Origin: Deltaproteobacteria bacterium
GTDB taxonomy: Bacteria > UBA10199 > JACPAL01
DNA length: 64,000 nucleotides
Assembly (NCBI GenBank): GCA_016180845.1
Contig: JACPAK010000001.1
Span: 86,836-150,835, forward strand
Direction: 5' to 3'
Below the pieces are notes generated by a model. It ran no database searches. It worked only from the letters and a program-made list of their open reading frames with translations, and had not been told where the DNA came from. This document shows, piece after piece, positions 1 to 64,000 of this stretch; within the stretch, counting starts at the first letter, position 1; each line of letters begins with the position of its first letter. The position numbers were made by a program, and so were the translations under genes.

Positions 1-61
1 TCGGTTTTTTCAGGAATCTTTTTCTGACAACCCCCCAAAAGAAAAAGACACAGGAGGAGTG

Positions 62-1408
62 CTAATTTTTGGCCGATCTTAGACATTGTTCGACAACATC
101 CAACCCTTCCTCAAGTTGTTCATCGGTGATCGACAAAGGGGACAGGAAGCGGATCACATTTCCATAAAGTCCAGCGGTGAGTAACAGAACACCTTTCGAC
201 GCGGCCTTCTGGACAATGCTTGCGGCGGTATCCTTGTCCGGTTCACGCGTCGCGCGATCCTTCACAAGTTCCACAGCGATCATCGAACCCAAACCGCGAA
301 CCTCACCGATCAATGGAACCTCCTTCTCCAGCTTCTTCATCCGTTTCCAGATCTTCTCACCAATGATCTTCGATCGCTCACAAAGTCGCTTTTCCTCAAG
401 GATCTGGATCGCAGCCAATGCTGCCACACAACTCACCGGATTTCCGCCAAACGTCCCACCGATCCCGCCGGTCTGTGGCGCATCCATGATCTCAGCGCGT
501 CCCGTCACGGCACCAAGCGGAAGACCGTTTGAGAGCGATTTCGCCATTGTGATCAGATCCGGTTCAATCCCGTATGGTGCCGAGGTGAAGAGTGTCCCTG
601 TTCTCCCAAATCCGGTTTGCACTTCATCCGCAATAAAAACGATCCCCTCTTTTTTACAAAAGGAAACGATCTCCTGAACAAACCGCTTCGGTTGAACAAT
701 AAATCCCCCCTCCCCCTGAACCAATTCAAGGATCACGGCAGCCACCTGATCAGGCGCAACAGTCGCCTTGAAAAAGGTCTGCCACCTCGAGAGAACCTCA
801 TCGATATGTTCCTCCTCGGAAAGTCCGGCAGGTCGTCGATACGGATAAGGTCCTGGAAAAATATAAATCTCCGGCGCAAACGGCCCAAACCCTTTTTTAT
901 ACGGTAGATATTTTGAGGTGAGACTCATTGTCAGAAGGGTTCGCCCATGAAATCCATTTTGGAAGGAGATGACGGCGGGTCGTTTCGTATAACCCCTCGC
1001 AAACTTGATCGCATTCTCGACCGCCTCCGCCCCTGTATTGAAAAGGGCAGTCTTCTTTTCAAATTTCCCAGGTGTGATCTCGGCAAGTTTTTGGGCCAAT
1101 TGGACATACGGCTCATACATCGCGGTCATGAAACAGGTGTGTTGAAGTTTTTCGGCCTGACTCTTAACCACTTCAACCAATTCTGTTGGACTATGACCGA
1201 CATTGAGACTTCCAATCCCTCCGATGAAATCAATGAAGGTATTCCCATCGACATCGGTCAGAAGCGCCCCTGCGCCTCGTTCGACAAAAATCGAGGCGGC
1301 ATGGATCGAGACAGAGGAGGAGACATAGCGACGCCGTTTTTCCAAAAGGGCACGGCTCTTCGGGCCAGGGATTTCGGTTTTGAGATGAATGTGGCCCATC
1401 AATACCAA
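62..1408 (-). CDS. gabT: class-III PLP aminotransferase, 4-aminobutyrate aminotransferase-like
   Basis: 448-aa ORF with GabT-like length and motifs (FQNGFHGRT, ADEVQTGFGRTG, TMAKSL lysine context). Its start overlaps the stop of the upstream ALDH gene by 10 nt, so the three genes look like one operon. Confidence 0.75.
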   Translation of the reverse strand: MVLMGHIHLKTEIPGPKSRALLEKRRRYVSSSVSIHAASIFVERGAGALLTDVDGNTFIDFIGGIGSLNVGHSPTELVEVVKSQAEKLQHTCFMTAMYEPYVQLAQKLAEITPGKFEKKTALFNTGAEAVENAIKFARGYTKRPAVISFQNGFHGRTLLTMSLTSKYLPYKKGFGPFAPEIYIFPGPYPYRRPAGLSEEEHIDEVLSRWQTFFKATVAPDQVAAVILELVQGEGGFIVQPKRFVQEIVSFCKKEGIVFIADEVQTGFGRTGTLFTSAPYGIEPDLITMAKSLSNGLPLGAVTGRAEIMDAPQTGGIGGTFGGNPVSCVAALAAIQILEEKRLCERSKIIGEKIWKRMKKLEKEVPLIGEVRGLGSMIAVELVKDRATREPDKDTAASIVQKAASKGVLLLTAGLYGNVIRFLSPLSITDEQLEEGLDVVEQCLRSAKN

Positions 1409-2868
1409 CCGATCGGATTCTCATTCAAATTCACGTAAACCTGTTTCGACTCCAGAAAATTCTCGACCCCATATTTACCCAACTCCCTGCCAGTCCCGCT
1501 CATCTTGTATCCACCCCATGGCCCCTCGACATAACAAGGCTGCATATGATTGATCCAAACCGTTCCGGCACGAACCTGCTTCACGACACGGAACGCCTTG
1601 AAGATATCCCGCGTCCAAACCGCCGCTGCCAACCCGTAATCACTCTGGTTGGCGATGGCGATCGCCTCCTTTTCATTTTCAAAAGGGATGACCGCTGCCA
1701 CCGGACCGAAGATCTCTTCGCGCGCAATCTTCATGCTGTTTTTCACATCATCGAAGATCGTCGGCTCTATGAAGTAACCTTTCGCGAGCTTCCCATTCGG
1801 TCTCTTCCCACCCATGACCAGCTTCGCCCCTTCCTGAACGCCAGCCTGGATATAAGATTCGACGCGTGCGAGCTGATTCGCGGAAACAAGCGGCCCCATC
1901 TTCGACTGAGGATCCGATCCCGGGCCCAAGACAATCTTTTCTGCCTTCACCTTCATCGCCTCAACAAATTTTTTGTGGATCGAACGCTCAACCAAGATTC
2001 GAGAGCCGGCCGAACAGACCTCGCCTTGATTGATAAAGACACCGAAGAGCGCGCCATCGACCGCCGCCTCAAAATCAGAATCGGCAAAAAAGATATTCGG
2101 CGATTTTCCACCTAATTCGAGGGTGACCTTTTTTAAATTCGTATCGGCGGCAGCCCGCATAATGGAACGTCCCACCTCTGTCGACCCAGTAAAAGCGACC
2201 TTATCGACCGATCGACTCTGGGCCAGACAGGCGCCGGACACCTCTCCAACACCGGTCACAACATTCACAACCCCCTTAGGAAGATCGGTGATGCCGTCCA
2301 GAATTTTGGCGAGTTCCAGAGCCGTCAGGGGTGTGTCCTCCGCCGGCTTCAGAATCATCGTACATCCGGCAGCAAGCGCCGGTGCGAGCTTCCAGGCTGC
2401 CATGAGAAGTGGATAGTTCCAGGGGACAATGAGACCACAGACCCCAACCGGTTCCTTCACCGTAAAAGAAAACGCCTGATCCGGAACCGGGTTCACCTCG
2501 CCATAAATCTTCGTCGCCCAACCGCCAAAATATTCAAAACAGGTCGCGGCATCGGCGAGATCAAATTCGGACTCGACAAGCGGCTTCCCCATATTCAATG
2601 TCTCTAACTCGGCCAACCGTTTTGCCTCTCGTCGAAGCGCCTCGGCAATCTGAAACAAGACGCGCCCCCGTTGCTGGCCGGTTGACTCCTTCCAGGGTCC
2701 CTCATCGAAGGCCCGACGCGCCGACTGGATCGCAACGTCAATATCCTCAGTCCCCGCTTCCGGAACTGTAGCGATCACCTCGCCGGTCGCTGGATTGCGA
2801 ATCTCTCTCCTCTTCCCAGCCCGGGATTTTACGAATTCACCATTGATGTACATTTTATAGTCGTTCAT
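1399..2868 (-). CDS. NAD(P)-dependent aldehyde dehydrogenase (betaine-aldehyde/aminobutyraldehyde/succinate-semialdehyde DH family)
   Basis: 489 aa. ALDH hallmarks are present: Rossmann region GSTEVG, catalytic Glu in ELGGKSP, catalytic Cys in GEVCSAG, and EEIFGPV near the C-terminus. Confidence 0.85.
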   Translation of the reverse strand: MNDYKMYINGEFVKSRAGKRREIRNPATGEVIATVPEAGTEDIDVAIQSARRAFDEGPWKESTGQQRGRVLFQIAEALRREAKRLAELETLNMGKPLVESEFDLADAATCFEYFGGWATKIYGEVNPVPDQAFSFTVKEPVGVCGLIVPWNYPLLMAAWKLAPALAAGCTMILKPAEDTPLTALELAKILDGITDLPKGVVNVVTGVGEVSGACLAQSRSVDKVAFTGSTEVGRSIMRAAADTNLKKVTLELGGKSPNIFFADSDFEAAVDGALFGVFINQGEVCSAGSRILVERSIHKKFVEAMKVKAEKIVLGPGSDPQSKMGPLVSANQLARVESYIQAGVQEGAKLVMGGKRPNGKLAKGYFIEPTIFDDVKNSMKIAREEIFGPVAAVIPFENEKEAIAIANQSDYGLAAAVWTRDIFKAFRVVKQVRAGTVWINHMQPCYVEGPWGGYKMSGTGRELGKYGVENFLESKQVYVNLNENPIGWY

Positions 2869-2879
2869 GAGGCCTCCTC

Positions 2880-4349
2880 TTAAGGAACGGATCTGTTCTT
2901 ATAGGGGAACCAATAACTCTTCCTCTCCATCACATAATCGAGATGCACATGTTTCGTCTCGCGGAAGGCATCGAGCCCTTCGAGACCCAATTCTCGGCCA
3001 AAGCCACTCTGGCGCATCCCGCCGAAGGGCCCGGCATCGTTATCAGAGAGCGGATCATTGATCCAGAAACTCCCCGCCTTGATCTCCTCCATCGCCCTCA
3101 TCGCCGTCTTCAGACTCCCGGTATAAATGCTCGCCCCCAAACCATAGAGGGAGTTGTTCGCCTCTTCGATCGCCTCGTCTTCTGTTTTAAAAGTGGAAAT
3201 CGCAGCGATCGGCCCAAAAACCTCTTCGTTAAAGAGCGGATTATCCCGCTTCACCTTCGTAATCACCGTCGGTAGGTAATACCAACCCTTGAGTCCGGGC
3301 GCCCGCTTCCCACCATAAAGCAATTCCCCTCCCGCTTTCAGCCCCTTCTCCACCTGTTTCTCTACCTTCCTCAGCTGCTCCTCAGAAATCAACGGACCAA
3401 CATCGGTCTCCGGATTCATCGGATCTCCGACGCGAATCGTTTTTGTATGCTCGACAAAACGTCGGACGAATTCCCCTGCGATCGATTCAGCAACATAAAT
3501 ACGTTTCGAGGAGGTGCAGACCTGACCGGCGTTAAGATAACGAGCCCAAGCGGCACCCGGGACCGCTACCTCCAGATCGGCATCTTCAAAAACAATTAAT
3601 GGATCGATACTTCCGAGCTCGAGATTGACCTTCTTCACACGATCCGCCGCAAGCCGCATGATCCCCTTCCCGACCTCGGTCGAACCGGTAAAGGCGATCA
3701 TGTCGACATCCGGATGGCGGACGAGCGGATCGCCCACTTCTTCACCCGTGCCTGTCACCACATTCACAACTCCAACGGGGAGCAGCTCAAAGGCCCGCGC
3801 CATTCTGAGCGTCGAGAGCGGTGTCTGCTCCGCCGGTTTGACGACAACGGTATTCCCTGCCGCGATCGCCGGCGCCACCTTCCAGGACATCAAGAGGAGC
3901 GGGAAATTAAACGGGACGATACAGGCGACCACTCCGTACGGTTCTTTGATCGTAAAATTGACCTGATGCGGAGCGACCGGTGGGAGGGAAAACCCCCTCT
4001 CATGACGACCGATCTCGGCGTAATAATCAAAACAGGCGGCGACCCATTCAACACAATCGAGGCTCTCGATGAGCGGCTTGCCTGATTCGAGGGTCAGGAG
4101 TTTTGCGATTTCTTTGTTGTCGTTTCGAATTTTCTGGGCGATTTCGTGGAGGAGATGCGCCTTCTCGACCCCCGGAATCTTCTTCCACTCTTTTTGTGCC
4201 TGTTTCGCCGCGGTAACGGCACGATCGACATCTTTTGAATCTGATTCGGGGACCTGATCGATTTTCTCAAGGGTAGAAGGATTGATGACAGGATGCGTGC
4301 GCCTCGTGAGACTCTCGCACCATTCGTTCCCGATGAAAAGTTGAGCCAT
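2880..4349 (-). CDS. NAD(P)-dependent aldehyde dehydrogenase, second paralog
   Basis: 489 aa with GSTEVG, catalytic Cys in GQVCTSS and EEVFGPI. The Glu-containing motif is the variant ELGSIDP instead of the usual ELGGKSP. It lies in tandem with the other ALDH and gabT. Confidence 0.8.
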   Translation of the reverse strand: MAQLFIGNEWCESLTRRTHPVINPSTLEKIDQVPESDSKDVDRAVTAAKQAQKEWKKIPGVEKAHLLHEIAQKIRNDNKEIAKLLTLESGKPLIESLDCVEWVAACFDYYAEIGRHERGFSLPPVAPHQVNFTIKEPYGVVACIVPFNFPLLLMSWKVAPAIAAGNTVVVKPAEQTPLSTLRMARAFELLPVGVVNVVTGTGEEVGDPLVRHPDVDMIAFTGSTEVGKGIMRLAADRVKKVNLELGSIDPLIVFEDADLEVAVPGAAWARYLNAGQVCTSSKRIYVAESIAGEFVRRFVEHTKTIRVGDPMNPETDVGPLISEEQLRKVEKQVEKGLKAGGELLYGGKRAPGLKGWYYLPTVITKVKRDNPLFNEEVFGPIAAISTFKTEDEAIEEANNSLYGLGASIYTGSLKTAMRAMEEIKAGSFWINDPLSDNDAGPFGGMRQSGFGRELGLEGLDAFRETKHVHLDYVMERKSYWFPYKNRSVP

Positions 4350-4424
4350 GGAACACCCCCCGGACGCGATATCCCTCGTTCAGGACAGAGGCGTCAAGGG
4401 AGAAAATTCCCACACCGTCTTGTG

Positions 4425-4989
4425 TTAAAACCCGATCCTTCTTCTAGTCGGCACCACTGGTTTCATCAACTGCCGTATTGCATCGAATACAACCTTGAAT
4501 TGGGAATCATATCTCTTCTCCAGATTTTCAAGTTTTCGGGCGAGATCTTTGTGAGTGGTCAGAATCTGGCGAAGGCGACCAAATGTTCTCATGATTTCGA
4601 TATTAACGAGAATTGCCCGCCGGCTTCGAAGCACACTGGATAACATAGCGACCCCAAATTCGGTAAAGACATAAGGAAGATAGCGTCGTCCACCCCACTC
4701 ATTTGAGGTGCCAATTTGGCACCTCAAGATGGCAACCTCTTGATTATGGTTGATCAACTTTTGGTTAGTACATTTTTATTGATAAACCATAAGTATTTCT
4801 AACTTTTAGCGGGCACGTTCGTGCCCACCAAAAGTTGAAATGACGTTCGCGGTTTCTTTTGACAGCACGGTTAAGCACCTTGGCTTCTACCCCATAAAGC
4901 TCCGCAAGGGTCCGATCCAGCATTACCTTCTGTCCTCGGATCAGCAGGATTTTACTCTCAACCCTCTCTGCTGGTAACAGTGTGTTCAT
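4425..4989 (-). pseudogene. ORF6N/KilA-N-like (phage antirepressor-type) gene split into two frames
   Basis: ORF 4765-4989 carries the N-terminal ORF6N signature ([22 protein letters not shown]). ORF 4425-4757 carries the C-terminal part ([44 protein letters not shown]) in a different frame. The break coincides with a palindromic insert. Confidence 0.6.
4751..4842. repeat. imperfect palindromic insert (39-bp hairpin plus flanking inverted copies of caacttttgg) at the ORF6N frame break
   Basis: + strand 4799-4837 reads aacttttagcgggcacgttcgtgcccaccaaaagttg (arms gggcacg/cgtgccc and aactttt/aaaagtt). A further inverted copy, tcaacttttggtt, lies at 4754-4766. Removing about 74 nt between the outer copies restores one reading frame. 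Confidence 0.5.
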
Positions 4990-5133
4990 AATTTCTCCCT
5001 CTTAAGATGGGACATCCCTTGAAGCCTGATAAGCAAATTGGATGCCACGATAGGATCGGATTAAATCAATCGAGAGAGGCTAATCCGTCCGATTTTTGGA
5101 CTCAGTGTCTATTTATCGTACGGTCTTGAGGAC

Positions 5134-6081
5134 TCAGCTCGCACCCAACGAGGTCATGAAGACCCCAATAATGATCATCACGACAAAAACCCACTGAAGT
5201 TTTGTAATCTTCTCTTTCAGGAAAAGTCTCGCGAAACCCAACGTGATCACCGGATAGGCGGCGCTGATCGGTGTCACGATCGAGGTCGGGCCGGTGCGGT
5301 AGGCGATCAAGACGCCGAGATCGCCACTCCCCATCACCGCCATCGGCAATGCGGATCGTTTCCATTCACCGGGGGCCTGCTGCTGCCCCTCCCCTTTTCT
5401 CCACTTCCCCTTGAGTAGCCCATAAAGCCCGAGGGTCAGCATCCCGCCACTGATCCCCAAAAGCGACATGTTCGATTCGCTCGAACCGGTCAGCAGATAG
5501 GCATATTTAACCGTCGTCCCTGCAACACCCCAGAGGAGGAGTGCCGTGATCGCCAACGGAACCCAGCGACCATGCTTGACCCTCTCGGTGATTTGATGTT
5601 CAGAAGGGATCGAAAGACCGATACAACTCACGATGACCATCAGAACCCCCAACATCTGGTAAGAGCTGATCTGTTCATCCAGAAAAAATTTCGCGAAGAT
5701 AATTGTCAGCGCCGGATAGGCTGCAGAGATTGTCCCCACAATCGTGATCGGACCTGAAATAATTGATTCATAGTAGAGGATCCAGGCGATCCCGTCTAAT
5801 GTGTAACTCAAAAGCCCAAAGAGCAGAAAGGATCGCGCCTCCGGTGCCAAGAGAGGGGTGACCTCCCCTTGGGCATACGAGTAGAGGTAGAAACAACCCA
5901 TCACCAATGAACGAGCCAAGATGTAATAGAGACAGAACCGCGCCGGTGAGACATCCTCGATATATTTTTTGACGAGACCTTGACCCAACCCCCAGAAGAT
6001 CATCGCGGCAATGGTCGGGGTCATCCAGACAATCATTGGATTTTCGATCATTCTCCCTTCCCTATACAATGCCCTGCACAT
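5134..6081 (-). CDS. EamA/DMT-superfamily membrane transporter
   Basis: About 10 predicted TM helices in two EamA-like halves. The start may instead be the internal Met (MIENPM...) near 6051. Confidence 0.6.
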   Translation of the reverse strand: MCRALYREGRMIENPMIVWMTPTIAAMIFWGLGQGLVKKYIEDVSPARFCLYYILARSLVMGCFYLYSYAQGEVTPLLAPEARSFLLFGLLSYTLDGIAWILYYESIISGPITIVGTISAAYPALTIIFAKFFLDEQISSYQMLGVLMVIVSCIGLSIPSEHQITERVKHGRWVPLAITALLLWGVAGTTVKYAYLLTGSSESNMSLLGISGGMLTLGLYGLLKGKWRKGEGQQQAPGEWKRSALPMAVMGSGDLGVLIAYRTGPTSIVTPISAAYPVITLGFARLFLKEKITKLQWVFVVMIIIGVFMTSLGAS

Positions 6082-6126
6082 GTCAATCTTCTTGACCTGA
6101 TACTGGGCTCCTTTTAGATCAACTCC

Positions 6127-7311
6127 ATGCGTTACGTTGTCTTAGGCGGTGCCGGTGCGATGGGGCGGATCACGATTCGAGATCTCTTCGAGACCGATCC
6201 CGATGCCGAGATCATCATCGCCGATTTTAATCTGAAAAACGCCGAAACATTGGCGGCTTCGTTTCGCTCGCGACGTGTGAAGGCTGTTTTTGCCGATATC
6301 AAAAACCGGCAGTCGTTAGTGAAGGCGTTCCAAGGATCTTTTGTCGTGATCAACTCCACCCCTTATGTCTTTAACGTCGAGGTGATGAGGGCGGCGTTGA
6401 AGGCAAGGGTTCACTACGTCGATCTCGGCGGGCTTTTTCATGTCACGCGGAAACAACTACAGCTTCACAATCAATTTAAGAAGGCGGGGCTCTTGGCCTT
6501 GCTCGGCATCGGAGCAGCCCCTGGAATCACTAACATCATGGCGGATCACGCTGCCTCTCAACTCGATCGCGTGCAGGAGATTCATATCCGATTGGGGGGC
6601 AAGGATCTGACGCGGTATGATCGTGACGTTCCAATCTCCGTTTCCTATTCCCTCGACACAATCCTCGATGAGTTCTCCATGCCACCCGCTGTTTTTCACA
6701 AAGGGCGATTCGGTTTCGTCGAACCGATGTCAGGTCGCGAGGAGCACCTGTTCCCTTCACCGGTCGGGATTCAAAAACCGATGCACACGATCCACTCGGA
6801 GGTTGCAACACTCCCACTCTCTTATAAAGATAAGGGGGTTAAAGAAGTCAGTTTCAAAATCGCCTTCGATGAGGAGTTTACCGAACGGGTGCGGTTCCTG
6901 AGGGACCTTGGACTCGCCTCACAAAAACCGGTTCAAAATGGCCAGATCAACTTTGTCCCACGAAAAATCCTTTTGAAGTTGATCTCAGAGTTACCAAAGG
7001 GAAAACCGGTCGGTCCGATCCGGCAATACGAGGTGATCCGCTCGATTGTCCTCGGCAAGGAAAAAGGGAAGAAGGTGTGCTGGTTAGTCGACTGTCACAC
7101 AAAGGGGATGCCACAATGGGGGATCGGACTCGATATCGACACCGGTGCCCCTCCATCGATCGCCGCCCAGATGATCGCTCGTGGTGAAATTGATGCCTTT
7201 GGCGCCTTGCCACCGGAAAAAGTGGTCCCCCCTCAACCGTTTTTCAAAGAACTGGCCCGACGGGGAATGACCGTTAAGACAAAAAAAGTCGCCGGCTGGA
7301 GCTTTTTGTAG
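6127..7311 (+). CDS. saccharopine dehydrogenase-family NAD(P)-binding oxidoreductase
   Basis: N-terminal Rossmann VVLGGAGAMGR. Length of 394 aa and overall pattern match the saccharopine dehydrogenase / carboxynorspermidine dehydrogenase-like family. Confidence 0.55.
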   Translation: MRYVVLGGAGAMGRITIRDLFETDPDAEIIIADFNLKNAETLAASFRSRRVKAVFADIKNRQSLVKAFQGSFVVINSTPYVFNVEVMRAALKARVHYVDLGGLFHVTRKQLQLHNQFKKAGLLALLGIGAAPGITNIMADHAASQLDRVQEIHIRLGGKDLTRYDRDVPISVSYSLDTILDEFSMPPAVFHKGRFGFVEPMSGREEHLFPSPVGIQKPMHTIHSEVATLPLSYKDKGVKEVSFKIAFDEEFTERVRFLRDLGLASQKPVQNGQINFVPRKILLKLISELPKGKPVGPIRQYEVIRSIVLGKEKGKKVCWLVDCHTKGMPQWGIGLDIDTGAPPSIAAQMIARGEIDAFGALPPEKVVPPQPFFKELARRGMTVKTKKVAGWSFL

Positions 7312-7364
7312 CAACTTCTCAAAAAAATAATCCGAGTTCCTGAGTAGAAACTGATCGGGGGATC

Positions 7365-8081
7365 ATGTCTAGCAGCTCGCTGATCAAAGCGATCACCGTC
7401 ACCTTCGGCACCAACATGCTGGCCGATCTCGCTTCGGACAGGGTCCTCCATCCAGGCTACAAACTCGATTACGGATTGCTCAATCCACTCCTCGGCCGCG
7501 ATATGTATGAGCCTTTTTGGGGAACACGTCTGCAGCACCTTGTCGGTATCGCAGGATCGTTGACTTTGACCGAACATGTTTCTTCATCTATTTTTAGCTT
7601 TTTCTTGAGAAAGGCAAAAATCCTCAAGGCAACGGAAGATATCTTCAAAATCCATAAAACTCCGCTCTCCTATCTACTCCATAATTTCATCTCAGTTTTT
7701 TTGGGAGTTTTTATCTACTGTTCCCTCGATGCCCTCTTCAATCCCTTGTATAAGAAAGAAGGAGAGCGGATGGAAACATGGGAAAAAACACTCTTGCCGA
7801 CTGTTGCTGGAACCCCGTGGGCCCTTATCGAACCGGTACTCGGCTACGGTCTCAAAAAGGCATTCACCCCATGGGCTTGGCTTATACCTCATGCCAGTTT
7901 GACACTGAGACAAAAAACCAGTCTTTGGGTTTCTGATCTCTTGATCCCCGATATCGCCATCTATGGAACGATCAAGGGGTTTGGATGGCACGAATACGCC
8001 GATTACGGCCTGACCGATAGCGAGTTAAAATTAAACAGGATCTATTTCGAACGGGCGAAGCCAAAAACGATTCTTTACTAA
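7365..8081 (+). CDS. hypothetical protein
   Basis: 238-aa ORF sitting directly upstream of the Ehr-like operon. No recognisable motifs. Confidence 0.4.
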   Translation: MSSSSLIKAITVTFGTNMLADLASDRVLHPGYKLDYGLLNPLLGRDMYEPFWGTRLQHLVGIAGSLTLTEHVSSSIFSFFLRKAKILKATEDIFKIHKTPLSYLLHNFISVFLGVFIYCSLDALFNPLYKKEGERMETWEKTLLPTVAGTPWALIEPVLGYGLKKAFTPWAWLIPHASLTLRQKTSLWVSDLLIPDIAIYGTIKGFGWHEYADYGLTDSELKLNRIYFERAKPKTILY

Positions 8082-8142
8082 CCGCGATATTCCAAAGGCG
8101 AGTGCGGCCCCGGCAATTCCGGCAAAAAAATCCTTCCATTCA

Positions 8143-8171
8143 TTGATAAATCAAATCAAAAGTGCTTAGTA
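8143..8171 (+). promoter_or_regulatory. candidate sigma70-type promoter (TTGATA-N17-TTAGTA) upstream of the Ehr-like operon
   Basis: Hexamers read directly: TTGATA at 8143-8148, a 17-nt spacer, then TTAGTA at 8166-8171, about 25 nt before the first ATG at 8197. Confidence 0.25.
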
Positions 8172-8196
8172 GATTGAATTCATAGGCTTGGACACC

Positions 8197-10176
8197 ATGA
8201 ACTACCTCATTTTTTCTTTGGGAATACTGCTCGTTTCCTTCTGTCTTACCTTTCTGGTCCAGACAGAAAAACAGAAGAGGTTTCTCTCCTGTGGGGGAGT
8301 CATTGCCGGATCCGTTCTCGGGATTATTCCAGCCTTGCAGGTCCTCACGAGTGGTATCCCTTCCAGGGTAACGAGCCTCGCCTCGCCGATCCCGGGGCTT
8401 GAGGTTTCACTCGGACTCGACCCTTTGAGCGCCTTTTTTCTCGTCGGCATTTACGGTCTTTCCGGTCTCGTTGGAATTTACAGCTGGGGTTATCTGAAAG
8501 ATCGACGGAGGCTCCTCCGAACGGCACCCTTCTTCCCGCTTCTCGTTGCCACCATGGCGACAGTCGTCGCCGCTCGCGACGGCTTCTTTTTTCTGATCGC
8601 CTGGGAGGTGATGTCACTCGCCTCCTTTTTTCTGGTCACTGCCGAGCACGAAAATAAAGAGGTCCGTCACGCGGGATGGATTTACCTTGTGGCGACACAC
8701 CTTGCGACTGCCTTTCTGATGGCCTTCTTCACCCTCCTTTATAAGAAGACAGGGACATTCTCTTTCGAGGCCTTTTCCCAGATCGGAGCTGTCTCACCAA
8801 CCCTCGCCAGTCTTCTTTTCGTTTTGGCCCTTGTCGGGTTTGGAACCAAGGCGGGGATTTTCCCCCTCCACGTCTGGCTTCCTTACGCCCATCCGGCAGC
8901 CCCAAGTTATATCTCGGCGCTGATGAGTGGGGTGATGATCAAGACAGGAATTTATGGGATCCTCCGCGCGCTGACCTTTTTGGGAGTGCCACCCCTCTGG
9001 TGGGGCGAACTCCTGGTCGGCCTCGGAATCCTGTCGGCGGTCCTCGGGGTCACCTACGCCCTGATACAACACGACCTGAAACAGCTCCTCGCCTATTCCA
9101 GTGTCGAAAACATCGGGATCATCGTAACGGGAATCGGGTTGGGATTGATCGGACTTTCTCGAAACCAACCAACCCTCACGCTTCTCGGATTCGGCGGATC
9201 CCTTTTTCACGTCTGGAACCATGCTATTTTCAAGGGGCTCCTCTTTCTGGGGGCTGGAAACGTCGTGCGTGTCGTCCACAGCAGGGCGATCGATCAGCTC
9301 GGAGGGCTCTTCAAAAACATGCCGTTCACGGGGGCAACCTTTTTTATCGCCTCGGCAGCGATCTGCGGACTTCCACCTCTGAACGGTTTTATCAGCGAAT
9401 GGTTGATCTACGTCGGTTTCCTGAAGGGTGTCACCTGGAGCTTCGGCCCATCCCTTTTCTTTTCTATTGCGGGAATCATTGGAATCGCCTTTTCCGGAGG
9501 ACTCGCGATCGCCTGCTTCACAAAGGTTGTGGGGGTTGTCTTTTTGGGAGAACCGCGTAGCGAACAGGCGGCAATCCCCTACGAGGTCTCTCGTCTCATT
9601 CTGGCCCCGATGGTGGTACTCGCCTTCCTCTGTCTTGCGTTCGGTCTCTATCCCCAGATCATCTGGTCCGCTGTTTTTTTTACCGTCAAATCCTTGCTGC
9701 CTTATGGGGCGATAGCGGAGCAAAATAGAATCCTCACCTCACTCTCCAGTATAAACGTCATTTTTTGGTTCGGTCTCGTTTTCTTTCTCGCCCTGGGCCT
9801 TTTAACTCAACTTATTGTCGGCAAGAGGCCAATTCGTCGCGCGGTTACCTGGGACTGTGGCTATGCCTCTCCAACACAACGGATGCAATACAGCGCCTCT
9901 TCTTTTGTAGAATCATTGGGGGTTTTTTTCGCCCCTCTCCTCAAACCCCAGACAGATCTCAAGAAACCTGCCGGTCTCTTCCCGCAACCAGGAAGCTTCG
10001 CAGAACAGGCAGAGGATCTCGCCGAACGGCGCCTCTTCAGGCCGCTCTTCAAGAGGACCGATCAATCCTTTTTATTTGTCCGAAAGATGCAGCAAGGGAA
10101 GATCCAGGCTTACCTTGCCCTCATCTTTGTGACCATCCTGGCCCTTCTGTTATGGGAGGTATGGTTTGGAATTTAA
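8197..10176 (+). CDS. NuoL/HyfB/HycC-like antiporter-type membrane subunit (complex I / group-4 hydrogenase family)
   Basis: About 660 aa and polytopic. Carries the conserved segment GFGTKAGIFPLHVWLPYAHPAAPSYISALMSGVMIKTGIYGILR typical of NuoL/M/N and Mrp antiporter subunits. An alternative TTG start lies at 8188. Confidence 0.8.
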   Translation: MNYLIFSLGILLVSFCLTFLVQTEKQKRFLSCGGVIAGSVLGIIPALQVLTSGIPSRVTSLASPIPGLEVSLGLDPLSAFFLVGIYGLSGLVGIYSWGYLKDRRRLLRTAPFFPLLVATMATVVAARDGFFFLIAWEVMSLASFFLVTAEHENKEVRHAGWIYLVATHLATAFLMAFFTLLYKKTGTFSFEAFSQIGAVSPTLASLLFVLALVGFGTKAGIFPLHVWLPYAHPAAPSYISALMSGVMIKTGIYGILRALTFLGVPPLWWGELLVGLGILSAVLGVTYALIQHDLKQLLAYSSVENIGIIVTGIGLGLIGLSRNQPTLTLLGFGGSLFHVWNHAIFKGLLFLGAGNVVRVVHSRAIDQLGGLFKNMPFTGATFFIASAAICGLPPLNGFISEWLIYVGFLKGVTWSFGPSLFFSIAGIIGIAFSGGLAIACFTKVVGVVFLGEPRSEQAAIPYEVSRLILAPMVVLAFLCLAFGLYPQIIWSAVFFTVKSLLPYGAIAEQNRILTSLSSINVIFWFGLVFFLALGLLTQLIVGKRPIRRAVTWDCGYASPTQRMQYSASSFVESLGVFFAPLLKPQTDLKKPAGLFPQPGSFAEQAEDLAERRLFRPLFKRTDQSFLFVRKMQQGKIQAYLALIFVTILALLLWEVWFGI

Positions 10177-11089
10177 CGTCCCATCACTCGTGCTCCATCT
10201 CGTTTTGATCGTCACGACCCCACCGTTTTTCCTCGGGGTAATCGCAAAGACGAAGGCCTTTCTGGCTGGCAGAAAGGGACCTCCCCTGCTCCAGATCTAC
10301 TACGATCTCTTAAGACTCTTTCGAAAAGGGACAGTCTACAGCCGAAGCTCCTCGATACTCCTTCGTCTTGCCCCCGTCATGATCGTCGCATCCATTTTTT
10401 CGAGCAGCCTCCTGGTCCCCTTGCTCAAGACCGCACCGATTCGGTTTGAGGGGGATCTGATCCTCTTCGCTTACCTCCTGGGGCTCGTCCGATTTATGAC
10501 GATCCTCGCCGCCATGGACGTCGGTTCCAGTTTTGAGGGGATGGGGGCCAGCCGCGAGGCGAGTCTGGGGGCCCTCACAGAACTCGCCTTCTTCCTCGGG
10601 CTGGTAGCCCTTTCGGCGATGACCCGCTCGACCTCACTCACTGCGATCTTCGAGTGGGAGGGGGGACATCCTTTTTGGAACCCGGCCCTTCTAATCCTCT
10701 TCGCCACTTTTTCCCTGATCCTCTTGACCGAAAATTCCCGGATGCCGATCGATGATCCGACAACACATCTGGAACTCACGATGATCCATGAGGTGATGAT
10801 CCTCGATTACAGCGGACCGGATCTGGCGCTTATCCTCTACGGAGCCTCCATGAAACTCTTCCTCTTCATGGCGTTTACCTCCTCGCTTCTCTGGCCTCCC
10901 ACGACGGCTAACATCTGGATGGGGGGCGGTTGGTTGATCTTGAAGGTTACAGGGATGTCGATCGCGATCGGTCTGATCGAATCGGCGAATGCCCGCCTGC
11001 GCCTGATCAAGATCCCGCAACTCCTGGTCGCGAACTTTGTCGCCGCAGCGCTCGGTCTCGCGATTATCCTTATCGGAAGGGGGGTATAG
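10166..11089 (+). CDS. NuoH/HycD/HyfC-like membrane subunit
   Basis: 307 aa. The N-terminus (LAGRKGPPLLQIYYDLLRLFRKG) matches HycD/NuoH. TTG start with GGGAGG 6 nt upstream. Overlaps the preceding gene by 11 nt. Confidence 0.75.
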   Translation: MEFNVPSLVLHLVLIVTTPPFFLGVIAKTKAFLAGRKGPPLLQIYYDLLRLFRKGTVYSRSSSILLRLAPVMIVASIFSSSLLVPLLKTAPIRFEGDLILFAYLLGLVRFMTILAAMDVGSSFEGMGASREASLGALTELAFFLGLVALSAMTRSTSLTAIFEWEGGHPFWNPALLILFATFSLILLTENSRMPIDDPTTHLELTMIHEVMILDYSGPDLALILYGASMKLFLFMAFTSSLLWPPTTANIWMGGGWLILKVTGMSIAIGLIESANARLRLIKIPQLLVANFVAAALGLAIILIGRGV

Positions 11090-11092
11090 ATT

Positions 11093-11725
11093 ATGGAATG
11101 GTTCTTGACCGGCATTATCGTGACAACCTTCTTCATCCTGGGGGCGTCACGGCTCGCCCCCTGTATCCGGATCGCAGCGGTCCAAGGGGCGATGCTCTCC
11201 GTCCTGCCGATCCTGGCCCGCGGGTCGGTGACCGATCCGCACAGTTTGGGGATGTTTTTTGGAACCTTTCTCATCAAGGCGATCCTCATTCCGATCCTGC
11301 TTTTTCGCTCCCTGCGACAGTCCAAGATTCGTGAGGAAATGGAACCGACCGTCAGTCGTCACCTGTCGCTCCTGGCAGGCGGTCTCGTGGTGGTTCTCTC
11401 CTTTTCGTGGCAACTCCCTAACCTTCCCGGCTCTCACTCTCCCCTCATCGTCCCGACAGCGCTGGCGATGGTCCTTTTGGGGTTTCTGCTTCTCGTGACG
11501 CGCCGTAAGGCGGTGACACAGGTGATCGGATTTCTGGTCCTCGAAAATGGTGTCTTTCTCTTCGGAATGACACTCGCCACCGAATTCCCGATAACGGTGG
11601 AGATGGGGGTTTTGCTTGATCTCCTTGTCGGCGTGTTCGTCATGGGAATCATGATCAATCATATCAATCGAACCTTTGATCACATCGACACAACATTGCT
11701 CGCTTCACTGAGGGAGACCGAATGA
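11093..11725 (+). CDS. HyfE-like small membrane subunit of group-4 hydrogenase-type complexes
   Basis: 210 aa with about 6 TM helices. Position and size match HyfE (E. coli 216 aa). Confidence 0.55.
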   Translation: MEWFLTGIIVTTFFILGASRLAPCIRIAAVQGAMLSVLPILARGSVTDPHSLGMFFGTFLIKAILIPILLFRSLRQSKIREEMEPTVSRHLSLLAGGLVVVLSFSWQLPNLPGSHSPLIVPTALAMVLLGFLLLVTRRKAVTQVIGFLVLENGVFLFGMTLATEFPITVEMGVLLDLLVGVFVMGIMINHINRTFDHIDTTLLASLRETE

Positions 11726-13164
11726 TACCGATCCTCCTTGTGGCGCTGCCAACCTTTTTGGGAATCGTCACCCTCCTGATTCGAGGGGAAAAAAGACGAA
11801 AGATTCGTCGGCTCTTTCTCATCCTGGGAGCTCTTGCGCATGCGGCAGGAACAGGTTGGCTCCATATCCGGCCGGAGGAAAAATCCCTTATGGGACTCAT
11901 CGAGGTCGATCCCTTGGGGCTCCTCTTCCTGACGATCACAAGCCTCCTTTTCCTTATCTCGTCGATCTATAGTCTCGGTTATTTCCAACATGAACGTACG
12001 AAATATACCGAGGAGGGGGTGAGCCACCTCTATGTCCCTTGCATGCTCTTCTTCCTCGCCTCCATGACACTCACAACCTTCGCTTCCCAATTGGGAATCC
12101 TCTGGATTGCCATCGAGGCCACCACTATCGCCTCGGCCCCCCTCATCTATTACCATCACCATCACCAGGCGCTCGAGGCAGCCTGGAAGTATCTCCTCAT
12201 CTGTTCCGTCGGGATCGCGATCGCCCTCCTCGGAATCTTTTTTGTCGCTGCTTCAGCGAAGGGAAACGTCGCCGATCTCTCACTCTCGACGATGATCGCT
12301 TCAGCAAGATCTCTCGACGCGCGCTGGTTTCGGGCTGGCTTTCTGCTGATCCTTGTCGGGTTTGGAACAAAGATGGGCTTGGCACCGCTGCATAGCTGGC
12401 TCCCGGACGCCCATAGCGAGGCCCCCTCTCCTGTCTCGGCCCTCTTGTCAGGTGCGCTTCTGAACTGCGCCTTCCTGGGGATCCTTCGATTCTATCAAAT
12501 CCTGATTGCGGCGGGACTTGCCGATTTCGCTGGCAGGGCGCTGACACTCCTGGGGCTCTCCTCGCTCTTCATCGCGACCGTCTTCATCACCGGACAACGG
12601 GATTATAAACGGCTGCTCGCCTACTCCAGTGTGGAACACATGGGAATTATGGCATTGGGCCTCGGCTGGGGGGCCAAATTCGGGGTGCTGCTCCATGCGG
12701 TCAATCACTCCCTCACGAAGGGGCTTTTGTTTCTTGTCGCCGGCCAGATCCTGATCGCCTATCGAACAAAAAATTGCTCCGAAGTTCAGGGACTCATCAG
12801 GACAATCCCAGCAACAGGACTTCTCTTTCTTGTTGGAATCTTCGCCATCATCGGTTCCCCCCCCTTCGGTCCCTTCGTCAGCGAATTTTTGATCCTGCGA
12901 GAAGGCCTCGGCAGAGGGCATCCGGTCGGCTCTTTTCTCTACCTCCTCTTCTTAGGCGTCATTTTTATCTCAATGTCACGCATCGTCCTTGGAATGATCC
13001 AAGGGGAAAAACGGGATATCCTGCCGGGAGAAGCCCCTTCGCGACTCATGGTCTTCCCGCCGGTCGTGCTTGCCGTCGCTGTCTTCCTCTTCGGCCTCTA
13101 TATTCCGGAGTCAATGGTTTCCTTCCTCAAAACCGCCTCTCAACTGATTGGAGGGGGTTCATGA
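11722..13164 (+). CDS. NuoM/NuoN/HyfF-like antiporter-type membrane subunit
   Basis: 480 aa. Conserved GFGTKMGLAPLHSWLPDAHSEAPSPVSALLSG segment. The stop overlaps the next gene's start in an ATGA. Confidence 0.8.
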   Translation: MIPILLVALPTFLGIVTLLIRGEKRRKIRRLFLILGALAHAAGTGWLHIRPEEKSLMGLIEVDPLGLLFLTITSLLFLISSIYSLGYFQHERTKYTEEGVSHLYVPCMLFFLASMTLTTFASQLGILWIAIEATTIASAPLIYYHHHHQALEAAWKYLLICSVGIAIALLGIFFVAASAKGNVADLSLSTMIASARSLDARWFRAGFLLILVGFGTKMGLAPLHSWLPDAHSEAPSPVSALLSGALLNCAFLGILRFYQILIAAGLADFAGRALTLLGLSSLFIATVFITGQRDYKRLLAYSSVEHMGIMALGLGWGAKFGVLLHAVNHSLTKGLLFLVAGQILIAYRTKNCSEVQGLIRTIPATGLLFLVGIFAIIGSPPFGPFVSEFLILREGLGRGHPVGSFLYLLFLGVIFISMSRIVLGMIQGEKRDILPGEAPSRLMVFPPVVLAVAVFLFGLYIPESMVSFLKTASQLIGGGS

Positions 13165-14618
13165 CTTTTTCAGCGACCAAGAATGCCTCACCTGTTTTGA
13201 TTTCCGAGATTCCGATTCTCACCCTTGAAGACTGGCGGCTCTGGATCCTGGAGACCTGTCAGAAAAACGGTGGCCGCATCGTTTCGCTTTTGGCCCATCA
13301 GGAAAAAGAAACCGTTCGGATCTATGGAATCCTCGGGATTGATTCCAAAGGAGAATTACAGATTGCCGGTCTCGATCTTCAAAACAAAAAGTATCCCTCT
13401 CTGACACCTGATCTCCCTGAGGCGCATCTGTTTGAGAGAGAGCTTTTTGAACAGAGCGGCATCGTCCCTGAAGGACACCCCTGGCTGAAACCGGTCCGAC
13501 AGCTTGCCAACTATCCCTTTTATCAAATGGCCGGGGAGGAGATTCATGAAGTGGCAGTAGGACCGGTCCATGCCGGGATTATTGAACCGGGACATTTCCG
13601 GTTCCAATGCCATGGTGAGAAGGTCTTTTATCTGGAAATCCAGCTAGGCTATCAACACCGTGGGCTAGAACAACTCATCGTCACGTCAAACCCAAGTCGC
13701 CGTGCGGTCCTCGCCGAATCGATCGCCGGCGATACCGTGATCGGTCATGGACTTGGCTTTTGCCACGCCATCGAAGGACTTTCCCAAGCAGAGGTCCCAC
13801 AAAGAGCGAAGGGACTCCGCGCTATCGCGCTGGAACTTGAAAGACTCGCGAACCATTCGGGAGATCTCGGGGCCTTGGCCGCCGATATCGGTTTTCTGCC
13901 AGCAAGCGCCTGGTTCGGGAGGCTTCGGGGGGAATTTTTAAATCTCTTGATGGAGCTCACAGGAAATCGGTTTGGCCGATCTTTCTTGAGGCCGGGCGGG
14001 GTGCTTTTTGATCTCACAAACGAGATGATCATTGATTTCAAGAAACGGATCCTGCATGCCGCCTCGGAGATGAAGGAGATCTCTGACCTTTTCTTCAACG
14101 CCTCGTCAGTTCTTGCGCGACTGGAACATACAGGAGTCGTCGCAACAGAGACCGCAAGGGGCTTGGGAATGGTGGGGCCTGCGGCACGCGCGAGCAATCT
14201 CGTACGTGACGTGCGCCACGACTATCCCACAGAATTCTACCGCCTTTTCCCCATCCCTCCGATGAGACTGACCACAGGGGACGTCTCTGCTCGTGCACGC
14301 ATCCGATCATTAGAAAGCAAAAGATCCTCTGAATTTATCCTGAAACAGCTCGACACGCTCACGTCGGACAAGATCCTTGGCACCTGCGAAGAACCAAGGG
14401 GCTCATCCCTGGTCGTGAGTCTCGTCGAGGGGTGGAGGGGAGAGATCGCGCATATCGTCCTGACCGATGAGAGGGGAGAGATCATGAGGTACAAGATCGT
14501 CGATCCCTCATTTCATAACTGGATGGCATTGGCCTTGGCGATGCGGGACGGACAGATCTCCGATTTCCCGCTCTGCAATAAGAGTTTTAATTTGTCGTAC
14601 GCTGGACATGATTTGTAG
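13161..14618 (+). CDS. fused NuoC-NuoD / HycE-like 'large subunit' lacking NiFe-binding cysteines (Ehr-type)
   Basis: 485 aa. N-terminal NuoC-like part, then a NuoD/HycE-like part (EPGHFRF, GYQHRGLEQL). Where HycE has RVCGICGFAH this protein has ESIAGDTVIGHG, and where HycE has DPCYSCTDR it has DPSFHNW. RBS GGAGGGGG precedes the ATG. Confidence 0.8.
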   Translation: MTFSATKNASPVLISEIPILTLEDWRLWILETCQKNGGRIVSLLAHQEKETVRIYGILGIDSKGELQIAGLDLQNKKYPSLTPDLPEAHLFERELFEQSGIVPEGHPWLKPVRQLANYPFYQMAGEEIHEVAVGPVHAGIIEPGHFRFQCHGEKVFYLEIQLGYQHRGLEQLIVTSNPSRRAVLAESIAGDTVIGHGLGFCHAIEGLSQAEVPQRAKGLRAIALELERLANHSGDLGALAADIGFLPASAWFGRLRGEFLNLLMELTGNRFGRSFLRPGGVLFDLTNEMIIDFKKRILHAASEMKEISDLFFNASSVLARLEHTGVVATETARGLGMVGPAARASNLVRDVRHDYPTEFYRLFPIPPMRLTTGDVSARARIRSLESKRSSEFILKQLDTLTSDKILGTCEEPRGSSLVVSLVEGWRGEIAHIVLTDERGEIMRYKIVDPSFHNWMALALAMRDGQISDFPLCNKSFNLSYAGHDL

Positions 14619-14629
14619 AGGTAGCATCT

Positions 14630-15325
14630 ATGTGGGAAATTCTTAAAAATCGTTGGCGGCAGGGATACCGAACACTGAAATTTCCGGAAGAAGCGCTTCT
14701 TCCCGAACGTTTTCGGGGAAGGCCAATCCTCACAGATGGGAACCCACTCGATCTCGGGAAATGCCTCTTCTCGCCGGATGATAATGTGGTCTACTCTCGT
14801 GATTACCGGATGGCTGTCCGCAAAAGGGAAGATTTGATTTTGAAGGGAGAGGAAATCAAGTTGGCAACAGCATTGGATAAGAAAATGAGGAAACTCTTTG
14901 GACGATCGCTGAAGCTCCGGGCGGTTTGTGCCGGAAGCTGTAACGGGTGTGATCTCGAGCTTCAGGCATTGAATAACGTCGTCTTCGACCTTTCACGATT
15001 CGGGATACAATTTGTCGCATCGCCCCGTCATGCCGATGGCCTTGTCGTCACAGGACCTGTGACCGAAAATATGAAACTCGCCCTCAAAAAAACCTACGAG
15101 GCAGTTCCCGATCCGAAGATCGTGATTGCGGTAGGCGCCTGCGCTATCAGTGGTGGACCTTTCGAGGGAAGTCCCGAGGTGAATAACGGCGCTGACAAGA
15201 TACTCCCCGTCGATCTCTACATCCCTGGTTGCCCGCCGCATCCACTCACGATTCTTGATGGACTCTTGAGACTTTTGGGGAGGATCGAAGCCAATTCTTC
15301 CAGATTGACCGCTTGCAAGGCCTGA
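14630..15325 (+). CDS. NuoB/HycG-like small subunit with [4Fe-4S] ligands
   Basis: 231 aa. VCAGSCNGCDLEL aligns to HycG VDCGGCNGCEIEI. GACAISGG and PGCPPHP are conserved. About 100-aa N-terminal extension. Confidence 0.8.
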   Translation: MWEILKNRWRQGYRTLKFPEEALLPERFRGRPILTDGNPLDLGKCLFSPDDNVVYSRDYRMAVRKREDLILKGEEIKLATALDKKMRKLFGRSLKLRAVCAGSCNGCDLELQALNNVVFDLSRFGIQFVASPRHADGLVVTGPVTENMKLALKKTYEAVPDPKIVIAVGACAISGGPFEGSPEVNNGADKILPVDLYIPGCPPHPLTILDGLLRLLGRIEANSSRLTACKA

Positions 15326-16323
15326 TTTCTTACCGAACTGGCCTCAGGGAAATAGCGCAAATAACCGGACAGGTGTTTACGCACCTTCCTGAGATCATCG
15401 CCTGCCTCTGCGTAGAGCGAGGCATGTTCCAGCGCCACCATCGCACGTCTTTCATAGGAAATATTGAGTGGGTCAATCCCTTGAAAAAGCCATGGATTGC
15501 CGATGGCGCTCCGTCCGATCAAGACTCCATTGACGCCAGTTTTCTGGATGAGGGAGGTCGCTTGGGTGAGCGATTCGATGTCACCATTTCCTAAAATAAG
15601 GGTGCCGCTTCCGCGAGCCACTGCCACCGCCTCCGCAATCGCCTCCCAATGGGCAAGCCCCCGATACATCTGTTTCAAGGTGCGACCATGTATCGAGATC
15701 ACCGCGGGTGATTGCTGTAGCAGGGTCTCGACCCACCGATCGATAATGATGGCATCATAACCGATCCGTGTCTTGATCGAGTAGGGAATCGGCCGCCTGA
15801 CCACGAGTCTCTCTGCCCCGATTCGAGCCGAGTTCATGCGGCAAACGGTGGCAATGACCCGTTCCGAAAGCTTGAGCTCTTCCAGCGTTTGTCCTCTTGA
15901 CCAATCCTGAATCGCGTGACGGACCGCCTTGATGATCTCGATCGCAAGATCGGGTGCCGTGATCAACTTGGCCCCGCAGTTTTTTTCGACCACTTTTTTT
16001 GAGGGACAGCCCATGTTGATATCGACCCCATCAAAGCCGAGTTCGCAAACAACATGGGTCGCCTTGTAAAAATCATCCGGGTCATGGCCATAGATCTGGG
16101 CGACAACCGGCCTCTCAATCTCGCTGTATCGAAAATCGTTCAGGATCCTTTCGGGGGCGTAAAAGAGTCCCTCGGCAGTCGTGAACTCGGTAAAGAGGAC
16201 ATGGGGCCGCCCATGCCTCGCCATGATCGCACGACAGGCAAAGTCGGTGACCCCATCCATCGGCGCAAGCGCAATGATCGGTTGGCAGAGGTTTTTCCAA
16301 AATCCTAAAAAAGGAGACGTCAT
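15217..16323 (-). CDS. tRNA-dihydrouridine synthase (DusB-like)
   Basis: TIM-barrel Dus motifs (APMDGVTD, GVDINMGCP, IHGRT). The start is placed at the internal ATG at 16323 (MTSPF...). The 3' end overlaps the convergent small-subunit gene. Confidence 0.75.
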   Translation of the reverse strand: MTSPFLGFWKNLCQPIIALAPMDGVTDFACRAIMARHGRPHVLFTEFTTAEGLFYAPERILNDFRYSEIERPVVAQIYGHDPDDFYKATHVVCELGFDGVDINMGCPSKKVVEKNCGAKLITAPDLAIEIIKAVRHAIQDWSRGQTLEELKLSERVIATVCRMNSARIGAERLVVRRPIPYSIKTRIGYDAIIIDRWVETLLQQSPAVISIHGRTLKQMYRGLAHWEAIAEAVAVARGSGTLILGNGDIESLTQATSLIQKTGVNGVLIGRSAIGNPWLFQGIDPLNISYERRAMVALEHASLYAEAGDDLRKVRKHLSGYLRYFPEASSVRNQALQAVNLEELASILPKSLKSPSRIVSGCGGQPGM

Positions 16324-16364
16324 TTTGTGCCTTATATAGTATGGGGTTCCTGAGGACAATGAGA

Positions 16365-16916
16365 ATGAAGCTTTATCTGGCATCAACATCGCCCCGCCGG
16401 AAGAATCTTTTGGCCAGATTGGGGATACCTTTCGAAGTCGTCCCACCCACCTTCCTCGAACATGAGACAACACTCACTCCTTCAGAAGAGACCCTTCTCT
16501 TCGCCGAAGAAAAGGCACGCTCAATCGCTTCCCCCCCTCCGAATGCCCTGATACTTGGTTGTGACACCTTGATCGCGTGCGACGGCCAGAAGCTTGGCAA
16601 ACCCGAAGATGCCGCCGATGCGAAACGGATCTTGAAAATTCTCTCAGGCAAGACACACGAGGTCCATACGGCGTTGTTCCTTTTAGACACTCAAAATGGC
16701 TCTTCTAAAAGGCATCTCGAAACAACGCGAGTGACTTTCCGAAGACTTTCTGATCCAGAGATTGCCACCTATGTCGCGACGGGTGAGCCATTCGGCAAGG
16801 CAGGGGCCTACGCGATTCAGGGAAGAGCGAGGGGTTTTATCACGAAGATCGAGGGGGACGAGGAATCGGTGATTGGGTTGCCGCTGAAAATTCTTAGGGG
16901 ATGGCTCGGTTCTTGA
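16365..16916 (+). CDS. maf: Maf-family nucleoside triphosphate pyrophosphatase
   Basis: MKLYLASTSPRRKNLL N-terminus and Maf signature motifs. Start chosen at the third in-frame Met. Confidence 0.8.
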   Translation: MKLYLASTSPRRKNLLARLGIPFEVVPPTFLEHETTLTPSEETLLFAEEKARSIASPPPNALILGCDTLIACDGQKLGKPEDAADAKRILKILSGKTHEVHTALFLLDTQNGSSKRHLETTRVTFRRLSDPEIATYVATGEPFGKAGAYAIQGRARGFITKIEGDEESVIGLPLKILRGWLGS

Positions 16917-16986
16917 CAGAGACTCACCTAGTGAGCGAGCATTGATCGGATCCTGGTTCTTTGAAAACAAGTTTTTGAGATGTCCC

Positions 16987-17333
16987 GGGGGCGAATTGGA
17001 TTCGACGAGAGTGCTGACGGCACCAGTCGCAGGTCGAGGTCGCTGGACCCTCGTTAAACACTGGCAAAAACCTAAATGACAATAGCGTAAGCTATGCCAT
17101 GGCTGCTTAATTAGCCGCCCGTTCTCAATGTCCGCTCCCACCGGGTGTTGATGGACGCAACATGTGGGATGCTCATCTGACCGGGACGCTGGGTCAGATG
17201 TTAAGACATACAGTGTCTGGTCTTCCGGCCCCGGTCTTGGAGGTCACCGGAAGATGAGAAACAAACCAAGGCTAAGCCTGTAGTGACTTTGCTCGATCAC
17301 CTTCGGACGCGGGTTCGATTCCCGCCGCCTCCA
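16987..17333 (+). ncRNA. ssrA: tmRNA (SsrA)
   Basis: 5' GGGGGCGAAUUGGAUUCGACG (tRNA-like domain) pairs with 3' ...GCGGGUUCGAUUCCCGC CGCCUCC A (T-arm plus acceptor). Internal tag ORF ggc aaa aac cta aat gac aat agc gta agc tat gcc atg gct gct taa at 17063-17110, giving (G)KNLNDNSVSYAMAA. Confidence 0.9.
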
Positions 17334-17398
17334 CAAAAAAATCGGCTCGAACCGTAATGAAGGAATCTTCACCGGTGGATCCGGATGTGGTAGCTTGA

Positions 17399-18553
17399 TC
17401 ATCTCCCTCGATAAAGGGCCGCAACTGGAATGCAGCGAATGTCTTCGATACTGTAATAATCTTCCCCCAAATAGAACAGGTATCCGCTCCTATTCTCTTT
17501 ATCCATACCAACAAACTCCTTGAGGTTGTTAATGTCTTTTCTGGAAGGGCGAAGGGTTGATTTTATTTCCACAGCCTTGAGTTTCTGATTTTCTACAAGA
17601 ATAAGGTCAATTTCAAAACCGGAGTTATTCTTATAAAAAAACAGCTGATCCGTTTTATAAAACCCAAGTTTCCGCCTTTTCTCGATTTCAGAGATAACGA
17701 AATTTTCCACAATCTGTCCCCTGCTACACTGCGTACCCAAAGCGGAGATCATCCCTGTATCACAATAATAGGATTTTGATCCCTTAACGTATCTCTTGGA
17801 AGGACCATGCTGATATCCTGCCAAAGTAAAACCCAAACCGGATTGATAGAGACTCTGTAAATATTTCTTTGCTGTAATGTGGTTTAAATTGGCCTCATGT
17901 CTGAAATTTTCAATCTGTGTAATGTTGCCGATGGAAAGGGCGTAATGATTCAACATGGCCCGCAGGCCCGTAACATCCTGTATATTGGAAAGTAGACTTA
18001 AGTCTCTGGTGAAGTAGGTATTGCGATAATTCTCCAATATTTCTTTTTTCTCTGTTTCATCTTTGGCCGAGACGACTTCTGGAAAACCACCATACTTTAA
18101 AAATGATTCTAATTTCCGCTGTGCTTGAAGGATTTGAGGGAGGGAAGCCTGATCTTCAAAAATGGAATGTGTTGGCTCACCGAATTCTTCCCCCCAACAA
18201 CAAGGGGGTAATTCCAAAATTTGTATGCGCCCCGCCAACGAGTCTGCCGATGCATCCAACAATCCGATTCGACTGGAACCGCTCATCAAAACAGTAGCCA
18301 CCTGTTCGTCGATGGAAAATTTTGCCGCAATCGTTAGCCTCGGAACACGCTGTATCTCATCGAGGATTACCTTGGGGTTACCTTCCAAAAGGGCCTTGGG
18401 GTCTTTCTCAGCCAAGGCGAGTACGTCCAGATCATCCAATGTCAAGTATTTGAAATCAGGGAAGTTTTTCTTTAAATACATGCTCTTTCCTGCCCTTCTA
18501 GGGCCTAAAATTAAAGCGCTTTTAGCAGGTTTTCTAAGCCATCTATCAAACAT
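17399..18553 (-). CDS. AAA-family ATPase (Walker A GPRRAGKS; AAA_14 + DUF4143-type architecture)
   Basis: 384 aa with a P-loop near the N-terminus and a C-terminal region typical of DUF4143 ATPases. Markedly AT-richer than flanking DNA. Lies 66 nt after the tmRNA 3' end. Confidence 0.65.
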   Translation of the reverse strand: MFDRWLRKPAKSALILGPRRAGKSMYLKKNFPDFKYLTLDDLDVLALAEKDPKALLEGNPKVILDEIQRVPRLTIAAKFSIDEQVATVLMSGSSRIGLLDASADSLAGRIQILELPPCCWGEEFGEPTHSIFEDQASLPQILQAQRKLESFLKYGGFPEVVSAKDETEKKEILENYRNTYFTRDLSLLSNIQDVTGLRAMLNHYALSIGNITQIENFRHEANLNHITAKKYLQSLYQSGLGFTLAGYQHGPSKRYVKGSKSYYCDTGMISALGTQCSRGQIVENFVISEIEKRRKLGFYKTDQLFFYKNNSGFEIDLILVENQKLKAVEIKSTLRPSRKDINNLKEFVGMDKENRSGYLFYLGEDYYSIEDIRCIPVAALYRGR

Positions 18554-18624
18554 GATATTAAAATAGTATGGATTTTTATATAGTCAACTATAAAAATTAT
18601 TTGGATCCAGGTCTGATTCGGTTT

Positions 18625-21126
18625 TTAAGGAGCTTTTCCCATCCCAACCGACAGACACGACCCGGTCAGTTCCTCAATGAGATTGATCTTCAGATCATCG
18701 CCGATATTGCGAATCCGGAGTTGAGGGGTCGCATCCGGTTGGACTTCGATCGCCTCAAGTCGAAGTCGGAGCCGCTGACGGTCGAAGCCACAGGCAGCCG
18801 CCTCGCGGGGAAGGAGCGTCGGCTCTGATTCCTCGGCATCGATAAAAATCCTTTCAACAACCACACCACCCGCCTCACTGGGGGCCCTATCTTCAACACT
18901 CTCGACCGTCATCTGAATCGGCATCTTTTTCCGGACCCGGAAAGGAATCTTCACCGGTGGATCCGATAACGAAATCGCCGCCTGACCTGTCAACTCCCCT
19001 GAAAGAGACATGTGGTCAAAGAAGGCCTCCATCAATTCCAGAGAACCATCCTCGGCCGGTTGAATCTTCAGACGATGCCCCATAAAACGGGCATTCGTAA
19101 TATTTAAACGAAGATCGTTCCATCGCACAAAGGCCTGGTGTGTGGAAAAAACAGCCCCACCCGGATGTTCTGCGAGAATTTCAACCTCTCGACGTTGTGG
19201 GACGATCTGAACCGAGCCTTCGACATCCAGATCCGCTTCGGCAACCCTCGTTGAGAAAATTCCCTCACGACTCCTGTTACTGACCCGTAGACCAAGGGTT
19301 GGTAAATCGGCATGCAGCTTGGCATTGCTAATAGAAATACGAGTATGATTCGGATTTTTCTCATCGGAACCTATGGAGAGAGGCGCGATGCCGGCAAGGG
19401 GACGAAATTTAATCTGCCCTAATCCCTGAATAGCGCCATCTGGAAAGTGATACGAGACAACCCCATCCATCTGGCTCGTGATGATCCCCTCGAAGCGGGG
19501 TCTCCCATTCACAACCTGAAAGTGGACATCGGCCAGACCGGCCCCTTCGGGGATTTCATTCAACCACTTATGGTCTCCCTCGAATTGCCGTCGTTTTGCG
19601 ACAGTATGCAATGAAACCCCATGCCCATCATATTTGAGCTCGCCGGTTCGAAGCTGTTCAATCGAGACATCAGGGGTCAGACCATCAAGTCGGACGGTAA
19701 AATTCTTCACCTCACCACCTTGAGGGAGCTCCAGTTTGGAAAGGACCTTTCCGTTCGACCTCGAAATCTCTTCCAATTTTAATCCATCGTTATGATTCCA
19801 GCTAAAAGCAGCGGCAAGTTCCCTCGTATTCCGCGGATTCAGGGAAACCGCCACCTTCAGAGGGGTTGGGGTACGAGCGGTATTGCTGGCCCGAATCAGT
19901 CGCTCCGGATGGACGTATTCAATCGTCTTCAGACCGGCGATCTCGACTGTCGGTGAAAAAAGCCCACCGCGAATCGCAATCCGATGCCCCCCTGGCGGGA
20001 CCTTCCCCGTGAATTCAAGTCGCAACTTTCTCACCTTTTTTGGATCCATCCTTTTTTGAAGATCGGTCTCCAGATCGACCTCGATCGTGCGATTCGAAAA
20101 ATCACCGGTGATCTCGATGGTCGCTTGTTGCCAACGAGGGATTGTTCCCAAAAATTCTGAGTTGAGCTTTTTCTCTGTTTTGGCGGGTACATGAGCTGAA
20201 CTCTGAAATCCCCCCTTGCCCCCCTTTGACAAAGGGGGGTTGGGGGGATTTTCTTTCTCACTCCCCCCCAAAATCATCCCGACAAGCTGATGAAGATGCT
20301 CGGGGACGCGATAAACAGGAAGTCCCCTCTTCTCAAAATCCCTTTTCGTGATCCCACCGGCATCGAAGACCATCTTTCCCCCCTCCACCGTAAGATCAAA
20401 AAAGAGATAGTTCGCCGTGACGAAAACGGCCCTATCTGGCGTCTCCTGTTCCAATTTTTCACGATAGGACTCCACAAGAAGACCGGCCAACGGAAGGGCC
20501 GAAACCACCTGCAACCAGAGCGGGAGGATTTTTTTATCCTCATCAACCATCTCGACCGCTTTCCCACGTACAGAGACCCATGGGCCAACAATCGGAATAC
20601 CTGTAAAAAATTTTAGCCACGGCTTGAGCGGGATCGGACCGACCGGTGGTTTTGAGACAAGGCGAATCTCTCTGATTTCTCCTCCCTCCCCAACCTCAGC
20701 GACAAACTTGAGTTGGAAGGGGGACTGGGGGAGATCGGCCTCCAAGGGAAGTTGGACCTCGGCACGGATCTTCAAGTTCGGAACTGGCGAAGCTTCTCCA
20801 GATGCGGTTTCGAAAAGTCCTCGCACAAGTCGTTCGACAAAGGCGCTTCGCGGTTCCTCAACAACTGCTTTGTCCCGAAATCGCGCAGCGGAAACAGCAA
20901 CCGGGGGTCTTTCGCAATAAGGTTTTGAGGGAGTTGCTTGGCAATAATAATCTCTCTGACCGATCCCAAAGTGTTCCCTCGGAAGGTCCGAGAACCTGTC
21001 TGAGACCCACCTTGAAACCGAACGATTTTCCGCAGGGAAGCCTTGGACCGGAGGAAAATCGTTCGATGGTGCCGGGCGAGTTTCGCAGGACCTGGAGAGA
21101 GGACACGAGGGATCGGTCGGCCTCAT
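18625..21126 (-). CDS. large hypothetical protein (833 aa), beta-rich, no recognised domain
   Basis: Long uninterrupted ORF whose start overlaps the upstream gene's stop in an ATGA. An internal hydrophobic segment ILPLWLQVVSALPLAGLLV is present. Two in-frame palindromic repeat insertions. Confidence 0.5.
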   Translation of the reverse strand: MRPTDPSCPLSRSCETRPAPSNDFPPVQGFPAENRSVSRWVSDRFSDLPREHFGIGQRDYYCQATPSKPYCERPPVAVSAARFRDKAVVEEPRSAFVERLVRGLFETASGEASPVPNLKIRAEVQLPLEADLPQSPFQLKFVAEVGEGGEIREIRLVSKPPVGPIPLKPWLKFFTGIPIVGPWVSVRGKAVEMVDEDKKILPLWLQVVSALPLAGLLVESYREKLEQETPDRAVFVTANYLFFDLTVEGGKMVFDAGGITKRDFEKRGLPVYRVPEHLHQLVGMILGGSEKENPPNPPLSKGGKGGFQSSAHVPAKTEKKLNSEFLGTIPRWQQATIEITGDFSNRTIEVDLETDLQKRMDPKKVRKLRLEFTGKVPPGGHRIAIRGGLFSPTVEIAGLKTIEYVHPERLIRASNTARTPTPLKVAVSLNPRNTRELAAAFSWNHNDGLKLEEISRSNGKVLSKLELPQGGEVKNFTVRLDGLTPDVSIEQLRTGELKYDGHGVSLHTVAKRRQFEGDHKWLNEIPEGAGLADVHFQVVNGRPRFEGIITSQMDGVVSYHFPDGAIQGLGQIKFRPLAGIAPLSIGSDEKNPNHTRISISNAKLHADLPTLGLRVSNRSREGIFSTRVAEADLDVEGSVQIVPQRREVEILAEHPGGAVFSTHQAFVRWNDLRLNITNARFMGHRLKIQPAEDGSLELMEAFFDHMSLSGELTGQAAISLSDPPVKIPFRVRKKMPIQMTVESVEDRAPSEAGGVVVERIFIDAEESEPTLLPREAAACGFDRQRLRLRLEAIEVQPDATPQLRIRNIGDDLKINLIEELTGSCLSVGMGKAP
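20206..20252. repeat. family-1 palindromic repeat (aaatccccccTTGcccccctttgaCaaaggggggTTGgggggatttt), copy 1, intragenic and in frame
   Basis: Read directly. A near-identical copy sits at 63710-63760. Here it encodes ENPPNPPLSKGGKGG within the 833-aa ORF. Confidence 0.7.
21018..21066. repeat. family-2 hairpin repeat (13-14-bp arms ccgaacgattttcc / ggaaaatcgttcg around a 21-nt spacer), copy 1, intragenic and in frame
   Basis: Perfect inverted arms at 21019-21031 and 21053-21065. A second copy at 62277-62325 has the spacer in reverse-complement orientation. Here it encodes NDFPPVQGFPAENRS. Confidence 0.7.
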
Positions 21127-23948
21127 TGTTTATTCTCCAATGGCTTCCTTAACAACGACTCTCGAGTCAGTGGCAGCTTACTTCCACACCTCTTCAGATA
21201 AAACCACTTCCCATCTTTCTGAACCAATTCGACCTTATCTCCCAAAAGTGAAGCGGCCTGAGGATTCACAAAACCGGAGAAACAGAGACCACCGATCGTG
21301 TCTGTTCGTAACTGGCCCCCACGGATCCTTGCCGGCTCATTCAAAAGAACCTCAATGCCTCGAGCAAGAGTAAATTCTCTTCTCTTTTTCCCTATCCAGC
21401 TCCTAAACCCAACCTCCCCATGAACAAAACCGCTTGGATTTTTTTGAGGACGAATGGATCTCCTCTTTAAATCGAAGGGGATAGCGAGACCCCCTTCAAT
21501 CTGAGTCGTCACAACATACTGATCGGGTGATTCTCGATTGTAAATCCACAATTTGAGGGATGATGCCGCCGGTCTTGACAAAAAGCTCACGGCACCATTT
21601 CGGACAGAGAATTGCCCACGGTAATCCAACGCTCCCTGGCCCCAGAAAGGATGCCTCGTTGTTGGTTCAATCCCAAAAAAGGCCCTAAAACCCTCTTCGT
21701 GCCATGGGATCAGCAATTTGCCATGAAAATTGACCTGATCTCCGACAGATCCTTTCGCACAAAAGAGCTCCGCTCTTCTATTGTTCCCCTCCCAAACACA
21801 GTTGAGATCACCCACAACCCTCTCTCCTCCCCTGTAAATGTTAGAGGGGGTACGAACCGTCCGGAAGGATGAGTCTTGCTTCACCCCATTGAGAATCTCC
21901 GTCTTCCCCTCCGGCTTAAATTTCACCTCTCCCTCCGTAAATCCACGAAAGGTCCAGTCAGAAAAAATCTGTTCGAAGGCTGGGACAATTTTTAACCGAA
22001 TGGTTTCAAAATCACTCGAACCAAAGAGGGCCGTCGCCAAACTCACCACGGGCGAAGCGGCTGGCTGATTATTGAGTGACAAATGACCATCCCAGGTCAT
22101 CCGACAGGAGTTTCCTTCAGGCTCGGCCCAAAGCTGCCCACCGGAATCAAAAACCAATTCCTGTTTGAATAACGGGACCGACTCTGCCTGGAGATTAACG
22201 AGGAGGTGAGGCCCATGCCCCGGCTCCGGAGGGACCCCGCTAAGTGACGCCCGAATCCCACGAACTTCATAAGGAGTCCCCCCCTCTGAGGTCACTCTCA
22301 GATTGGCCTCTGCCTCCGCCTTCAACGTGATGAGGTTCAAAGGCGATCGGACCCGCACCACGAGGTCCGAAAAATCAAGATTGTTCTTCGGTCCATGCGA
22401 AAAGGCGAACCCCCGAAGCTCAATCTCCTCGCTCATCGGCCCCTCGACCCGATCAGGGTCGTAGTCAAAAGAGACATAACCGTCTTCCACCAGACCGCCC
22501 GTCATCGTTTCGCCTACCTGAAATTGAATCGGTCCCCCATCTGCCGATCCAATCGCAAGCTCATCGATTTCGAGCCAACTCCTCTGTAAAACAGGTTTGT
22601 CTCCAGACAGGTCCAACTGAACAGAGCTATTCAGGCGACCCGACGAGCGAAGAGATCCCAACTGAGAGGTTGGAATATTTTCCACAACATACTCGAGATT
22701 ATCGAAATAGATTTCGGCAAGATTCGGATGTCGCAGGACAATCTCGATCTCGCCTCGAAGGGCCAACGGTACCGATGTGGGAAGGGTCACATCAATATCC
22801 GACAGGACGATGGAGGTTGTTTTATCCGCTGCATTGTACGACCAATGCAGATCAAGCGTCCCTTCCGCATTTGGAATCAGGAGACTCGCCGGAAGTTTTG
22901 GGAAATTGGCGTAAGAATCCCCCTTGATCCCCTCAAAATCAAACTTGAGGAAACGTCCGGATTTTAAGGTTTCCATCAATCTCTGCCAATCAAGATGAAG
23001 GTAGCTCCTCCCGACAAGCTCATGGTTTGGTGGAGGTCTCGAATCAACCGTAATCTGTAAATCATCGAGGGTCCCGATGGGACCCTGGACCCATTTGGAA
23101 CGCTCGCCAAACCACTCCTCAATGACCTGTCTCAAGCCTGACGAGTCCTGATCGACCCAGCTTCCCATGAGCGCCTTCAAAAATCGGCGACCAAAAGATT
23201 CTTTGTAAACGGCATTTTGCCTCTGTACTGAAAATGGCTGGGGATCGCTCCTCTCTGCTGGATCAGGATAGGCGGTCAAAGCCCTCGTCCTCGGTATCGG
23301 TGTCAAAAGAGATCGCCCGAGACCGAACAAATTCAACCCCTCGGTCACCTTGACTGTCGGGAGTCCCCGATGTGCGAGATGCGGAACAACGAGTCGCGCC
23401 TGATCTGTTTCAGAAAACCTGCTGACAAAGATATCTGAAAATCGTCTCTTCCTCCTCGTCAGCCCCGCCACATCAAAACCGTAAAAAACCTCAAGCCCAT
23501 CGGTCCAAACATCCCCATCGATCTTGAACGTGTCATATCGAGACCGAGCGTTGAAGGCGAGCTCCGCCCCCTCATCCCAAGTCACATCTCCCGTCCAGCT
23601 ATCCCTTTCGACCCTTCCCTCATGAAATCTTGCCCTCACGTAATAATCGTGATTCCCAAAAAAATGATAGGTGATCGGTAAGGATCTCCGAAAGCTCATC
23701 GGCTCTCGGCGGTCGAGAAGTTTCTCCACTATCCCTTGTTTCGTTGGATAGGCAAAACCGGCTTGCTCAGCAGCTACTGCAAAGAGATCAAGCAGACTCC
23801 TGTTCGGTGTCTCAGGAGGAGCTGCGTCAAAGGCAGAACAAAAAAGGTCTTCGAAACGAGAAGGTGCGGGGGAACCATTGACCGTAGCTGTCACACCCAG
23901 ACAATCGGGTGCGATCGGAAGGAGGTTGCTACCGAAACCGAAGCACAA
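21123..23948 (-). CDS. large hypothetical protein (941 aa), no recognised domain (isolated GNHD tetrapeptide only)
   Basis: Long ORF whose start overlaps the 3' end of the MFS gene. ATGA coupling to the 833-aa gene downstream. Confidence 0.5.
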   Translation of the reverse strand: MCFGFGSNLLPIAPDCLGVTATVNGSPAPSRFEDLFCSAFDAAPPETPNRSLLDLFAVAAEQAGFAYPTKQGIVEKLLDRREPMSFRRSLPITYHFFGNHDYYVRARFHEGRVERDSWTGDVTWDEGAELAFNARSRYDTFKIDGDVWTDGLEVFYGFDVAGLTRRKRRFSDIFVSRFSETDQARLVVPHLAHRGLPTVKVTEGLNLFGLGRSLLTPIPRTRALTAYPDPAERSDPQPFSVQRQNAVYKESFGRRFLKALMGSWVDQDSSGLRQVIEEWFGERSKWVQGPIGTLDDLQITVDSRPPPNHELVGRSYLHLDWQRLMETLKSGRFLKFDFEGIKGDSYANFPKLPASLLIPNAEGTLDLHWSYNAADKTTSIVLSDIDVTLPTSVPLALRGEIEIVLRHPNLAEIYFDNLEYVVENIPTSQLGSLRSSGRLNSSVQLDLSGDKPVLQRSWLEIDELAIGSADGGPIQFQVGETMTGGLVEDGYVSFDYDPDRVEGPMSEEIELRGFAFSHGPKNNLDFSDLVVRVRSPLNLITLKAEAEANLRVTSEGGTPYEVRGIRASLSGVPPEPGHGPHLLVNLQAESVPLFKQELVFDSGGQLWAEPEGNSCRMTWDGHLSLNNQPAASPVVSLATALFGSSDFETIRLKIVPAFEQIFSDWTFRGFTEGEVKFKPEGKTEILNGVKQDSSFRTVRTPSNIYRGGERVVGDLNCVWEGNNRRAELFCAKGSVGDQVNFHGKLLIPWHEEGFRAFFGIEPTTRHPFWGQGALDYRGQFSVRNGAVSFLSRPAASSLKLWIYNRESPDQYVVTTQIEGGLAIPFDLKRRSIRPQKNPSGFVHGEVGFRSWIGKKRREFTLARGIEVLLNEPARIRGGQLRTDTIGGLCFSGFVNPQAASLLGDKVELVQKDGKWFYLKRCGSKLPLTRESLLRKPLENKQ

Positions 23949-25125
23949 TCAGGGCACTCAGTGTCGTCAATCCCCCCAAGGCCCAGAGGGTCATCGGAAG
24001 TCCCCAACTATCCGTGATCCATCCCAAGACAGGGGCAATTACGACAAAGAGGAGATGCTGTAAAAAATCCTGGGTCGAAAGGACGGTCGCCCTCCTCTCC
24101 GAAGAGATCAATTGATTGACCGCCTGACTCGTCATTGGGAGAAACAGACCCCAGATAAAGTAGACAAGACTCGCAAGAAGAAAGGAAAAGGGGTGGTGGA
24201 TGAGGGCAAGCGCTGAAAGCGTCAGGGTAAAGAAAAAGGCGAGCAGAAAGAAATTCCCCCTTTTCAGAAAACGGTTTGGAAGATGCCTGGCCAATTGACT
24301 TCCCCCCATGCTGGCCATTTGGAAGAAAAGGAAGACCAAGCCAAAGTAGGCGAGAGGGACCCCCACCTCCTTCAGGTAGGGTTGAATAAGGGTTACAATA
24401 AAAACGAGGATCGTCGTGAAAAGGAGAGAATAGTAACCGACCATGGTTCTCAGATTTTTCGAACCGGATCGTATCTCACGAACACCCATCAGAAACGACT
24501 CGGCCCCCGCTGACGCCGTCTTTCTCGTCTTGGGGGGCTCGTGAAGGGTAATCGCAACAATCGCCGCCACCAGGAAGGCGATTGCCGAAAGGAAAAATGG
24601 GAGCCTCCCCGAAAAAATATAAACAGACCCTCCGATTAACGAGGCAATCCCCATCCCGACGAATTCAAAAAACTTCCCTTGGGCATAATCGACCTGATAC
24701 CGATCGCTGACAGCCCTGTTCTCCAAAAAATTAAAGAGATAGGCCTCCTTGGAGCCGGTATAGAAGGCCTGCCCTATCCCCATGAAAATCTCGCCGACAA
24801 CCGCCATTCCGATATGGAATGGAAAGGCGAGGAAGATGACACCGATCGATTGAAAAAGACCGCAGAACATCATCGCCCATTTATGGCCAAAATGATCCGA
24901 GAAGAGACCACTCGGGATCTCGGCAATTGTCACGGAGAGGAAAAAGATACTGATGAGGATCGTTACCTGAAGTTGTGTAAACCCGTGGGCCTGAAACCAC
25001 AAAACCAAAATCGGGATGAAAAAATAGAGTCGTGACAAAAACGAGTGAAAGACATAGGGTTTGACTGTTGGGGCTTTGGGCATTCGAATGTTTTTTTTCT
25101 TAAAACTATTTTTTGTTGTTGTCAT
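23929..25125 (-). CDS. MFS transporter
   Basis: About 12 TM helices with MFS-like loop motifs. The start may be the internal Met (MPKAPTV...) near 25083. Confidence 0.7.
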   Translation of the reverse strand: MTTTKNSFKKKNIRMPKAPTVKPYVFHSFLSRLYFFIPILVLWFQAHGFTQLQVTILISIFFLSVTIAEIPSGLFSDHFGHKWAMMFCGLFQSIGVIFLAFPFHIGMAVVGEIFMGIGQAFYTGSKEAYLFNFLENRAVSDRYQVDYAQGKFFEFVGMGIASLIGGSVYIFSGRLPFFLSAIAFLVAAIVAITLHEPPKTRKTASAGAESFLMGVREIRSGSKNLRTMVGYYSLLFTTILVFIVTLIQPYLKEVGVPLAYFGLVFLFFQMASMGGSQLARHLPNRFLKRGNFFLLAFFFTLTLSALALIHHPFSFLLASLVYFIWGLFLPMTSQAVNQLISSERRATVLSTQDFLQHLLFVVIAPVLGWITDSWGLPMTLWALGGLTTLSALIVLRFR

Positions 25126-26050
25126 CTCTCTTTCCGCTTCGGTCGCTCACGCTGATCAGAATGTTGGATACGACCGTGGAATAAAGGGAAAGGAACGGAG
25201 CTGGATCCCGGCAGAGGGGTGTACCCTGAAACCCTGTGTCATCACCCAGTGGGGTGCGATCCGACTCCCCAAAGAGTTTGCGAGAACCTATCGTATCGAG
25301 ATGGGGGGACTTCATCGGGGAAATTTCAGATCGATCGCTATTTTTCAGGAAAGTTCCTCTTTTGAACAAAAACTCTCCGAACGGGTTTTCAACCGCCAAC
25401 CGAACCGAAAGATCGTGAATCTGGAGCGTCTGATCGAGACGGGAAAAACCAACACCATTTATATGTACGGTCTCCTCCTGCAGTATGAGTTTGACGAGGG
25501 AGACCTCCTCGGCATTAAATTCACCTCACTCAAAAATCCGAATAACGTTCAGGAATATTTCTTTCGTTATCACCATGACGGAACCAAGTGGGATATCGAC
25601 TTCGCCTTTATCCAGCCGATTAATATCTTTCATCCCAATCCGAATGGAGTCCTGCGCGCCGCCTACTCGACAGGCGCCCTCTCCTTCTCCTTTGCACGGG
25701 CGATGGATCCGGACAAACATTACAGTTTTCTTTCGAAGGCGATGCGGGCAGTCCGTGTGAACCTCTTCACGGGAATTCTGCTCCGACGCGAGGTCGCCCC
25801 ACTCAATGGCGACAATATCGTCGAGGACCGGATCGATGCCTTTGGGGGACTTGGTCTCACCTTCCTCGATTTTATCGCCTTGGGCTATGGTGGGACGATG
25901 GCCAATTCCCCACGCACCACCTTCCCCTTTGTCGGGATCGAGATCCGCCACCTCATGGAATTCCTCCGAACCCTGAAAAAGGACACCCACAGCCGCTGGC
26001 AGCGGTATCTGAAGGAGGAAATGGAAAGGACAAGTTCAGAGAAGTTTTGA
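25088..26050 (+). CDS. secreted hypothetical protein (signal peptide MFFFLKLFFVVVISLSASVAHA)
   Basis: Cleavable-type signal peptide and no recognisable domains. May be a beta-barrel or periplasmic protein. Confidence 0.45.
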   Translation: MFFFLKLFFVVVISLSASVAHADQNVGYDRGIKGKERSWIPAEGCTLKPCVITQWGAIRLPKEFARTYRIEMGGLHRGNFRSIAIFQESSSFEQKLSERVFNRQPNRKIVNLERLIETGKTNTIYMYGLLLQYEFDEGDLLGIKFTSLKNPNNVQEYFFRYHHDGTKWDIDFAFIQPINIFHPNPNGVLRAAYSTGALSFSFARAMDPDKHYSFLSKAMRAVRVNLFTGILLRREVAPLNGDNIVEDRIDAFGGLGLTFLDFIALGYGGTMANSPRTTFPFVGIEIRHLMEFLRTLKKDTHSRWQRYLKEEMERTSSEKF

Positions 26051-27091
26051 AAGGATCTTTCGATTCATCGATGAGGTTGGGAATCGATCGATCTCCTCCG
26101 GATGAATCCATTGAGATTTCATTCGTGGAATTCGGCTCATTTGGCAGAGATAAGGGGTAATGACTAATCTCTTATTCAAAACAGAGTGCCGAATCGATCC
26201 CAAAGCACGAATCGGTCTGAAACCGAAATCCCTGACTAATCTCTCAGCCCCCCCCTCCACCATCGGAAATTCCCACATCTCTTTCAAGATCCCCTTCGCA
26301 GGCCTGCGAACCATGAGGAGAGAATCACCTTTTTGAATCAAGGCTGCCGTCATCGTGATCTTCTGAGCAGGAGCCCTTTTTGCCAATCGTGGATACAGAT
26401 CCTGTCTCCCCTTTTTACGCGCCTCACACTCATCGTAGACAGGGCAGACCAAACAGGCGGGTCGTCTCGGTGTACAAATTGTCGCACCGAGTTCCATGAG
26501 CGCCTGATTAAAATCGCCAACATCCCTATCGGGCAAAATCAGCGCGGCGAGACCCCAAAAGATCTTCTGGCCTGCAGGACTTTTGGGATCACTTCCGATC
26601 AAAAAGAGTCGTGACAGGACCCGAACCACATTCCCATCGACTACCGGGACCCTTTCCCCAAACGCGATCGAGGCAATCGCCCCGGCGGTGTAGCGACCGA
26701 TGCCGGGGAGTTGCTGCCAGTCTATTCGCTCGGACTGGCAAAGCCAGATCCTCGCTTGATTCGAGAGAGATACCGCTCTCCCTCGAGCTCCCATCTGATC
26801 AACGATTATCTTAGCTGCCTTCAATAGATTCCTCGCTCGCGAATAGTACCCGAGCCCCGACCAATACCGTAGCACCTCATCCTCTTCTGCCACTGCAAGT
26901 GATTCGATCGTCGGAAATCGTTTCAAAAATTTCTCATAATACGGAATCACCGTCTCGACCGTCGTCTGCTGGAGCATGATCTCCGAAACCCAGATCCGGT
27001 AAGGGTCTTTCGTCTTACGCCAAGGGAGGTCTCGTCGATGGGTGCGATACCAGTGAAGAAGCTTGTCTCCCCCGCGAAACTTTTTCATCAT
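26036..27091 (-). CDS. mutY: A/G-specific adenine DNA glycosylase MutY
   Basis: HhH-GPD motif LPGIGRYTAGAI, the FeS cluster cysteines CTPRRPACLVCPVYDEC, and a C-terminal NUDIX-like domain. Confidence 0.85.
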   Translation of the reverse strand: MMKKFRGGDKLLHWYRTHRRDLPWRKTKDPYRIWVSEIMLQQTTVETVIPYYEKFLKRFPTIESLAVAEEDEVLRYWSGLGYYSRARNLLKAAKIIVDQMGARGRAVSLSNQARIWLCQSERIDWQQLPGIGRYTAGAIASIAFGERVPVVDGNVVRVLSRLFLIGSDPKSPAGQKIFWGLAALILPDRDVGDFNQALMELGATICTPRRPACLVCPVYDECEARKKGRQDLYPRLAKRAPAQKITMTAALIQKGDSLLMVRRPAKGILKEMWEFPMVEGGAERLVRDFGFRPIRALGSIRHSVLNKRLVITPYLCQMSRIPRMKSQWIHPEEIDRFPTSSMNRKILSKLL

Positions 27092-28491
27092 TGCTGAGGA
27101 TTATTATTGGGAGGTGTTGGGTCAACGACCGTTTGTGAAATCTCTGTCGCGGTGACTGCTGCCCCGGAGACAGGTGTGAAGGAGGTATTAATCTTGAATG
27201 TGGTGTCTCCGTTGATTTCAGCGGGAAGTTGGAAGGCGACATTTTTTGAAATCTCGGCTCCTTTGGCAAGATTTGACATACACTCAATCTTCTGCCCCAG
27301 ATTGTTACACCCTTCAGGAGTCGATTGAATCGTAGAAGAGCCGGTCAATTCGACAATCAATTTTGCCCCTGTCAGATCCCTCTGACTGTTATTGCGAGCG
27401 AGTGCGCGAACAGTCACCGTCTGGCCGAGACCCAAGGATCCTGAGAGAATGGAGTGTTCCACAACCAACTCAGGTTGTTTTTCGACCTTGAAGAGGTGTT
27501 TATGGAGGGTAATGGTTTGATCGTCCGGACAAATCGCTGCCGGAGTAAAGGCAATCTCCCCCGAGGCGCGATCATTTAATTGGAGACAGACCGGATCACA
27601 CTTGATCTCCCCTCCCGGAATTCCTGTCGACCCACCGGTGGAAGAGGGCATGTCTACCGGAATCGTCATCTGCCGTGTCACGACATCAAACTGGAGTCCT
27701 CCTTGAGGGGAACCGCACGGCTCCAACCCTTCGGGAAGGGCAAAAGGTTCCAATTTGCATCGCACGGGGTAACAAACCGAGGCGTTGGTCCGCTCACCCA
27801 CCGTCATTGTCTTGGTCTCAGGGACAGCGATCTTGGCAATGATCTTGTCATATTTCGGAGCAACCGCGACATTGATCTCCACAACACCTATCCCCTCACG
27901 ACAGGCCTCCAAGGCACCCACCTGTTGTTTCACCCCAGAATCTGTTGTCGTCGTTTTGGAATCTGATGTGTCAGCTTTTTCGTCAGTCGTCTTTTTCTGA
28001 TCCTCGTTTCCTGAACCTTGCTGGCTTCCGGAGGTTGTCTCACCGGATGTCGTACCGCCTGATGCTGTTTGACCCGACTGCTGCTGGCTTCCCCCTGCCG
28101 TCCCCTGATTCGTCTCTAACGCCGCGAGTTGAACTTGCTGTGGTCTCGGCAAAATCGCAACTGCCTGAGAGATCAGCGAGGCCTGCTGGATCTTCACACA
28201 ATACTTGGCCTTTCCCGGGGTTTTGGCCTCTGTTGAATTTCCTGAATCTCCAGAAGGTTCGATCTTCGACGGATCAATTTCCAGTTTAAACTTTCCATCC
28301 CGATCGGTCACCACGTCTCCATGGGCCTTTCCTTCGCGATTGACCGAGATGATAACACCAGCCAAGACAGGTTCGGTCTCTTCCTTGTTAAGATTATTGT
28401 TTTCATCGAGATAGATCTGACCGTTTATCACGGTGCCACAACCGGCTGTCAGGAGGATAAAAAGGGAAATTCCAAGAAGTCGCCTATCCAT
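27088..28491 (-). CDS. lipoprotein with carboxypeptidase-regulatory-like domain, S/T/Q-rich linker and DUF11-like C-terminal repeat
   Basis: Lipobox LLTAGC after MDRRLLGISLFI. Start chosen at the internal ATG at 28491. A low-complexity TAGGSQQQSGQTASGG segment is present. Confidence 0.5.
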   Translation of the reverse strand: MDRRLLGISLFILLTAGCGTVINGQIYLDENNNLNKEETEPVLAGVIISVNREGKAHGDVVTDRDGKFKLEIDPSKIEPSGDSGNSTEAKTPGKAKYCVKIQQASLISQAVAILPRPQQVQLAALETNQGTAGGSQQQSGQTASGGTTSGETTSGSQQGSGNEDQKKTTDEKADTSDSKTTTTDSGVKQQVGALEACREGIGVVEINVAVAPKYDKIIAKIAVPETKTMTVGERTNASVCYPVRCKLEPFALPEGLEPCGSPQGGLQFDVVTRQMTIPVDMPSSTGGSTGIPGGEIKCDPVCLQLNDRASGEIAFTPAAICPDDQTITLHKHLFKVEKQPELVVEHSILSGSLGLGQTVTVRALARNNSQRDLTGAKLIVELTGSSTIQSTPEGCNNLGQKIECMSNLAKGAEISKNVAFQLPAEINGDTTFKINTSFTPVSGAAVTATEISQTVVDPTPPNNNPQQ

Positions 28492-28513
28492 CACGGTTTG
28501 AGAGTATACAGAC

Positions 28514-29539
28514 TTATGTCTCCTTCTGCAAGTAAACTGTCCGAACGGGAAACGGGATCGAGATCCCTTCCTTCTGATAACGCTGATGGAGCCTCTTGAT
28601 GAATTCATGTTTGAGCAGGAACTGATCGGTATATTCCCGAGCCCTGAGAGCGACGGAAAAATTAATACTCGAATCCCCAAAGGTATGAAAGCGAACCACC
28701 GGTTCGAATCCCGGAATACCCCCCGTCACCGATTTCATCACGTCTCGCGCAATCTCGACTGTCACTGTCTCCACCTTTTCCAATGAACTGGAATAATCAA
28801 CACCCACGTCAACCGTGAAGGCCATCTCCTTATCGGGGTAATGGTAGTTCGTAATGACACTGCCGGACAATTTAGAGTTCGGAATGACAACGATATTGTT
28901 CGGAAGAAGCCGAATCCGGACCCCCCTCCAGCCGATCGACTCAACGTAACCGCAATCACCTGATTCGAGCTTCACGAAGTCCCCCACTCGAACCGGCTTG
29001 TCGATCAGGATGTAAAATCCTGAGAAAAGGTTAGCGAGCGCATCCTGTAGGGCCAAGGCAATTGCGATACTCCCCACACCCAGTGAAGCGATGATCGGCG
29101 TGATCGAGATCCCCGCCGTATCCAGGAAGATCAGCAGAAAAAGGGCATAGACGCCGATCGTGATAAAAACACGAATCAGGCTGGAATAATTTTTAAAAGA
29201 CTCGTGATTCGAAACATAGCGACGATGGAGCTCGAGAAGGATCTTCTGAATAAAGAGGGCAAACCCGAAGATCGCAAGGAGCCGCGCCAAGAGTCCGATT
29301 GTCCTTTGCCAATTATCAGAAAGGGACAAAAAAGGTGGGAGAAGCCCAACCACTCCAGCCAACAAAAAAAGCGTGACGGGCCGATCCAACGCCTCAACAA
29401 TCAGATCATCCCATTTCCCTTCCGTCCGTTCGGTCCATTTTCTGAGCAAACGAAAGATAAATTTCTTAAGCAGAAAGAGGACAACGGCACCCGCCGGAAT
29501 AATAAGGAGCGAACCCCACTGAGGTAGATCGTGTGACAT
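28514..29539 (-). CDS. mechanosensitive ion channel, MscS family
   Basis: TM3 and beta-domain signature GVGSIAIALALQDALANLFSGFYILIDKPVRVGDFV. Confidence 0.85.
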   Translation of the reverse strand: MSHDLPQWGSLLIIPAGAVVLFLLKKFIFRLLRKWTERTEGKWDDLIVEALDRPVTLFLLAGVVGLLPPFLSLSDNWQRTIGLLARLLAIFGFALFIQKILLELHRRYVSNHESFKNYSSLIRVFITIGVYALFLLIFLDTAGISITPIIASLGVGSIAIALALQDALANLFSGFYILIDKPVRVGDFVKLESGDCGYVESIGWRGVRIRLLPNNIVVIPNSKLSGSVITNYHYPDKEMAFTVDVGVDYSSSLEKVETVTVEIARDVMKSVTGGIPGFEPVVRFHTFGDSSINFSVALRAREYTDQFLLKHEFIKRLHQRYQKEGISIPFPVRTVYLQKET

Positions 29540-29541
29540 CT

Positions 29542-30288
29542 TTACGCCGCTCGCCTCACATTTTCACGAATGAGTGTGGCAAAACCATAAAAAAACTTGT
29601 GGCACAACTTTGCGAGATCCGGGAGATAGCTCGGGATCTCGTCTAAAATCTTTTCCGGATCCATTCCGGAACGATGAAGCCCATCACGCTCCGAAGCGAC
29701 CCATTTTTTGATCATCTCTTCCGTCATTTCCGGATGAAACTGGATCCCCACGGCGTTTCCCTGATAACAAAACATCTGCACCGGATAATGATCATTCCAG
29801 GCGAGACGATACCCCTCGACCGGGAGATCAAAAAGATCTCCATGCCAATGAAAAACAATATGCTGTTTTGAAAGATCGCATTGAAAGGTCAGCGGATTCC
29901 TCTTCGAAAACCAATCATCGAAACGAATCCAATGCCAGCCGATCTCTTTCTTCGGCCCTTTCCTCACCTCAGCCCCGGCGGCATGGGCAAGAAGCTGAGA
30001 ACCCAGACAGATCCCCAAAATTGGCATCTTCAGACGTAATGCCTCACGGAGGAGGAGAAATTCCTTCTCCATCCAGGGATAACGCCCATTCTTCATTTCA
30101 TAAACAGACATTGGTCCACCGAGACTGATGACCGCACTGTACTTCTCTTCCAGTTCCTTTCCTGTCGGAAATTGCGGATTTCGATAGACCTCGAGAATCT
30201 CATATTCCAGATTTTGAAGACGGATCTCCTTCTCAAGATTCCCTAAAGTCTCTGTCTCGGCATGTTGAAAAACGAGAATTTTCTTCAT
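29542..30288 (-). CDS. class-I glutamine amidotransferase-like protein
   Basis: GATase1 triad context: GICLGSQLL (nucleophile Cys) and IQFHPE (His/Glu). Confidence 0.7.
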   Translation of the reverse strand: MKKILVFQHAETETLGNLEKEIRLQNLEYEILEVYRNPQFPTGKELEEKYSAVISLGGPMSVYEMKNGRYPWMEKEFLLLREALRLKMPILGICLGSQLLAHAAGAEVRKGPKKEIGWHWIRFDDWFSKRNPLTFQCDLSKQHIVFHWHGDLFDLPVEGYRLAWNDHYPVQMFCYQGNAVGIQFHPEMTEEMIKKWVASERDGLHRSGMDPEKILDEIPSYLPDLAKLCHKFFYGFATLIRENVRRAA

Positions 30289-30291
30289 GTT

Positions 30292-30696
30292 TCATTCTCC
30301 TCGATAGGAAGCCCAAGCACTCTCGGTCTCCCAGACCTTCACCTCTTCCACAGGTAATTCCTTCTGAACAGCGTAGCGATAAATCTTCCGGGCAATCGCC
30401 TCCGCAGAGGGGTTCGCCTCAAAAACCACGACCGGTTCTCCAAGCTCTCTTAGGGGACCGATCAACGGATCGTCTTTTCGGAGGAGCATTTTGTGATCCA
30501 TCTCCTGATCGATCCAGGTCTTGACCTTAGCGGTGATCTCACCAAAGTCAAAGACGAAATCCCTCTGATCGAGCGTCTCACTCTTCAAGAGAATCTCCAC
30601 CCTCGCATTATGTCCATGCAAGTGGCCACACCCCCCTTCGTGACCCATCAACCGGTGGCCGTAACAAAAGTAAATTGTTTTACAGATTTGAAACAT
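30292..30696 (-). CDS. queD: 6-carboxy-5,6,7,8-tetrahydropterin synthase / 6-pyruvoyl-tetrahydropterin synthase family (QueD-like)
   Basis: 134 aa. Zn/His motif CGHLHGHNARVE and an N-terminal CxxxH context. Fold-size match. Confidence 0.75.
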   Translation of the reverse strand: MFQICKTIYFCYGHRLMGHEGGCGHLHGHNARVEILLKSETLDQRDFVFDFGEITAKVKTWIDQEMDHKMLLRKDDPLIGPLRELGEPVVVFEANPSAEAIARKIYRYAVQKELPVEEVKVWETESAWASYRGE

Positions 30697-31357
30697 TCAA
30701 AAAAACCGCCTTCACAAAATCTTCCACCGTCCCCCACCACTTTTTCGACATTCTTCCCATCACCTTTTTCTGGCGCCCCTTCCCAAGATAGGAGGCTGGC
30801 AGAATCGGACCGGGACAGACGGCAAAAATCTGTATCTTGGGGGGCAGGATCTTGGCAAGCCCTTCGGTAAGGGCGATGAGAGCTGCCTTTGAGATAGAGT
30901 AAGGGAGAAAATTTTTGTCAGGACGACCCCCTCCCCTGTCACCGATATTAATAATCCTCCCCCCTCTTCTCATAAGCGGGGCAATCGACTGGATCAGAAA
31001 AAAAGGGGCCTTCAAATTGATATCCAGAAAGGCATCCCAGTCACCTTCTTTCACACGACCAAAAGGCGCTGGATAAAAAATCGAGGCGTTGTTGATCAGG
31101 ATGTCGATCGAGTAGCCATCGCGCCTTATTTTTCGAACCATTCGAGCGATCGATTTCAGATCGGAAAGCTCCGCCTGATAGGCATCGGATTCCACACTCC
31201 GATTCCGAAGATTAGAAACGAGCGCAAGCGCTTCTCTGCGAGACTTTCCATAATGAATGAGAACGTTCGAGCCTTTAGAGGCGAATCTTTCGGCAAGCGC
31301 CCGCCCCAAACGCCTCGCGGCGCCGGTAATGAGTACTGTTTTTCCTTTAAGATTCAT
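30680..31357 (-). CDS. short-chain dehydrogenase/reductase (pteridine reductase / FolM-like placement)
   Basis: TGAARRLG cofactor motif and YxxxK (YSISK). Overlaps queD and folB ORFs, so the three look like one operon. Confidence 0.7.
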   Translation of the reverse strand: MNLKGKTVLITGAARRLGRALAERFASKGSNVLIHYGKSRREALALVSNLRNRSVESDAYQAELSDLKSIARMVRKIRRDGYSIDILINNASIFYPAPFGRVKEGDWDAFLDINLKAPFFLIQSIAPLMRRGGRIINIGDRGGGRPDKNFLPYSISKAALIALTEGLAKILPPKIQIFAVCPGPILPASYLGKGRQKKVMGRMSKKWWGTVEDFVKAVFLNVSNL

Positions 31358-31697
31358 CAGAGCTGACCTTCACAGAAACCGAATCGGCGAACCGGAGGGC
31401 GAATGGTTTCTCAACCTCGACCGTCGCACGAAGGACCTTCCTGTTTTTCATCACAAGTTTGAGAATTTCACTGGCTAATTTCTCGATCAGGAAATAACGC
31501 GACGATTCGACATGTCGAATAATCGCCTTCGTCATCGGCTTATAATTAACCGTATCTTTCAATCGATCTGTCTTGCATGCCTTTTGGGCATCAATATCCA
31601 TCTCAATATGAACAACAATGTCTTGTTTGACCTTTCTTTCCCAGTCATCGGTCCCAATAATCGTCCTGAGTCTCAGGCTTTTGATTCGGAGGATCAT
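31347..31697 (-). CDS. folB: dihydroneopterin aldolase family (FolB/FolX-like)
   Basis: 116 aa. Tunnel-fold motifs GTDDWER and KPMTKAIIRHVE resemble FolB. Confidence 0.65.
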   Translation of the reverse strand: MILRIKSLRLRTIIGTDDWERKVKQDIVVHIEMDIDAQKACKTDRLKDTVNYKPMTKAIIRHVESSRYFLIEKLASEILKLVMKNRKVLRATVEVEKPFALRFADSVSVKVSSDES

Positions 31698-31915
31698 GGT
31701 CCTGCCTTAGCGTCGATGGATCTGACTCGTCAAGCAGGCATCCCGATCATTTTGAGTTCTGTTCTAGCAGTAACCATCTCATCGATTCAAGCGGCGGCAG
31801 ACAAGGTGGGATTGTCGACTCATTTCAATCGGGTTGTTAGAGAAAAAACTAGCAACTCAAAGGGCTGAATGCCGAAGAGCAGGGTAAGTTTTTCTTGTCT
31901 ATCAAGGAGGTCCTC

Positions 31916-32626
31916 ATGAGATTACGAACTTTACTGGGTATCGCAGCTGGCCTTGGAGGAGGTGCAGCCCTGTTAACTGTAGCATACCAGCGGCGACAGG
32001 CCGCTTCTCGTGAAATTCATAAGATGATGATCAGTCGGGATAGGATCAATTTTTATGTCAGCGATGTCAGCTATGGAAGGCCGTGTGTGAGCTCAGATGG
32101 AGGAGACTCAAACAGGACTTATTACAGCAGGACTTATTACAGTCAGATCGTCGGTAGCGCCCTCGCCCCTCATGAGCCTACCTATATCACTCCTAAAGGT
32201 TCGGAACCTACTTGCGGGTGGACTAATGAAACATATGAAGTGACTGATCCTCATCGACAAATATTCGAAACCGCCCAACGTCATTGGGGTCGCCTACAAA
32301 AGTTTTTTACCTTAACTGAAATCCGCTTGGCCTCATCCTGCCATCCCCTGACCGAGGCCGATTGGAGAGATCAACTTCACTTGAAACCGGAACCGATCGT
32401 TGACTCGGCGGTGATCTGTAAATTGGGCGCGTCACAAGCCCAACCCAATGGCGAGGCAACAGTTGTCGTAGAGTCTTTACACAATGGACGCAGCTTCTCA
32501 ACCCGCGTTTATCTGAATGTCGACGGCGCCCCTCAACCTCCTCTTGTCTGGATGGACGACTCTTGGTCTACCAATGTCAAGAAGGTGAGGGAACTACACG
32601 CCACAGGATCGTCGGGAAACGACTAA
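31916..32626 (+). CDS. hypothetical membrane-anchored or secreted protein
   Basis: RBS AAGGAGG precedes the ATG at 31916. N-terminal hydrophobic segment LLGIAAGLGGGAALL. No known domain. Confidence 0.45.
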   Translation: MRLRTLLGIAAGLGGGAALLTVAYQRRQAASREIHKMMISRDRINFYVSDVSYGRPCVSSDGGDSNRTYYSRTYYSQIVGSALAPHEPTYITPKGSEPTCGWTNETYEVTDPHRQIFETAQRHWGRLQKFFTLTEIRLASSCHPLTEADWRDQLHLKPEPIVDSAVICKLGASQAQPNGEATVVVESLHNGRSFSTRVYLNVDGAPQPPLVWMDDSWSTNVKKVRELHATGSSGND

Positions 32627-34194
32627 AGAAGCCGCTCGTACTGCTCAATCCCATACTTCCAAACCGGCACGCCGCAGTACCGATCCCCCTCGGGACAGTA
32701 CGGTTTGATCCCCGCCCCTTTTCTTAAATAACAAGGGGCAAGGATATGTCGTGCAATCCGCGGATGGATCTCCTGCACCTGTTTCAGTTCATCGATCGTC
32801 GCGAAGAAGATCTCCTCTTGCGCATCGTAACAGGCGCGCGTGCGCCATTTATGATGCAGATTCAAGAGATCCCCCGACTCCTGAAACCGGATCGGAAAGG
32901 CGTTCGGCAAGAGGTAGAGCGCGAATTCAGGAGAGACCCCATCACTCAAGAGATCATTGATCCCTCGGAAAATCTTCCGCATCGCCTCTTCGTAAACTTG
33001 TCGAGGCCCGTCGTTCTCCCGAATCAGCATTGGCGAAATATAATCCGGCTCTCCGGTATAATGAGCGAACAGGATCGGGCGCGAGGCCGGGGTCATCCGG
33101 TGACGTTGATCCTGCGAGTCAGCGGTATGCGAGATCTTTTTCTGAAAGGTGTAGTGAGGATGGGCCATCGTCCGTGTCAGCTTGGAGAGCGTTGTGAGAT
33201 TGAGCGTATCTCCAAAATAGGAATTCTTTGCCGGATTCATAACAAGATCGATCGCCTCATCATCGACAAGTTGCGCTTTGAAAAGGCCCAGCACCTCCCG
33301 CACCGACTGGGCTAGGACCGCCTCGGCGTTTGATTTGTAGTCAACGAGCCTTGAATCATGCCCGTCGAGAGATTGATCAAACTCCCGGATAAATTCCTTA
33401 TTTCTTGCGGGATTAAATCTGCCAAATTTTTCTGAAAAGAACCGGTACTCAGGCGTCTCTTCCAGAGGAATTGGATCTTTGAGCTCCTTTTTAAAATCAG
33501 GATCCGCCTCGCAGACCGCATCAACCATCTTCTGGACCACATAACGCTGCTCAAAAGGGGTATCGAACAATTCTGACAATCGGTAGTAGCGCAAAAGTGT
33601 CAGGGCACTTACCGTATGGTACATGTAAGAATGTGTCGCGACCGGCAGGATATACCGAGCGATTTCATAGGCCCGTTTTTTCAGTTTCGCTTCGTAAATC
33701 TTTTCTGACTTTTCCCGTGCCGGAAAAATTTTAAAGAATCTTCGCCGAATATCCGGAAGAAGAAGCTCAATGAGTCGATTATAGGTCTCCATCTGGAGGT
33801 TGACGACCTCAAGATACCGATCCTTCTGCCGATCCTTGAGTGGAGGGATCGTGAAATGGCCGGGGGCGACCTTCACGTATCTCTGACTCACCTGTTCTGA
33901 ATTGTAAAAAGGATGGCTGTGCAGAAACGACCAGATGAAGTGGCGTGAAATTTTATCGAGCGCAAAGACAAAACTTCCATGCTGCCGGGTTGTCAGATGT
34001 CCCGCCTCGAGGGTTGACTTCGCAATCTTATCCCGAAGCGCAAGGGCCGCTGAATCCTTAACGACATCCGCCGTCGTCAGGATCCCCTTCGAGGAGTAAC
34101 AGGTCCTCGCCGCAGCGATAGAGAGATTGTATGGTTCCCCAATAAACCCAGCTAAGGTAACAACAGGTGGCTCTGAGAGGAAGACTTCTGTCAT
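32623..34194 (-). CDS. thyX: FAD-dependent thymidylate synthase ThyX, long (523-aa) form
   Basis: ThyX signatures AARTCYSS, GH..T..HGSFVF and the RH...S....SQRY motif (ISRHFIWSFLHSHPFYNSEQVSQRYV). Confidence 0.7.
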   Translation of the reverse strand: MTEVFLSEPPVVTLAGFIGEPYNLSIAAARTCYSSKGILTTADVVKDSAALALRDKIAKSTLEAGHLTTRQHGSFVFALDKISRHFIWSFLHSHPFYNSEQVSQRYVKVAPGHFTIPPLKDRQKDRYLEVVNLQMETYNRLIELLLPDIRRRFFKIFPAREKSEKIYEAKLKKRAYEIARYILPVATHSYMYHTVSALTLLRYYRLSELFDTPFEQRYVVQKMVDAVCEADPDFKKELKDPIPLEETPEYRFFSEKFGRFNPARNKEFIREFDQSLDGHDSRLVDYKSNAEAVLAQSVREVLGLFKAQLVDDEAIDLVMNPAKNSYFGDTLNLTTLSKLTRTMAHPHYTFQKKISHTADSQDQRHRMTPASRPILFAHYTGEPDYISPMLIRENDGPRQVYEEAMRKIFRGINDLLSDGVSPEFALYLLPNAFPIRFQESGDLLNLHHKWRTRACYDAQEEIFFATIDELKQVQEIHPRIARHILAPCYLRKGAGIKPYCPEGDRYCGVPVWKYGIEQYERLL

Positions 34195-34905
34195 CTACTT
34201 CTTTACATGAAGCCCGCATTCCTTGGTCTCCGGATTTTCCCACCACCAGCGACCGGCGCGCTCATTCTCTCCAGGTTTCACGGCGCGTGTGCAGGGGGCA
34301 CAACCGATCGAAGGATAACCGGCATCATGGAGTTTGTTGTAGGGGACCCCGTTCTTTTTGATGTAGTCCCAAACCTGATCCTTCGTCCAATCAGCGATCG
34401 GATTCACCTTGATCATCTTGTTATGCGCCTCATCAACTTCAATCTTGGCCACAGCGGTTCGGGTCACGGACTGTTCCCGTCTTAAACCTGTCACCCAGGC
34501 ATCGAGCCCCTTTAACGCACGATTCAGCGGCTCGACCTTGCGAATACCGCAACATTCCTTCCGGTTCTCGATCGAGTCATAGAAAAGATTCATCCCCTTC
34601 TCTCTGACCATCGCCTCGACCGTATCCCACTTCGGGAACATCACCTCGAGCTTGATCCCGTATCGCTCACGAACCCGATCCATGACATCATAGGTCTCGG
34701 GATTCAGACGACCGGTATCGAGGGTAAAAATCCGCGCCTTCGGGTTGATCTTCACCATTATATCGATCAGGACCACATCCTCAGCCCCAAAGCTGGAGGC
34801 GAGCGCGATCCGCGGATGGTAGGTCTGGAGGGCCCATTTTAAGACCTCTTCAGCGCTCTTTTCCTCCATCTCCTGGGCTTTCTCAGCGACAGCAACTCCT
34901 GCCAT
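34195..34905 (-). CDS. cysH: adenylyl-sulfate/phosphoadenylyl-sulfate reductase (CysH, FeS-type with CC...CxxC and ECGLH)
   Basis: PAPS-reductase fold motifs. KECCGIRKVEP, SIGCAPCT and the C-terminal ECGLH are all present. Confidence 0.85.
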   Translation of the reverse strand: MAGVAVAEKAQEMEEKSAEEVLKWALQTYHPRIALASSFGAEDVVLIDIMVKINPKARIFTLDTGRLNPETYDVMDRVRERYGIKLEVMFPKWDTVEAMVREKGMNLFYDSIENRKECCGIRKVEPLNRALKGLDAWVTGLRREQSVTRTAVAKIEVDEAHNKMIKVNPIADWTKDQVWDYIKKNGVPYNKLHDAGYPSIGCAPCTRAVKPGENERAGRWWWENPETKECGLHVKK

Positions 34906-34954
34906 AAAAATCTCCTTCCCTATTGAGTGAGTTTATTAGGTTGGCGGTAACTTT

Positions 34955-36607
34955 TCAAACTACTTCTGTCAACTCTTCCTCTTCAGAATCGCGTCTCCGA
35001 TCTTGGTGGTCTCCCTGTTGTTCTTGACCCTCTGCCGCCTCTTCAGGTTCTGGGACCTCGGGCAGGTCCTCGGAAACTTCTTCGGCATGGATCTCATACT
35101 CCAGCACCTGAGCCACTGCCTCTATTTGGGTGCTGTAATCACTCCCTCGAGGCTTGAGGGCGCTTGTGTCCATTGGGAAACTGACGATGCGAGGCTGCAT
35201 CTGAGGGGTGAAACAAAAGTAGGTAGCCGATGATTCTGGAGCAAGGGGTGAAAATTCCACAGAACCAAAAAGGCCTCTGGATCGCCCTCCCTCAAGTAGC
35301 AATTTCCCTTCCCCTCTCCGCTCCCCTGACAACGAAACTCGTTTTCGTTTCAATAAAGAAGTCCTACCCCTCGGAGCTGGAATGACTGAAGGGCTATCCT
35401 GCCCAGGGAGATCAGATGCCGCCAAGACCAAAGATTGCTGTTGGATCAAGGAAGGGATAAAACCGGCCTCGGGAGGAAGGGCCCCTGAAACCCCATTCCC
35501 CCTTTCCGACAACTCATACGGCATCAGATAGGAATTTCTAGCTTTAGCAAAAAGAGGAGCAAGCCCCTCTCTCGTCCCTGCAGGTGAGGCCTCTCTCTCG
35601 GAATTTTCCAACACAACTCTCGTCTCTGCATCTCCTCCATCCGGAGTCAAAGAATCCTCTCTCATCGGGAGGAGTGGTGGAACCGCTTCCCCTCTCCTCT
35701 CCCTCACAGGAGCAGGCGGTGGAGAACTGTCACCCCTTAAATATCGATTTGTCAAAAGGATCCAGGTCGCTACAGGCCTGTCAGCCTCTAGTATTTGACC
35801 GCTGCGATCACGATATGGGTATTGAAAAGTAAGGGCTCTTGGCTGTTCGATAGCGATCGGACGTCCAATCTTCGCATCCACCATCCTGACGGTATGAAGG
35901 ATATGAATCCCTTTTCCCTGAGGAGCTAATGGGAAGGATCTGCCAAGAGAAGAAGTACTTTTTTGTGGAGATAAAGCCGGTGGACGGGTCGAAGGAGCAA
36001 TCTCTATCGGTTTCTGGAATAAACTCACTCGTCCCTGTTGAGACCATCGGCCACTCACCAAACTAAATTTTTCTAAAGAGGGATCTGAGAAAACGTCAGG
36101 AGACGACACCCTCTGCAATAAATAGGCTACCGCGGCAGTTGCCACTGCAGTGGGAAGCCATCTCACAAGAGGGGTAACGATTCTTTCAAGATGAAGATGG
36201 GTCGCTCCTTTGAAAAGACTCCTCAGACCTGTTACGATAGTCTCTGTATCTACTTTTTTCGAAAGAAAATAGGCACCGGCAATCATCGCCGCCCCAGCAA
36301 CAGCAATTCCTGCTACAGCCATCACTTTTTTAAGATCAAGTTCTTCTTCCTCAACTTGAACGCGAGAAGTCGCTGAGGAGGCAGACTCAGCCGGAACAAA
36401 ACGGTCAATGGGAACTGGTTTTTCAGAAGCGGGAACCCCTGGGACAGGAAGCGAAGCAACAACCGCCTCGATCAAACGAGTCCCGATTGGGGAATAGACC
36501 TCACCCATAAATTCTTTTCCTCTCACATTAAATATCGGGTAACCCTCTGAAATGTTGTTACAAAAACCTGCTTGACAATCATTTTTTCTCACCCTAACCT
36601 TCACCAC
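34955..36607 (-). CDS. Pro/Ser/Glu-rich low-complexity hypothetical protein with one predicted TM helix
   Basis: 550-aa ORF. TM segment [21 protein letters not shown]. Otherwise disordered composition. Start uncertain. Divergent from rpsU. Confidence 0.35.
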
Positions 36608-36663
36608 CTTGGCGTTTTGTTAAGACGTTGTTTTTATTTGAATTTTTCAAAGGAGTGCCACAG

Positions 36664-36864
36664 GTGTCAGGCATTAAGATCCGAGAAGGTGAATCATTCG
36701 AAAGCGCTGTCCGGCGATTCAAACGATCTTGCGAAAAGGCGGGTCTGTTAACCGAACTTCGTAAAAGAGAGCATTATGAAAAACCGTCTGTAAGACGAAA
36801 GAAGAAAAAAATCGCAGCAAGGAAAAGGGCGCTGAAAAAATTCCGTATTAGGGAGCCCTGGTAA
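36664..36864 (+). CDS. rpsU: 30S ribosomal protein S21
   Basis: [38 protein letters not shown] matches S21. GTG start with RBS AAGGAG upstream. Confidence 0.9.
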
Positions 36865-36869
36865 GTTCC

Positions 36870-37313
36870 ATGTCAATCCAAGAAGAACTCAAGAAAGGCG
36901 CTATTGCAGCCGCCAAGTCCAAGGATCAAATCAAGCTAGATACGATCCGGATGGCCTCATCGGCCATCAAATACAAGGAGATTGAAAAGCGAGGAGTCTT
37001 AAACGAAGATGAAATCCAGCGCGTGCTCGCGACTCTCTGCAAACAGAGGCGGGAGTCGATCGAGCAATTTGAAAAAGGGGGAAGAAAGGATCTCGTTGAG
37101 AAGGAAAAACGTGAGCTCGAGATTCTGAAGGCGTTTCTTCCTCCGGAACTTCCTGAAGAAGAAATTCGAAAAAAAGTAAAAGAGATTATTGGATCTATGG
37201 GCGCTACCTCACCGAAGGATATTGGAAAAGTGATGAGGGTTTTGATGAAGGAGTTGGCGGGACAGGCCGACGGATCGGTTGTGGGGAAGATTGTCCAGGA
37301 TCTTCTGAAATAA
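36870..37313 (+). CDS. GatB/YqeY domain protein
   Basis: 147 aa. Conserved position between rpsU and dnaG. YqeY-like sequence. Confidence 0.75.
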   Translation: MSIQEELKKGAIAAAKSKDQIKLDTIRMASSAIKYKEIEKRGVLNEDEIQRVLATLCKQRRESIEQFEKGGRKDLVEKEKRELEILKAFLPPELPEEEIRKKVKEIIGSMGATSPKDIGKVMRVLMKELAGQADGSVVGKIVQDLLK

Positions 37314-37324
37314 GGGGGCTTCCT

Positions 37325-39097
37325 ATTCCATATTTTGATGACGAAGAGATCGACAAGGTCCGTCGTGCGGCCGATATTGTTCAGGTCATAGGTGATTTTT
37401 TGCCCTTAAAAAAGGCGGGACGACACTTCAAAGGTCTCTGCCCTTTTCATCCTGAAAAAACAGCCTCTTTCATGGTGAATCCAGAACGCCAGATCTTCCA
37501 TTGTTTTGGGTGTGGTGAGGGAGGAAATGTTATCGGCTTTCTGATGAAATATGAATCATTGGAGTTCCCGCAAGCCTTGGAAAAACTGGCCCAGCGCTTT
37601 GGGATTACACTCAAAAAAAGCTTTCAGGACAGCCCTGCCCATCAAAAAAAGAAATCGGAAAAAGAGCTCCTTCTGAAAATCAATCGAATCGCTGCCCGTC
37701 ATTTCTTCGACAACCTTCATGAAGGCGAGAAAGGTAAAAAAGGCAGGGGGTATCTGGAGGGACGAAAAATCAATCTCAAGAGCGCCCGAGAGGCACTCCT
37801 GGGTTATGCCGTTCCCTCTGGCCGTGAACTTGTCAATCACCTCAGGGAAAAAGGGATCTCTCTCGAAGCGGCCGAAAAAGTCGGACTTATACGAAAAAGA
37901 GATGACCAGACATTTTATGATTTCTTCCGAGATCGCCTTATTTTTACAATTGTCTCTCCCCAAGGAGAGATTCTTGGTTTTAGTGGGCGTTCTTTGGATT
38001 CAGAAGTCGATCCAAAATATCTCAACTCAGCCGATTCCCCCATTTACAACAAAAGCGAATCACTCCTGGGATTTCATGTTGCTAAACAACCGATCCGAAT
38101 GAAGGACCAGGTCATTCTGGTTGAGGGAAATTTTGATCAACTCCGTCTCTACCAGGAAGGAATCATGAACACCGTCGCGCCCCTAGGCACCGCCTTGACA
38201 GAAAAGCAGGTCACGCTTCTCAAACGTTACACCTCAAATTTTATCCTTATTTTCGACGGCGATGCTGCAGGACAAAAGGCAGCAATGCGGGCGCTCGAGG
38301 TCTGCCTGCCTCTGGGGATTATGCCTCGCGCCGTTACCCTAAATCCCTCAGAAGATCCCGATAGTTTTGTCATGAAGGAAGGGGCAAAACCGATCCTGGA
38401 TCGTATTGAAAGGGCCCCTCTGCTCCTGGATGCCACCCTGGAGAAAATCGTTGAAGAGGGAGGAGATTCCGCCTCTGGAAAGCGAACCGCTGTGGAAAGA
38501 ATCGGTCATTTTCTGACCCTCCTGGCAGGGGATGTAGAGAAAAGTCTCTATATTCAGAAGGTTGCGCATCTTATTGGACTCCCTGAGAAAATTGTTGCCG
38601 AGACCACCTTGAAAAGGTCGAAGAAAGGAAGCAACTTTTTACCTGATTTCCACGAGGATGAACATCGAGTTCCGGTGGTTGAGAAGACGCTTGTTGAAAT
38701 TCTGATCTCGGGACGCGTACCGCCTGCAGATCTCCTTCTGGAAATAAGGGGTTCTGATTTTAGCTTCCTTCTTTTAGGGGAGGCCTGGGAACGGCTCAGG
38801 GTTGATTATGAAGGGAACCGGGCGATTGATGTGGGACGGATTGTCACTCAGGAACTCTCAGAAGGCTTGAGGAAGATATTAACCGAATTGGCCATCGGGG
38901 CCACAGAGTGGGAAGAGAAAGAAGAGGTTTTTGCTCGTGACTGCATTAAAAACTTCCATCTTGGACGGTATCGGGGCCTTTTGAAAGGAATCTCTCGAGA
39001 GATCCGAGAGGCGGAAAGGGCCCATGATCTGGTGAAAGTCAGAGAGCTCTTGAAACAAAAAAATATGCTTTTGAGAGATATCAATACATTACATTAG
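37325..39097 (+). CDS. dnaG: DNA primase DnaG (N-terminus upstream of first canonical start; ATT start proposed)
   Basis: Zn-finger [11 protein letters not shown]...[21 protein letters not shown] and DGDAAGQKA. The in-frame upstream peptide [27 protein letters not shown] aligns to the E. coli DnaG N-terminus, but no ATG/GTG/TTG occurs in frame before 37400. AAGGGGG at 37312-37318 lies 6 nt before ATT at 37325. Confidence 0.8.
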
Positions 39098-39110
39098 GAG
39101 AAAGAAATTA

Positions 39111-40925
39111 ATGAAGGCTGAAGCAACAACCACCAACCCAGAAAAAAAAGAACTCAAAGAAGTCAAGGAACTCATTACCTTAGGCAAGGAAAAAGGGTTC
39201 TTAACTTATGAAGAGGTTAATGAGGCGTTGCCAGATGATGTCGTTTCGGCCGAACAACTCGACGATGTCCTCAACATGTTCGATGAGATGGATATTGAAG
39301 TTGTCGACGGTGAAGATGACGCCAAGGCAATAAAAAACAAGGTCGGGACGCCAGAAGGGTATTCGATCGAGGAGAAACCTGTCCTTCCTGAACCGATTGA
39401 TTCAAAATCTTTTGATACCGATCTTGAAGTCGCCAGCAAATCAACAGACCCGGTCCGTCTCTATCTCCGCAAAATGGGTTCGGTCCCTCTCCTCACAAGA
39501 GAAGGAGAGGTGGAAATCGCCAAGAAGATTGAACAAGGTGAAGACGAAGTCCTTCGTATTCTGATTCAGACACCGATCGGATTGAACGATTTCCTGGAGA
39601 TGGGTGAGAAACTTTCGAAAAGTAAGATCCGCGTTGCGGAGCTGGTCAAGGATTTTGATGATATTGAAGATGGCCAAGGGCTTGATGAATCAGAGTATCG
39701 ACTCAAGGTTCTAAAATTAATGAGCCGGGTTCGTACGGCGGCAGCGCTCTACCGAAAAAAGACGGGGCGCGCAAGCAATGAACGACTTCGGGAAGAGAAT
39801 CGTAAAAAGGCAGAGAATGAAGCTGCGGAGGCCCGGGAGATCATCCTGAACTCCCTCAAAGACATGCGCCTCAACAAAAAGACGATCGACAATCTTATTG
39901 GCAGTCTGATCAGTTTTGAAGAGACGCTCGATGAGCAGGAAAAGATCCAGGCCAACCTTAGGCGTCGTCTGAACACCGATTTGGAAGGGATTAAAGAGCT
40001 GACGGGACGGTATCGTCGGAGTCCCTATCTTCGTCGGAAGGTCGCCGATGAGCTCAAGATGGAACCTGAAGAGCTTGATCCTCTCTTTGAATCTTATCAG
40101 CAGGCCGAAAAGAAAATTCGCGAGGCGTTGAAAAACTTCGGCGATGATGCGAAAACTTTAAGGCAAACCATTAAAGATATCTATAGGGCTCAGGCCTTTG
40201 CGGAAAGGGCGAAGTCAGAACTTGTAGAAGCCAATCTCCGTCTTGTCGTCAGCATTGCGAAGAAATATACAAACAGAGGTCTTCAATTTCTGGATCTGAT
40301 TCAGGAGGGGAATATCGGCCTCATGAAGGCGGTCGATAAATTTGAATATAAGCGGGGGTACAAATTTAGCACCTATGCCACCTGGTGGATTCGCCAGGCA
40401 ATCACGCGAGCGATCGCGGATCAGGCAAGAACGATTCGGATCCCTGTACACATGATCGAAACCATCAATAAGCTCATCCGAACTTCGAGATATCTGGTCC
40501 AGGATCTTGGTCGGGAACCAACCCCGGAAGAGATCGCTGAAAAAATGGAGCTCCCTCTGGAAAAGGTGCGCAAGGTCCTGAGGATTGCCAAAGAACCTAT
40601 TTCTCTGGAAACACCGATTGGCGAAGAAGAAGACAGTCATCTGGGTGATTTCATCGAAGATAAATCGATTCCAACCCCTTCTGATGCCGTCACCGGATTT
40701 AATCTGGCGGAACAAACCCAGCGGGTCCTTGCCACGCTGACACCACGAGAAGAAAAGGTTTTGCGAATGCGGTTTGGTATTGGAGAAAAATCGGATCATA
40801 CTTTAGAAGAGGTGGGGCGCAATTTTTCAGTCACCCGTGAACGGATCCGACAGATCGAGGCAAAGGCGCTGCGCAAGTTGCGCCATCCGAGTCGCGCGAA
40901 GAGGCTTAGAAGTTTTGTTGATTGA
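39111..40925 (+). CDS. rpoD: RNA polymerase sigma-70 factor RpoD
   Basis: Regions 1.1 to 4 are present. [54 protein letters not shown] is diagnostic of group-1 sigma factors. Confidence 0.95.
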
Positions 40926-40927
40926 CC

Positions 40928-41000
40928 GGGCCTGTAGCTCAATTGGCAGAGCCCCCGGCTCATAACCGGGTCGTTGGAGGTTCGATTCCTCCCGGGCCCA
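40928..41000 (+). tRNA. tRNA with anticodon CAU (elongator Met or lysidine-modified Ile2; not initiator)
   Basis: Cloverleaf readable: acceptor GGGCCUG/CGGGCCC, D-arm AGCUCAAUUGGCAGAGC, anticodon stem CCCGG-CUCAUAA-CCGGG, T-arm GGAGGUUCGAUUCCUCC. Begins 2 nt after the rpoD stop. Confidence 0.85.
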
Positions 41001-41009
41001 GAGGATAAA

Positions 41010-41738
41010 ATGAGCGAAGCAAGAATCATTCAAGATCAACTTCAGCAACTCTACGATCTTTCCCAGATTGATCGCGAGATCACGAAGATTCGAAGTAAAA
41101 TCGGTGATGCCCCGAAGCGTCGTGAAGAGCTCACCCACCAGTTAGAAGCTGCTGAAGTTCAAATGACCGAAAAAAAAGCGAGGACCGCGGTGCTTGAAAA
41201 AGAGAAAATCGGCATCGAATCGGAGGTCCAATTCTCCAGAGACCGTTTGATGGCATTCGAATCAAAAGTAAATCAAATCAAGACAAATAAAGAATACCAG
41301 GCAGCCCTCAAAGAAATTGCCGAGACCAAAAATGCCCAAAAACAGATGGAAGATCGAGTTTTGAAGTTAACCGCCGAACTTGAAGAGATTCAGAAGGATT
41401 TGAATGAGAAACAGCAAGCGTATGAATTGGAAAAGCAAAAAGCAGAGGAAGAGTTAAAAAGCCTTGCCGAACAGGAGACTCAAGTTGCCCAAGAGACACA
41501 CGACTTCGAAGAAAAAAGAAAAGGGATGCTGGCGCGGCTCGATGCAGGCTTGAGAGCCAAATATGAAAAAATTCAAACGTCTCGCGGAGCCGCTATTGCC
41601 CTGGTGGTCAATGGAACCTGCCAGCAATGCAATATGAGGATTGCCCCTCAGCTCTTAATTGAGGTTCAACGATTCACCGCAATCCATTCGTGTCCTTCTT
41701 GTTACCGAATTTTGTACACCACAGGAGGTTCGTCATGA
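41010..41738 (+). CDS. coiled-coil zinc-ribbon protein (COG1579-like)
   Basis: Long heptad-rich coiled coil followed by a C-terminal CQQC...CPSC zinc ribbon. RBS GAGGA precedes the ATG at 41010. Confidence 0.6.
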   Translation: MSEARIIQDQLQQLYDLSQIDREITKIRSKIGDAPKRREELTHQLEAAEVQMTEKKARTAVLEKEKIGIESEVQFSRDRLMAFESKVNQIKTNKEYQAALKEIAETKNAQKQMEDRVLKLTAELEEIQKDLNEKQQAYELEKQKAEEELKSLAEQETQVAQETHDFEEKRKGMLARLDAGLRAKYEKIQTSRGAAIALVVNGTCQQCNMRIAPQLLIEVQRFTAIHSCPSCYRILYTTGGSS

Positions 41739-42034
41739 AAATTCAGTCTTTACCCAAAGACCTATTGGCCGAGGTTATTCACTACATCGCCGACTACGAG
41801 TCTCTGGACGGTTTGCGCGAAAACCTGGCAGCCGACTTCACCCAGGAAGATATTCGAGGTGCCCTGCGGGAGGTAGCGGTTCAGCTTCTGAAGGAGATCG
41901 AGGAGGAAAAGGAGTCGGGGAGATCCGAAATCTCCACCCGCCTTCTTTCTCAGGAGTCCAAAGAACTCCTCTCCTCCCTTTCGCCTCTTGAGGGGAAAAA
42001 ACTCCTGAAGGCATTCGGGTTTCTTGACAATTAA
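41736..42034 (+). CDS. small hypothetical protein
   Basis: 99 aa from the ATG at 41736 (RBS GGAGG upstream). No known motifs. Confidence 0.4.
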
Positions 42035-42037
42035 TCC

Positions 42038-42442
42038 ATGAAAGTCGTGAGGCTCTATACCGATGGAGCGGCTCGAGGAAATCCTGGCCCTGCAGGTGCC
42101 GGTGCCTACCTTTGCGATGAAAATGGGGATACCGTCGCTGAGCTTTGCGAATACCTTGGAGAAACAACAAACAATATCGCTGAATACCGAGCCCTCCTGC
42201 TCGGTTTGAAAAAGGCGATTGAATTAGGATTCGATGAGATTGAGGTCTTGGCCGACTCAGAGCTGATGGTACGCCAACTCCTCGGAAGATATCGGGTCAA
42301 GAACGAGGGACTCAAACCTCTTTTTCAAGAAGCGGTCCGCCTCTTGAAACAATTTAAGAAATACTCTATAAAGCATGTGTTCCGGGAAGCGAATCTTGAT
42401 GCGGATCGACTGGCGAATCAGGCGGTTGATGAAAATTATTGA
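42038..42442 (+). CDS. rnhA: ribonuclease HI
   Basis: LYTDGAARGNPGPAGAGA, NNIAEYRALL and the DSELMVRQ catalytic-residue context. Confidence 0.85.
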   Translation: MKVVRLYTDGAARGNPGPAGAGAYLCDENGDTVAELCEYLGETTNNIAEYRALLLGLKKAIELGFDEIEVLADSELMVRQLLGRYRVKNEGLKPLFQEAVRLLKQFKKYSIKHVFREANLDADRLANQAVDENY

Positions 42443-42454
42443 TCTTTGAAAATT

Positions 42455-42807
42455 GAGAGCTGGTCGGGCAACTACGCTTTCAAGCCTTGTTGCAAAAGGT
42501 TTGGAGTGAGGAAAGTCCGGGCTCCACAGGACGCCGCACAGGTTAACGACCTGGCATCGCGAGATGACGGAAAGTGCAACAGAAAGTATGTACGGTCCGC
42601 CGTAGCTTTAGCGAAGGCGGATGCTGTAGTGAAATCCGGTAAACCCTGCGGGGAGCAAGATCAAGTAAACCGTACCCCTAAAACCCATTGGTCCGATGGG
42701 GTTCCTGAAAAGGACGGTACGGAGGGTTGATCGCTAGAGGCGTTTGGTAACAAACGTCCCAGAGGAATGGTTGCCGAAGACAGAACCCGGCTTATAGACC
42801 AGCTCTT
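42455..42807 (+). ncRNA. rnpB: RNase P RNA, bacterial type A
   Basis: P1 pairing GAGAGCUGGUC ... GACCAGCUC. Universally conserved GGAAAGUCCGGGCUCCACAGG (P4 region), AGUGCAACAGAAAGUA, UAAACCCUGCGGGGAGCAAG and the 3' ACAGAACCCGGCUUA. Confidence 0.9.
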
Positions 42808-42833
42808 ATTTTCCTTTCTCTATTTTCTTAAGA

Positions 42834-43262
42834 TTAAGCGAGACCCAGTAAGGTCCGAACGCCTTCTGGAAGTGGTCCTTTTCTTTCGAGTCTTACGTAG
42901 AGATCCGAATCAGCCACTCGGTGGAAAAGGGACGCGCCGAGGGAAAAGGCTTGTTCACCGAACCTCACCACAGTGATCTGATCGACAGTCTCCCCCGAAA
43001 AACGGATACTGCTCACCATCCCCAGACCTGGTTCCGCACAGGCAAGACGAACATCCCGGCTTGTAAATAACAAAAAGCGCCGCCAACCTCCCCCTACCTG
43101 GAACTGGTCTGCCCTGACGGCTGTGGCATTAAAACCTGGGACTGCGGAAAAGGCAGTCTCCGCTTCTATCGCAACAGCCTTTTTTACTGCTACGATGATC
43201 CAATCTGTAGGACTACCTCTTCCTAAAATGGCAACAACACGGGCAAGGGCTTTTTCAATCAT
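42834..43262 (-). CDS. hypothetical protein (142 aa)
   Basis: ORF directly downstream of rnpB on the opposite strand. No motif I can name. Confidence 0.3.
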   Translation of the reverse strand: MIEKALARVVAILGRGSPTDWIIVAVKKAVAIEAETAFSAVPGFNATAVRADQFQVGGGWRRFLLFTSRDVRLACAEPGLGMVSSIRFSGETVDQITVVRFGEQAFSLGASLFHRVADSDLYVRLERKGPLPEGVRTLLGLA

Positions 43263-43391
43263 ATTCTGTCAAGATGGTCGTATAGCAGGAAGAATTGTTG
43301 CTCCATTTTTTTAATGAGCCAATCACCTGACCAGAATCAATTTGACAGTGTGCGTTAGGGGGTGCAGGGAATGTGGGATGGAGGATAAGTT

Positions 43392-44549
43392 ATGAAAGAC
43401 GCCGTTATTGTTTCTGCCGTTCGAAGCCCGATGGGAAGGGCTGGGAAAGGGTCGTATGTCACGATGAGGATCGATGACCTCGGTGCCCTTGTGGTCAAAG
43501 AGGCACTCAAACGTGTCCCTCAGCTTGATTTGAACGAAATCGAAGATGTCCTGATCGGCTGTGCGATGCCGGAGGGGGAACAGGGGATGAATGTCGCCCG
43601 CCAGATTAGCCTCCTCTCCGGAATCCCCTTTTCCGCAGCCGCGACCACCGTGAATCGCTTCTGCGCCTCAGGACTCGAGACAATCAATACCGCCGCCCTC
43701 CGTGTCATGACCGGAAATGGTGAGGTCTTTGTTGCCGGTGGTGTCGAATCAATGACCCATGTCCCGATGGGGGGGTTTAACCCTTCCCTGAATGAAAAAC
43801 TTTTCCAACCGGGGGCCCCACAGGCCTATATCTCAATGGGAATCACCGCCGAAAATGTCGCGGCCAAGTACAAGATCAGCCGTGAAGATCAGGACAAGTT
43901 CTCGCTCGCCTCGCATCAAAAGGCGATCCGGGCCCACAAGGAAGGAAAGTTTAAGGCAGAGATGATCCCGGTAGAGATTAAAACAGCCGATGGGAAGAAG
44001 ATTGTGCTGGAACGTGATGAAAATCCACGCGAGGAGACGACACTTGAAAAACTGGCCCAGCTCAAACCGGCCTTCAAGGAAGGGGGAACCGTCACTGCAG
44101 GAAACTCATCACCACTGACGGATGGTGCTGCCGCGGTCGTGGTCATGTCTGCCGATCGCGCCAAGGCGTTGGGGATCAAACCGCTCGCCAGAATCCGGGC
44201 GATGGCGGTCGCTGGACTCGACCCTGCCTACATGGGAATGGGACCGGTCCCGGCGGTTCAAAAGGTCCTGAAGCGAGCCGGCATGACATTGAAGGATATC
44301 GACATCATCGAGATCAACGAGGCGTTTGCCGCCCAGTCCCTTGCCGTCTTGAGAGAGCTTAACGTCGATATGGAAAAGGTGAATCCTCATGGCGGTGCGA
44401 TTGCCTTGGGACATCCCTTGGGATGCAGTGGTTCACGAATTATGGCGACGCTGATTAATGATCTGACAATTTACAAGAAGTCGATTGGTCTGGAGACGAT
44501 GTGTGTGGGTGGGGGACAAGGGGCAGCGACGATCATTGAGATTTTATGA
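43392..44549 (+). CDS. acetyl-CoA C-acyltransferase (3-ketoacyl-CoA thiolase)
   Basis: Active-site Cys context NRFCASGLE, and C-terminal GHPLGCSGSR plus catalytic His in NEAFAAQ...NPHGGAIALGHP. Confidence 0.9.
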   Translation: MKDAVIVSAVRSPMGRAGKGSYVTMRIDDLGALVVKEALKRVPQLDLNEIEDVLIGCAMPEGEQGMNVARQISLLSGIPFSAAATTVNRFCASGLETINTAALRVMTGNGEVFVAGGVESMTHVPMGGFNPSLNEKLFQPGAPQAYISMGITAENVAAKYKISREDQDKFSLASHQKAIRAHKEGKFKAEMIPVEIKTADGKKIVLERDENPREETTLEKLAQLKPAFKEGGTVTAGNSSPLTDGAAAVVVMSADRAKALGIKPLARIRAMAVAGLDPAYMGMGPVPAVQKVLKRAGMTLKDIDIIEINEAFAAQSLAVLRELNVDMEKVNPHGGAIALGHPLGCSGSRIMATLINDLTIYKKSIGLETMCVGGGQGAATIIEIL

Positions 44550-46906
44550 CGGGTGAGGGCATTAAAAAAGTCGCGGTCTTGGGTTCTGGCATCATGGGGA
44601 GCGGTATCGCGGCCCATCTTGCGAGCGCCGGCATCCCCTCTTACCTCCTCGATATCGTTCCAAAAGATGCCGGAGGTGATCGGAATAAACTGGCAAAGGC
44701 CGGCATTGAAAATATCCTGAAGGCAAAACCGTCGCTGATTTATTCGAAAAAGGATGCCCGCCTGATCACCCCAGGAAATTTTGAAGATGATTGGGGGAAA
44801 CTTGCGGAGTGTGATTGGATTATTGAGGTAGTTGTCGAAAAGCTCGAGATCAAGCGCCAGGTCTTCGAACGGGTTGAAAAGGTCATCCGTCCAGGGACCA
44901 TCGTCACCTCCAATACCTCAGGCCTCTCTCTCACTGCGATGGCGGAAGGGAGGGGGGCGGAATTTCGACGTCACTTCCTGATCACCCATTTTTTCAATCC
45001 GGTCCGGTACATGAAGCTCGTCGAGGTGGTTTCTGCGCCAGAAACAGACCCTAAGACGGTCGCACGGGTCGTTAATCTCCTCGAGGAAAGGCTCGGCAAA
45101 GGGGTCGTCTATGCGAAAAATACCCCCAGTTTTGTCGCGAATCGGATCGGCGTTTATAATTGGGTCTCCACATTACAAACGATCCTTCAAGAGGGGTATC
45201 AGGTGGGTGAGGTCGACAAAATATTGGGGGCTGCCATCGGTCGACCAAAGAGTGGGATGTTCCGGACATCGGATATGGTCGGTTTGGATACGCTCGTCCA
45301 TGTCGCCCAGCATACCTATGAATACTGCTCTCGCGACGAAAAGCGGGAGGCCCATCGAATCCCCGCTCCTGTCGAAAAAATGTTGGAAAAGAAAATGCTG
45401 GGTGAAAAAACTGGCCAGGGATTCTACAAAAAAATCAAAAAAGAAGATGGGGGCAGTGAGATATTCCAGCTCAATCTGAAGACATTAGACTATGAGCCCC
45501 AGCCCAAGTTCCGTTATGAATCACTCTCCGCCACCAAAAATATCGATGACGTTTCGAAAAGGATCCGGTTCCTGGTGGATCAAAAAGATCGGGCCGCCAG
45601 CCTCGCCTGGAAATCGGTTCGGGATATGCTTCTCTACTCTGCCCATCGCATTCCTGAGATCGCTGATGATGTGGTTAATATTGATAACGCAATGAAATGG
45701 GGCTTCAACTGGTCCCTCGGTCCCTTCGAAACATGGGATGCGCTGGGGGTCCAGAAGGTTGTTGAGCGACTGAAGTCGGAAAATCTCCCCACTCCCCCTC
45801 TTGTCCAGAAGGTCCTGACAAAGGGGATCGGATCCTTTTACAAAACAGAGAGCGGGCGTCGTTATTTCTTTGACCTAAAAACAGAGTCATATCTCCCGGT
45901 CCCCGATCGACCGGGAATCCTTATTTTAAAATCGGTCAAGGAACAAACCGAGGTCATTCTGAAGAATGACTCTGCCTCTTTAATCGACGTTGGTGACGGT
46001 GTCGCCTGCCTGGAGTTCCACTCCAAGATGAACGCGATCGATGGCGAGATCATTCATCTCATGAATGACGCGGTCGCAAGGGTTGAAAAGGACTTCTCCG
46101 GGCTCGTCCTCTATAATGAGGGAGAAAATTTTTCTGTCGGTGCGAACCTGATGCTCCTTTTTCTGGCGGCACAATCCGAAGACTGGGGACAGATCGAAGA
46201 GGTCGTGAAGTCCTTCCAGCAGGCCTGCATGAGGCTGCGTTACTCAGCAAAACCGGTCGTCGCGGCTCCTTTTAATTTAGCCCTCGGAGGGGGATGCGAG
46301 GTCTCACTGGGGGCAGATCAGATTGTTGCCCATGGAGAATTGTACATGGGGCTTGTCGAAGTCGGTGTGGGACTGATCCCTGCCGGAGGGGGATGCAAGG
46401 AGATGATCCGTCGATTCGATGAATCGCTCAAAACAGGTCCCTTCGCGAAGGTTCAAAAGGCGTTTGAGACGATTGCCTTCGCCTCCGTCTCGACGTCAGC
46501 CAAGGAGGCACAAGAAATAGGTTATTTGACCAAAAAAGATGTCGTCACCCCCTCTCGAGATCACCTTCTCGGAGAGGCCAAGAAAAAGGTTATCGAAATG
46601 AGTCGTAGTTATCAGAGACCGGAGCCACGGCGTGATATCCTGCTCCCGGGCCGCGGTGGATACTACGCCCTCCTCTCCGCTATTGAGGGTTTTAGGTTGC
46701 AAGGAAAGATTACCGATCATGATCAGGTGATCGGCGAGAAACTGGCCCATATCTTGACTGGTGGCGACATGCCCAACTTGGGATACGTCTCAGAACAGCG
46801 TCTCCTCGATCTCGAACGCGAGGTCTTCCTTTCACTCGTCGGGATGGAAAAGACCCAGGCACGTATTCAAAACATGCTTCTCACAGGAAAACCGCTCCGC
46901 AATTAA
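44546..46906 (+). CDS. bifunctional 3-hydroxyacyl-CoA dehydrogenase / enoyl-CoA hydratase (FadN/FadB-type)
   Basis: N-terminal NAD Rossmann VAVLGSGIMGSGIAAHLA and a C-terminal crotonase-fold region. 4-nt overlap with the thiolase gene. Confidence 0.85.
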   Translation: MTGEGIKKVAVLGSGIMGSGIAAHLASAGIPSYLLDIVPKDAGGDRNKLAKAGIENILKAKPSLIYSKKDARLITPGNFEDDWGKLAECDWIIEVVVEKLEIKRQVFERVEKVIRPGTIVTSNTSGLSLTAMAEGRGAEFRRHFLITHFFNPVRYMKLVEVVSAPETDPKTVARVVNLLEERLGKGVVYAKNTPSFVANRIGVYNWVSTLQTILQEGYQVGEVDKILGAAIGRPKSGMFRTSDMVGLDTLVHVAQHTYEYCSRDEKREAHRIPAPVEKMLEKKMLGEKTGQGFYKKIKKEDGGSEIFQLNLKTLDYEPQPKFRYESLSATKNIDDVSKRIRFLVDQKDRAASLAWKSVRDMLLYSAHRIPEIADDVVNIDNAMKWGFNWSLGPFETWDALGVQKVVERLKSENLPTPPLVQKVLTKGIGSFYKTESGRRYFFDLKTESYLPVPDRPGILILKSVKEQTEVILKNDSASLIDVGDGVACLEFHSKMNAIDGEIIHLMNDAVARVEKDFSGLVLYNEGENFSVGANLMLLFLAAQSEDWGQIEEVVKSFQQACMRLRYSAKPVVAAPFNLALGGGCEVSLGADQIVAHGELYMGLVEVGVGLIPAGGGCKEMIRRFDESLKTGPFAKVQKAFETIAFASVSTSAKEAQEIGYLTKKDVVTPSRDHLLGEAKKKVIEMSRSYQRPEPRRDILLPGRGGYYALLSAIEGFRLQGKITDHDQVIGEKLAHILTGGDMPNLGYVSEQRLLDLEREVFLSLVGMEKTQARIQNMLLTGKPLRN

Positions 46907-46936
46907 AAAACTTTGACTCGCATCGTTTCGAATGTT

Positions 46937-46980
46937 ACTTTTCCTCCCGCGTGAGGAAAACTCATCTTCTTTTTTTATTC
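46937..46980 (+). terminator. candidate hairpin (acttttcctc-ccgcgt-gaggaaaact) plus T-run after fadB-like gene, overlapping the next gene's start
   Basis: A 9/10-bp inverted repeat at 46937-46962 is followed by cttctttttttattcattttt. It overlaps the GTG start at 46951, so it could equally be coding sequence only. Confidence 0.3.
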
Positions 46981-48573
46981 ATTTTTCTGCTGACGGTTTC
47001 TACGCCACTCTTCGCACGCGATCCACAGTTCAACGCCCAAAATTTGAAACCAGCGACCGATGTTGGAAATTATCTCGGTGTCTCCGGAAGCACCCCCATT
47101 GCCCCAAAGCAATTTTGCCTGGGACTCATGATGGATTATGCCCATGCCCCGATCGGTTTTTTTAATGCTGCAGGAGTCAAGGTACAGAATATCATCGAGA
47201 GAGAGATCGACTTTCACCTGTCAGGGACTTACGGGTTCCTGGAGTGGCTGGATGCCGGAATCTTGATTTCTTCCGCCCCCTATCTCGTCTTCCGACCGAC
47301 GGACAATGCAACGACTGCCATTGATGAATCATCAACGACCGATACCCGAATCCGGATGGGAGATATCCTGCTCAATGCCCGTTTTCGACTCTTGGACCAT
47401 CACACGTATCCAGTGGGACTCGCCTTTATTCCATTTGTCACGATTCCTACCGGAAGCGGCGTCAGTTTCGTCGGGAATAATCAATTTACCGGTGGTGGGA
47501 TGATCGTTGTCGAGAGCCCACGGGTGGCGAATCGATTCTCCGTCGCCTTGAATACAGGTTATGAGATTCGTGAGCGCGCTACCCTCTCAACAGGAACAGT
47601 CATTAATGACCTCTTCCTTTATGGTCTCGGTGGAAATCTCTCGGTTCATCAGAAGGTCGATATCATTGCCGAACTGAGGGGCTTTACAATGGTCGGTGAC
47701 TTCTTTGGGGGCCAACGACCGATGGAATGGGAAGGAGGGGTCCGCTTCTACCCGGTGGAAAGATGGGCCGTCACGGTGGGAGGTGGAACAGGTCTCCTCG
47801 AAGGGATTGGAAACCCCACAGTAAGAGTCCTCGCTGGCGTTGCCTATGTGCCTGAACGGAAGCCTCATGAACGTAAGGAAAAAATCAAAAAGGAACCAAA
47901 ACCGGCCGGAGAACCCAAAATCGAGGAACCCAAAAAAGAGAAGAAGAAAAAAGAGAGACTGACCAAGGAGCAAAAAAGAGATGCGGATGGGGATGGGATC
48001 AGAAACGCCGATGACCATTGTCCCACTGAGGTCGGCCCTGCCGACAACGGCGGCTGTCCGGTTCGGCCAATAATCGTCATTAATCCCAAAGAATACCGGA
48101 TTCTGACACGACCGATCCACTTCGATTTTGAGAAGACAGCCCTTCGAAAAGATGCCCTGCCGATCGTTCAGGCAGTCGCTGATGCCCTGAAATCAAAACC
48201 AACGATCCGGCTTCTTTCTGTGGAAGGTCATACCGACGATGTAGGGCGCACAAAATTTAATCAATGGCTCTCCGAGGAACGGGCCAAAACTGTCTTGGGC
48301 TATCTTATTTCGCAAGGGATAGAAAAAGAGCGGCTTACCTCTGTCGGCTATGGTGAGACAAAGCCGGTCGATCCATCCCGTAATCGGGAAGCCTGGAAAA
48401 AGAATCGACGGGTCGAGTTTGTCTTTAAAGAGGTCGACGGCTTGATAGTCCCCGAGGAAACACCATCCTCCACTGAGCCGACCCTTCCCGAATCAGGGCC
48501 TGTGACTGTTCCCCCGGTCGAGCCTCCTGCGCCGGAAGGTACAATCCCGCCAATGCCACCATCCGGCCTCTAA
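46951..48573 (+). CDS. OmpA-family outer-membrane protein with thrombospondin-type-3-like Asp repeat
   Basis: Signal peptide MRKTHLLFLFIFLLTVSTPLFA. C-terminal OmpA domain (EGHTDDVG...NRRVEF). DADGDGIRNADDHCP calcium-binding-type repeat. Confidence 0.8.
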   Translation: MRKTHLLFLFIFLLTVSTPLFARDPQFNAQNLKPATDVGNYLGVSGSTPIAPKQFCLGLMMDYAHAPIGFFNAAGVKVQNIIEREIDFHLSGTYGFLEWLDAGILISSAPYLVFRPTDNATTAIDESSTTDTRIRMGDILLNARFRLLDHHTYPVGLAFIPFVTIPTGSGVSFVGNNQFTGGGMIVVESPRVANRFSVALNTGYEIRERATLSTGTVINDLFLYGLGGNLSVHQKVDIIAELRGFTMVGDFFGGQRPMEWEGGVRFYPVERWAVTVGGGTGLLEGIGNPTVRVLAGVAYVPERKPHERKEKIKKEPKPAGEPKIEEPKKEKKKKERLTKEQKRDADGDGIRNADDHCPTEVGPADNGGCPVRPIIVINPKEYRILTRPIHFDFEKTALRKDALPIVQAVADALKSKPTIRLLSVEGHTDDVGRTKFNQWLSEERAKTVLGYLISQGIEKERLTSVGYGETKPVDPSRNREAWKKNRRVEFVFKEVDGLIVPEETPSSTEPTLPESGPVTVPPVEPPAPEGTIPPMPPSGL

Positions 48574-48672
48574 TCAACAACAACATCTGAAAAAATAGGA
48601 AACTTTTCGGTTAAGTCCCCGATAACTAGATCAGGATGATTGGTCATATATTATATTTATCAGGAGGTTAAT

Positions 48673-49137
48673 ATGTGGGGGCTCATGATCGATACAGCAC
48701 TTTTACTGGCCAGCGCCATCCAAGTGGCAAGGGCAAGTCAGCACCTGTATGTCCCAGCCGGGACAGGAGTTAGAGTTCATGATATTGATGCTCATATGAG
48801 GAAGAGCCTCCGTGTTACGGCAAGGCCTCTTGATCTCATGGCAGCAGGAGACATTCTTCGTCAAAATGGTGTAGCGGGTGGAGTCTTCGATGCCACATTT
48901 CCTAGGGCCCACACATCTCCTCGATTATCCTACGCTGTCGATGTTCATCGAGACTCGCTAACCGTGTGGCGTGGAGGCACAATTCAGGGGAGGAAACAGC
49001 TAGTTATGGCTGATTTGAAGATGCCCGGGAGATGGGGGACAAAACTTGCCTTCTTGGGAGCAGCCCTCGCTGTCACTGACCTCTCAATGAGGGCCTTCTC
49101 TTCTGACCATCGAGGATTGGAACGAATCTTTACTTAA
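48673..49137 (+). CDS. hypothetical secreted protein
   Basis: RBS AGGAGG precedes ATG 48673. N-terminal hydrophobic segment MWGLMIDTALLLASAIQVARA. Confidence 0.4.
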   Translation: MWGLMIDTALLLASAIQVARASQHLYVPAGTGVRVHDIDAHMRKSLRVTARPLDLMAAGDILRQNGVAGGVFDATFPRAHTSPRLSYAVDVHRDSLTVWRGGTIQGRKQLVMADLKMPGRWGTKLAFLGAALAVTDLSMRAFSSDHRGLERIFT

Positions 49138-49198
49138 AACAACCTCCTTTACAACGTATCCTTCATGGGAAGAAACGCTACGAATTCTTGCTTTAACA

Positions 49199-49684
49199 CT
49201 AATCCCGAAAGTTATTAAACTGCAGAGGAATCGGGAAATCGATCGCGCGGATGTTTTGAATCACATTCTGGAGATCATCTCTCTTCTTCCCAGTGACCCG
49301 AAGCTGTTCCCCCTGAATCGATACCTGGACCTTGAGATCCATCTCCTTGATCTTCTTTACGAGCTCCTTCCCCCTCTCCTGATCGATCCCCTTGATCAAC
49401 TTCACGAGGCATTTCGTACGTCCCCCCAGAGCCGATTCGATCTTTCCAACTTCGAGCGACTTGATCGAGATCCCTCGCTTGATCGCCTTCGACTGAAGAA
49501 TGTCGATGAGTGCCTTCATCTTATATTCATCCGAGCTCTCGAGCTGGATCCCCTCCTTGTCGAGACGGAGCGTTGAATTGGTCCCCTTGAAATCAAATCG
49601 GGCAATGACCTCTTTCACCGCCTGATTGACGGCATTGTCGACCTCTTGAAGGTTGATTTCTGAAACGATGTCAAAAGAGGGCAT
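49199..49684 (-). CDS. yajQ: YajQ-family (UPF0234) nucleotide-binding protein
   Basis: 161 aa. MPSFDIVSE...RFDFKG N-terminus is characteristic of YajQ. Confidence 0.8.
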   Translation of the reverse strand: MPSFDIVSEINLQEVDNAVNQAVKEVIARFDFKGTNSTLRLDKEGIQLESSDEYKMKALIDILQSKAIKRGISIKSLEVGKIESALGGRTKCLVKLIKGIDQERGKELVKKIKEMDLKVQVSIQGEQLRVTGKKRDDLQNVIQNIRAIDFPIPLQFNNFRD

Positions 49685-49716
49685 GGGGGTTCACTACAGA
49701 AAATAATAGGGGACTT

Positions 49717-51249
49717 TCAAGAAAATTTTGAGGAAGGAATCAATGACAGTCCGGTCATTTCAGCCGGCTTCGGGATCCCGATGATCTGAAAGATCGTCGG
49801 TGTCACATCGCGGAGCCCACCACTCCGGAGAGTAACCCCCTTCCATTGGTCACCGATCAATAAAAACGGGACCCGATTCGTCGTGTGAGCAGTATGGGGT
49901 CCTCCCCTCCCGTCGACCATCTCTTCACAATTCCCATGATCGGCGGTGATGATGAGGGTCCCTTTTTTTGCCTCCACTTCCTGAGCCAATTGACCGAGGC
50001 AATCATCGATCACCTCCACCGCTCGCATTGTTGCCTTCAAATCCCCGGAATGCCCGACCATATCGGGATTCGCATAGTTCATGATCACAACAGGACAGCC
50101 AGCTCGAATCCTCTTCATCGCCTCATCGGTCACTTGAGCGGCATGCATCTCCGGTTTCTTGTCATAGGTTGGGACATCGCGAGGCGACTGAATCAAAAGC
50201 CGCTCTTCGAGAGGGAATGGTTTCTCAACTCCCCCATTCAAAAAATAGGTCACATGCGCATATTTTTCAGTCTCCGCTGTGTGAAACTGTGGGATCTGAT
50301 GCTCACTCAAGATCTCGGCCAGGATTCTCCTTGGCTTTTCGGGAGAAAAAGCAACTGGGAGCTTAAAGGTCTTGTCGTACTCGGTCATGCAGACAAACAT
50401 CCCTAACTTTGGGAAACGTCTCCTTGGGAATCCGTCAAAATCGGCATCGGTCAAGGCGCGTGTCAATTCACGTGCCCTATCAGCGCGAAAATTGAAAAAG
50501 ATCACGACATCGCCGTCCTGTATCCCATTGTCCTTTCCAAAAAGGACTGGTTGAATGAATTCGTCGGTGACATGCTTCGCATAAACTTGATCGATCGTGC
50601 GAATCGGATCGTCGTGTAATTCCCCTTTTCGTTCGACCATCGCCTCATAGGCCAACTGGACCCTCTCCCATCGTTTGTCGCGATCCATCGCATAGTAACG
50701 ACCGACAAGTGTCGCGATCTCACCGACCTTCGCCTTCCCCATCTCTTCCTGAAGATGAGCCAAGTAACTCTGGCTGCTTTTTGGTGGGGTATCCCGCCCA
50801 TCCAGAAAACAATGAACTGAAAGCTTTTCGACTTTCTGTTCCTTCGCCATCTTGAACAGAGAAAAAAGATGCCTTTCGTGACTATGCACCCCCCCATCGG
50901 AGAGGAGCCCCATGAGGTGGACCCTCTTTTTGGTTTCAACCGCCTTACGAAACGCGGTAAGGAGGGTTGGATTTTTAAAAAACGACCCCTCGTCGATCGC
51001 ATGATTGATTCGGGAGAGATCCTGATAAATGATCCGACCCGCCCCGATGGTGAGGTGCCCAACCTCTGAATTCCCCATCGTGCCAGCCGGTAAACCGACC
51101 GCCTCACCAGAGGCATCAAGAAGTGTATGCGGATAATCTTTTAAAAAGTGATTGAGGTTCGGGGTCTTCGCAAGCCGGATCGCATTTCCTTCACGCGCCG
51201 CCCGCTCACCAAAACCGTCGAGGATGACTAATACAATTAGTTCAGTCAT
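49717..51249 (-). CDS. gpmI: 2,3-bisphosphoglycerate-independent phosphoglycerate mutase
   Basis: 510 aa. The N-terminal motif IDGFGE, the metal-binding phosphatase-domain motifs and ADHGN near the C-terminus are all present. Confidence 0.9.
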   Translation of the reverse strand: MTELIVLVILDGFGERAAREGNAIRLAKTPNLNHFLKDYPHTLLDASGEAVGLPAGTMGNSEVGHLTIGAGRIIYQDLSRINHAIDEGSFFKNPTLLTAFRKAVETKKRVHLMGLLSDGGVHSHERHLFSLFKMAKEQKVEKLSVHCFLDGRDTPPKSSQSYLAHLQEEMGKAKVGEIATLVGRYYAMDRDKRWERVQLAYEAMVERKGELHDDPIRTIDQVYAKHVTDEFIQPVLFGKDNGIQDGDVVIFFNFRADRARELTRALTDADFDGFPRRRFPKLGMFVCMTEYDKTFKLPVAFSPEKPRRILAEILSEHQIPQFHTAETEKYAHVTYFLNGGVEKPFPLEERLLIQSPRDVPTYDKKPEMHAAQVTDEAMKRIRAGCPVVIMNYANPDMVGHSGDLKATMRAVEVIDDCLGQLAQEVEAKKGTLIITADHGNCEEMVDGRGGPHTAHTTNRVPFLLIGDQWKGVTLRSGGLRDVTPTIFQIIGIPKPAEMTGLSLIPSSKFS

Positions 51250-51641
51250 TTAAGCCGAAAGGTAACCCGTGGGGCATCCCCCCAGAGGCGATCGAGGGCG
51301 TAGAAAGAACGAACCTCTTCGTAAAAGATATGAACGACGACATTCACGTAATCCATCAGGATCCACTGCCCCTGGTTATGACCTTCAACACCGATCGGCC
51401 TGATCTTTTTATTCCCGAGGTTTTCTAAGATTCGATCCGAAATCGCACGGACCTGGCGGTCAGAACGCCCTGTGGCAATCACAAAAAAATCGGTGAACGC
51501 CGATGATTTTCTTAAATCAAGCACCTCAATATCAACTGCTTTCACGTCGTCAGCAGCTTGGGCAATGAGCTTTGCTACTGCCCTTGAATTCATCCCATCA
51601 GTACTTTTGGTCCTAGGCCGTTTCGGTGCCGTTTTATTCAC
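51246..51641 (-). CDS. rsfS: ribosomal silencing factor RsfS (Iojap)
   Basis: DFFVIATGRSDRQVRAISDRI, WILMDY and VVVHIF motifs. Confidence 0.85.
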   Translation of the reverse strand: MNKTAPKRPRTKSTDGMNSRAVAKLIAQAADDVKAVDIEVLDLRKSSAFTDFFVIATGRSDRQVRAISDRILENLGNKKIRPIGVEGHNQGQWILMDYVNVVVHIFYEEVRSFYALDRLWGDAPRVTFRLK

Positions 51642-52890
51642 GAATCTGTCCCCTTCCTCTCACAACAAACTTCGTCGTGGTTAGTTCCTCTAAACCCATA
51701 GGCCCAAAGGCATGCAACTTCGTCGTACTAATCCCGATCTCTGCACCCAGACCCAATTGCCCTCCATCGTTGAACCGGGTGGAGGCGTTCCATAAAACAA
51801 CTGACGAATCAAGTCGATTCAAAAACTCCTCGGCATCTGTCGCATCCTCCGTCACGATCGTTTCGGTATGCGAGGAGCCGTATTTTTGAATATGACGGAT
51901 CGCCTCCTCCATCGTCGAAACAACCTTTACTGAGAGGATCAAATCCAGATATTCCGCCGGCCAGTCCTTTTCTGTCGCCCTCTTGATGCCAGAAACGATC
52001 CTTCGGGTTGCGGGGTCTCCCCGGATCTCAACCCCAGCAGTCTGAAAACGGCGGATCATCGATGGCAGAAATTGGCCGGCGATCCCCTCATGAACCACAA
52101 GCGTCTCCATCGCATTACAGACACCCGGTCGCTGGACCTTCGCATTGAAGGCGATCTCCGCGGCCATTTTGAGATCCGCCTTTTCATCGACATAGACATG
52201 ACAGACCCCCTTGTCATGTTTGATCACCGGTATTTTGGAGTGCTCCTCCATCCACTTCATGAGTGACTCCCCACCCCGAGGGATCATGAGATCGACAAAC
52301 CGACTCTGACGGACCAGGATCTCCATCGCCTTCCGATCCGGGGTGTCAACCACCTGGAGGATATTGGGATCAAGACCCGAGTCCTGAATCGCCTGACGAA
52401 AAAGCCTCCCCAGAAAAATATTCGAGTGAATCGCTTCAGACCCACCGCGCAGGACGACCGCGTTCCCTGACTTGAGACAGAGCGTCGCCGCATCGATCGT
52501 GACATTCGGTCTCGACTCATAAATAATCCCAATGACCCCTAACGGGATACGAACCTTCGAAACTTGAAGACCGTTCGGTCGCGTCCAACTCTTCACCACC
52601 TGACCCACCGGATCCGAGAGAGCCTGGACCTCCCGAACCCCACGAGCCATCTCTTCAATCCGTTTATCCGTGAGGGTCAACCGATCGAGCATCGCAGGAC
52701 TTAATTTCCCACGGGCTTTCTTTAAGTCCTTTTCATTTTCCCTTTTGATCTCTTCACGCCGCGAGAGAAGGATCTCGGCAAGCCGACCCAAGACCTGATT
52801 TTTGACCTCTGTCGATAACTTGGCAACTAATGGCGCCGCCTCGTGGGCCCGTTTGCAGATCGTTTCGATATGTTTTTTAAGAGACTTCAT
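51634..52890 (-). CDS. proA: gamma-glutamyl phosphate reductase
   Basis: ALDH-superfamily fold with ProA-specific motifs, and it overlaps proB and rsfS. Confidence 0.9.
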   Translation of the reverse strand: MKSLKKHIETICKRAHEAAPLVAKLSTEVKNQVLGRLAEILLSRREEIKRENEKDLKKARGKLSPAMLDRLTLTDKRIEEMARGVREVQALSDPVGQVVKSWTRPNGLQVSKVRIPLGVIGIIYESRPNVTIDAATLCLKSGNAVVLRGGSEAIHSNIFLGRLFRQAIQDSGLDPNILQVVDTPDRKAMEILVRQSRFVDLMIPRGGESLMKWMEEHSKIPVIKHDKGVCHVYVDEKADLKMAAEIAFNAKVQRPGVCNAMETLVVHEGIAGQFLPSMIRRFQTAGVEIRGDPATRRIVSGIKRATEKDWPAEYLDLILSVKVVSTMEEAIRHIQKYGSSHTETIVTEDATDAEEFLNRLDSSVVLWNASTRFNDGGQLGLGAEIGISTTKLHAFGPMGLEELTTTKFVVRGRGQIRE

Positions 52891-54014
52891 AAAAGCACGA
52901 GGTCATCTCGATGAATGAGTTCATCCGGTCCTTTATACCCCAAAACCTTCTCGAACTCGGATGTTTTTTTCCCCTTAATCTGCGTCACCTCTTCCGAATT
53001 ATAAGAGATGAGCCCACGGGCAATGGTCTTCCCTGATGGATCATTCAGATCCACAGGATCCCCTTGGGAAAACTTTCCTTGAACCTCAAGGACACCCGAG
53101 GCCAAGAGGCTTTTCTTGCCAGTAACCAATGCCTGGACCGCCCCGCCATCGACGACGAGTCTCCCCTGAGGCTTCAAGGTATACGCAATCCAATGCTTTC
53201 GTGCAACGAGCGGATCGACACGCGGGAGGAAGAGAGTTCCCACCGATTCATCCAAAAAAATTTTTTTGAGGGTATTCGCATCCCGACCATTCGCAATGAC
53301 CGTCGGGACCCCAAACTGCCCCGCCTTGTGGGCCGCTTCAAGCTTCGTCTTCATGCCACCGATAGAAATGTTTTTTGCCGTATCGGAGGCATAAGAAAAG
53401 AAATCATCATCAACATTCTCAACAACAGGAATGATTTTCGCTTCAGGATCATGATCTGGATCGGCGGTATAAAAACCGTCCCTGTCTGTCAGCAGCACCA
53501 AGAGATCGGCCTCGATAACATTTGTGACAAGTGCGGCAAGATTATCATTGTCTCCAAAACGAATCTCTTCAGTCACGACGGTGTCGTTCTCATTGATGAT
53601 CGGCATGATCCCCTGATGCAGCAAGGCGGTCAGGGCATGTTTGGCATTCAGAAAACGGGCTCGGTCCTCCAGATCATTCCGGGTCAGTAAAACCTGCGCA
53701 ACATGAAGACGATGTCTCTGGAGGGACTTTTGATAGAGGCCCATCAAAATCGGTTGCCCAATAGCCGCGCAGGCCTGCAGTTCCCCGATCTGATGGGGTC
53801 TCTTCGACAGTCTCAAATGCTGCATGCCAAGGGGGATCGCCCCTGAGGTCACCAGAATGACCCGAATCCCTTTTTTCTGAATAAACGCAATCCCGCTCGC
53901 AATACCACCGAGCGCCTTGGGAGAGAGACGACCTTTATCATCCAAGAGGACACTGGTCCCGATCTTGATCACGACACGTCGAACTTTACGGATGATTTTT
54001 TTTAGTGTGACCAC
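52887..54014 (-). CDS. proB: glutamate 5-kinase with C-terminal PUA domain
   Basis: Amino-acid-kinase N-terminus VIKIGTSVL and a PUA domain at the C-terminus. Confidence 0.9.
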   Translation of the reverse strand: MVTLKKIIRKVRRVVIKIGTSVLLDDKGRLSPKALGGIASGIAFIQKKGIRVILVTSGAIPLGMQHLRLSKRPHQIGELQACAAIGQPILMGLYQKSLQRHRLHVAQVLLTRNDLEDRARFLNAKHALTALLHQGIMPIINENDTVVTEEIRFGDNDNLAALVTNVIEADLLVLLTDRDGFYTADPDHDPEAKIIPVVENVDDDFFSYASDTAKNISIGGMKTKLEAAHKAGQFGVPTVIANGRDANTLKKIFLDESVGTLFLPRVDPLVARKHWIAYTLKPQGRLVVDGGAVQALVTGKKSLLASGVLEVQGKFSQGDPVDLNDPSGKTIARGLISYNSEEVTQIKGKKTSEFEKVLGYKGPDELIHRDDLVLL

Positions 54015-54244
54015 TCTTGAGGTGTATATGTTTTTAGGGAAAAGGCATGGACAGAACCGGAAGCGATCTCCGCATCAAAAAAACCTTTGACCATTCGATG
54101 TTGTTCCAACATCGATTTCCCTTCAAATCGGGATGAAACAACAGTCACCTGCCAGTGGTCCCGGGTTCCCGTCAAATCCCGAATTTCAACCCGTGCACCC
54201 GGCAATCTCTCCTCGATCCTCTTCTTGATCGCAATATCGTCCAT
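54002..54244 (-). CDS. BolA-family protein
   Basis: 80 aa. RDHWQVTVVSSRFEGKSMLEQHRMV is BolA-like. Confidence 0.7.
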   Translation of the reverse strand: MDDIAIKKRIEERLPGARVEIRDLTGTRDHWQVTVVSSRFEGKSMLEQHRMVKGFFDAEIASGSVHAFSLKTYTPQEWSH

Positions 54245-54277
54245 GCCTATTCATTTAAGCTATTCAAATGGGCTTGT

Positions 54278-57200
54278 CTAGTTCCAGCTGCTGCGAGTTT
54301 CGGCAGTCCGGGAGAGTGCAATAGCAACGCCTGGATATTGTCCCATCAGATGTTCCAAGGCATCGGCAGGAAGGCGGAGGACTGTGGCATCAGTTGAAGC
54401 GACCACTGTAGCCGAACGTGGGGCATTATTGACGAGGGCCATCTCACCGAACATTCCACCAGGCCCTTGCCTGTTGATTGAAAAACCTAGGGGGTTGCGA
54501 ACGTCGAACTGGCCTGACTGAACGAGGTAGACATCACAATCCCTTGCCCCACGCCGGATCAATCTTTCCCCTTTTTTGACGGTCTGGATCTCTCCCACTG
54601 AAAAAAGGAGATCCTGGAGAGAGGGGGGAAGACTGGCCAACGATGAGAGACTGATCGCTTGTGGGGCGACACGACGACCATTTCTGACCCGACGCACTTT
54701 TTCCTGAAGAAGTTGACGGGTGTAGGGGGTCAGCCGCGCGGTATCAACCTCGAGAAGAAGTGAGGGGGTCGTTGTCCGAACATCGGCGTTTCTCGGCTCA
54801 TCCACTAACGCCGCCTCTCCAAAAAGACCGTTCGGGCGAAGCGCTATGCTGGATCGGCTCCTGCTCACCTCCACCTCTCCATCGAGAAGGATATAAAATT
54901 GAGATTCCGTACTCCCCTCCCGAATAAACAGCTCTCCAGCATCCATCGCACGAATACGACCTGTACGTAGGAGCTCGTCCTTGAGCGGAGGGTGGAGAGA
55001 ATCAAGAATCGGAAGCTGATCCAATGCCCTGCGGGCAAAATCACTCTGGGAGGACAAGGGGGCGTCGGGGAGATGACCGGAAAGATCGATGAACCCTTCA
55101 TGGCCCGCCTTCCACTTGGGAACCCTCGCCTTCTCAGCAGCCTTGCTATCAATATGATAGACAAAGACGTTCGAGGTATTAGCCCCATCGGCTACCAATC
55201 GATCAAGAAGCGTTCTTGTCGATTCTGGTGGCGTGTGGATCGTGGGGACACCACCTTCGACGAGGATCACGGGTGGAGGAGTCTCTTTCCCATATTTTTT
55301 CAGGACCTCAGCATAACGGATAATATTTTGAGCCCGTTCCCGACTCATGATCGGCGACTTTCCATCCTTCCCTTCCGTATGCTTCCAGATCCCTTCAACA
55401 TCGGCATAGCTATCCCCCGTAAAACAGACAACCGGTTTCCCGTGGACGAGATCAGGTCTCGTGTAGATCTCAAAGCCGATCGTCGGGATCACATGGAACG
55501 AATAATCGGCACGAAAATGAAGCCCGTTGATCTCTGTAAACCTCTGAGGAAGCAGAGGGACGAAATTCCATTGGATCAGTCCCTCACCCCTCCCTCCAAG
55601 GGCCAGTTGATATTGTCTCTGAAGCATCTTGAAAATAGTCGGTGTTGTATGAACCTTGATCTTCGGCAAGGCACGCAAAAGCTCAGGTATCGCCGGTCCA
55701 TAATGATCGGAATGTCCATGCGTCAAGACAACCCCATCAATCGCCTCGAGAGGAAGCCCGTTCTGGGCAAAATATTCGAGGGTATTCGTGGGGGGATCGA
55801 CCAGAACGACCTTCCCACGGTTCCAGATCATGAAGCCGCTTGTATTCTCACCTAAGGCATACCCGTGTCCTGTCCCGAGGGGCCACAGTGCTGGCTTTCC
55901 TTCTTGTAAAACCTCTCTCCTCCTCTTTTGTAACTCCGGATCCTTCCAGGCGGTTTGGGGTTGTGGAACAGGAGGTTTCGGCAGATATTTCCTGAGATCG
56001 AGTCTGCCGATAAATTTCCCTTGATCGGTAATATCATAAGTCAGCGGTGCAATTTTTCTGATAACCACACCATTCTTTCCGAAGACCCCATCTCCATCGA
56101 AACAATCGATCTCCCTTCGAGCCGAAGCAGGTGCGGCACCAAATCCCTCTCGCATTTCTCGAGGAAGGTCGGGGACTCCTGTAGCATCAGGGGGATATTC
56201 ATCCTGGACTTGTTGGCGCAAGGTCGCATCATCGGGTCCATCGTGGGCCAGATTGAGCATTTTCTCCATCTGACCTGCCGTTTTGATGTCTGGCGCAACA
56301 AAATGATACCTCGTCCCCTTGGTGACATAAAAATTGTACTGGGGGAAATCGGCTGCCAGGAGACCGACTGTCTTCGGCACAAAATCGAGGTCAACGACAC
56401 AGGTCAATGGGACCAAATGATGCATCCTGTCTTTCGGTATCTCTGCCCCACCATTTTTTAGATAGAGTTCGAGGACATCTTTGTTGCTCCACATCGGCAG
56501 ACCAAACTGGAAAAGCCCCCCTTCCGTTTTGACCATGATCCCCCCATGCGGGAGTTGAGTGACTTTATCAGAGTCGATTTCTGGAACTGCCCTTTGATGG
56601 AAGGAGGGATCAACCCGGCGCAGAAAGGTACCAACCGGACGACCGAGGATCATCGAGGCGAGCCCTTCCCCCATTTCCATCTTCATCCGTTCTCTCATCG
56701 TCAAGTCGGATCGGGGATCACCATAAGACTCTTCAAGCAAAATTCCGGTCCCAATAGAAAAGGATGCCTGAACCGGTTGCAACAGAAGGTCCTGCAATAA
56801 TCTCTGCCCAAAACCATATTGATGCAGAAGCCCCATCCCCAAAAGGGTCGAAGGACAGGAGTAAATAAATCCGTCAACCCAGGCCCGCCCAAAGGAGGGG
56901 GCGATGCTTTTTTCATCAGATCGAAACTGCTGAACCACCGCCATCGCCATCGAGGAAACGACGGAGAGAAAAATATTGGAAAGGGCAAATGAGGCGGCGC
57001 GATGATTTCCCGGCCCCAATAAACGATTGGCCGCTTTGAGGCAGAGGGGTGTTATTCGATTCGTCAACAAACCAAGACCAGCAATAATGCTGCCGGTCTC
57101 TCCCCACCGTGAGAGGGAAAACAGCTTATCCTCCCACGCCTCATAGGAACTGATATACTGTCGTCCTGTCGCCGATGGATTCGCGGCCAAAAGCCCATGC

Positions 57201-57298
57201 GTGAGACGGTATTCCTCGGTAGCTGGTCGGTAGCGACCAAGGTGATCCTGCGGCAAGATGGGTCGGGCGCCCTCCATGATTGTTAGAAGATCGACCAC
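54278..57298 (-). CDS. multidomain protein: N-terminal unknown region, then MBL-fold metallohydrolase (THGHSDH), then two C-terminal cyclic-nucleotide-binding domains
   Basis: HxHxDH motif VVLTHGHSDHYG. Two cNMP-binding signatures FGEAALVDEPRNADVRT and FGEMALVNNAPRSATVV. 1006 aa in total. Confidence 0.7.
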   Translation of the reverse strand: MVDLLTIMEGARPILPQDHLGRYRPATEEYRLTHGLLAANPSATGRQYISSYEAWEDKLFSLSRWGETGSIIAGLGLLTNRITPLCLKAANRLLGPGNHRAASFALSNIFLSVVSSMAMAVVQQFRSDEKSIAPSFGRAWVDGFIYSCPSTLLGMGLLHQYGFGQRLLQDLLLQPVQASFSIGTGILLEESYGDPRSDLTMRERMKMEMGEGLASMILGRPVGTFLRRVDPSFHQRAVPEIDSDKVTQLPHGGIMVKTEGGLFQFGLPMWSNKDVLELYLKNGGAEIPKDRMHHLVPLTCVVDLDFVPKTVGLLAADFPQYNFYVTKGTRYHFVAPDIKTAGQMEKMLNLAHDGPDDATLRQQVQDEYPPDATGVPDLPREMREGFGAAPASARREIDCFDGDGVFGKNGVVIRKIAPLTYDITDQGKFIGRLDLRKYLPKPPVPQPQTAWKDPELQKRRREVLQEGKPALWPLGTGHGYALGENTSGFMIWNRGKVVLVDPPTNTLEYFAQNGLPLEAIDGVVLTHGHSDHYGPAIPELLRALPKIKVHTTPTIFKMLQRQYQLALGGRGEGLIQWNFVPLLPQRFTEINGLHFRADYSFHVIPTIGFEIYTRPDLVHGKPVVCFTGDSYADVEGIWKHTEGKDGKSPIMSRERAQNIIRYAEVLKKYGKETPPPVILVEGGVPTIHTPPESTRTLLDRLVADGANTSNVFVYHIDSKAAEKARVPKWKAGHEGFIDLSGHLPDAPLSSQSDFARRALDQLPILDSLHPPLKDELLRTGRIRAMDAGELFIREGSTESQFYILLDGEVEVSRSRSSIALRPNGLFGEAALVDEPRNADVRTTTPSLLLEVDTARLTPYTRQLLQEKVRRVRNGRRVAPQAISLSSLASLPPSLQDLLFSVGEIQTVKKGERLIRRGARDCDVYLVQSGQFDVRNPLGFSINRQGPGGMFGEMALVNNAPRSATVVASTDATVLRLPADALEHLMGQYPGVAIALSRTAETRSSWN

Positions 57299-57322
57299 CT
57301 CCCCGAAAAGGTTGTCAGGAAT

Positions 57323-58342
<1,020 letters not shown>

Positions 58343-58436
58343 TTAAGTATTGTTCTCATCGTTCGCTCCGCTGGACCTCGCGGAGTAAATCCGACTCGGT
58401 CCATGCTCGCTCACTATTTATGGGTCTAGAGGGAAT

Positions 58437-58688
58437 TTACTTGGGATAAACACTCACCTGGCGTTTTTCGCCGTGAGGTTCGAATTTGACGATCCCATCG
58501 ATCTTGGAGAAAAGGGTCCAGTCACGACCGACACCGACATTTTTCCCGGGATAGATCTTGGAACCGACCTGACGGACAATAATAGAACCGGCACGGATCA
58601 CCTCACCACCATACACCTTCGTCCCCCGCCGCTGACCGTGGCTATCACGACCGTTGGTAGAGCTGCCACCTGCTTTTTTATGTGCCAT
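58437..58688 (-). CDS. rpmA: 50S ribosomal protein L27
   Basis: [17 protein letters not shown]-terminus. Confidence 0.95.
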
Positions 58689-58699
58689 GAGAAAATTCC

Positions 58700-59011
58700 T
58701 TAGACTTTAATATCGGTGATTTCGACCAAGGTCTCTTCCTGCCGATGCCCCTGCTTCTTGTCGTATCCCTTCCGTCTCTTGTACTTGTAAACGATCACCT
58801 TTTCGCCCCTCTGCTGGGCAATGATCTTCCCAAGGACACGGGCCTTTTCAACCGTTGGGGTCCCGACCGCCCCCTGACCATCCCCTCCAACAAAAAGCAC
58901 CTGGTCAAAGGCGACATCCTTCCCCTCCTCCAATGGGAGCTTCTCTAAGGAGACTTTGTCTCCCTTGGAGACCCGGTACTGCTTGCCGCCTGTTTGGATA
59001 ATTGCATACAT
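58700..59011 (-). CDS. rplU: 50S ribosomal protein L21
   Basis: [19 protein letters not shown]-terminus. Confidence 0.95.
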
Positions 59012-59064
59012 AGTTAAAAAGAATCAGCTTTTAAACATGTGCCGACCCCTCTTGTCAAGGACCG

Positions 59065-60582
59065 TCACGCCTTGTCCGTTACGTCGAATTGCTCTAAATG
59101 AAAGTCTTCCCGGGACTTTACAAGCACCTTTTTGCCGGAACGAGCCTCCCACTCCTCGAGGGAGGGGCGTTCTTCATCCAGCAAAAGCTCGGCAACCGTC
59201 GGGTTGGCATAAACGGTGATTGTCGGGTGATGATAATCCACCAAACCTCGTTTCAATTCCCGAAGGATCTCGTGACAGATCGTCGCCCGACTCTTCAAAT
59301 AACCACGTCCCTCACAATAAAAACAGGGTTCACACAGGAGTCGACTCAGGCTCTCACGAGTCCTCTTTCGGGTCATCTCGACAAGCCCAAGATCGGTGAT
59401 CTTCGTAATCGTCGTCTTGGCCCGATCTGATTTCAGATGCTCCTTCAGTGCTTGATAGACCTTCTCCCGATTCGCATGCCTCTCCATATCAATGAAATCG
59501 ATAATGATAATCCCCCCCATATCCCTGAGCCGGAGCTGATACGCGATCTCCTTGACCGCCTCGAGGTTGGTTTTGAGAATCGTATCTTCAAGATTTCTCT
59601 TCCCCACAAATTTTCCGGTATTCACATCGATCGCCGTCAGCGCTTCGGTCTGATCAAGAATGATATACCCCCCCGACTTCAGCCAAACCTTTTTGCCAAG
59701 GGCACGGGAGATCTCAACCTCAATCCCATAAGCATCGAAAATCGGTTCCGCTCCGTCGTAAAGTTCGACAACATTTTGGGAGGGAGAGGAAAAAGAATGG
59801 ATAAACTCCTCGATCTTTTTCTTCTCGTCTGGGGAATCAATCACAATATGGTCAATATCCGGGGTAAAGAGATCTCGAACAGCCCGGAGCACAACACTGA
59901 GTTCACTATGAACGAGCGACGGGGCCTTTTTCTCTTCGGCAATAAGACGGATCTCATTCCATAATCGAATCAAATACTCCATGTCCTGGCGGAGTTCCTG
60001 TTCGGTTGCCTTTTCACTCAAGGTCCTCGCAATAAAACCCCCTTCATCTCGAGAAACAATTTTATTCAGAATCGCTTTGAGACGAACTCTCTCATCATCG
60101 TCGGGAATACGACGTGATACCCCAACATGATTGACCGTCGGCATATAGACCAAAAAACGCCCCGGGAGACTGACATGTGTTGTGAGTCGGGCACCCTTTG
60201 TCCCGATCGGATCTCTCGCAATCTGAACAAGGATCTCCTGCCCTTCGCGGACAAGATCCTGGATTTGAGGGATATCGCGTGGCTGGTTTCGATCAAACCT
60301 CGGTCGTTCCGGAGGCAGCTCCTCCTCTTCCGCCATCATCTCCTCAGCAGCAAGATCAGGGGCGATATCGGAGACATACAGAAAAGCGGTCCTCTCAAGA
60401 CCGATTTCAGCAAACGCCGCCTGCATCCCGGGGAGGACACGAACAATCTTTCCCTTGTAGATATTGCCGGCGTAACGGACTTCCTGGACCCTCTCGACAA
60501 TCAGCTCGGTAATACTCCCCCCCTCGAGACGGGCAATGCGAGTTTGTGTCGGGGAAACATTAATGATCAGCTCATTTTTCAC
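59065..60582 (-). CDS. rng: ribonuclease E/G family (RNase G-like size)
   Basis: N-terminal S1 domain and the RNase E/G catalytic core. 505 aa. Confidence 0.8.
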   Translation of the reverse strand: MKNELIINVSPTQTRIARLEGGSITELIVERVQEVRYAGNIYKGKIVRVLPGMQAAFAEIGLERTAFLYVSDIAPDLAAEEMMAEEEELPPERPRFDRNQPRDIPQIQDLVREGQEILVQIARDPIGTKGARLTTHVSLPGRFLVYMPTVNHVGVSRRIPDDDERVRLKAILNKIVSRDEGGFIARTLSEKATEQELRQDMEYLIRLWNEIRLIAEEKKAPSLVHSELSVVLRAVRDLFTPDIDHIVIDSPDEKKKIEEFIHSFSSPSQNVVELYDGAEPIFDAYGIEVEISRALGKKVWLKSGGYIILDQTEALTAIDVNTGKFVGKRNLEDTILKTNLEAVKEIAYQLRLRDMGGIIIIDFIDMERHANREKVYQALKEHLKSDRAKTTITKITDLGLVEMTRKRTRESLSRLLCEPCFYCEGRGYLKSRATICHEILRELKRGLVDYHHPTITVYANPTVAELLLDEERPSLEEWEARSGKKVLVKSREDFHLEQFDVTDKA

Positions 60583-60641
60583 GGGGAGAGATTAAGCTTC
60601 CTGGGGTTCTCATTGCAATCGTAAAAAATCCCGCCGGGTTT

Positions 60642-61748
60642 TTAATCCTGCCCTACCGCTTTTCCGGAATTAAAGGTCAGGTCATCGAGGATAAATTCCG
60701 CACTGCCCGATGTCGACTCGCTTTGAGCGGTTATAGCCAGAAAGGCACCTGTTGGCATGTTGGTCAAAGAGGTGTCCGATCCGATCTGAACGAAGGAACC
60801 AGAGGAGAGTTTTCTAAAGCACTGAAATGTCGACCCCGACCGAACGACTCGGATCGAAATATTCGGTGTAAAACTTCCGGAAGCACTGCCTGGCTGATCG
60901 CAAGCGCTATCTGTGCTGAAACCCCCATTGGAAGAGCCCTTATAGCAATCGATCGACGTCAAAGCACACTGAAAGAATTTATCTTTGTTCTCCTCAAGAG
61001 AGGAGACGACGATCAATTTCACCGCGGCATTCATGCTGTCCACAGTCATGGAACTCACTGTAATCTGGGCATCGAAATCCCCCGAAACCTCCTTGGAGGC
61101 AGAAGGGAGGATATTGAAGGCGTCGAATTTGGAATTGTAGGTGGTCATATCAAACTTCAACTGACCCCCCGTGATCGTAACCGCCGCCGCCTCGCTGTTG
61201 GCGACAGTGTCTGTCTGATTCGTGGTATTGTTAAACTTGTAACAACTCGACGTGTCCTTCGAATAATCATCGGAGCTGGTACAGGAGGTCGAAGAGGAGG
61301 CGCCGTCTGTTGTTGTTACCGTCACTGTCGTCTCAGCCACTTCATTGGAACTTTTATCAACAACCCCTGAGACCAAAAAGGTACATGAGGCCCCGGCGGG
61401 CAGGGCCTGACTCGGCAGGAAGCAGCATTCATTGTCGACCACCGCATCGGTATCGACCGAGGTGTTGATCGATCCGGAGGTTGCTGTCCCATCACAGATC
61501 AGGGTAAGGGTTTCGGTGGTACAGGTAGTCAGGTCGACAGATTCTGTAAATTTGACGCAAAAATCGGTAGAGGGGCTCACGGTATCATTCGTCTGGATCG
61601 TATTTCCATCCGAGTCATTTGCCGTCCCTGTCGAAGAGGCGGCTGCATCGTCATCTGCACCGGAATCTGTTTTTTTGGAATTATCGACAAGCTCCGAGGC
61701 ACAGGCAAAAAGGAATAACACCACGAGAATGAGTGATACCTTTGACAC
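60642..61748 (-). CDS. Ser/Thr-rich lipoprotein of unknown function
   Basis: Signal peptide plus lipobox (VLFLFACAS). Strongly S/T/D-rich low-complexity body. Confidence 0.45.
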   Translation of the reverse strand: MSKVSLILVVLFLFACASELVDNSKKTDSGADDDAAASSTGTANDSDGNTIQTNDTVSPSTDFCVKFTESVDLTTCTTETLTLICDGTATSGSINTSVDTDAVVDNECCFLPSQALPAGASCTFLVSGVVDKSSNEVAETTVTVTTTDGASSSTSCTSSDDYSKDTSSCYKFNNTTNQTDTVANSEAAAVTITGGQLKFDMTTYNSKFDAFNILPSASKEVSGDFDAQITVSSMTVDSMNAAVKLIVVSSLEENKDKFFQCALTSIDCYKGSSNGGFSTDSACDQPGSASGSFTPNISIRVVRSGSTFQCFRKLSSGSFVQIGSDTSLTNMPTGAFLAITAQSESTSGSAEFILDDLTFNSGKAVGQD

Positions 61749-61849
61749 TGTTCAAGTCTCCCAGGAGTTACTGATCCACTAGGGAAGCAAATCAGATGCC
61801 ACTTGCCGATTAAAAGTGAATTCTGAGGCGCAAAAAAATATTTTATAAA

Positions 61850-64000
61850 TCATGTGGTTATAAGGCTTGGTGGGACAGTGGGGGGTGTCGGATCCGCATA
61901 AGAAGGTAAATTTGTACCCTTTTCAGTCGGTTTTTTTGACAAATTCACAACTGATTTCAAAAGGATCCCTTCCAGAAATTCCGGGGCAAGACGTCCCCAA
62001 ATCAGAGGCTCTTCCAGGCACTCATTCAACTGAATTATAAATTCGCCGGTGACCTCGACACCAACAGGGGCTGCCGGACCAAAAGAGATCTTCGGATACG
62101 GATGAAACCCCTCTGAGAATTTAACCGGCAAGTTGGCGCGAGAGACCGCTCGACGGATATGATCGACAAATTCGAGGTGACTCAAGAAGGCGGCAGGACC
62201 GGTTTTGGAGTAGGTGCAAGTAAATGACCAGCCTGTGCGAGCCTTGCTCCGGCCTCCTGCGAAAATCGCGGCACCATCCGAACGATTCTCCTCTGGTCCA
62301 AGGCTTCCCGGCGGAGAATCGTTCGGTATTATTGTGGCGACGTCCTCGGAGGCCTTCACAAGATCTCTCACAGACTGGTTTAAACTGTATTCCCGAACCT
62401 CGGTCGTCGTCTTTTTCTTCACCAATTTCTGATTTTCATCATAAACCGGCAGTTCATACGACCGATTCCGGACCGCCTTATAATCACAAACCCCGCAGAT
62501 CGTGCATTTCCCGGTAGAACAATCATCGATGAAGGCCTCGTGAAGCGATGCTTGATACTCATCCCAAAGCCACTCCTTATCCATCTCAACAAAGAGATGA
62601 TCCCAAGGCAAAACCTCTTCTCTCTCTCGTCGCCGTTCGACATAGAACTTGGGATCGATCCCACATTCCTCCCAAGCCTCCTGCCAGAGATGGAATTTCA
62701 ACCCCTCATCCCATTCGTCAAAACGACACCCCTTTTCCCAGGCCCGTACGATGAGGCCTGAAAGCCGGCGATCCCCCCTGGAAAAAACCCCCTCCAGATA
62801 GGTCGTATCGAGTCGATGAGGTTTGAGATGCAACTTTCTCGAACGAATCCGGGACTCGAGAAGATCCAGTTTTCGAACCGATTCTTGCAGAGAACTCTGG
62901 GACTCCCATTGAAAAGGGGTAAACGGTTTCGGGACAAAAGACGAAACACCGAGATTGATCTCGGCAGATCGGTTGCGTTGAAGCCCTTCTCGAAGGGTAC
63001 GATAACCCAGCTCGGCGATCTCGATGACGTCCTCATCGGTCTCTGTCGGAAGTCCAATCATGAAATAAAATTTCATGAGACGCCATCCAGCGGAAAAGAC
63101 CGCCCTGACCGTGTTCATTAAATTTTCTTCGGAATTTCCTTTATTAATCACCCGCCGCATCCGGTCTGTCGCTGCCTCAGGAGCAATCGTGAAACCGGTC
63201 TTACGTACCCGCTTGATCTCCTCGATCAGGGCTGGGGTCAGTTGTTCCACACGTGTCGCCGGTATCGAAATAGCAACCCTCTTCTCTTGAAATTCATCCA
63301 TCAGATCTCTTGCGAGAGGGGTGAGGCAATCATAATCGCCGATCGAGAGAGAGACGAGACTGACCTCCTCCTGACCGGTCGCCGCAATCTGATTCCGAAC
63401 AATCTGCTTCACCGTCTCAGGAGAGCGTTGCCTCTCGGGACGATCGATATAACCGGCCTGGCAGAAACGACACCCACGCACACATCCGCGCTGAACCTCG
63501 ACGCCAACACGGTCATGGATCACCTTCGTATTCGGAAGGATCGGTTTTTTTGGGTAGTAGGCCTTGTCCAGATCTGAGACGACACGCTTTTTGATCCCTT
63601 TGTAATCTTCTAAGAGCGACTTGATCTCACGAATTGTTCCATCATCGTTATAAGTTGGTTCGAAGAATGAGGGGATGTAGACGCCGGGGATTTTGGAGAG
63701 TTGTTTCAAAATCCCCTCCGGCCCCCCTTTGACAAAGGGGGGTGAGGGGGGATTTTTCCAATTCTTCACAATCTCGCAAATCTCCAGGATCGCCTCCTCA
63801 CCGTCTCCAATCAGGATCGCATCGAAGAAATCGGCGACCGGTTCGGGGTTGTATGCCCCAGTTCCGCCTCCAAGGATGAGCGGATAGCTATCGTCCCGAT
63901 CTTTGGAATAGAACGGGATCCCGCCGAGATTGAGGACCGTCAGGATATTCGTGTAAGTCAGTTCAAACGGAATCGTGATCCCGAGGATATCAAGTTCGCG
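61850..64000 (-). CDS. radical SAM protein (B12-binding-like N-terminal domain + radical SAM core + C-terminal extension), 5' end beyond window
   Basis: CxxxCxxC motif GCVRGCRFCQAG. The reading frame stays open upstream of the listed Met through 64000, with a B12-binding-like region (LILGGGTGAYNPEPVADFFDAILIGDGEEAI). It contains both repeat families in frame. Confidence 0.75.
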   Translation of the reverse strand, partial: RELDILGITIPFELTYTNILTVLNLGGIPFYSKDRDDSYPLILGGGTGAYNPEPVADFFDAILIGDGEEAILEICEIVKNWKNPPSPPFVKGGPEGILKQLSKIPGVYIPSFFEPTYNDDGTIREIKSLLEDYKGIKKRVVSDLDKAYYPKKPILPNTKVIHDRVGVEVQRGCVRGCRFCQAGYIDRPERQRSPETVKQIVRNQIAATGQEEVSLVSLSIGDYDCLTPLARDLMDEFQEKRVAISIPATRVEQLTPALIEEIKRVRKTGFTIAPEAATDRMRRVINKGNSEENLMNTVRAVFSAGWRLMKFYFMIGLPTETDEDVIEIAELGYRTLREGLQRNRSAEINLGVSSFVPKPFTPFQWESQSSLQESVRKLDLLESRIRSRKLHLKPHRLDTTYLEGVFSRGDRRLSGLIVRAWEKGCRFDEWDEGLKFHLWQEAWEECGIDPKFYVERRREREEVLPWDHLFVEMDKEWLWDEYQASLHEAFIDDCSTGKCTICGVCDYKAVRNRSYELPVYDENQKLVKKKTTTEVREYSLNQSVRDLVKASEDVATIIPNDSPPGSLGPEENRSDGAAIFAGGRSKARTGWSFTCTYSKTGPAAFLSHLEFVDHIRRAVSRANLPVKFSEGFHPYPKISFGPAAPVGVEVTGEFIIQLNECLEEPLIWGRLAPEFLEGILLKSVVNLSKKPTEKGTNLPSYADPTPPTVPPSLITT
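62277..62325. repeat. family-2 hairpin repeat, copy 2 (arms ccgaacgattctcc / ggagaatcgttcgg, 21-nt spacer inverted relative to copy 1)
   Basis: Read directly. Perfect 14-bp inverted arms. Encodes NDSPPGSLGPEENRS in the radical SAM gene. Confidence 0.7.
63710..63760. repeat. family-1 palindromic repeat, copy 2 (aaaatcccctccggccccccctttgacaaaggggggtgaggggggattttt)
   Basis: Read directly. Encodes KNPPSPPFVKGGPEG in the radical SAM gene, parallel to ENPPNPPLSKGGKGG in the 833-aa gene. Confidence 0.7.

Follow-up and report, generated by a model that had tools for sequence, protein, structure and literature searches.

The 49-base stem-loop that had been noted in two genes of the DNA analysed here, a 64-kb stretch referred to as the window, is the tip of a rod-like palindromic repeat of ~155-165 nt, and this repeat belongs to a family found only in a single clade of uncultivated groundwater bacteria, in which housekeeping enzymes are 74-78% identical. 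Each rod contains two conserved internal modules (TCCGAGRACCTGTCTGAG and GCGAGTTYCGCAGGA) and a conserved 21-nt tip loop, with stems that are paired within each copy and differ in sequence between copies. We favour, with a probability of about 0.55, the interpretation that this is a non-autonomous, dispersed, DNA-level coding palindrome, similar to RPE and REP elements and tolerated only at permissive sites.

Both window hairpins, denoted copies A and B, are present with the arms, loops, encoded peptides and opposite orientation described in the first-pass annotation, which placed A correctly (21018-21066, + strand) and B, on the - strand, one base too low (62277-62325 instead of 62278-62326). 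In copy A, the 5' arm ccgaacgattttcc (21018-21031) and the 3' arm ggaaaatcgttcg (21053-65) enclose the loop gcagggaagccttggaccgga (21032-52), and the apical stem (21019-31/21053-65) consists of 13 perfect base pairs. The arms of the B tip, ccgaacgattctcc and ggagaatcgttcgg, form 14 bp; when reverse-complemented, its loop agrees with that of A at 19 of 21 positions, exactly as had been claimed. Over the entire tip, B matches A at 45/49 positions; of the four differences, the two stem changes make up a single compensated pair and the remaining two affect the loop. Exact arm matches occur in the 64-kb window at these four places only (two arms each of A and B), and A/B is the longest inverted repeat of the 64 kb (59 nt, 86%; blastn E = 2e-15). 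The proposed 49-bp unit was, however, mis-sized: homology and pairing reach ~160 nt in both window copies, and the tip hairpin is accompanied by flanking modules in every real match. Searches of the 64 kb with nhmmer --max and with fuzzy module patterns revealed no window copies beyond A and B.

The whole rod of copy A spans positions 20956..21120 on the + strand (RNAfold, -81.8 kcal/mol, z -4.3; nhmmer E = 8e-33), which is the element-sense strand and is antisense to the host gene. Its outer stem is formed by a 5' arm (20956..20980, +) of copy-specific sequence that pairs in the fold with 21104-21120, the 3' arm (21104..21120, +) being delineated from the fold and from comparison with L019, which carries the orthologous copy. 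Cross-copy identity defines the conserved core, that is, the basal modules and the apical hairpin, at 20981..21103 (+). Within it, the 5' basal module TCCGAGAACCTGTCTGAG (20987..21004, +) is conserved in A, L001, L019, L020, L024, L007 and the OBLQ copies, the apical hairpin originally reported (21018..21066, +) shows covariation across 14 copies, and the 3' basal module GCGAGTTTCGCAGGA (21076..21090, +) is likewise conserved among copies. The rod of copy B occupies 62227..62379 on the - strand (RNAfold, -91.7 kcal/mol, z -7.3; nhmmer E = 2e-27), and its element-sense strand coincides with the mRNA sense of the radical-SAM (rSAM) gene that hosts it. The 5' basal module of B, CCTCCGAGGACGTCGCCAC (62334..62352, -), is of a 7-nt-deletion subtype common to B, C and L005, and is followed by the apical hairpin (62278..62326, -; 14-bp stem, loop 62292-62312) and the 3' basal module GCGATTTTCGCAGGAGG (62253..62269, -). 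Identity between copies is 90-97% in the centre and 22-30% in the outer arms, and the tip loop does not vary at all among five copies recovered by searches in which it was not part of the pattern. Among relatives with the same basal element, L020 has no such tip, and L024 and L026 carry another one.

Altogether, 17 copies were found, all in related MAGs and metagenome contigs, with nhmmer E-values from 1e-20 to 1e-44, so that the two window hairpins belong to a true dispersed family, as initially suspected, and are not a coincidental palindrome pair. The source genome contributes three copies, namely A, B and C, the last being located in pabB (P0124/L025) on the same 804,652-bp contig. Further copies are L001, L019, L005/L011, L007, L020, L024 and L026, and one metagenome contains at least seven more loci (among L008-L018). 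The loop-pattern scans covered genome, metagenome and viral contig collections, with a genome collection that does not include the source genome; matches L003, L004, L006, L010, L016 and L027 were rejected as chance occurrences of the loop pattern that have no arms. No match to copy A was obtained by blastn among plasmids, phages and 5,426 E. coli genomes. One contig breaks off within the element's loop.

Copy A corresponds to codons 3-57 of host ORF 1 (18625..21126, - strand; 833 codons), in which no Pfam domain was found. The NCBI gene start (P0121) leaves copy A outside the protein. Codon-position evidence suggests that the true start is the upstream ATG, in which case copy A is probably translated and the start annotated in the database for the 833-codon gene is probably incorrect. 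This ATG overlaps the TGA of the upstream 941-codon gene (21123..23948, -) as ATGA, an overlap also present in L019. Host gene 2 (61850..64000, -), truncated by the window end, encodes a TIGR03960 B12-binding radical SAM protein fused to DUF2344 (P0001, 815 aa), and copy B lies in the hypervariable linker that joins the Radical_SAM core to DUF2344, immediately ahead of the latter. Thus, the description of the element as in frame inside both genes in opposite orientations holds for B, which is part of the radical-SAM ORF, and for A in so far as the copy lies within the ORF, its translation being only probable. The predicted peptides NDFPPVQGFPAENRS and NDSPPGSLGPEENRS were found in the two ORFs, and the open frame reported on the opposite strand was recovered as well, with the + strand ORF reading PQGSLGPEENRS.

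Across the family, the sites occupied include interdomain linkers, a domain loop, an N-terminus and intercistronic spacers of core operons, and either orientation is used. The ORF runs on uninterrupted and the domains on either side of the element are intact for B, L001, L020 and L024 in the rSAM gene, for C, L005 and L026 in pabB, and for L007 in an acyltransferase gene; C and L005 lie in the pabB linker between Anth_synt_I_N and Chorismate_bind, and L007 lies in a loop within the acyltransferase domain. Metagenome copies occupy the thiE|thiD, ispDF|gltX and atpH|atpA spacers. Between B and L001, the ORF is preserved by a combination of -7 and +1 nt. In translational bypass elements (byps) of the T4 gene 60 type, the frame is interrupted or stops are carried, so that ribosomes hop over them; this assignment was rejected given that every coding copy is traversed by an uninterrupted ORF and that frame-restoring indels separate B and L001. 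The coding copies use three different frames on two strands and, therefore, encode no single conserved peptide, and the intergenic copies contain stop codons in several frames. A phmmer search with the 55-aa peptide encoded by A against 1.84 billion proteins retrieved only an unrelated tandem-repeat protein (P0243). The idea of a coincidental local palindrome, or of a peptide module under protein-level selection, which the mere two window copies and their similar peptides might have encouraged, is hard to reconcile with this use of frames, with the intergenic stops and with the lack of related proteins in the encoded-peptide search; the 17 copies, their E-values and the covariation described below effectively refute it.

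A separate, simple hairpin family of ~48 nt, family 1, is represented by palindromes at 20206..20252 in host ORF 1 and at 63709..63755 in host gene 2, 0.7 and 1.3 kb from the respective copies of the present family (family 2). Co-mobilisation of the two families, raised initially to account for their occurrence in the same genes, is unlikely given these distances and the presence in L019/P0122 of family 2 but not of the family-1 insert. The explanation that the data favour, also proposed at the outset, is insertion-permissive regions: B resides in the hypervariable rSAM/DUF2344 linker, and both this linker and the pabB interdomain linker contain family-2 or family-1-like sequences in many relatives. 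Presence of the element is patchy among equally distant orthologues: P0002, P0003, P0007, P0009 and P0012 contain it, whereas P0004 and P0006 do not, and module searches of the rSAM linkers of P0004 and P0006 yielded no match to decayed remnants. Pairwise identity among copies A, B and C reaches only 67-77%, so that there is no sign of recent transposition in the source genome. B and L001 occupy the same site, are only 74% identical and belong to different subtypes, and B is a chimera in which an A-type tip is placed on a C-type base (the C/L005 subtype). Orientation varies even at a single site: in L024, the element is inverted at the rSAM site relative to B, L001 and L020, and C and L005 are inverted relative to each other at the same pabB site.

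The covariation of the stems is extensive. In the apical stem, 94.5% of the stem cells are paired across 14 copies, and double changes occurred at 11/13 pairs; none of 500 shuffles reached the observed value, and slid controls gave 38-58%. Comparison of A with L019 alone shows five compensated pairs versus two single changes. Over the 17 copies, 775/817 helix positions are Watson-Crick pairs, and the mismatches comprise 8 of the G:T type, 11 of the A:C type and 23 others. Because there is no G·U excess, the pairing looks DNA-type. The sense strand folds better by 2-10 kcal/mol in coding-clade copies and worse in metagenome copies, and the idea of a strand-specific RNA was rejected on the direct count of pairs.

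These counts bear on the possibility, which we consider unlikely, that the element is a functional cis-acting mRNA structure, such as an RNase III or RNase E/G processing site or an mRNA-stability element, which would set relative expression within operons or between the halves of fusion proteins. The long, near-perfect duplex is of the type cut by RNase III, the strong stem covariation is combined with conserved loops, the core of A is conserved far above the flanking coding DNA, the metagenome copies are located exactly in the core-operon spacers listed above, and an RNase E/G gene lies shortly downstream of the rSAM host gene, directly next to it in L001 and L002 and, in the window, beyond one intervening uncharacterised ORF (60642-61748). 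However, an RNA under structural selection is expected to tolerate G·U, and G·U-type mismatches are not commoner than those of the A·C type. Furthermore, the element occurs in both orientations with respect to transcription, even at one site, tip-less variants are retained, and there is no Rfam match. A gathering-threshold scan of the window against Rfam 15 identified only tmRNA, RNase P and one tRNA, with no family for the element, and permissive scans of A and L013 produced only generic, miRNA-precursor-like hairpin matches of 20-30 bits, far below the thresholds of 100-114. The element has no U-run and is, therefore, not a terminator. Complementarity of the tip loop to tmRNA, RNase P or the rest of the window did not exceed chance.

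Locus-level conservation provides a further clue to what maintains the element. The cores of A and L019 are 95.9% identical over 123 nt, against 55-73% in the flanking coding DNA, with the outer 5' arms being 60% identical and their differences compensated; between A and L001, the core is 87% identical. A merely decaying selfish repeat predicts no such conservation, so that this comparison, along with the invariant loop, points to constraint. One tentative reading, to which we assign a minor share of the probability, is a selected structured signal within coding sequence, whereby the GGGAAGCCTTGGACC loop and the modules would be read by a protein on the hairpin or cruciform, or on either transcript, and the stems would need only to pair. 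Such a signal could be either a new class of hairpin-recognising mobile element, with neither conserved ends nor target duplications, or a domesticated chromosomal signal with long retention at orthologous sites; the A/L019 comparison is compatible with the latter.

A domesticated DNA structural site in the stricter sense, with the loops of a hairpin or cruciform bound by a host protein and purifying selection at each locus, for a role in recombination, replication, nucleoid organisation or similar, appears improbable. Watson-Crick pairing on both strands, which is needed for cruciform extrusion, the conservation of the tip loop and modules with stems that drift with compensation, and the orthologous retention (core 96%, flanks 55-73%) speak for such a site, and its function would not depend on orientation. 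However, presence is patchy among equally related orthologues, variants exist without the tip or with another one, B and L001 differ in subtype at the same site (74% identity), the density is low (2 copies per 64 kb), and no candidate binding protein was found.

The sharp drop in identity at the edge of the core, seen between A and L001, might alternatively mean that a core of ~120 nt specifically targets the loops of hairpins already in place, for example terminators or REP-like stems, with the outer arms being foreign to the element. Insertion into hairpin loops is known for some insertion sequences, and in L012, L014, L008 and L018, which directly follow stop codons, the outer arms have the form of an A-tract/GC stem and a GC stem/T-tract. 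We nevertheless regard this scenario as very unlikely: the same architecture is found in the coding linkers of B, C, L005 and L007, where no terminator is expected; outer arms are alike in different copies (L012 and L014, L008 and L013), which suggests that the arms travel with the element; orthologous arms change by compensated substitutions; and the apical stem varies in the same manner without any insertion.

In the favoured interpretation of a dispersed coding palindrome, copies would have spread to unrelated loci and persisted only where ~160 extra bases are harmless, namely, in intercistronic spacers, interdomain linkers, surface loops and N-termini, and, inside genes, the ribosome would read through in any frame that the insertion had left open. 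The arms are Watson-Crick complementary on both strands, and this could be maintained either by selection for a hairpin or cruciform or by templated arm-to-arm correction, through template switching within quasi-palindromes. The tip loop and the two internal-loop modules would most plausibly serve as recognition determinants for a putative trans-acting protein that would be encoded outside the window. Copies also appear to exchange segments by gene conversion and may flip in place via recombination between their own arms.

Hallmarks of mobility were sought directly. No target-site duplications were seen at seven intergenic copies, and there are no conserved termini or terminal inverted repeats among the copies, the outer arms being the least conserved part. 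No transposase, integrase or HUH enzyme was detected in the 64 kb or next to any copy (Pfam scans of the 52 long window ORFs and of the genes flanking five metagenome copies; gene tables elsewhere), nor was a RAYT found in the 64 kb or at the examined copy loci, and no candidate for a loop-binding protein emerged. No insertion event was observed and no alignable empty site was found, the linkers and spacers being too variable to align at the available distances.

Among known systems, the closest in functional class, although from an unrelated lineage, are the Rickettsia palindromic elements or RPEs (Ogata et al. 2000, as reviewed in PMC10969869 and PMC3733652), which are ~150 bp long and inserted in frame (PMC10969869). 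Like them, the present element is a dispersed repeat of the ~100-150-bp class (~155-165 nt here, at several unrelated loci of one genome), the whole of which is an imperfect palindrome that folds into one long hairpin. Both are found intergenically and in frame within unrelated housekeeping genes, with apparently functional host proteins (ORF copies here keep the frame and leave the host gene intact, which for A is probable), both occur as several families per genome, and neither has a known associated transposase. However, RPEs reportedly lose their repeat identity over time (PMC6649704), whereas here arm pairing stays at ~95% even in old copies that are retained at orthologous sites, with stems variable and loops conserved; and RPEs are reported with a CGTC end tag (PMC3733652), whereas CGTC is only internal here, in the B/C/L005 subtype only. 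REPs and REPINs share with the element a palindromic, dispersed nature and location after stop codons between co-directional genes and sometimes within genes; intragenic REPs are known at the same site in orthologues, as in recB of Xanthomonas, and REPs are thought to act as single-stranded DNA hairpins recognised by a tyrosine transposase (PMC3733652). Nevertheless, REPs are 20-40 bp long, end-tagged with GTAG or CGTC and usually abundant (PMC3733652), in contrast to the sparse, ~160-nt element, which has neither tag at its ends.

Integron attC sites were considered as well. They are imperfect palindromes of 57-141 nt that are recognised as folded single strands, and they resemble the element in structure that is conserved above sequence and in location between co-directional genes. 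However, attC sites have conserved boxes (RYYYAAC/GTTRRRY) at the outer ends and a variable centre, the reverse of the arrangement here; the ends of the element vary and have no boxes, its hosts and neighbours are core housekeeping genes and not cassettes, and no integrase was found. MITEs, including Correia/NEMIS, ERIC and RUP, are similar in size class, form a long RNA or DNA hairpin, are intercistronic, can alter mRNA fate and occasionally produce in-frame fusions (PMC10969869, PMC3184786); their defining features are, however, terminal inverted repeats that are conserved and target-site duplications, whereas the copies described here have divergent termini and none of the seven intergenic ones shows a duplication, and ERIC in particular was rejected for want of a blastn match among the 5,426 E. 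coli genomes. The coding palindromes of Nematomorpha mitochondria likewise are long inverted repeats in translated genes, with arm complementarity maintained and gains and losses between species, and template switching with arm conversion has been proposed for their maintenance (PMC6649704). They differ in being perfect repeats, both arms of which encode conserved protein, and in forming no dispersed family (PMC6649704), whereas a shared core defines the family described here and the copies lie in non-conserved linkers.

That two in-frame families occur in housekeeping genes of an uncultivated, free-living lineage from groundwater, and that they recur in many relatives within the same protein linkers, shows that the phenomenon is broader than Rickettsia; to our knowledge, in-frame palindromic repeats have so far been treated largely as a curiosity of that genus. 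Such elements inflate and diversify protein linkers, shift predicted start codons and probably break assemblies. Given its variable but always paired stems, invariant loops and lack of G·U bias, the family also offers a good test case for palindrome persistence, in which selection for a recognised DNA hairpin competes with mechanical arm-to-arm correction.

Two apical hairpins of family 2 occur in the window. That of copy A (21018-21065; arms ccgaacgattttcc / ggaaaatcgttcg, loop gcagggaagccttggaccgga) and that of copy B (62278-62326; arms ccgaacgattctcc / ggagaatcgttcgg) have the arms and loops described in the first-pass annotation, the copy B loop being, as claimed, the reverse complement of the copy A loop (19 of 21 positions identical); the earlier position is correct for copy A, whereas copy B lies one base higher. 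Both peptides quoted earlier were located in the corresponding ORFs, namely, the 833-codon ORF hosting copy A (18625-21126, minus strand) and the gene for the radical-SAM/DUF2344 protein P0001. The two copies form the longest inverted repeat of the 64 kb (blastn E = 2e-15), exact matches to the arms are found at four positions in the window and no others, and the two differences between the stems of A and B (T/A versus C/G) are mutually compensating. The radical-SAM gene (61850-64000) extends past the window end, with 716 codons inside and 815 aa in P0001, and GTG 63769, listed as its start, is internal.

The real unit is larger than the 49 bp initially proposed. Alignment of copy A with reverse-complemented copy B revealed homology extending beyond the hairpin, and L001, a third copy, from the radical-SAM orthologue of a different MAG, is 87% identical to copy A over ~122 nt. 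Folding of ~190 nt around each window copy yielded one rod-like hairpin in both cases (copy A, 20956-21120, -81.8 kcal/mol, z -4.3; copy B, 62227-62379, -91.7 kcal/mol, z -7.3). From the outside inward, the rod consists of an outer stem of 10-25 bp with copy-specific sequence, a middle part in which a 5' module TCCGAGRACCTGTCTGAG lies opposite a 3' module GCGAGTTYCGCAGGA across internal loops, and the apical hairpin, or tip, as first noted. One locus (L020) carries the basal modules without the tip, two others (L024 and L026) carry the modules with another tip, and none of the copies found has the 49-nt hairpin without the modules. Thus, the hairpin is a module of the element rather than the element itself.

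Pattern scans, orthologue look-ups, and nhmmer recovered 17 copies in total across the window genome, related MAGs, and a metagenome, bearing out the earlier view of a dispersed repeat. Copy C (L025, P0124) resides in pabB of the window's own genome, and further copies were found in pabB of relatives (L005/L011 and L026), at the orthologue of the copy A locus (L019), in the same radical-SAM linker as copy B (L001, L020, and L024), and in an acyltransferase gene of a MAG labelled UBA10199 (L007). Seven copies come from one metagenome (L008, L009 [=L015], L012, L013, L014, L017, and L018); the acyl-CoA dehydrogenase and carboxyltransferase of this organism are 74-78% identical to their counterparts in L020 and L022, and it falls within the same broad clade. 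Among radical-SAM orthologues at similar distance, the element is present in P0002, P0003, P0007, P0009, and P0012 and absent from P0004 and P0006. The partial P0007, encoded on a 7,970-bp contig, terminates in ...GKPWT, within the tip loop, so that the contig break probably coincides with the repeat; these elements would then be affecting assembly. No match to the element was detected in plasmids, phages, viral contigs, or E. coli, and no Rfam family matches it.

Copy B is located between the radical-SAM core and DUF2344 (residues 694-790 of P0001), in a linker that is hypervariable across orthologues; in aminodeoxychorismate synthase, C and L005 fall in the linker that joins the two domains, and the L007 copy lies within a loop of the acyltransferase domain. 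The metagenome copies are intergenic, occupying the whole interval between one gene's stop codon and the following gene's ribosome-binding site or start (including the intervals between thiE and thiD, ispDF and gltX, atpH and atpA, and the acyl-CoA dehydrogenase and carboxyltransferase genes), and contain stop codons in several frames. The coding copies use three reading frames over two strands (GSLGPE in B and L005; AGKPWT in L001; VQGFP in A, L019, C, and L007), so that there is no conserved peptide, and the ORF is kept in B versus L001 by a 7-nt deletion plus a 1-nt insertion.

With the NCBI start of its host gene, GTG 20826 (minus strand; P0121, 733 aa), copy A would be intergenic. The orthologue P0122/L019 conserves the 22 codons upstream of this GTG, with changes mostly at third positions (4/1/10 by codon position; 9 synonymous and 3 non-synonymous codon changes), and the sole in-frame start farther upstream, ATG 21126, shares bases with the stop codon of the gene before it (ATGA), an arrangement also present in L019. 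On these grounds, the P0121 start is probably too far downstream, and copy A is probably translated, antisense, as an N-terminal extension.

Several known classes were considered and rejected: a classical MITE, because conservation is lowest at the termini and target duplications are not visible; a REP, because the size is wrong and the end tag absent; an attC site, because both boxes and cassette context are absent; and a bypass element, because the reading frames run uninterrupted. The 64-kb window, a housekeeping region (nuo, dnaG, rpoD, obg, proB, thyX, and RNase G), encodes no transposase, integrase, or HUH enzyme, and none adjoins any copy. We favor, with a probability of roughly 0.55, the interpretation that family 2 is one family of non-autonomous coding palindromes surviving at permissive sites only. 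The closest known systems are the Rickettsia palindromic elements, ~150-bp repeats whose insertions into unrelated genes preserve the reading frame (PMC10969869, PMC3733652), with intragenic REPs also being close (PMC3733652). As regards how the arms are kept complementary, the nearest parallel is offered by the coding palindromes in Nematomorpha mitochondria, for which template switching and arm conversion have been proposed (PMC6649704).

In the 13-pair apical stem, 94.5% of the pairs are retained across 14 copies, with both sides changed at 11 of the 13; none of 500 shuffles equalled this covariation, and slid controls reached 38-58%. Over all 17 copies, 775 Watson-Crick pairs were counted, along with 8 G:T-type, 11 A:C-type, and 23 other helix mismatches. 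G·U pairs are not favoured, and hence the pairing constraint is symmetric between strands, which is more consistent with DNA, or with both transcripts, than with a single RNA. Mean pairwise identity of the tip loop, the 15-nt core of which served as the search pattern, is 93% among coding-clade copies and 97% among metagenome copies; for the stems, it is 48-62% among coding-clade copies, and for the outer arms, 22-25% and 25-30%, respectively. The loop core is nevertheless equally invariant in the five copies whose recovery did not depend on the pattern (A, B, C, L001, and L019). Between A and L019, identity is 95.9% in the core (123 nt), compared with 60-76% in the outer arms and 55-73% in the flanking coding DNA; 46 of 55 pairs are the same in both, 5 have undergone compensated double changes, and 2 differ by a single change. 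Such strong locus-level conservation of loops and modules is poorly explained by coding palindromes and leaves room for a selected DNA hairpin or cruciform signal, or for an orientation-independent RNA duplex function, each of which we nevertheless consider unlikely relative to coding palindromes persisting at permissive sites. Candidate origins of the copy-specific outer arms are compensated drift, extension of the palindrome, and insertion into hairpins already present.

Core identity is 74% for B and L001 (same site, different genomes), 87% for A and L001 (sites and genomes both different), and 77%, 75%, and 67% for the same-genome pairs A/B, B/C, and A/C. Copy B combines an A-type tip (45 of 49 positions identical) with a base of the C/L005 subtype carrying a 7-nt deletion; judged from these affinities, it is a chimera, which points to gene conversion between copies. 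The L024 element is inverted at the radical-SAM site of B, as is C relative to L005 at their shared pabB site; such inversion in place would result if the two arms of an element recombined with each other.

The family-1 palindromes are simple ~48-nt hairpins without an extended rod, with exactly two in the window (20206-20252 and 63709-63755; AAATCCCC..CCCCTTTGACAAAGGGG..GGGGATTT; peptide NPPxPPxxKGG). The first site lacks family 1 in the orthologue P0122, the second has a doubled or variant form in relatives P0002 and P0009, and family-1-like peptides are present in the pabB linkers of P0125, P0128, and P0134. The insertion-permissive regions suggested in the first-pass annotation are the favoured explanation: permissive stretches exist in both host genes, and likewise in the pabB linker of relatives, and would account for the occurrence of both families in the same two genes. 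Co-mobilisation, suggested as well, is unlikely because L019 retains family 2 without family 1 and the families are 0.7-1.3 kb apart.

An in-frame insert of a different type (PYPLLPSPLAGEGGPAARQVSEGG / FPSSLSSPPVEEGKPAVRQAGEGGG) is found within the chorismate-binding domain, in the C-terminal third of P0123 (L005:1260-2675) and P0125, and is absent from every other orthologue. In the MutY-like ORF (26039-27100, minus strand), HhH-GPD profile positions 1-97 span residues 38-176, with ~40 extra residues near a local palindrome (26551-26590); this may be another in-frame insert. The ThyX ORF (32626-34194, minus strand), at 523 codons, is roughly double the normal length and contains two Thy1 stretches; it takes the same form (543 aa) in relative L020. 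A perfect 24-nt direct repeat, AAGGAATCTTCACCGGTGGATCCG, flanks an AAA_14/DUF4143 ATPase gene (17399-18553), with one copy (17360-17383) just 3' of the tmRNA gene (16987-17336) and the other (18942-18965) within the 3' end of the 833-codon ORF; the repeat resembles a duplicated attachment site, as from a small insertion beside tmRNA. The window also encodes tRNA-Met (40928-41000) and a bacterial class A RNase P RNA (42456-42810).

Follow-up and report, generated by a model that had tools for sequence, protein, structure and literature searches.

Two large genes, here called big1 and big2, form a fixed pair in which the translation of big2 is coupled to the termination of big1 through an ATGA overlap of stop and start codons. 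In the 64,000-nucleotide stretch of DNA from a Deltaproteobacteria bacterium that was analyzed (the window), they follow a gene for an MFS transporter (Table 1). Each is a genuine gene that is translated on its own and kept by purifying selection, and both have been inherited vertically in a conserved housekeeping neighborhood next to mutY. They constitute orphan families restricted to a single uncultivated lineage, the MAGs of which carry the label "Deltaproteobacteria bacterium" or "bacterium." As to their function, we tentatively favor (probability about 0.35) a non-enzymatic, β-strand-rich heteromeric complex of both proteins on the cytoplasmic side of the membrane, which would be associated with the MFS transporter in the clade of the window.

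Table 1. Features of the three-gene block and its surroundings (window coordinates).
Feature	Position	Strand	Remarks
tmRNA gene	16987..17334		Followed by a low-GC AAA_14/DUF4143 gene
big2	18625..21126	-	833-aa orphan protein
Repeat element A	20206..20252		G/C-rich palindrome in a variable big2 linker; in-frame translation NPPNPPLSKGGKGGF
Clade-specific big2 insertion	20422..20538	-	About residues 197-235; holds the sole hydrophobic stretch
Repeat element B	21007..21065		Hairpin with a stem of about 15 bp, in frame, big2 codons 21-40
big1 stop/big2 start overlap (ATGA)	21123..21126	-	Translational coupling
GGAG, Shine-Dalgarno-like motif	21135..21138	-	8 nt upstream of big2 ATG, within the 3' end of big1
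big1	21123..23948	-	Longest ORF 941 aa from TTG 23948; strand-rich orphan
GNHD tetrapeptide of big1	23646..23657	-	Residues 98-101 of the 941-aa ORF; not a conserved motif
MFS transporter gene	23929..25125	-	Longest ORF 398 aa; alternative ATG 25083 gives 384 aa
Repeat element B, second copy	62279..62337		Inverted
Repeat element A, second copy	63709..63755		

Gene Block and Start Codons

An operon-like block of three minus-strand ORFs had been described in an earlier note on this DNA; the block is real, and all three ORFs are found where they had been placed. Its GC content of 0.50-0.53 matches the rest of the window, and a promoter and terminator scan gave counts indistinguishable from those of shuffled sequences. 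Overlapping start and stop codons had been claimed throughout. The ATGA junction between big1 and big2 is present, but the overlap between the MFS gene and big1 holds only for the longest big1 ORF. The true big1 start is probably GTG 23894, since the L001 orthologue begins with a GTG at the aligned position. This start yields the 923-aa version known as database protein P0001 and leaves a gap of 34 nt after the MFS stop codon. For big2, a predicted start at ATG 21126 is supported because no other in-frame start precedes V101, because coding-type conservation starts by S79, and because the indels relative to L002 measure 9 and 57 nt; the 733-aa version called by NCBI (P0003) is probably too short. 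In big2, a short N-terminal motif with Cys is followed by about 80-100 disordered residues rich in Pro and Ser and then by a strand-rich body. The ORF lengths of 941 and 833 aa stand, but at 830-940 aa these proteins are large and not "giant," as they had been called.

A Fixed and Translationally Coupled Pair

Eight independent lineages were recovered (the window, L001/L002, L003, L004/L005, L006, L007/L008, L015, and L016), and big2 directly follows big1 in all eight, its orthologues outside the window being found behind big1 in L002, L003, L004, L006, L007, L015, and L016. The overlap on which the idea of translational coupling of two large proteins was built recurs in seven of the eight lineages, as ATGA in the window, L002, L003, L007, L015, and L016 and as TGATG in L004; in L006 the two genes are instead separated by 17 nt. 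At the position equivalent to the GGAG of the window, GGAGG is encountered in L004, L015, and L016. Weaker purine-rich motifs precede big2 in L003 and L007, and only a G-rich run in L002.

Comparison of big1 of the window with its L001 orthologue gives a dN/dS of 0.16; the value for big2 is 0.14, and those for neighboring genes are 0.09 and 0.08. Non-synonymous rates of big1 and big2 are about twice those of the neighbors. The family alignments extend across the entire length of both proteins, even for orthologues whose identity has fallen to 17-30%.

Orphan Status of Both Families

When 1.84 billion representative proteins were scanned in full with HMMER, only 10 relatives of big1 were identified at E ≤ 1e-3, all of which align over the full length. 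Scans of genome collections retrieved a single MAG, which was already known, and of two metagenome scans one was without matches and the second yielded two loci. Neither the two large window proteins nor their recovered relatives have a real match in Pfam, where a threshold of E ≤ 10 produced single chance hits only for the 16 aligned members, and none of the Pfam repeat families is matched by big1 or big2 members. There was likewise no match in NCBIfam (window proteins and nine relatives), in PHROGs (window proteins and four relatives), or in PADLOC (big1, big2, the MFS transporter, and a neighboring 329-aa protein of the window). With alignments A1, A3, A5, A9, and A10 as profile queries, the PDB gave nothing below E = 0.1. 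An hhalign comparison of big1 with big2 detected no relation, and when each family profile was compared with itself in windows by the same program, only the self-diagonal appeared, with no internal repeats. The earlier statements that neither large protein has a recognizable domain and that the block fits no described system are thus borne out at the level of sequence, and remote homology to a well-known family, which had been named as an outcome that would speak against them, did not emerge from the profile searches of PDB and Pfam. By elimination, big1 and big2 appear to be new, and at the level of the fold they may still belong to a known class.

With other lineage-restricted families of uncultivated bacteria the pair shares the lack of Pfam and PDB relatives, a narrow range, conserved gene order, and purifying selection. 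It differs in being unusually long and strictly paired, and in conserving the ATGA overlap and an M-x-C motif at the N-terminus of big2.

Sequence Features and Predicted Location

AlphaFold2 models were built from two-sequence alignments, before the wider family was known, and with pLDDT values of 30.4 and 33.9 they are unusable for assigning a fold. Foldseek searches of the PDB with both models gave no match at E ≤ 1e-3, and the matches, with TM values stated as below 0.12 and as below 0.25, represent noise. These low-confidence models consist mainly of long strands of 10-16 residues with tight turns between them. Strand-like patterns of alternating hydrophobic and polar residues are enriched over shuffles in the two large proteins (z about 2.2 and 3.7). 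The strand-like character noticed earlier is therefore retained, but not a β-helical repeat architecture, as the profile self-comparisons lack internal repeats. No polar residue of catalytic type is invariant across the big1 or the big2 family. Invariant columns hold mostly Gly and Pro, with a few Arg, His, Glu, Ser, Phe, Ile, and Leu and, in big2, one Cys; this Cys lies in the C-terminal region, where a second Cys is kept in all full-length members.

Two landmarks had been pointed out in the proteins, and both exist without being general. The GNHD tetrapeptide of big1 is conserved in close relatives only, the family alignment showing GNHD, GDHD, GNQD, DGKK, TYDV, and others at this position. 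The hydrophobic segment of the 833-aa protein (KD19 = 2.03 at residue 200) belongs to an insertion that is gapped in four of the five other lineages (L003, L004, L006, and L007), and in protein P0004 the equivalent stretch reaches at most 1.35, the maximum of that whole protein.

An N-terminal anchor or signal peptide is absent from all 16 members, the highest KD12 value within residues 1-50 being at most 1.6 in the 10 big1 and at most 1.1 in the 6 big2 proteins; on the same hydropathy scale the secreted 329-aa neighbor attains 2.6-2.9. Neither a hydrophobic N-terminus nor a transmembrane segment is present in any of the 10 big1 and in five of the six big2 members. A lack of obvious signal peptides had been noted earlier for the two large window proteins; neither begins with a hydrophobic segment, and judging by these predictions a conserved signal peptide or transmembrane segment is lacking in both families. 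Absence of a Sec signal may be compatible with export by another route. The C-terminal Cys pair and the N-terminal M-x-C of big2 would fit an oxidizing extracytoplasmic location or a modification site equally well.

The MFS Transporter

Assignment of the upstream gene to the MFS transporters is confirmed by Pfam, as residues 34-351 of the 398-aa protein match MFS_1 (PF07690) with E = 7.3e-27 and 94.6 bits (cutoff 33.4). Nine hydropathy segments exceed a strict threshold in the window protein. It and its orthologues show 9-11 strong segments, and on the scale applied to big1 and big2 the transporter has 8-11. Together with a polar region near residues 196-225, the pattern agrees with about 12 transmembrane helices in two six-helix halves around a central cytoplasmic loop. 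Searches of NCBIfam and PDB revealed only weak, generic similarity and assigned no subfamily or substrate. The best NCBIfam match is TetA(P) (1e-11, 44 bits against a cutoff of 750), and the best PDB matches are STP10 (1e-7, partial) and NorA (8e-3).

Orthologues of 53-77% identity lie directly upstream of big1 on the same strand in L001/L002, L003, and L006. Together with the window, the orthologous gene is linked to the pair in four of the eight lineages, all of the window clade, and among these four the big1 proteins have diverged to 21-29% identity. The triad that had been put forward as a unit is therefore not fixed, only big1-big2 being universal. An MFS gene near big1 in L007 was rejected as the same transporter, being unrelated to that of the window. 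In L002, the loss of 78 nt in frame has joined big1 to the C-terminus of the MFS protein, a single case in one MAG that might reflect misassembly or a variant without function.

Possible Functions of the Pair

An MFS protein that has 12 transmembrane segments and a positively charged N-terminus carries its C-terminal end in the cytoplasm, so the fusion in L002 would place big1 on the cytoplasmic side. Because of this fusion and because hydrophobic N-termini and transmembrane segments are absent, we favor a cytoplasmic location. Big1 and big2 would be made in roughly equal amounts and would assemble into the non-enzymatic, strand-rich heteromeric complex proposed above, an assembly that we infer from gene order and coupling. 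This complex would remain at the inner membrane, on its cytoplasmic side. In the clade of the window it would be co-expressed with the 12-TM transporter and would probably dock on the cytoplasmic face of that protein, serving as a scaffold or accessory module and not as a transported substrate. A counterpoint to the MFS association is that the link is missing in four of the eight lineages. A parallel may be seen in MFS transporters with fused or co-encoded cytoplasmic accessory proteins, such as LplT-Aas and YajR with its C-terminal YAM domain; here, too, a non-membrane protein is encoded immediately behind a 12-TM MFS gene and, in one strain, is fused to its product in frame. In contrast, big1 and big2 are far larger, lack an acyltransferase or other recognizable domain, and form a coupled pair that exists without an MFS gene in half of the lineages.

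That both are instead exported envelope or surface proteins, such as adhesins, surface-layer or toxin-like proteins using a leaderless route, appears unlikely. Their doubled non-synonymous rates could then reflect exposure to the environment, and the strand-rich, non-enzymatic composition, the conserved Cys residues near the C-terminus of big2, and its disordered Pro-rich N-terminal linker would suit such proteins. However, signal peptide and Tat motif are absent, genes for type I, V, VI, or IX secretion occur in none of the eight neighborhoods, repeat domains typical of adhesins are missing, and the MFS-big1 fusion variant favors the cytoplasm.

The loose resemblance to AsmA/TamB-like proteins that had been remarked on has fared less well. 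According to such a reading, which we consider quite improbable, long amphipathic β-sheet grooves of repeating structure would move lipids, possibly to or from an MFS lipid flippase. Similarities comprise the large size (800-1,300 aa), the enriched alternating patterns, models rich in strands with tight turns, invariant residues that are mainly Gly, Pro, and Asp, the lack of catalytic motifs, the membrane transporter as neighbor, and a two-membrane lineage, in which OmpA, LolA, MlaD, and an OMP β-barrel are encoded on related contigs. In contrast to AsmA/TamB proteins, however, no member has an N-terminal transmembrane anchor or signal peptide, a TamA-like partner gene is missing, and AsmA, AsmA_2, TamB/DUF490, DUF748, and DUF3971 remain unmatched in the 16 members even at E ≤ 10. 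Repeat periodicity is not seen in the profile self-comparison, the fusion in one strain, at the end of an MFS transporter that faces the cytoplasm, would put big1 on the cytoplasmic side, and the Foldseek matches to TamAB and LptD (TM < 0.25, probability < 0.2) are noise from poor models.

Eukaryotic bridge-like lipid-transfer proteins pair with scramblases. By analogy, and as a very long shot, big1-big2 might be an unprecedented large β-sheet machine at the cytoplasmic face of the inner membrane, for example a leaderless, bridge-like conduit for lipids or hydrophobic cargo that feeds an MFS flippase or exporter, the M-x-C of big2 serving as attachment or modification site. If a defined complex does form, it would represent a new bacterial protein architecture of about 1,750 conserved, strand-rich residues without sequence link to described families, and its fold, once solved, could turn out to be truly new or to place the pair on a remote branch of a known family that serves the envelope or handles lipids. 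At present, their status as conserved unknown genes is well supported and a new mechanism is not demonstrated.

Genomic Neighborhood and Descent

In the window the pair is flanked by mutY, thyX, a GATase gene, a short-chain dehydrogenase gene, and nuo genes; the mutY, GATase, dehydrogenase, and thyX genes recur around it in L006 and mutY and nuo genes in L004. Its divergence tracks that of the neighboring genes, which argues for vertical descent. The tmRNA-adjacent AT-rich islet noticed earlier is present, as the tmRNA gene is followed by the AAA_14/DUF4143 gene in DNA of lower GC content (0.46-0.47). The tmRNA gene is a classic integration site, the encoded ATPase matches the PADLOC candidate system PDC-S01 (E = 1e-68), and the pair evolves fast, all of which could suggest cargo of a mobile or defense island inserted beside the tmRNA gene. 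Such an origin is nevertheless extremely improbable, for L004 and L006 keep the pair beside mutY or in the same housekeeping surroundings, the GC content of the three genes is close to the window average, PADLOC and PHROGs match neither big1 nor big2, neither an integrase ORF nor a direct repeat of the tmRNA 3' end is seen in the window, and divergence parallels that of the neighbors.

An annotation artefact, be it spurious long ORFs or, as the earlier note had considered, frame artefacts of one disrupted gene, might be suspected from databases that annotate nothing beyond "hypothetical protein," from the shorter NCBI call of big2, and from the L002 copy broken into pieces of 622 and 126 aa, but it has virtually no probability left and may be taken as refuted by the comparative data, namely a dN/dS of about 0.15, two separate ORFs whose conserved overlap is maintained across eight lineages, alignments spanning the full length, and the lack of mutual similarity between big1 and big2.

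Three further genes were rejected as members of the system. The secreted 329-aa protein, encoded divergently from the MFS gene, belongs to a family that is also encountered in five further contexts lacking the pair; a 325-aa gene near big1 in L007 is unrelated to its counterpart in the window; and a membrane protein of about 165 aa upstream of big1 is present in L015 and L016 only.

Repeat Elements Within big2

Both repeat families had been reported to have invaded the 833-aa gene, and big2 does harbor two palindromic elements, each with one further copy in the window. The region of element B is 93% identical to L002 over 141 nt, compared with 55-75% in the flanking coding DNA. Its hairpin has a predicted energy of -30 kcal/mol (z = -2.0); the second copy reaches z = -3.9, and one pair of its stem has changed from U-A to C-G in a compensatory manner. 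For element A, four strand-matches were counted against 0.01 expected, and the predicted hairpin has an energy of -33.9 kcal/mol (z = -4.0). Where element A sits in the window, the L002 orthologue has a shorter and different linker.

A Coupled Pair of Large Strand-Rich Proteins

The two large ORFs downstream of the MFS transporter gene, big1 and big2, are well supported as a vertically inherited, lineage-restricted and translationally coupled pair encoding large, non-enzymatic, strand-rich proteins, and it is likewise well supported that the pair carries no conserved export or membrane signals. Searched by word index among 5.8 billion proteins, each large protein returned only itself and one ortholog. 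A big1 profile run with HMMER against all 1.84 billion cluster representatives identifies 10 proteins at E <= 1e-3, nine of which (816-933 aa) align end to end while the tenth is a 297-aa fragment, and a big2 homolog (about 700-830 aa) follows directly after big1 in every relative with readable downstream DNA. Ratios of dN/dS against the closest ortholog, approximate because dS is saturated, are 0.16 for big1, 0.14 for big2, 0.09 for the MFS gene and 0.08 for a neighboring gene encoding a 329-aa protein. Identities between the window and the relatives at loci L003 and L006 are 29% and 21% for big1 and 32% and 30% for big2, compared with 58% and 53% for the MFS protein and 60% and 58% for the 329-aa protein.

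The ATGA junction between big1 stop and big2 start described in the earlier note is present at 21123-21126, and among eight lineages such an overlap occurs in six, a TGATG in one and a 17-nt spacer in the remaining one (L006). In most lineages a purine-rich, Shine-Dalgarno-like motif lies about 6-9 nt before the big2 ATG (GGAGG in L004, L015, and L016, GGAG in the window); it is weaker in L003 and L007 and reduced to a G-rich run in L002. By its sequence, this junction is a textbook case of translational coupling, which would imply roughly equimolar synthesis and hence roughly equal amounts of big1 and big2.

Features of the big1-big2 region and other features of the window
Feature	Position	Strand	Remarks
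MFS transporter ORF	23929-25125	minus	398 aa
big1 ORF	21123-23948	minus	941 aa, TTG start
big2 ORF	18625-21126	minus	833 aa, ATG start
329-aa secreted protein gene	25061-26050	+	strong signal peptide
tmRNA gene	16987-17334	+	full length by Rfam, 172.7 bits
AAA_14/DUF4143 ATPase	17399-18553	minus	adjoins tmRNA gene; GC 0.46-0.47
Palindromic hairpin elements, two families	20206-20252, 21007-21065, 62279-62337, 63709-63755		in frame inside ORFs
Radical-SAM ORF	61850-63769	minus	contains second copies of both elements (62279-62337, 63709-63755)
ORF between mutY and MscS-type channel gene	27088-28680	minus	530 aa; no Pfam match
ThyX	32623-34194	minus	523 aa; two Thy1 stretches
RNase P RNA, bacterial class A	42456-42810	+	214.8 bits

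Protein Properties and Possible Localization

As noted earlier, both large proteins are without recognizable domains (no match in Pfam, NCBIfam, PADLOC, or PHROGs) and without obvious signal peptides, an N-terminal hydrophobic segment being absent from big1 (10/10) and from every big2 examined. Of the landmarks named before, the GNHD tetrapeptide of big1 is conserved only in the nearest relatives in the family alignment, and the hydrophobic segment of big2 (residues ~200-220) is indeed present but lies inside an insertion missing from L003, L004, L006, and L007. The beta-strand-like repeats attributed to both proteins find support insofar as alternating hydrophobic/polar decapeptides exceed those of shuffled sequences (z = 2.2 and 3.7), but profile self-comparison detected no internal repeats in either one. 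Invariant columns are mostly Gly and Pro in both families, accompanied in big1 by Ala and in big2 by a few Arg, His, Glu, Ser, Phe, Ile, and Leu; near-invariant columns of big1 add mainly Asp. Such residues would fit turns in a fold rich in strands better than a catalytic site. At its extreme N-terminus big2 shows M-x-C-(R/G/Q) in five lineages; the window has MRPTDPSC there instead, and L002 has MRSC. This start is followed by about 80-100 Pro/Ser/Gly-rich residues and then by a strand-rich body with motifs including GDFSN, HRIT, and GLK. The C-terminal module contains two Cys (C779 and C824, window numbering) in all full-length members.

An export of these proteins to the cell surface without a leader would be in keeping with the rapid divergence of both and with the two invariant Cys of big2; no secretion genes accompany the pair, however, and we consider this unlikely. 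The likeness to AsmA/TamB suggested in the earlier note is possible only in the sense that the proteins might work in a similar way, as the two defining features that could be tested, an N-terminal anchor and a profile match, both failed. AlphaFold2, given two-sequence alignments, produced unusable models of big1 and big2 consisting mostly of long strands (mean pLDDT 30.4 and 33.9), and a Foldseek comparison of these models with the PDB yielded nothing at E <= 1e-3, with TM-scores < 0.25; scattered rows for TamAB, LptD, MucB, and BPI were discounted, since they are expected from any disordered strand-rich model. Profile searches with the family alignments against all PDB sequences gave no match either. 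Unplaced by every sequence method applied, the big1 and big2 families appear to be new. Uncultivated lineages often carry conserved families of unknown function, and while the pair is solid as an observation, unusual biology is not shown by the present data.

Neighborhood and Distribution

Comparison of the eight independent lineages recovered shows that the pairing of big1 with big2 is kept. The triad with the transporter proposed earlier holds only in part, for the pair occurs throughout but an MFS ortholog (53-77% identity) immediately precedes big1 in the same orientation only in clade A (window, L001/L002, L003, and L006). It is missing from clade B (L004/L005, L007/L008/L009, L015, and L016); L007 does have an MFS gene close to the pair, but it is not related to that of the window. 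The position of the MFS gene is held in L015 (7294-7812) and L016 (52-543) by a same-strand gene for a hydrophobic protein of ~165 aa, the two proteins being 54% identical to each other. The big1-big2 block sits in conserved housekeeping synteny: mutY is directly upstream of big1 in L004, only the 329-aa gene and the MFS gene stand between them in the window and L006, thyX, a GATase gene, and a short-chain dehydrogenase gene recur nearby in the window and L006, and nuo genes do so in the window and L004. The ThyX of the window is double length, as is that of L006 (521 aa), and from its sequence it is a tandem-duplicated flavin-dependent thymidylate synthase. In the 530-aa ORF beyond mutY, ~75 N-terminal residues precede a hydrophobic stretch, and a long low-complexity region is rich in Ser, Thr, Gly, and Gln.

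The AT-rich islet next to the tmRNA gene, described before, is present as a tmRNA gene followed by an ATPase gene in lower-GC DNA. This ATPase matches the PADLOC candidate defense family PDC-S01 (E = 1e-68). A reading of the pair as cargo of a tmRNA or defense island is nevertheless rejected, given the conserved synteny and the GC content of the MFS, big1, and big2 genes (0.50-0.53), which is the same as the window average.

In decreasing order of confidence, we propose that big1 and big2 might assemble as a heteromer, that this heteromer might be located at the cytoplasmic face of the membrane, and that in clade A the complex might work with the MFS transporter. L001 and L002 come from two MAGs with identical big1 proteins that are otherwise identical over the locus. 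In L002, however, an in-frame deletion of 78 nt compared with L001 removes the final codons of the MFS gene together with its stop codon and some of the spacer, resulting in a single MFS-big1 ORF of 1,200 aa (788-4390). This single observation may reflect either true strain variation or faulty assembly; if real, the fusion would attach big1 to the C-terminal, cytoplasmic end of the transporter.

The family of the 329-aa protein is highly conserved, 33 relatives reaching an identity of 45% or higher, and is without a match in Pfam, NCBIfam, or the PDB. The protein was treated as a neighbor and not as a system component, since the family also occurs in five other neighborhoods without the pair. 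Within this one lineage the family is found in several unrelated neighborhoods. Its gene and the MFS gene are arranged head to head (25061-25090 / 25081-25125), with 4 nt between the inner ATGs (CATtcgaATG) or, counting from the outer MFS ATG, an overlap of 38 nt; L001 (4 nt), L003 (16 nt), and L006 (2-nt overlap) share this layout. With starts this tight, each promoter has to lie inside the opposite gene, or the mRNAs are leaderless.

Gene Models and Start Sites

The three long minus-strand ORFs are exactly where the earlier note had placed them. The homologous pairs in relatives, the low dN/dS, and the lack of similarity between the two proteins (hhalign probability 0.2%) refute an origin of big1 and big2 as frame artefacts of a single broken gene; an annotation artefact is thus rejected and, on this comparative evidence, both are real genes. 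The 398-aa protein is an MFS transporter (Pfam MFS_1, 94.6 bits vs. a cutoff of 33.4), and its nine strong hydrophobic segments are compatible with the usual 12-helix layout. Since the database version of big1 (P0001, 923 aa) begins at a GTG (23894) that aligns with the GTG start of the L001 ortholog, a gap of 34 nt probably separates the MFS stop from the big1 start, and the 20-nt overlap reported earlier is a product of choosing the longest ORF. For big2, in contrast, the previously proposed ATG at 21126 is better than the 733-aa call of NCBI (P0003), because the stretch from M1 to V101 offers no other in-frame start codon (ATG, GTG, or TTG), conservation of third-position type relative to the ortholog starts at S79 at latest, two indels (9 and 57 nt) in the N-terminal region relative to L002 are both multiples of three, and the ATG overlapping the big1 TGA is conserved among relatives.

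Palindromic Elements and Other Observations

The two repeat families said to have invaded big2 are indeed there as palindromic elements, A (20206-20252) and B (21007-21065). Of the copies in the radical-SAM ORF, one occupies an interdomain linker and the other the very N-terminus. The window and L002 share 93% identity over element B, compared with 55-75% for the flanking coding DNA, and the two copies of this element in the window are distinguished by a compensatory stem change, U-A to C-G. These palindromes resemble the in-frame palindromic elements known from Rickettsia. The tag peptide that ARAGORN assigns to the tmRNA, VKTYSVWSSGPGLGGHRKMRNKPRLSL, is unusually long and atypical, and the resume codon may therefore be mis-assigned. 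An AAA_14/DUF4143 gene is also located ~3.5 kb downstream of big2 in L006, the shared domain label not implying orthology with the window gene. The window further encodes a bacterial class A RNase P RNA.

What the first reader, a model, noticed from the sequence alone, without database searches (positions are those of the whole stretch)
54278..57298. 1006-aa fusion of an MBL-fold metallohydrolase with tandem cyclic-nucleotide-binding domains and a ~500-aa unknown N-terminal region
The HxHxDH motif (THGHSDH) resembles class-II 3',5'-cNMP phosphodiesterases and other MBL hydrolases. Two CAP-family cNMP-binding domains follow (FGEAALV...R and FGEMALV...R). A hydrolase that could itself be gated by cAMP or cGMP suggests feedback-regulated cyclic-nucleotide turnover or a cNMP-controlled nuclease or lactonase. 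The large N-terminal region has no motif I can name. It lies next to bolA and obg.
Basis: partly seen in the sequence, partly recalled or inferred. Interest (0 to 1): 0.5.

Follow-up and report, generated by a model that had tools for sequence, protein, structure and literature searches.

The report
Cyclic-nucleotide-gated MBL phosphodiesterase homologue
This gene encodes a divergent bacterial relative of the slime-mould enzymes GbpA/GbpB, which destroy cAMP or cGMP and are switched on by them; it is a new member of a known enzyme type, and its "unknown" front half turns out to include a second, inactive copy of the catalytic fold.

Summary
The ORF (54278-57298, minus strand, 1006 aa; probable true start ATG 57277, 999 aa) is real. 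It contains an MBL-fold domain with every metal ligand intact, followed by two cNMP-binding domains that both have canonical phosphate-binding cassettes.

The layout pseudo-MBL + MBL + 2 CNB recurs in at least 72 bacterial species (Myxococcota, Spirochaetota, Planctomycetota and others) and in eukaryotes. One of these is the Cavenderia orthologue of Dictyostelium PdeE/GbpB (hhalign probability 100%, E 2e-88). PdeD and PdeE are experimentally cGMP- or cAMP-stimulated phosphodiesterases.

The window protein belongs to a divergent subclade (about 26% identity to canonical members, HGHSDHYG instead of HCHADHD[AS]G). Its substrate remains inferred. The adjacency to obg and bolA is not conserved.

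The parts
54278..57298 (-). Whole ORF: 1006 aa from GTG 57298, or 999 aa from ATG 57277. Stop codon at 54278-54280.
   Evidence: ORF list. The identical 999-aa protein P0001 occurs in three metagenome runs in the same gene context. Candidate start codons were examined.
56588..57298 (-). N-terminal module (residues 1-237): lineage-specific, predicted helical, with two conserved hydrophobic helices (about 104-122 and 140-161). It may be a membrane-associated hairpin. Function unknown.
   Evidence: pLDDT is below 50. Only P0002 and the unrelated-architecture protein P0088 share it (41% identity over residues 15-226). Hydropathy scans support the two helices. It is absent from the canonical ~725-aa family members.
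55895..56572 (-). Domain X (residues 243-468): a conserved degenerate MBL-like (pseudo-MBL) domain without HxHxDH. Family-invariant residues are G252, G253, Q264, G266, D274, G312, F318, Y321 and E381; K273 is near-invariant (99%) and position 251 is R in 98% of members (H in the window protein).
55064..55894 (-). Catalytic MBL-fold domain (residues 469-745). Invariant residues are H478, D501, H527, H529, D531, H532, H602, D629, R655, H688 and H715; E681 is near-invariant (98%).
55703..55720 (-). HxHxDH metal-binding motif (HGHSDH, residues 527-532).
   Evidence: Translation. Invariant in 82 of 82 family sequences. The extended motif is HGH[ST]DH[YF]G in all 9 subclade sequences (window protein included) and HCHADHD[AS]G in 66 of the 73 canonical sequences.
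54683..55045 (-). cNMP-binding domain A (residues 752-872), with phosphate-binding cassette FGEAALVDEPRNAD.
   Evidence: Pfam cNMP_binding and PKA-R/PKG matches. G827, E828, R836 and A838 are conserved in every aligned sequence that has a residue at these positions (76-77 of 82 rows; the rest are gaps).
54290..54667 (-). cNMP-binding domain B (residues 878-1003), with phosphate-binding cassette FGEMALVNNAPRSATV (the same pattern as the MloK1 channel, from memory).
   Evidence: Pfam best stretch 905-988. Matches to MloK1 and SthK CNB domains. The cassette is canonical in the window's subclade but degenerate (no Arg) in the canonical family members inspected.

Best explanation
The gene encodes a cyclic-nucleotide-activated 3',5'-cyclic-nucleotide phosphodiesterase of the MBL type, called 'class IIb' in the Dictyostelium literature (the GbpA/PdeD and GbpB/PdeE family).

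Proposed mechanism:
- A binuclear metal centre in the C-terminal MBL domain hydrolyses cAMP and/or cGMP to the 5'-NMP. The ligands are H527, H529, D531, H532, H602 and D629, plus H688 and/or H715.
- The two C-terminal cNMP-binding domains sense the same kind of nucleotide and raise catalytic activity when occupied. Rising cNMP therefore accelerates its own removal (negative feedback).
- The conserved N-terminal pseudo-MBL domain packs against the catalytic domain as an intramolecular substitute for the second protomer of the homodimeric relatives (Apyc1, YhfI, RNase Z). It probably contributes invariant residues (Y321, E381, K273, D274, Q264) to substrate binding.
- The extra 237-residue N-terminal module of this lineage may tether the enzyme to the membrane.

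Shown here: the domain composition, intact catalytic and cNMP-binding residues, the fold relationships, and homology to the dictyostelid enzyme.

Inferred: the substrate, the direction of regulation (activation), the pseudo-dimer contact, and any membrane association.
For: Domains. Confident model for residues 240-1003 (pLDDT about 90, pTM 0.69).

All MBL motif residues are invariant across 82 family sequences.

The CNB-A cassette is conserved in every aligned sequence that has residues there, and the CNB-B cassette is canonical in this subclade.

The same pseudo-MBL + MBL + 2 CNB layout occurs in 72 of 80 GTDB species loci and in eukaryotes.

[quoted passage not shown] BLASTP gives 38% identity, E 1e-23. 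hhalign gives probability 100%, E 2.2e-88 over 453 columns. The X domain alone gives probability 93%.

Literature: PdeD is a cGMP-stimulated cGMP PDE and PdeE a cAMP-stimulated cAMP PDE. Both have the motif HCHADHDS and a lactamase_B-like fold (PMC3188802). GbpA and GbpB are activated through two downstream cNB domains (PMC11988041). HCHADHD[AS] is the motif in 66 of 82 family sequences.

[quoted passage not shown] This motivates the pseudo-dimer role proposed for X.
Against: No biochemistry exists for any bacterial member in the literature I could search.

The window protein belongs to a divergent subclade. It shares a median 26% identity with canonical members over the core. It carries 20 subclade-specific replacements at positions otherwise 85% or more conserved. 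These include PPETIKD to PMWSNKD in X, and C528G and D533Y flanking the metal motif. Substrate specificity could therefore have shifted.

Five subclade members lack CNB domains altogether, so regulation is not obligatory for the catalytic core.

No adenylate or guanylate cyclase is seen in the 64-kb window.

The link to the experimentally studied D. discoideum proteins runs through an orthologue named by annotation and through a published motif, not through direct alignment to PdeD or PdeE.

Confidence: 0.6

Rival explanations
1. The protein is a cNMP-gated hydrolase with the same architecture but a different substrate. Candidates are RNA or a tRNA-like 3' end (as for RNase Z), a 2',3'-cyclic or ribosyl-1,2-cyclic phosphodiester (as for PhnP), or a membrane-proximal phosphodiester. 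In this reading cAMP or cGMP is only the regulatory ligand, not the substrate.
Confidence: 0.22
2. The protein is a component or regulator of a cyclic-nucleotide antiphage system (Pycsar-like). It would be either a cNMP-activated MBL nuclease effector, or a host enzyme that clears cCMP and cUMP signals.
For: The PADLOC models PycTIR (E 3e-29), TIR 'Effector' and PycC match the protein. The closest structure to the catalytic domain is the anti-Pycsar enzyme Apyc1. The Apyc1 paper raises the possibility that host Apyc1-like enzymes regulate cNMP signalling (PMC9117128).
Against: The listed PADLOC best stretches all lie within CNB-B (residues 873-1002), and no model matches the MBL region. There is no cyclase or other defence gene next to it. 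The gene sits in a housekeeping string (L21-L27-obg-X-bolA-proB-proA). No conserved neighbour exists in 80 related loci. Pfam Apyc1 scores 13 bits against a cut-off of 50.
Confidence: 0.05
3. The protein is a catalytically inert cNMP-binding scaffold or sink, that is, a pseudoenzyme.
For: The Pfam MBL models match only the first ~90 positions of their profiles. One of the two MBL-like domains (X) is clearly degenerate.
Against: Every canonical MBL metal ligand and several further polar residues are invariant or nearly so in the C-terminal MBL domain across 82 sequences from several phyla. The domain superposes on active PDEs over more than 220 residues at 2.6 A.
Confidence: 0.03

Closest known systems
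Dictyostelium GbpA/PdeD (cGMP-stimulated cGMP PDE) and GbpB/PdeE (cAMP-stimulated cAMP/cGMP PDE), the 'class IIb' MBL-type phosphodiesterases
   Same: An MBL catalytic domain is followed by two cNMP-binding domains. The conserved N-terminal X domain is also present in the dictyostelid orthologue P0147. All metal ligands are shared. The canonical bacterial relatives carry the exact published motif HCHADHD[AS] (PMC3188802).
   Different: The window protein is bacterial and shares only about 26% identity with canonical members. Its motif is HGHSDHYG, and its X signature is PMWSNKD rather than PPETIKD. It carries an extra 237-aa N-terminal module. Both CNB cassettes look functional, whereas CNB-B is degenerate in the canonical bacterial members inspected. 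There is no experimental data.
Apyc1 / B. subtilis YhfI / yeast PDE1 (class II MBL-fold cNMP phosphodiesterases)
   Different: They are about 250-aa single-domain homodimers without CNB domains. Here a degenerate second MBL-like domain is fused in cis. Pfam Apyc1 scores 13 bits (cut-off 50), and PDEase_II is not detected.
Long-form tRNase Z (ELAC2 / yeast Trz1)
   Different: That is an RNA 3'-end endonuclease with a flexible-arm exosite and no CNB domains. Sequence scores to RNase Z models are far below threshold.
PKA regulatory subunit / PKG tandem CNB-A/CNB-B
   Same: Tandem CNB domains, with Foldseek E about 1e-16 to 1e-17 over roughly 260 columns and phmmer E 1e-21. The Gly-Glu...Arg cassettes are canonical.
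   Different: The domains are attached in cis to a hydrolase rather than regulating a kinase. The relative orientation of the two domains differs from the crystal structures (rmsd 8-17 A for the pair).
Bdellovibrio Bd1971 (cAMP-sensing EAL c-di-GMP phosphodiesterase)
   Different: The catalytic fold (EAL) and the substrate (c-di-GMP) are different.

Membership tests
GbpA/GbpB (PdeD/PdeE) MBL-type cNMP-stimulated phosphodiesterases | MBL catalytic domain with an intact HxHxDH motif and the downstream His/Asp metal ligands | tested here: met
   H527, H529, D531, H532, H602, D629, H688 and H715 are invariant in 82 family sequences, including the window protein.
GbpA/GbpB (PdeD/PdeE) MBL-type cNMP-stimulated phosphodiesterases | Two cNMP-binding domains C-terminal to the catalytic domain | tested here: met
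   Pfam cNMP_binding twice. Both cassettes are canonical. The same order occurs in 72 of 80 related species loci.
GbpA/GbpB (PdeD/PdeE) MBL-type cNMP-stimulated phosphodiesterases | Sequence homology to a dictyostelid member across the catalytic core | tested here: met
   Against the Cavenderia fasciculata PdeE orthologue P0147: BLASTP E 1e-23; profile probability 100%, E 2.2e-88; X domain probability 93%.
GbpA/GbpB (PdeD/PdeE) MBL-type cNMP-stimulated phosphodiesterases | Extended motif HCHADHDS reported for PdeD and PdeE | tested here: not met
   The window protein has HGHSDHYG. The canonical bacterial relatives (66 of 82) do have HCHADHD[AS]. The metal-binding positions themselves are all retained.
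GbpA/GbpB (PdeD/PdeE) MBL-type cNMP-stimulated phosphodiesterases | cAMP/cGMP hydrolysis stimulated by cNMP binding | not testable with these tools
   This needs enzyme assays. It is reported only for the Dictyostelium proteins (PMC3188802, PMC11988041).
Apyc1 (Pfam PF23023) | Score above the Pfam gathering threshold | tested here: not met
   13 bits against a cut-off of 50. It is nevertheless the closest solved fold.
Class IIa cNMP phosphodiesterase (Pfam PDEase_II; yeast PDE1, Vibrio CpdP type) | Match to the PDEase_II profile | tested here: not met
tRNase Z (TIGR02651 / ElaC) | Equivalog-level score | tested here: not met
   17.5 bits against a cut-off of 293.
Pycsar effector (PADLOC PycTIR and related models) | Full-length match including the effector domain, plus an adjacent cyclase | tested here: not met
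   The matches involve the CNB domains and not the MBL region (best stretches 873-1002). No cyclase lies in the neighbourhood.

The most novel reading that the evidence does not exclude
The UBA10199-like subclade containing this protein may have re-purposed the GbpA/GbpB scaffold. It has a remodelled active-site periphery (C528G, D533Y, and PPETIKD changed to PMWSNKD in the pseudo-MBL), two fully competent cNMP sites and a new, possibly membrane-inserted N-terminal module. It could therefore be a membrane-tethered, cNMP-gated hydrolase of a substrate other than cAMP or cGMP, such as cyclic pyrimidines or another phosphodiester. The cis-fused pseudo-MBL would supply 'opposing-protomer' catalytic residues, an arrangement I found described for long-form tRNase Z but not for a cNMP phosphodiesterase.
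Probability: 0.2. Interest if true: 0.55.

Novelty: new member of a known kind. Interest (0 to 1): 0.35.

Why it matters
Cyclic-nucleotide phosphodiesterases that are switched on by their own substrate are textbook feedback devices in Dictyostelium chemotaxis. This analysis shows that the same enzyme type, including a previously unremarked degenerate second MBL domain, is widespread in bacteria. It occurs in Myxococcota, Spirochaetota including Brachyspira, Brevinema and Leptospirales, Planctomycetota and UBA10199-like lineages. There it carries only generic annotation and appears unstudied.

That gives a concrete, testable candidate for how these bacteria terminate cAMP or cGMP signals. It also suggests a structural rationale, an intramolecular pseudo-dimer, for the conserved N-terminal domain. 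For this particular gene the result is mainly a better annotation, not a new principle.

Tried and rejected
- The word-indexed homologue search with the full protein returned only 3 relatives, because CNB-sharing candidates crowd the candidate list. Re-querying with the core (residues 240-750) and running the exhaustive representative search fixed this.
- A third homologue search with a mixed bacterial and eukaryotic profile, meant to retrieve named Dictyostelium proteins, found none. The dictyostelid orthologue was instead recognised among the representative-search hits by its amino-acid composition and then by a name look-up.
- The original GbpA/GbpB papers (PMC133600, PMC133599, PMC1783984, PMC124474) are not held. 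The supplements of PMC3188802 contain no sequences.
- hhalign of domain X against the catalytic MBL profile found no sequence-level evidence of internal duplication (probability 0.3%). The pseudo-MBL assignment therefore rests on predicted structure only.
- The search for a conserved operon partner across 80 loci found none. The obg, bolA and proB adjacency occurs only in this organism.
- The promoter and terminator scan of the locus gave counts at chance level.
- No cyclase was found in the window.
- The lactonase and glyoxalase readings were dropped because the nearest folds and profiles are all phosphodiesterases.
Full report
OBSERVATION. The ORF at 54278-57298 on the minus strand exists exactly as described: 1006 aa with a GTG start. 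Pfam finds two cNMP_binding domains (E 7.7e-34) and Lactamase_B (E 1e-8). The MBL match covers only about the first 90 profile positions (residues 486-566). NCBIfam gives only sub-threshold, domain-level matches. The HxHxDH motif is HGHSDH at residues 527-532. Both CNB phosphate-binding cassettes are present. An identical protein in the public collection (P0001) starts at M8 (ATG 57277, 999 aa), and the N-terminus of the 62% homologue P0002 aligns at about that position, so ATG 57277 is the more likely start. The gene lies 24 nt downstream of obg and 33 nt upstream of bolA. It sits in a co-directional string: RNase G, L21, L27, obg, this gene, bolA, proB, proA, rsfS, gpmI. Neither gap shows promoter or terminator signals above chance, so co-transcription is plausible but only inferred.

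ANATOMY.

- Residues 1-237 are shared only with P0002 and, at 41% identity over residues 15-226, with a 520-aa protein (P0088) that has a different C-terminus. AlphaFold models this part as long helices with pLDDT below 50. Two hydrophobic helices (about 104-122 and 140-161) are conserved in all three proteins. A membrane-associated hairpin is possible but unproven.
- Residues 243-468 ("domain X") are conserved throughout the family. The invariant residues are G252, G253, Q264, G266, D274, G312, F318, Y321 and E381; K273 is near-invariant and position 251 is Arg in 98% of members (His in the window protein).
- From residue 240 onward the full-length model is confident (pLDDT about 90, pTM 0.69).

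THE FAMILY. A scan of one genome per GTDB species with the core alignment found at least 197 loci, of which 80 were fetched. Of these 80, 72 encode X + MBL + two CNB domains in proteins of about 720-750 aa, with X at the extreme N-terminus. Three are cut by contig ends and five lack CNB domains. Hosts include Polyangiaceae and Labilithrix luteola, Brevinematales, Brachyspira murdochii, Leptospirales, Planctomycetota, Desulfobacterota, Riflebacteria and Vulcanimicrobiota. The closest relatives of the window protein (43-52% identity) are UBA10199 or "Deltaproteobacteria bacterium" MAGs. Source names are generic or automatic: "cyclic nucleotide-binding domain-containing protein", "MBL fold metallo-hydrolase", "phosphoribosyl 1,2-cyclic phosphodiesterase". 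No neighbouring gene is conserved across the loci. The obg/bolA/proB context is unique to this organism, where it recurs in three metagenome runs.

LINK TO CHARACTERISED ENZYMES. The exhaustive representative search also returned eukaryotic proteins with the same layout: Paulinella, Batrachochytrium, a haptophyte, Rhodelphis and Vermistella. [quoted passage not shown] This is the dictyostelid orthologue of PdeE/GbpB.

- BLASTP of the window protein against P0147 gives 38% identity over the first half of the MBL domain (E 1e-23), plus CNB matches.
- The family core profile aligns to P0147 residues 244-746 with probability 100% and E 2.2e-88.
- The X-domain profile alone aligns to P0147 residues 242-445 with probability 93% and E 3.4e-7.

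The literature states that PdeD is a cGMP-stimulated cGMP PDE and PdeE a cAMP-stimulated cAMP PDE. Both carry the motif HCHADHDS and resemble lactamase_B (PMC3188802). GbpA and GbpB are "class IIb" MBL PDEs activated through two downstream cNB domains (PMC11988041). The motif HCHADHD[AS] is found in 66 of the 82 family sequences. The family is therefore the bacterial and eukaryotic GbpA/GbpB family.

HOW THIS MEMBER DIFFERS. The window protein belongs to a subclade of 9 of the 82 sequences. Its median identity to canonical members over the core is 26%. It has 20 subclade-specific replacements at positions otherwise 85% or more conserved. These include HCHADHD[AS]G changed to HGH[ST]DH[YF]G (C528G, D533Y) and the X signature PPETIKD changed to PMW[ST]NKD. 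The CNB-A cassette (G827, E828, R836, A838) is conserved in every aligned sequence that has residues at those positions. The CNB-B cassette lacks the Arg in the canonical members inspected and varies widely at that position across the family. It is canonical in the window protein and the other CNB-bearing subclade members (FGEMALVNNAPRSATV in the window protein). Some subclade members have lost the CNB domains and carry other long N-terminal extensions. These differences leave room for altered specificity or regulation. For that reason the confidence in "cNMP-activated cNMP phosphodiesterase" for this particular protein is 0.6.

MECHANISM. Shown here: the domain order; an intact binuclear-site ligand set; intact cNMP-binding cassettes; fold neighbours that hydrolyse cyclic nucleotides or phosphodiesters; and homology to the dictyostelid enzyme. 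Inferred: the substrate is cAMP and/or cGMP; occupancy of CNB-A (and CNB-B) activates catalysis, giving negative feedback; domain X substitutes for the second protomer of the dimeric relatives and may donate invariant Y321, E381, K273, D274 and Q264 to the active site; and the N-terminal module may localise the enzyme to the membrane.

RIVALS.
- A different phosphodiester substrate (RNase Z-like or PhnP-like) under cNMP control: confidence 0.22.
- A Pycsar-type defence role: 0.05. The PADLOC hits involve the CNB domains and not the MBL region, and there is no cyclase or defence context.
- A pseudoenzyme: 0.03.
- No cyclase is present in the window. With only 64 kb available, this says little about the rest of the genome.

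VERDICT. It is a new, divergent bacterial member of a known enzyme kind. The modest added insights are the pseudo-MBL nature of the conserved N-terminal domain and the wide, apparently unstudied bacterial distribution of the family. No paper describing a bacterial member was found in the held library, but that library omits most subscription journals.

Noticed in passing
window 18625-21126 (-), 21123-23948 (-), 27088-28680 (-), 34955-36607 (-): Four large ORFs (833, 941, 530 and 550 aa) have no Pfam match at E 1e-5. The first two overlap by 4 nt and look like an operon pair.
   Followed up: no
window 32623-34194 (-): The ThyX (Thy1) ORF is 523 aa, roughly double the usual length, and has two Thy1 stretches. 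It may be a tandem-fused flavin-dependent thymidylate synthase.
   Followed up: no
window 8188-15325 (+): A compact cluster resembling complex I or an Mrp-type membrane-bound hydrogenase: two Proton_antipo_M subunits, NADHdh, a 4L-like subunit, a fused 30-kDa + 49-kDa subunit and a 20-kDa subunit.
   Followed up: no
window 60642-61748 (-): A 368-aa Ser/Thr/Asp-rich protein with a lipoprotein-like N-terminus (LFLFACAS) and no Pfam match. It lies between RNase G and a radical-SAM + DUF2344 gene.
   Followed up: no
P0065 (Rhodelphis marinus, 1084 aa): A eukaryotic family member carries X + MBL + 2 CNB followed by what looks like a class I (HD-type) PDE domain (HNFNHA...HDVDHQG). That would put two unrelated PDE folds in one protein.
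   Followed up: no
P0088 (520 aa) versus window residues 15-226 (56621-57256): The lineage-specific N-terminal module occurs as the N-terminus of an otherwise unrelated protein, so it is a mobile domain of unknown function. It has two conserved hydrophobic helices.
   Followed up: partly
L003, L004, L006, L007, L008 (UBA10199-like MAGs); P0007, P0009, P0014, P0018: Subclade members have lost both CNB domains and/or carry a different 400-860-aa N-terminal extension. This suggests repeated swapping of regulatory modules on the same pseudo-MBL + MBL core.
   Followed up: partly
L001 (SRR12113385) versus L083 (same run): The 62% homologue P0002 and the identical protein P0001 occur in the same metagenome run in different gene contexts. 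They represent either two related organisms or paralogues.
   Followed up: no
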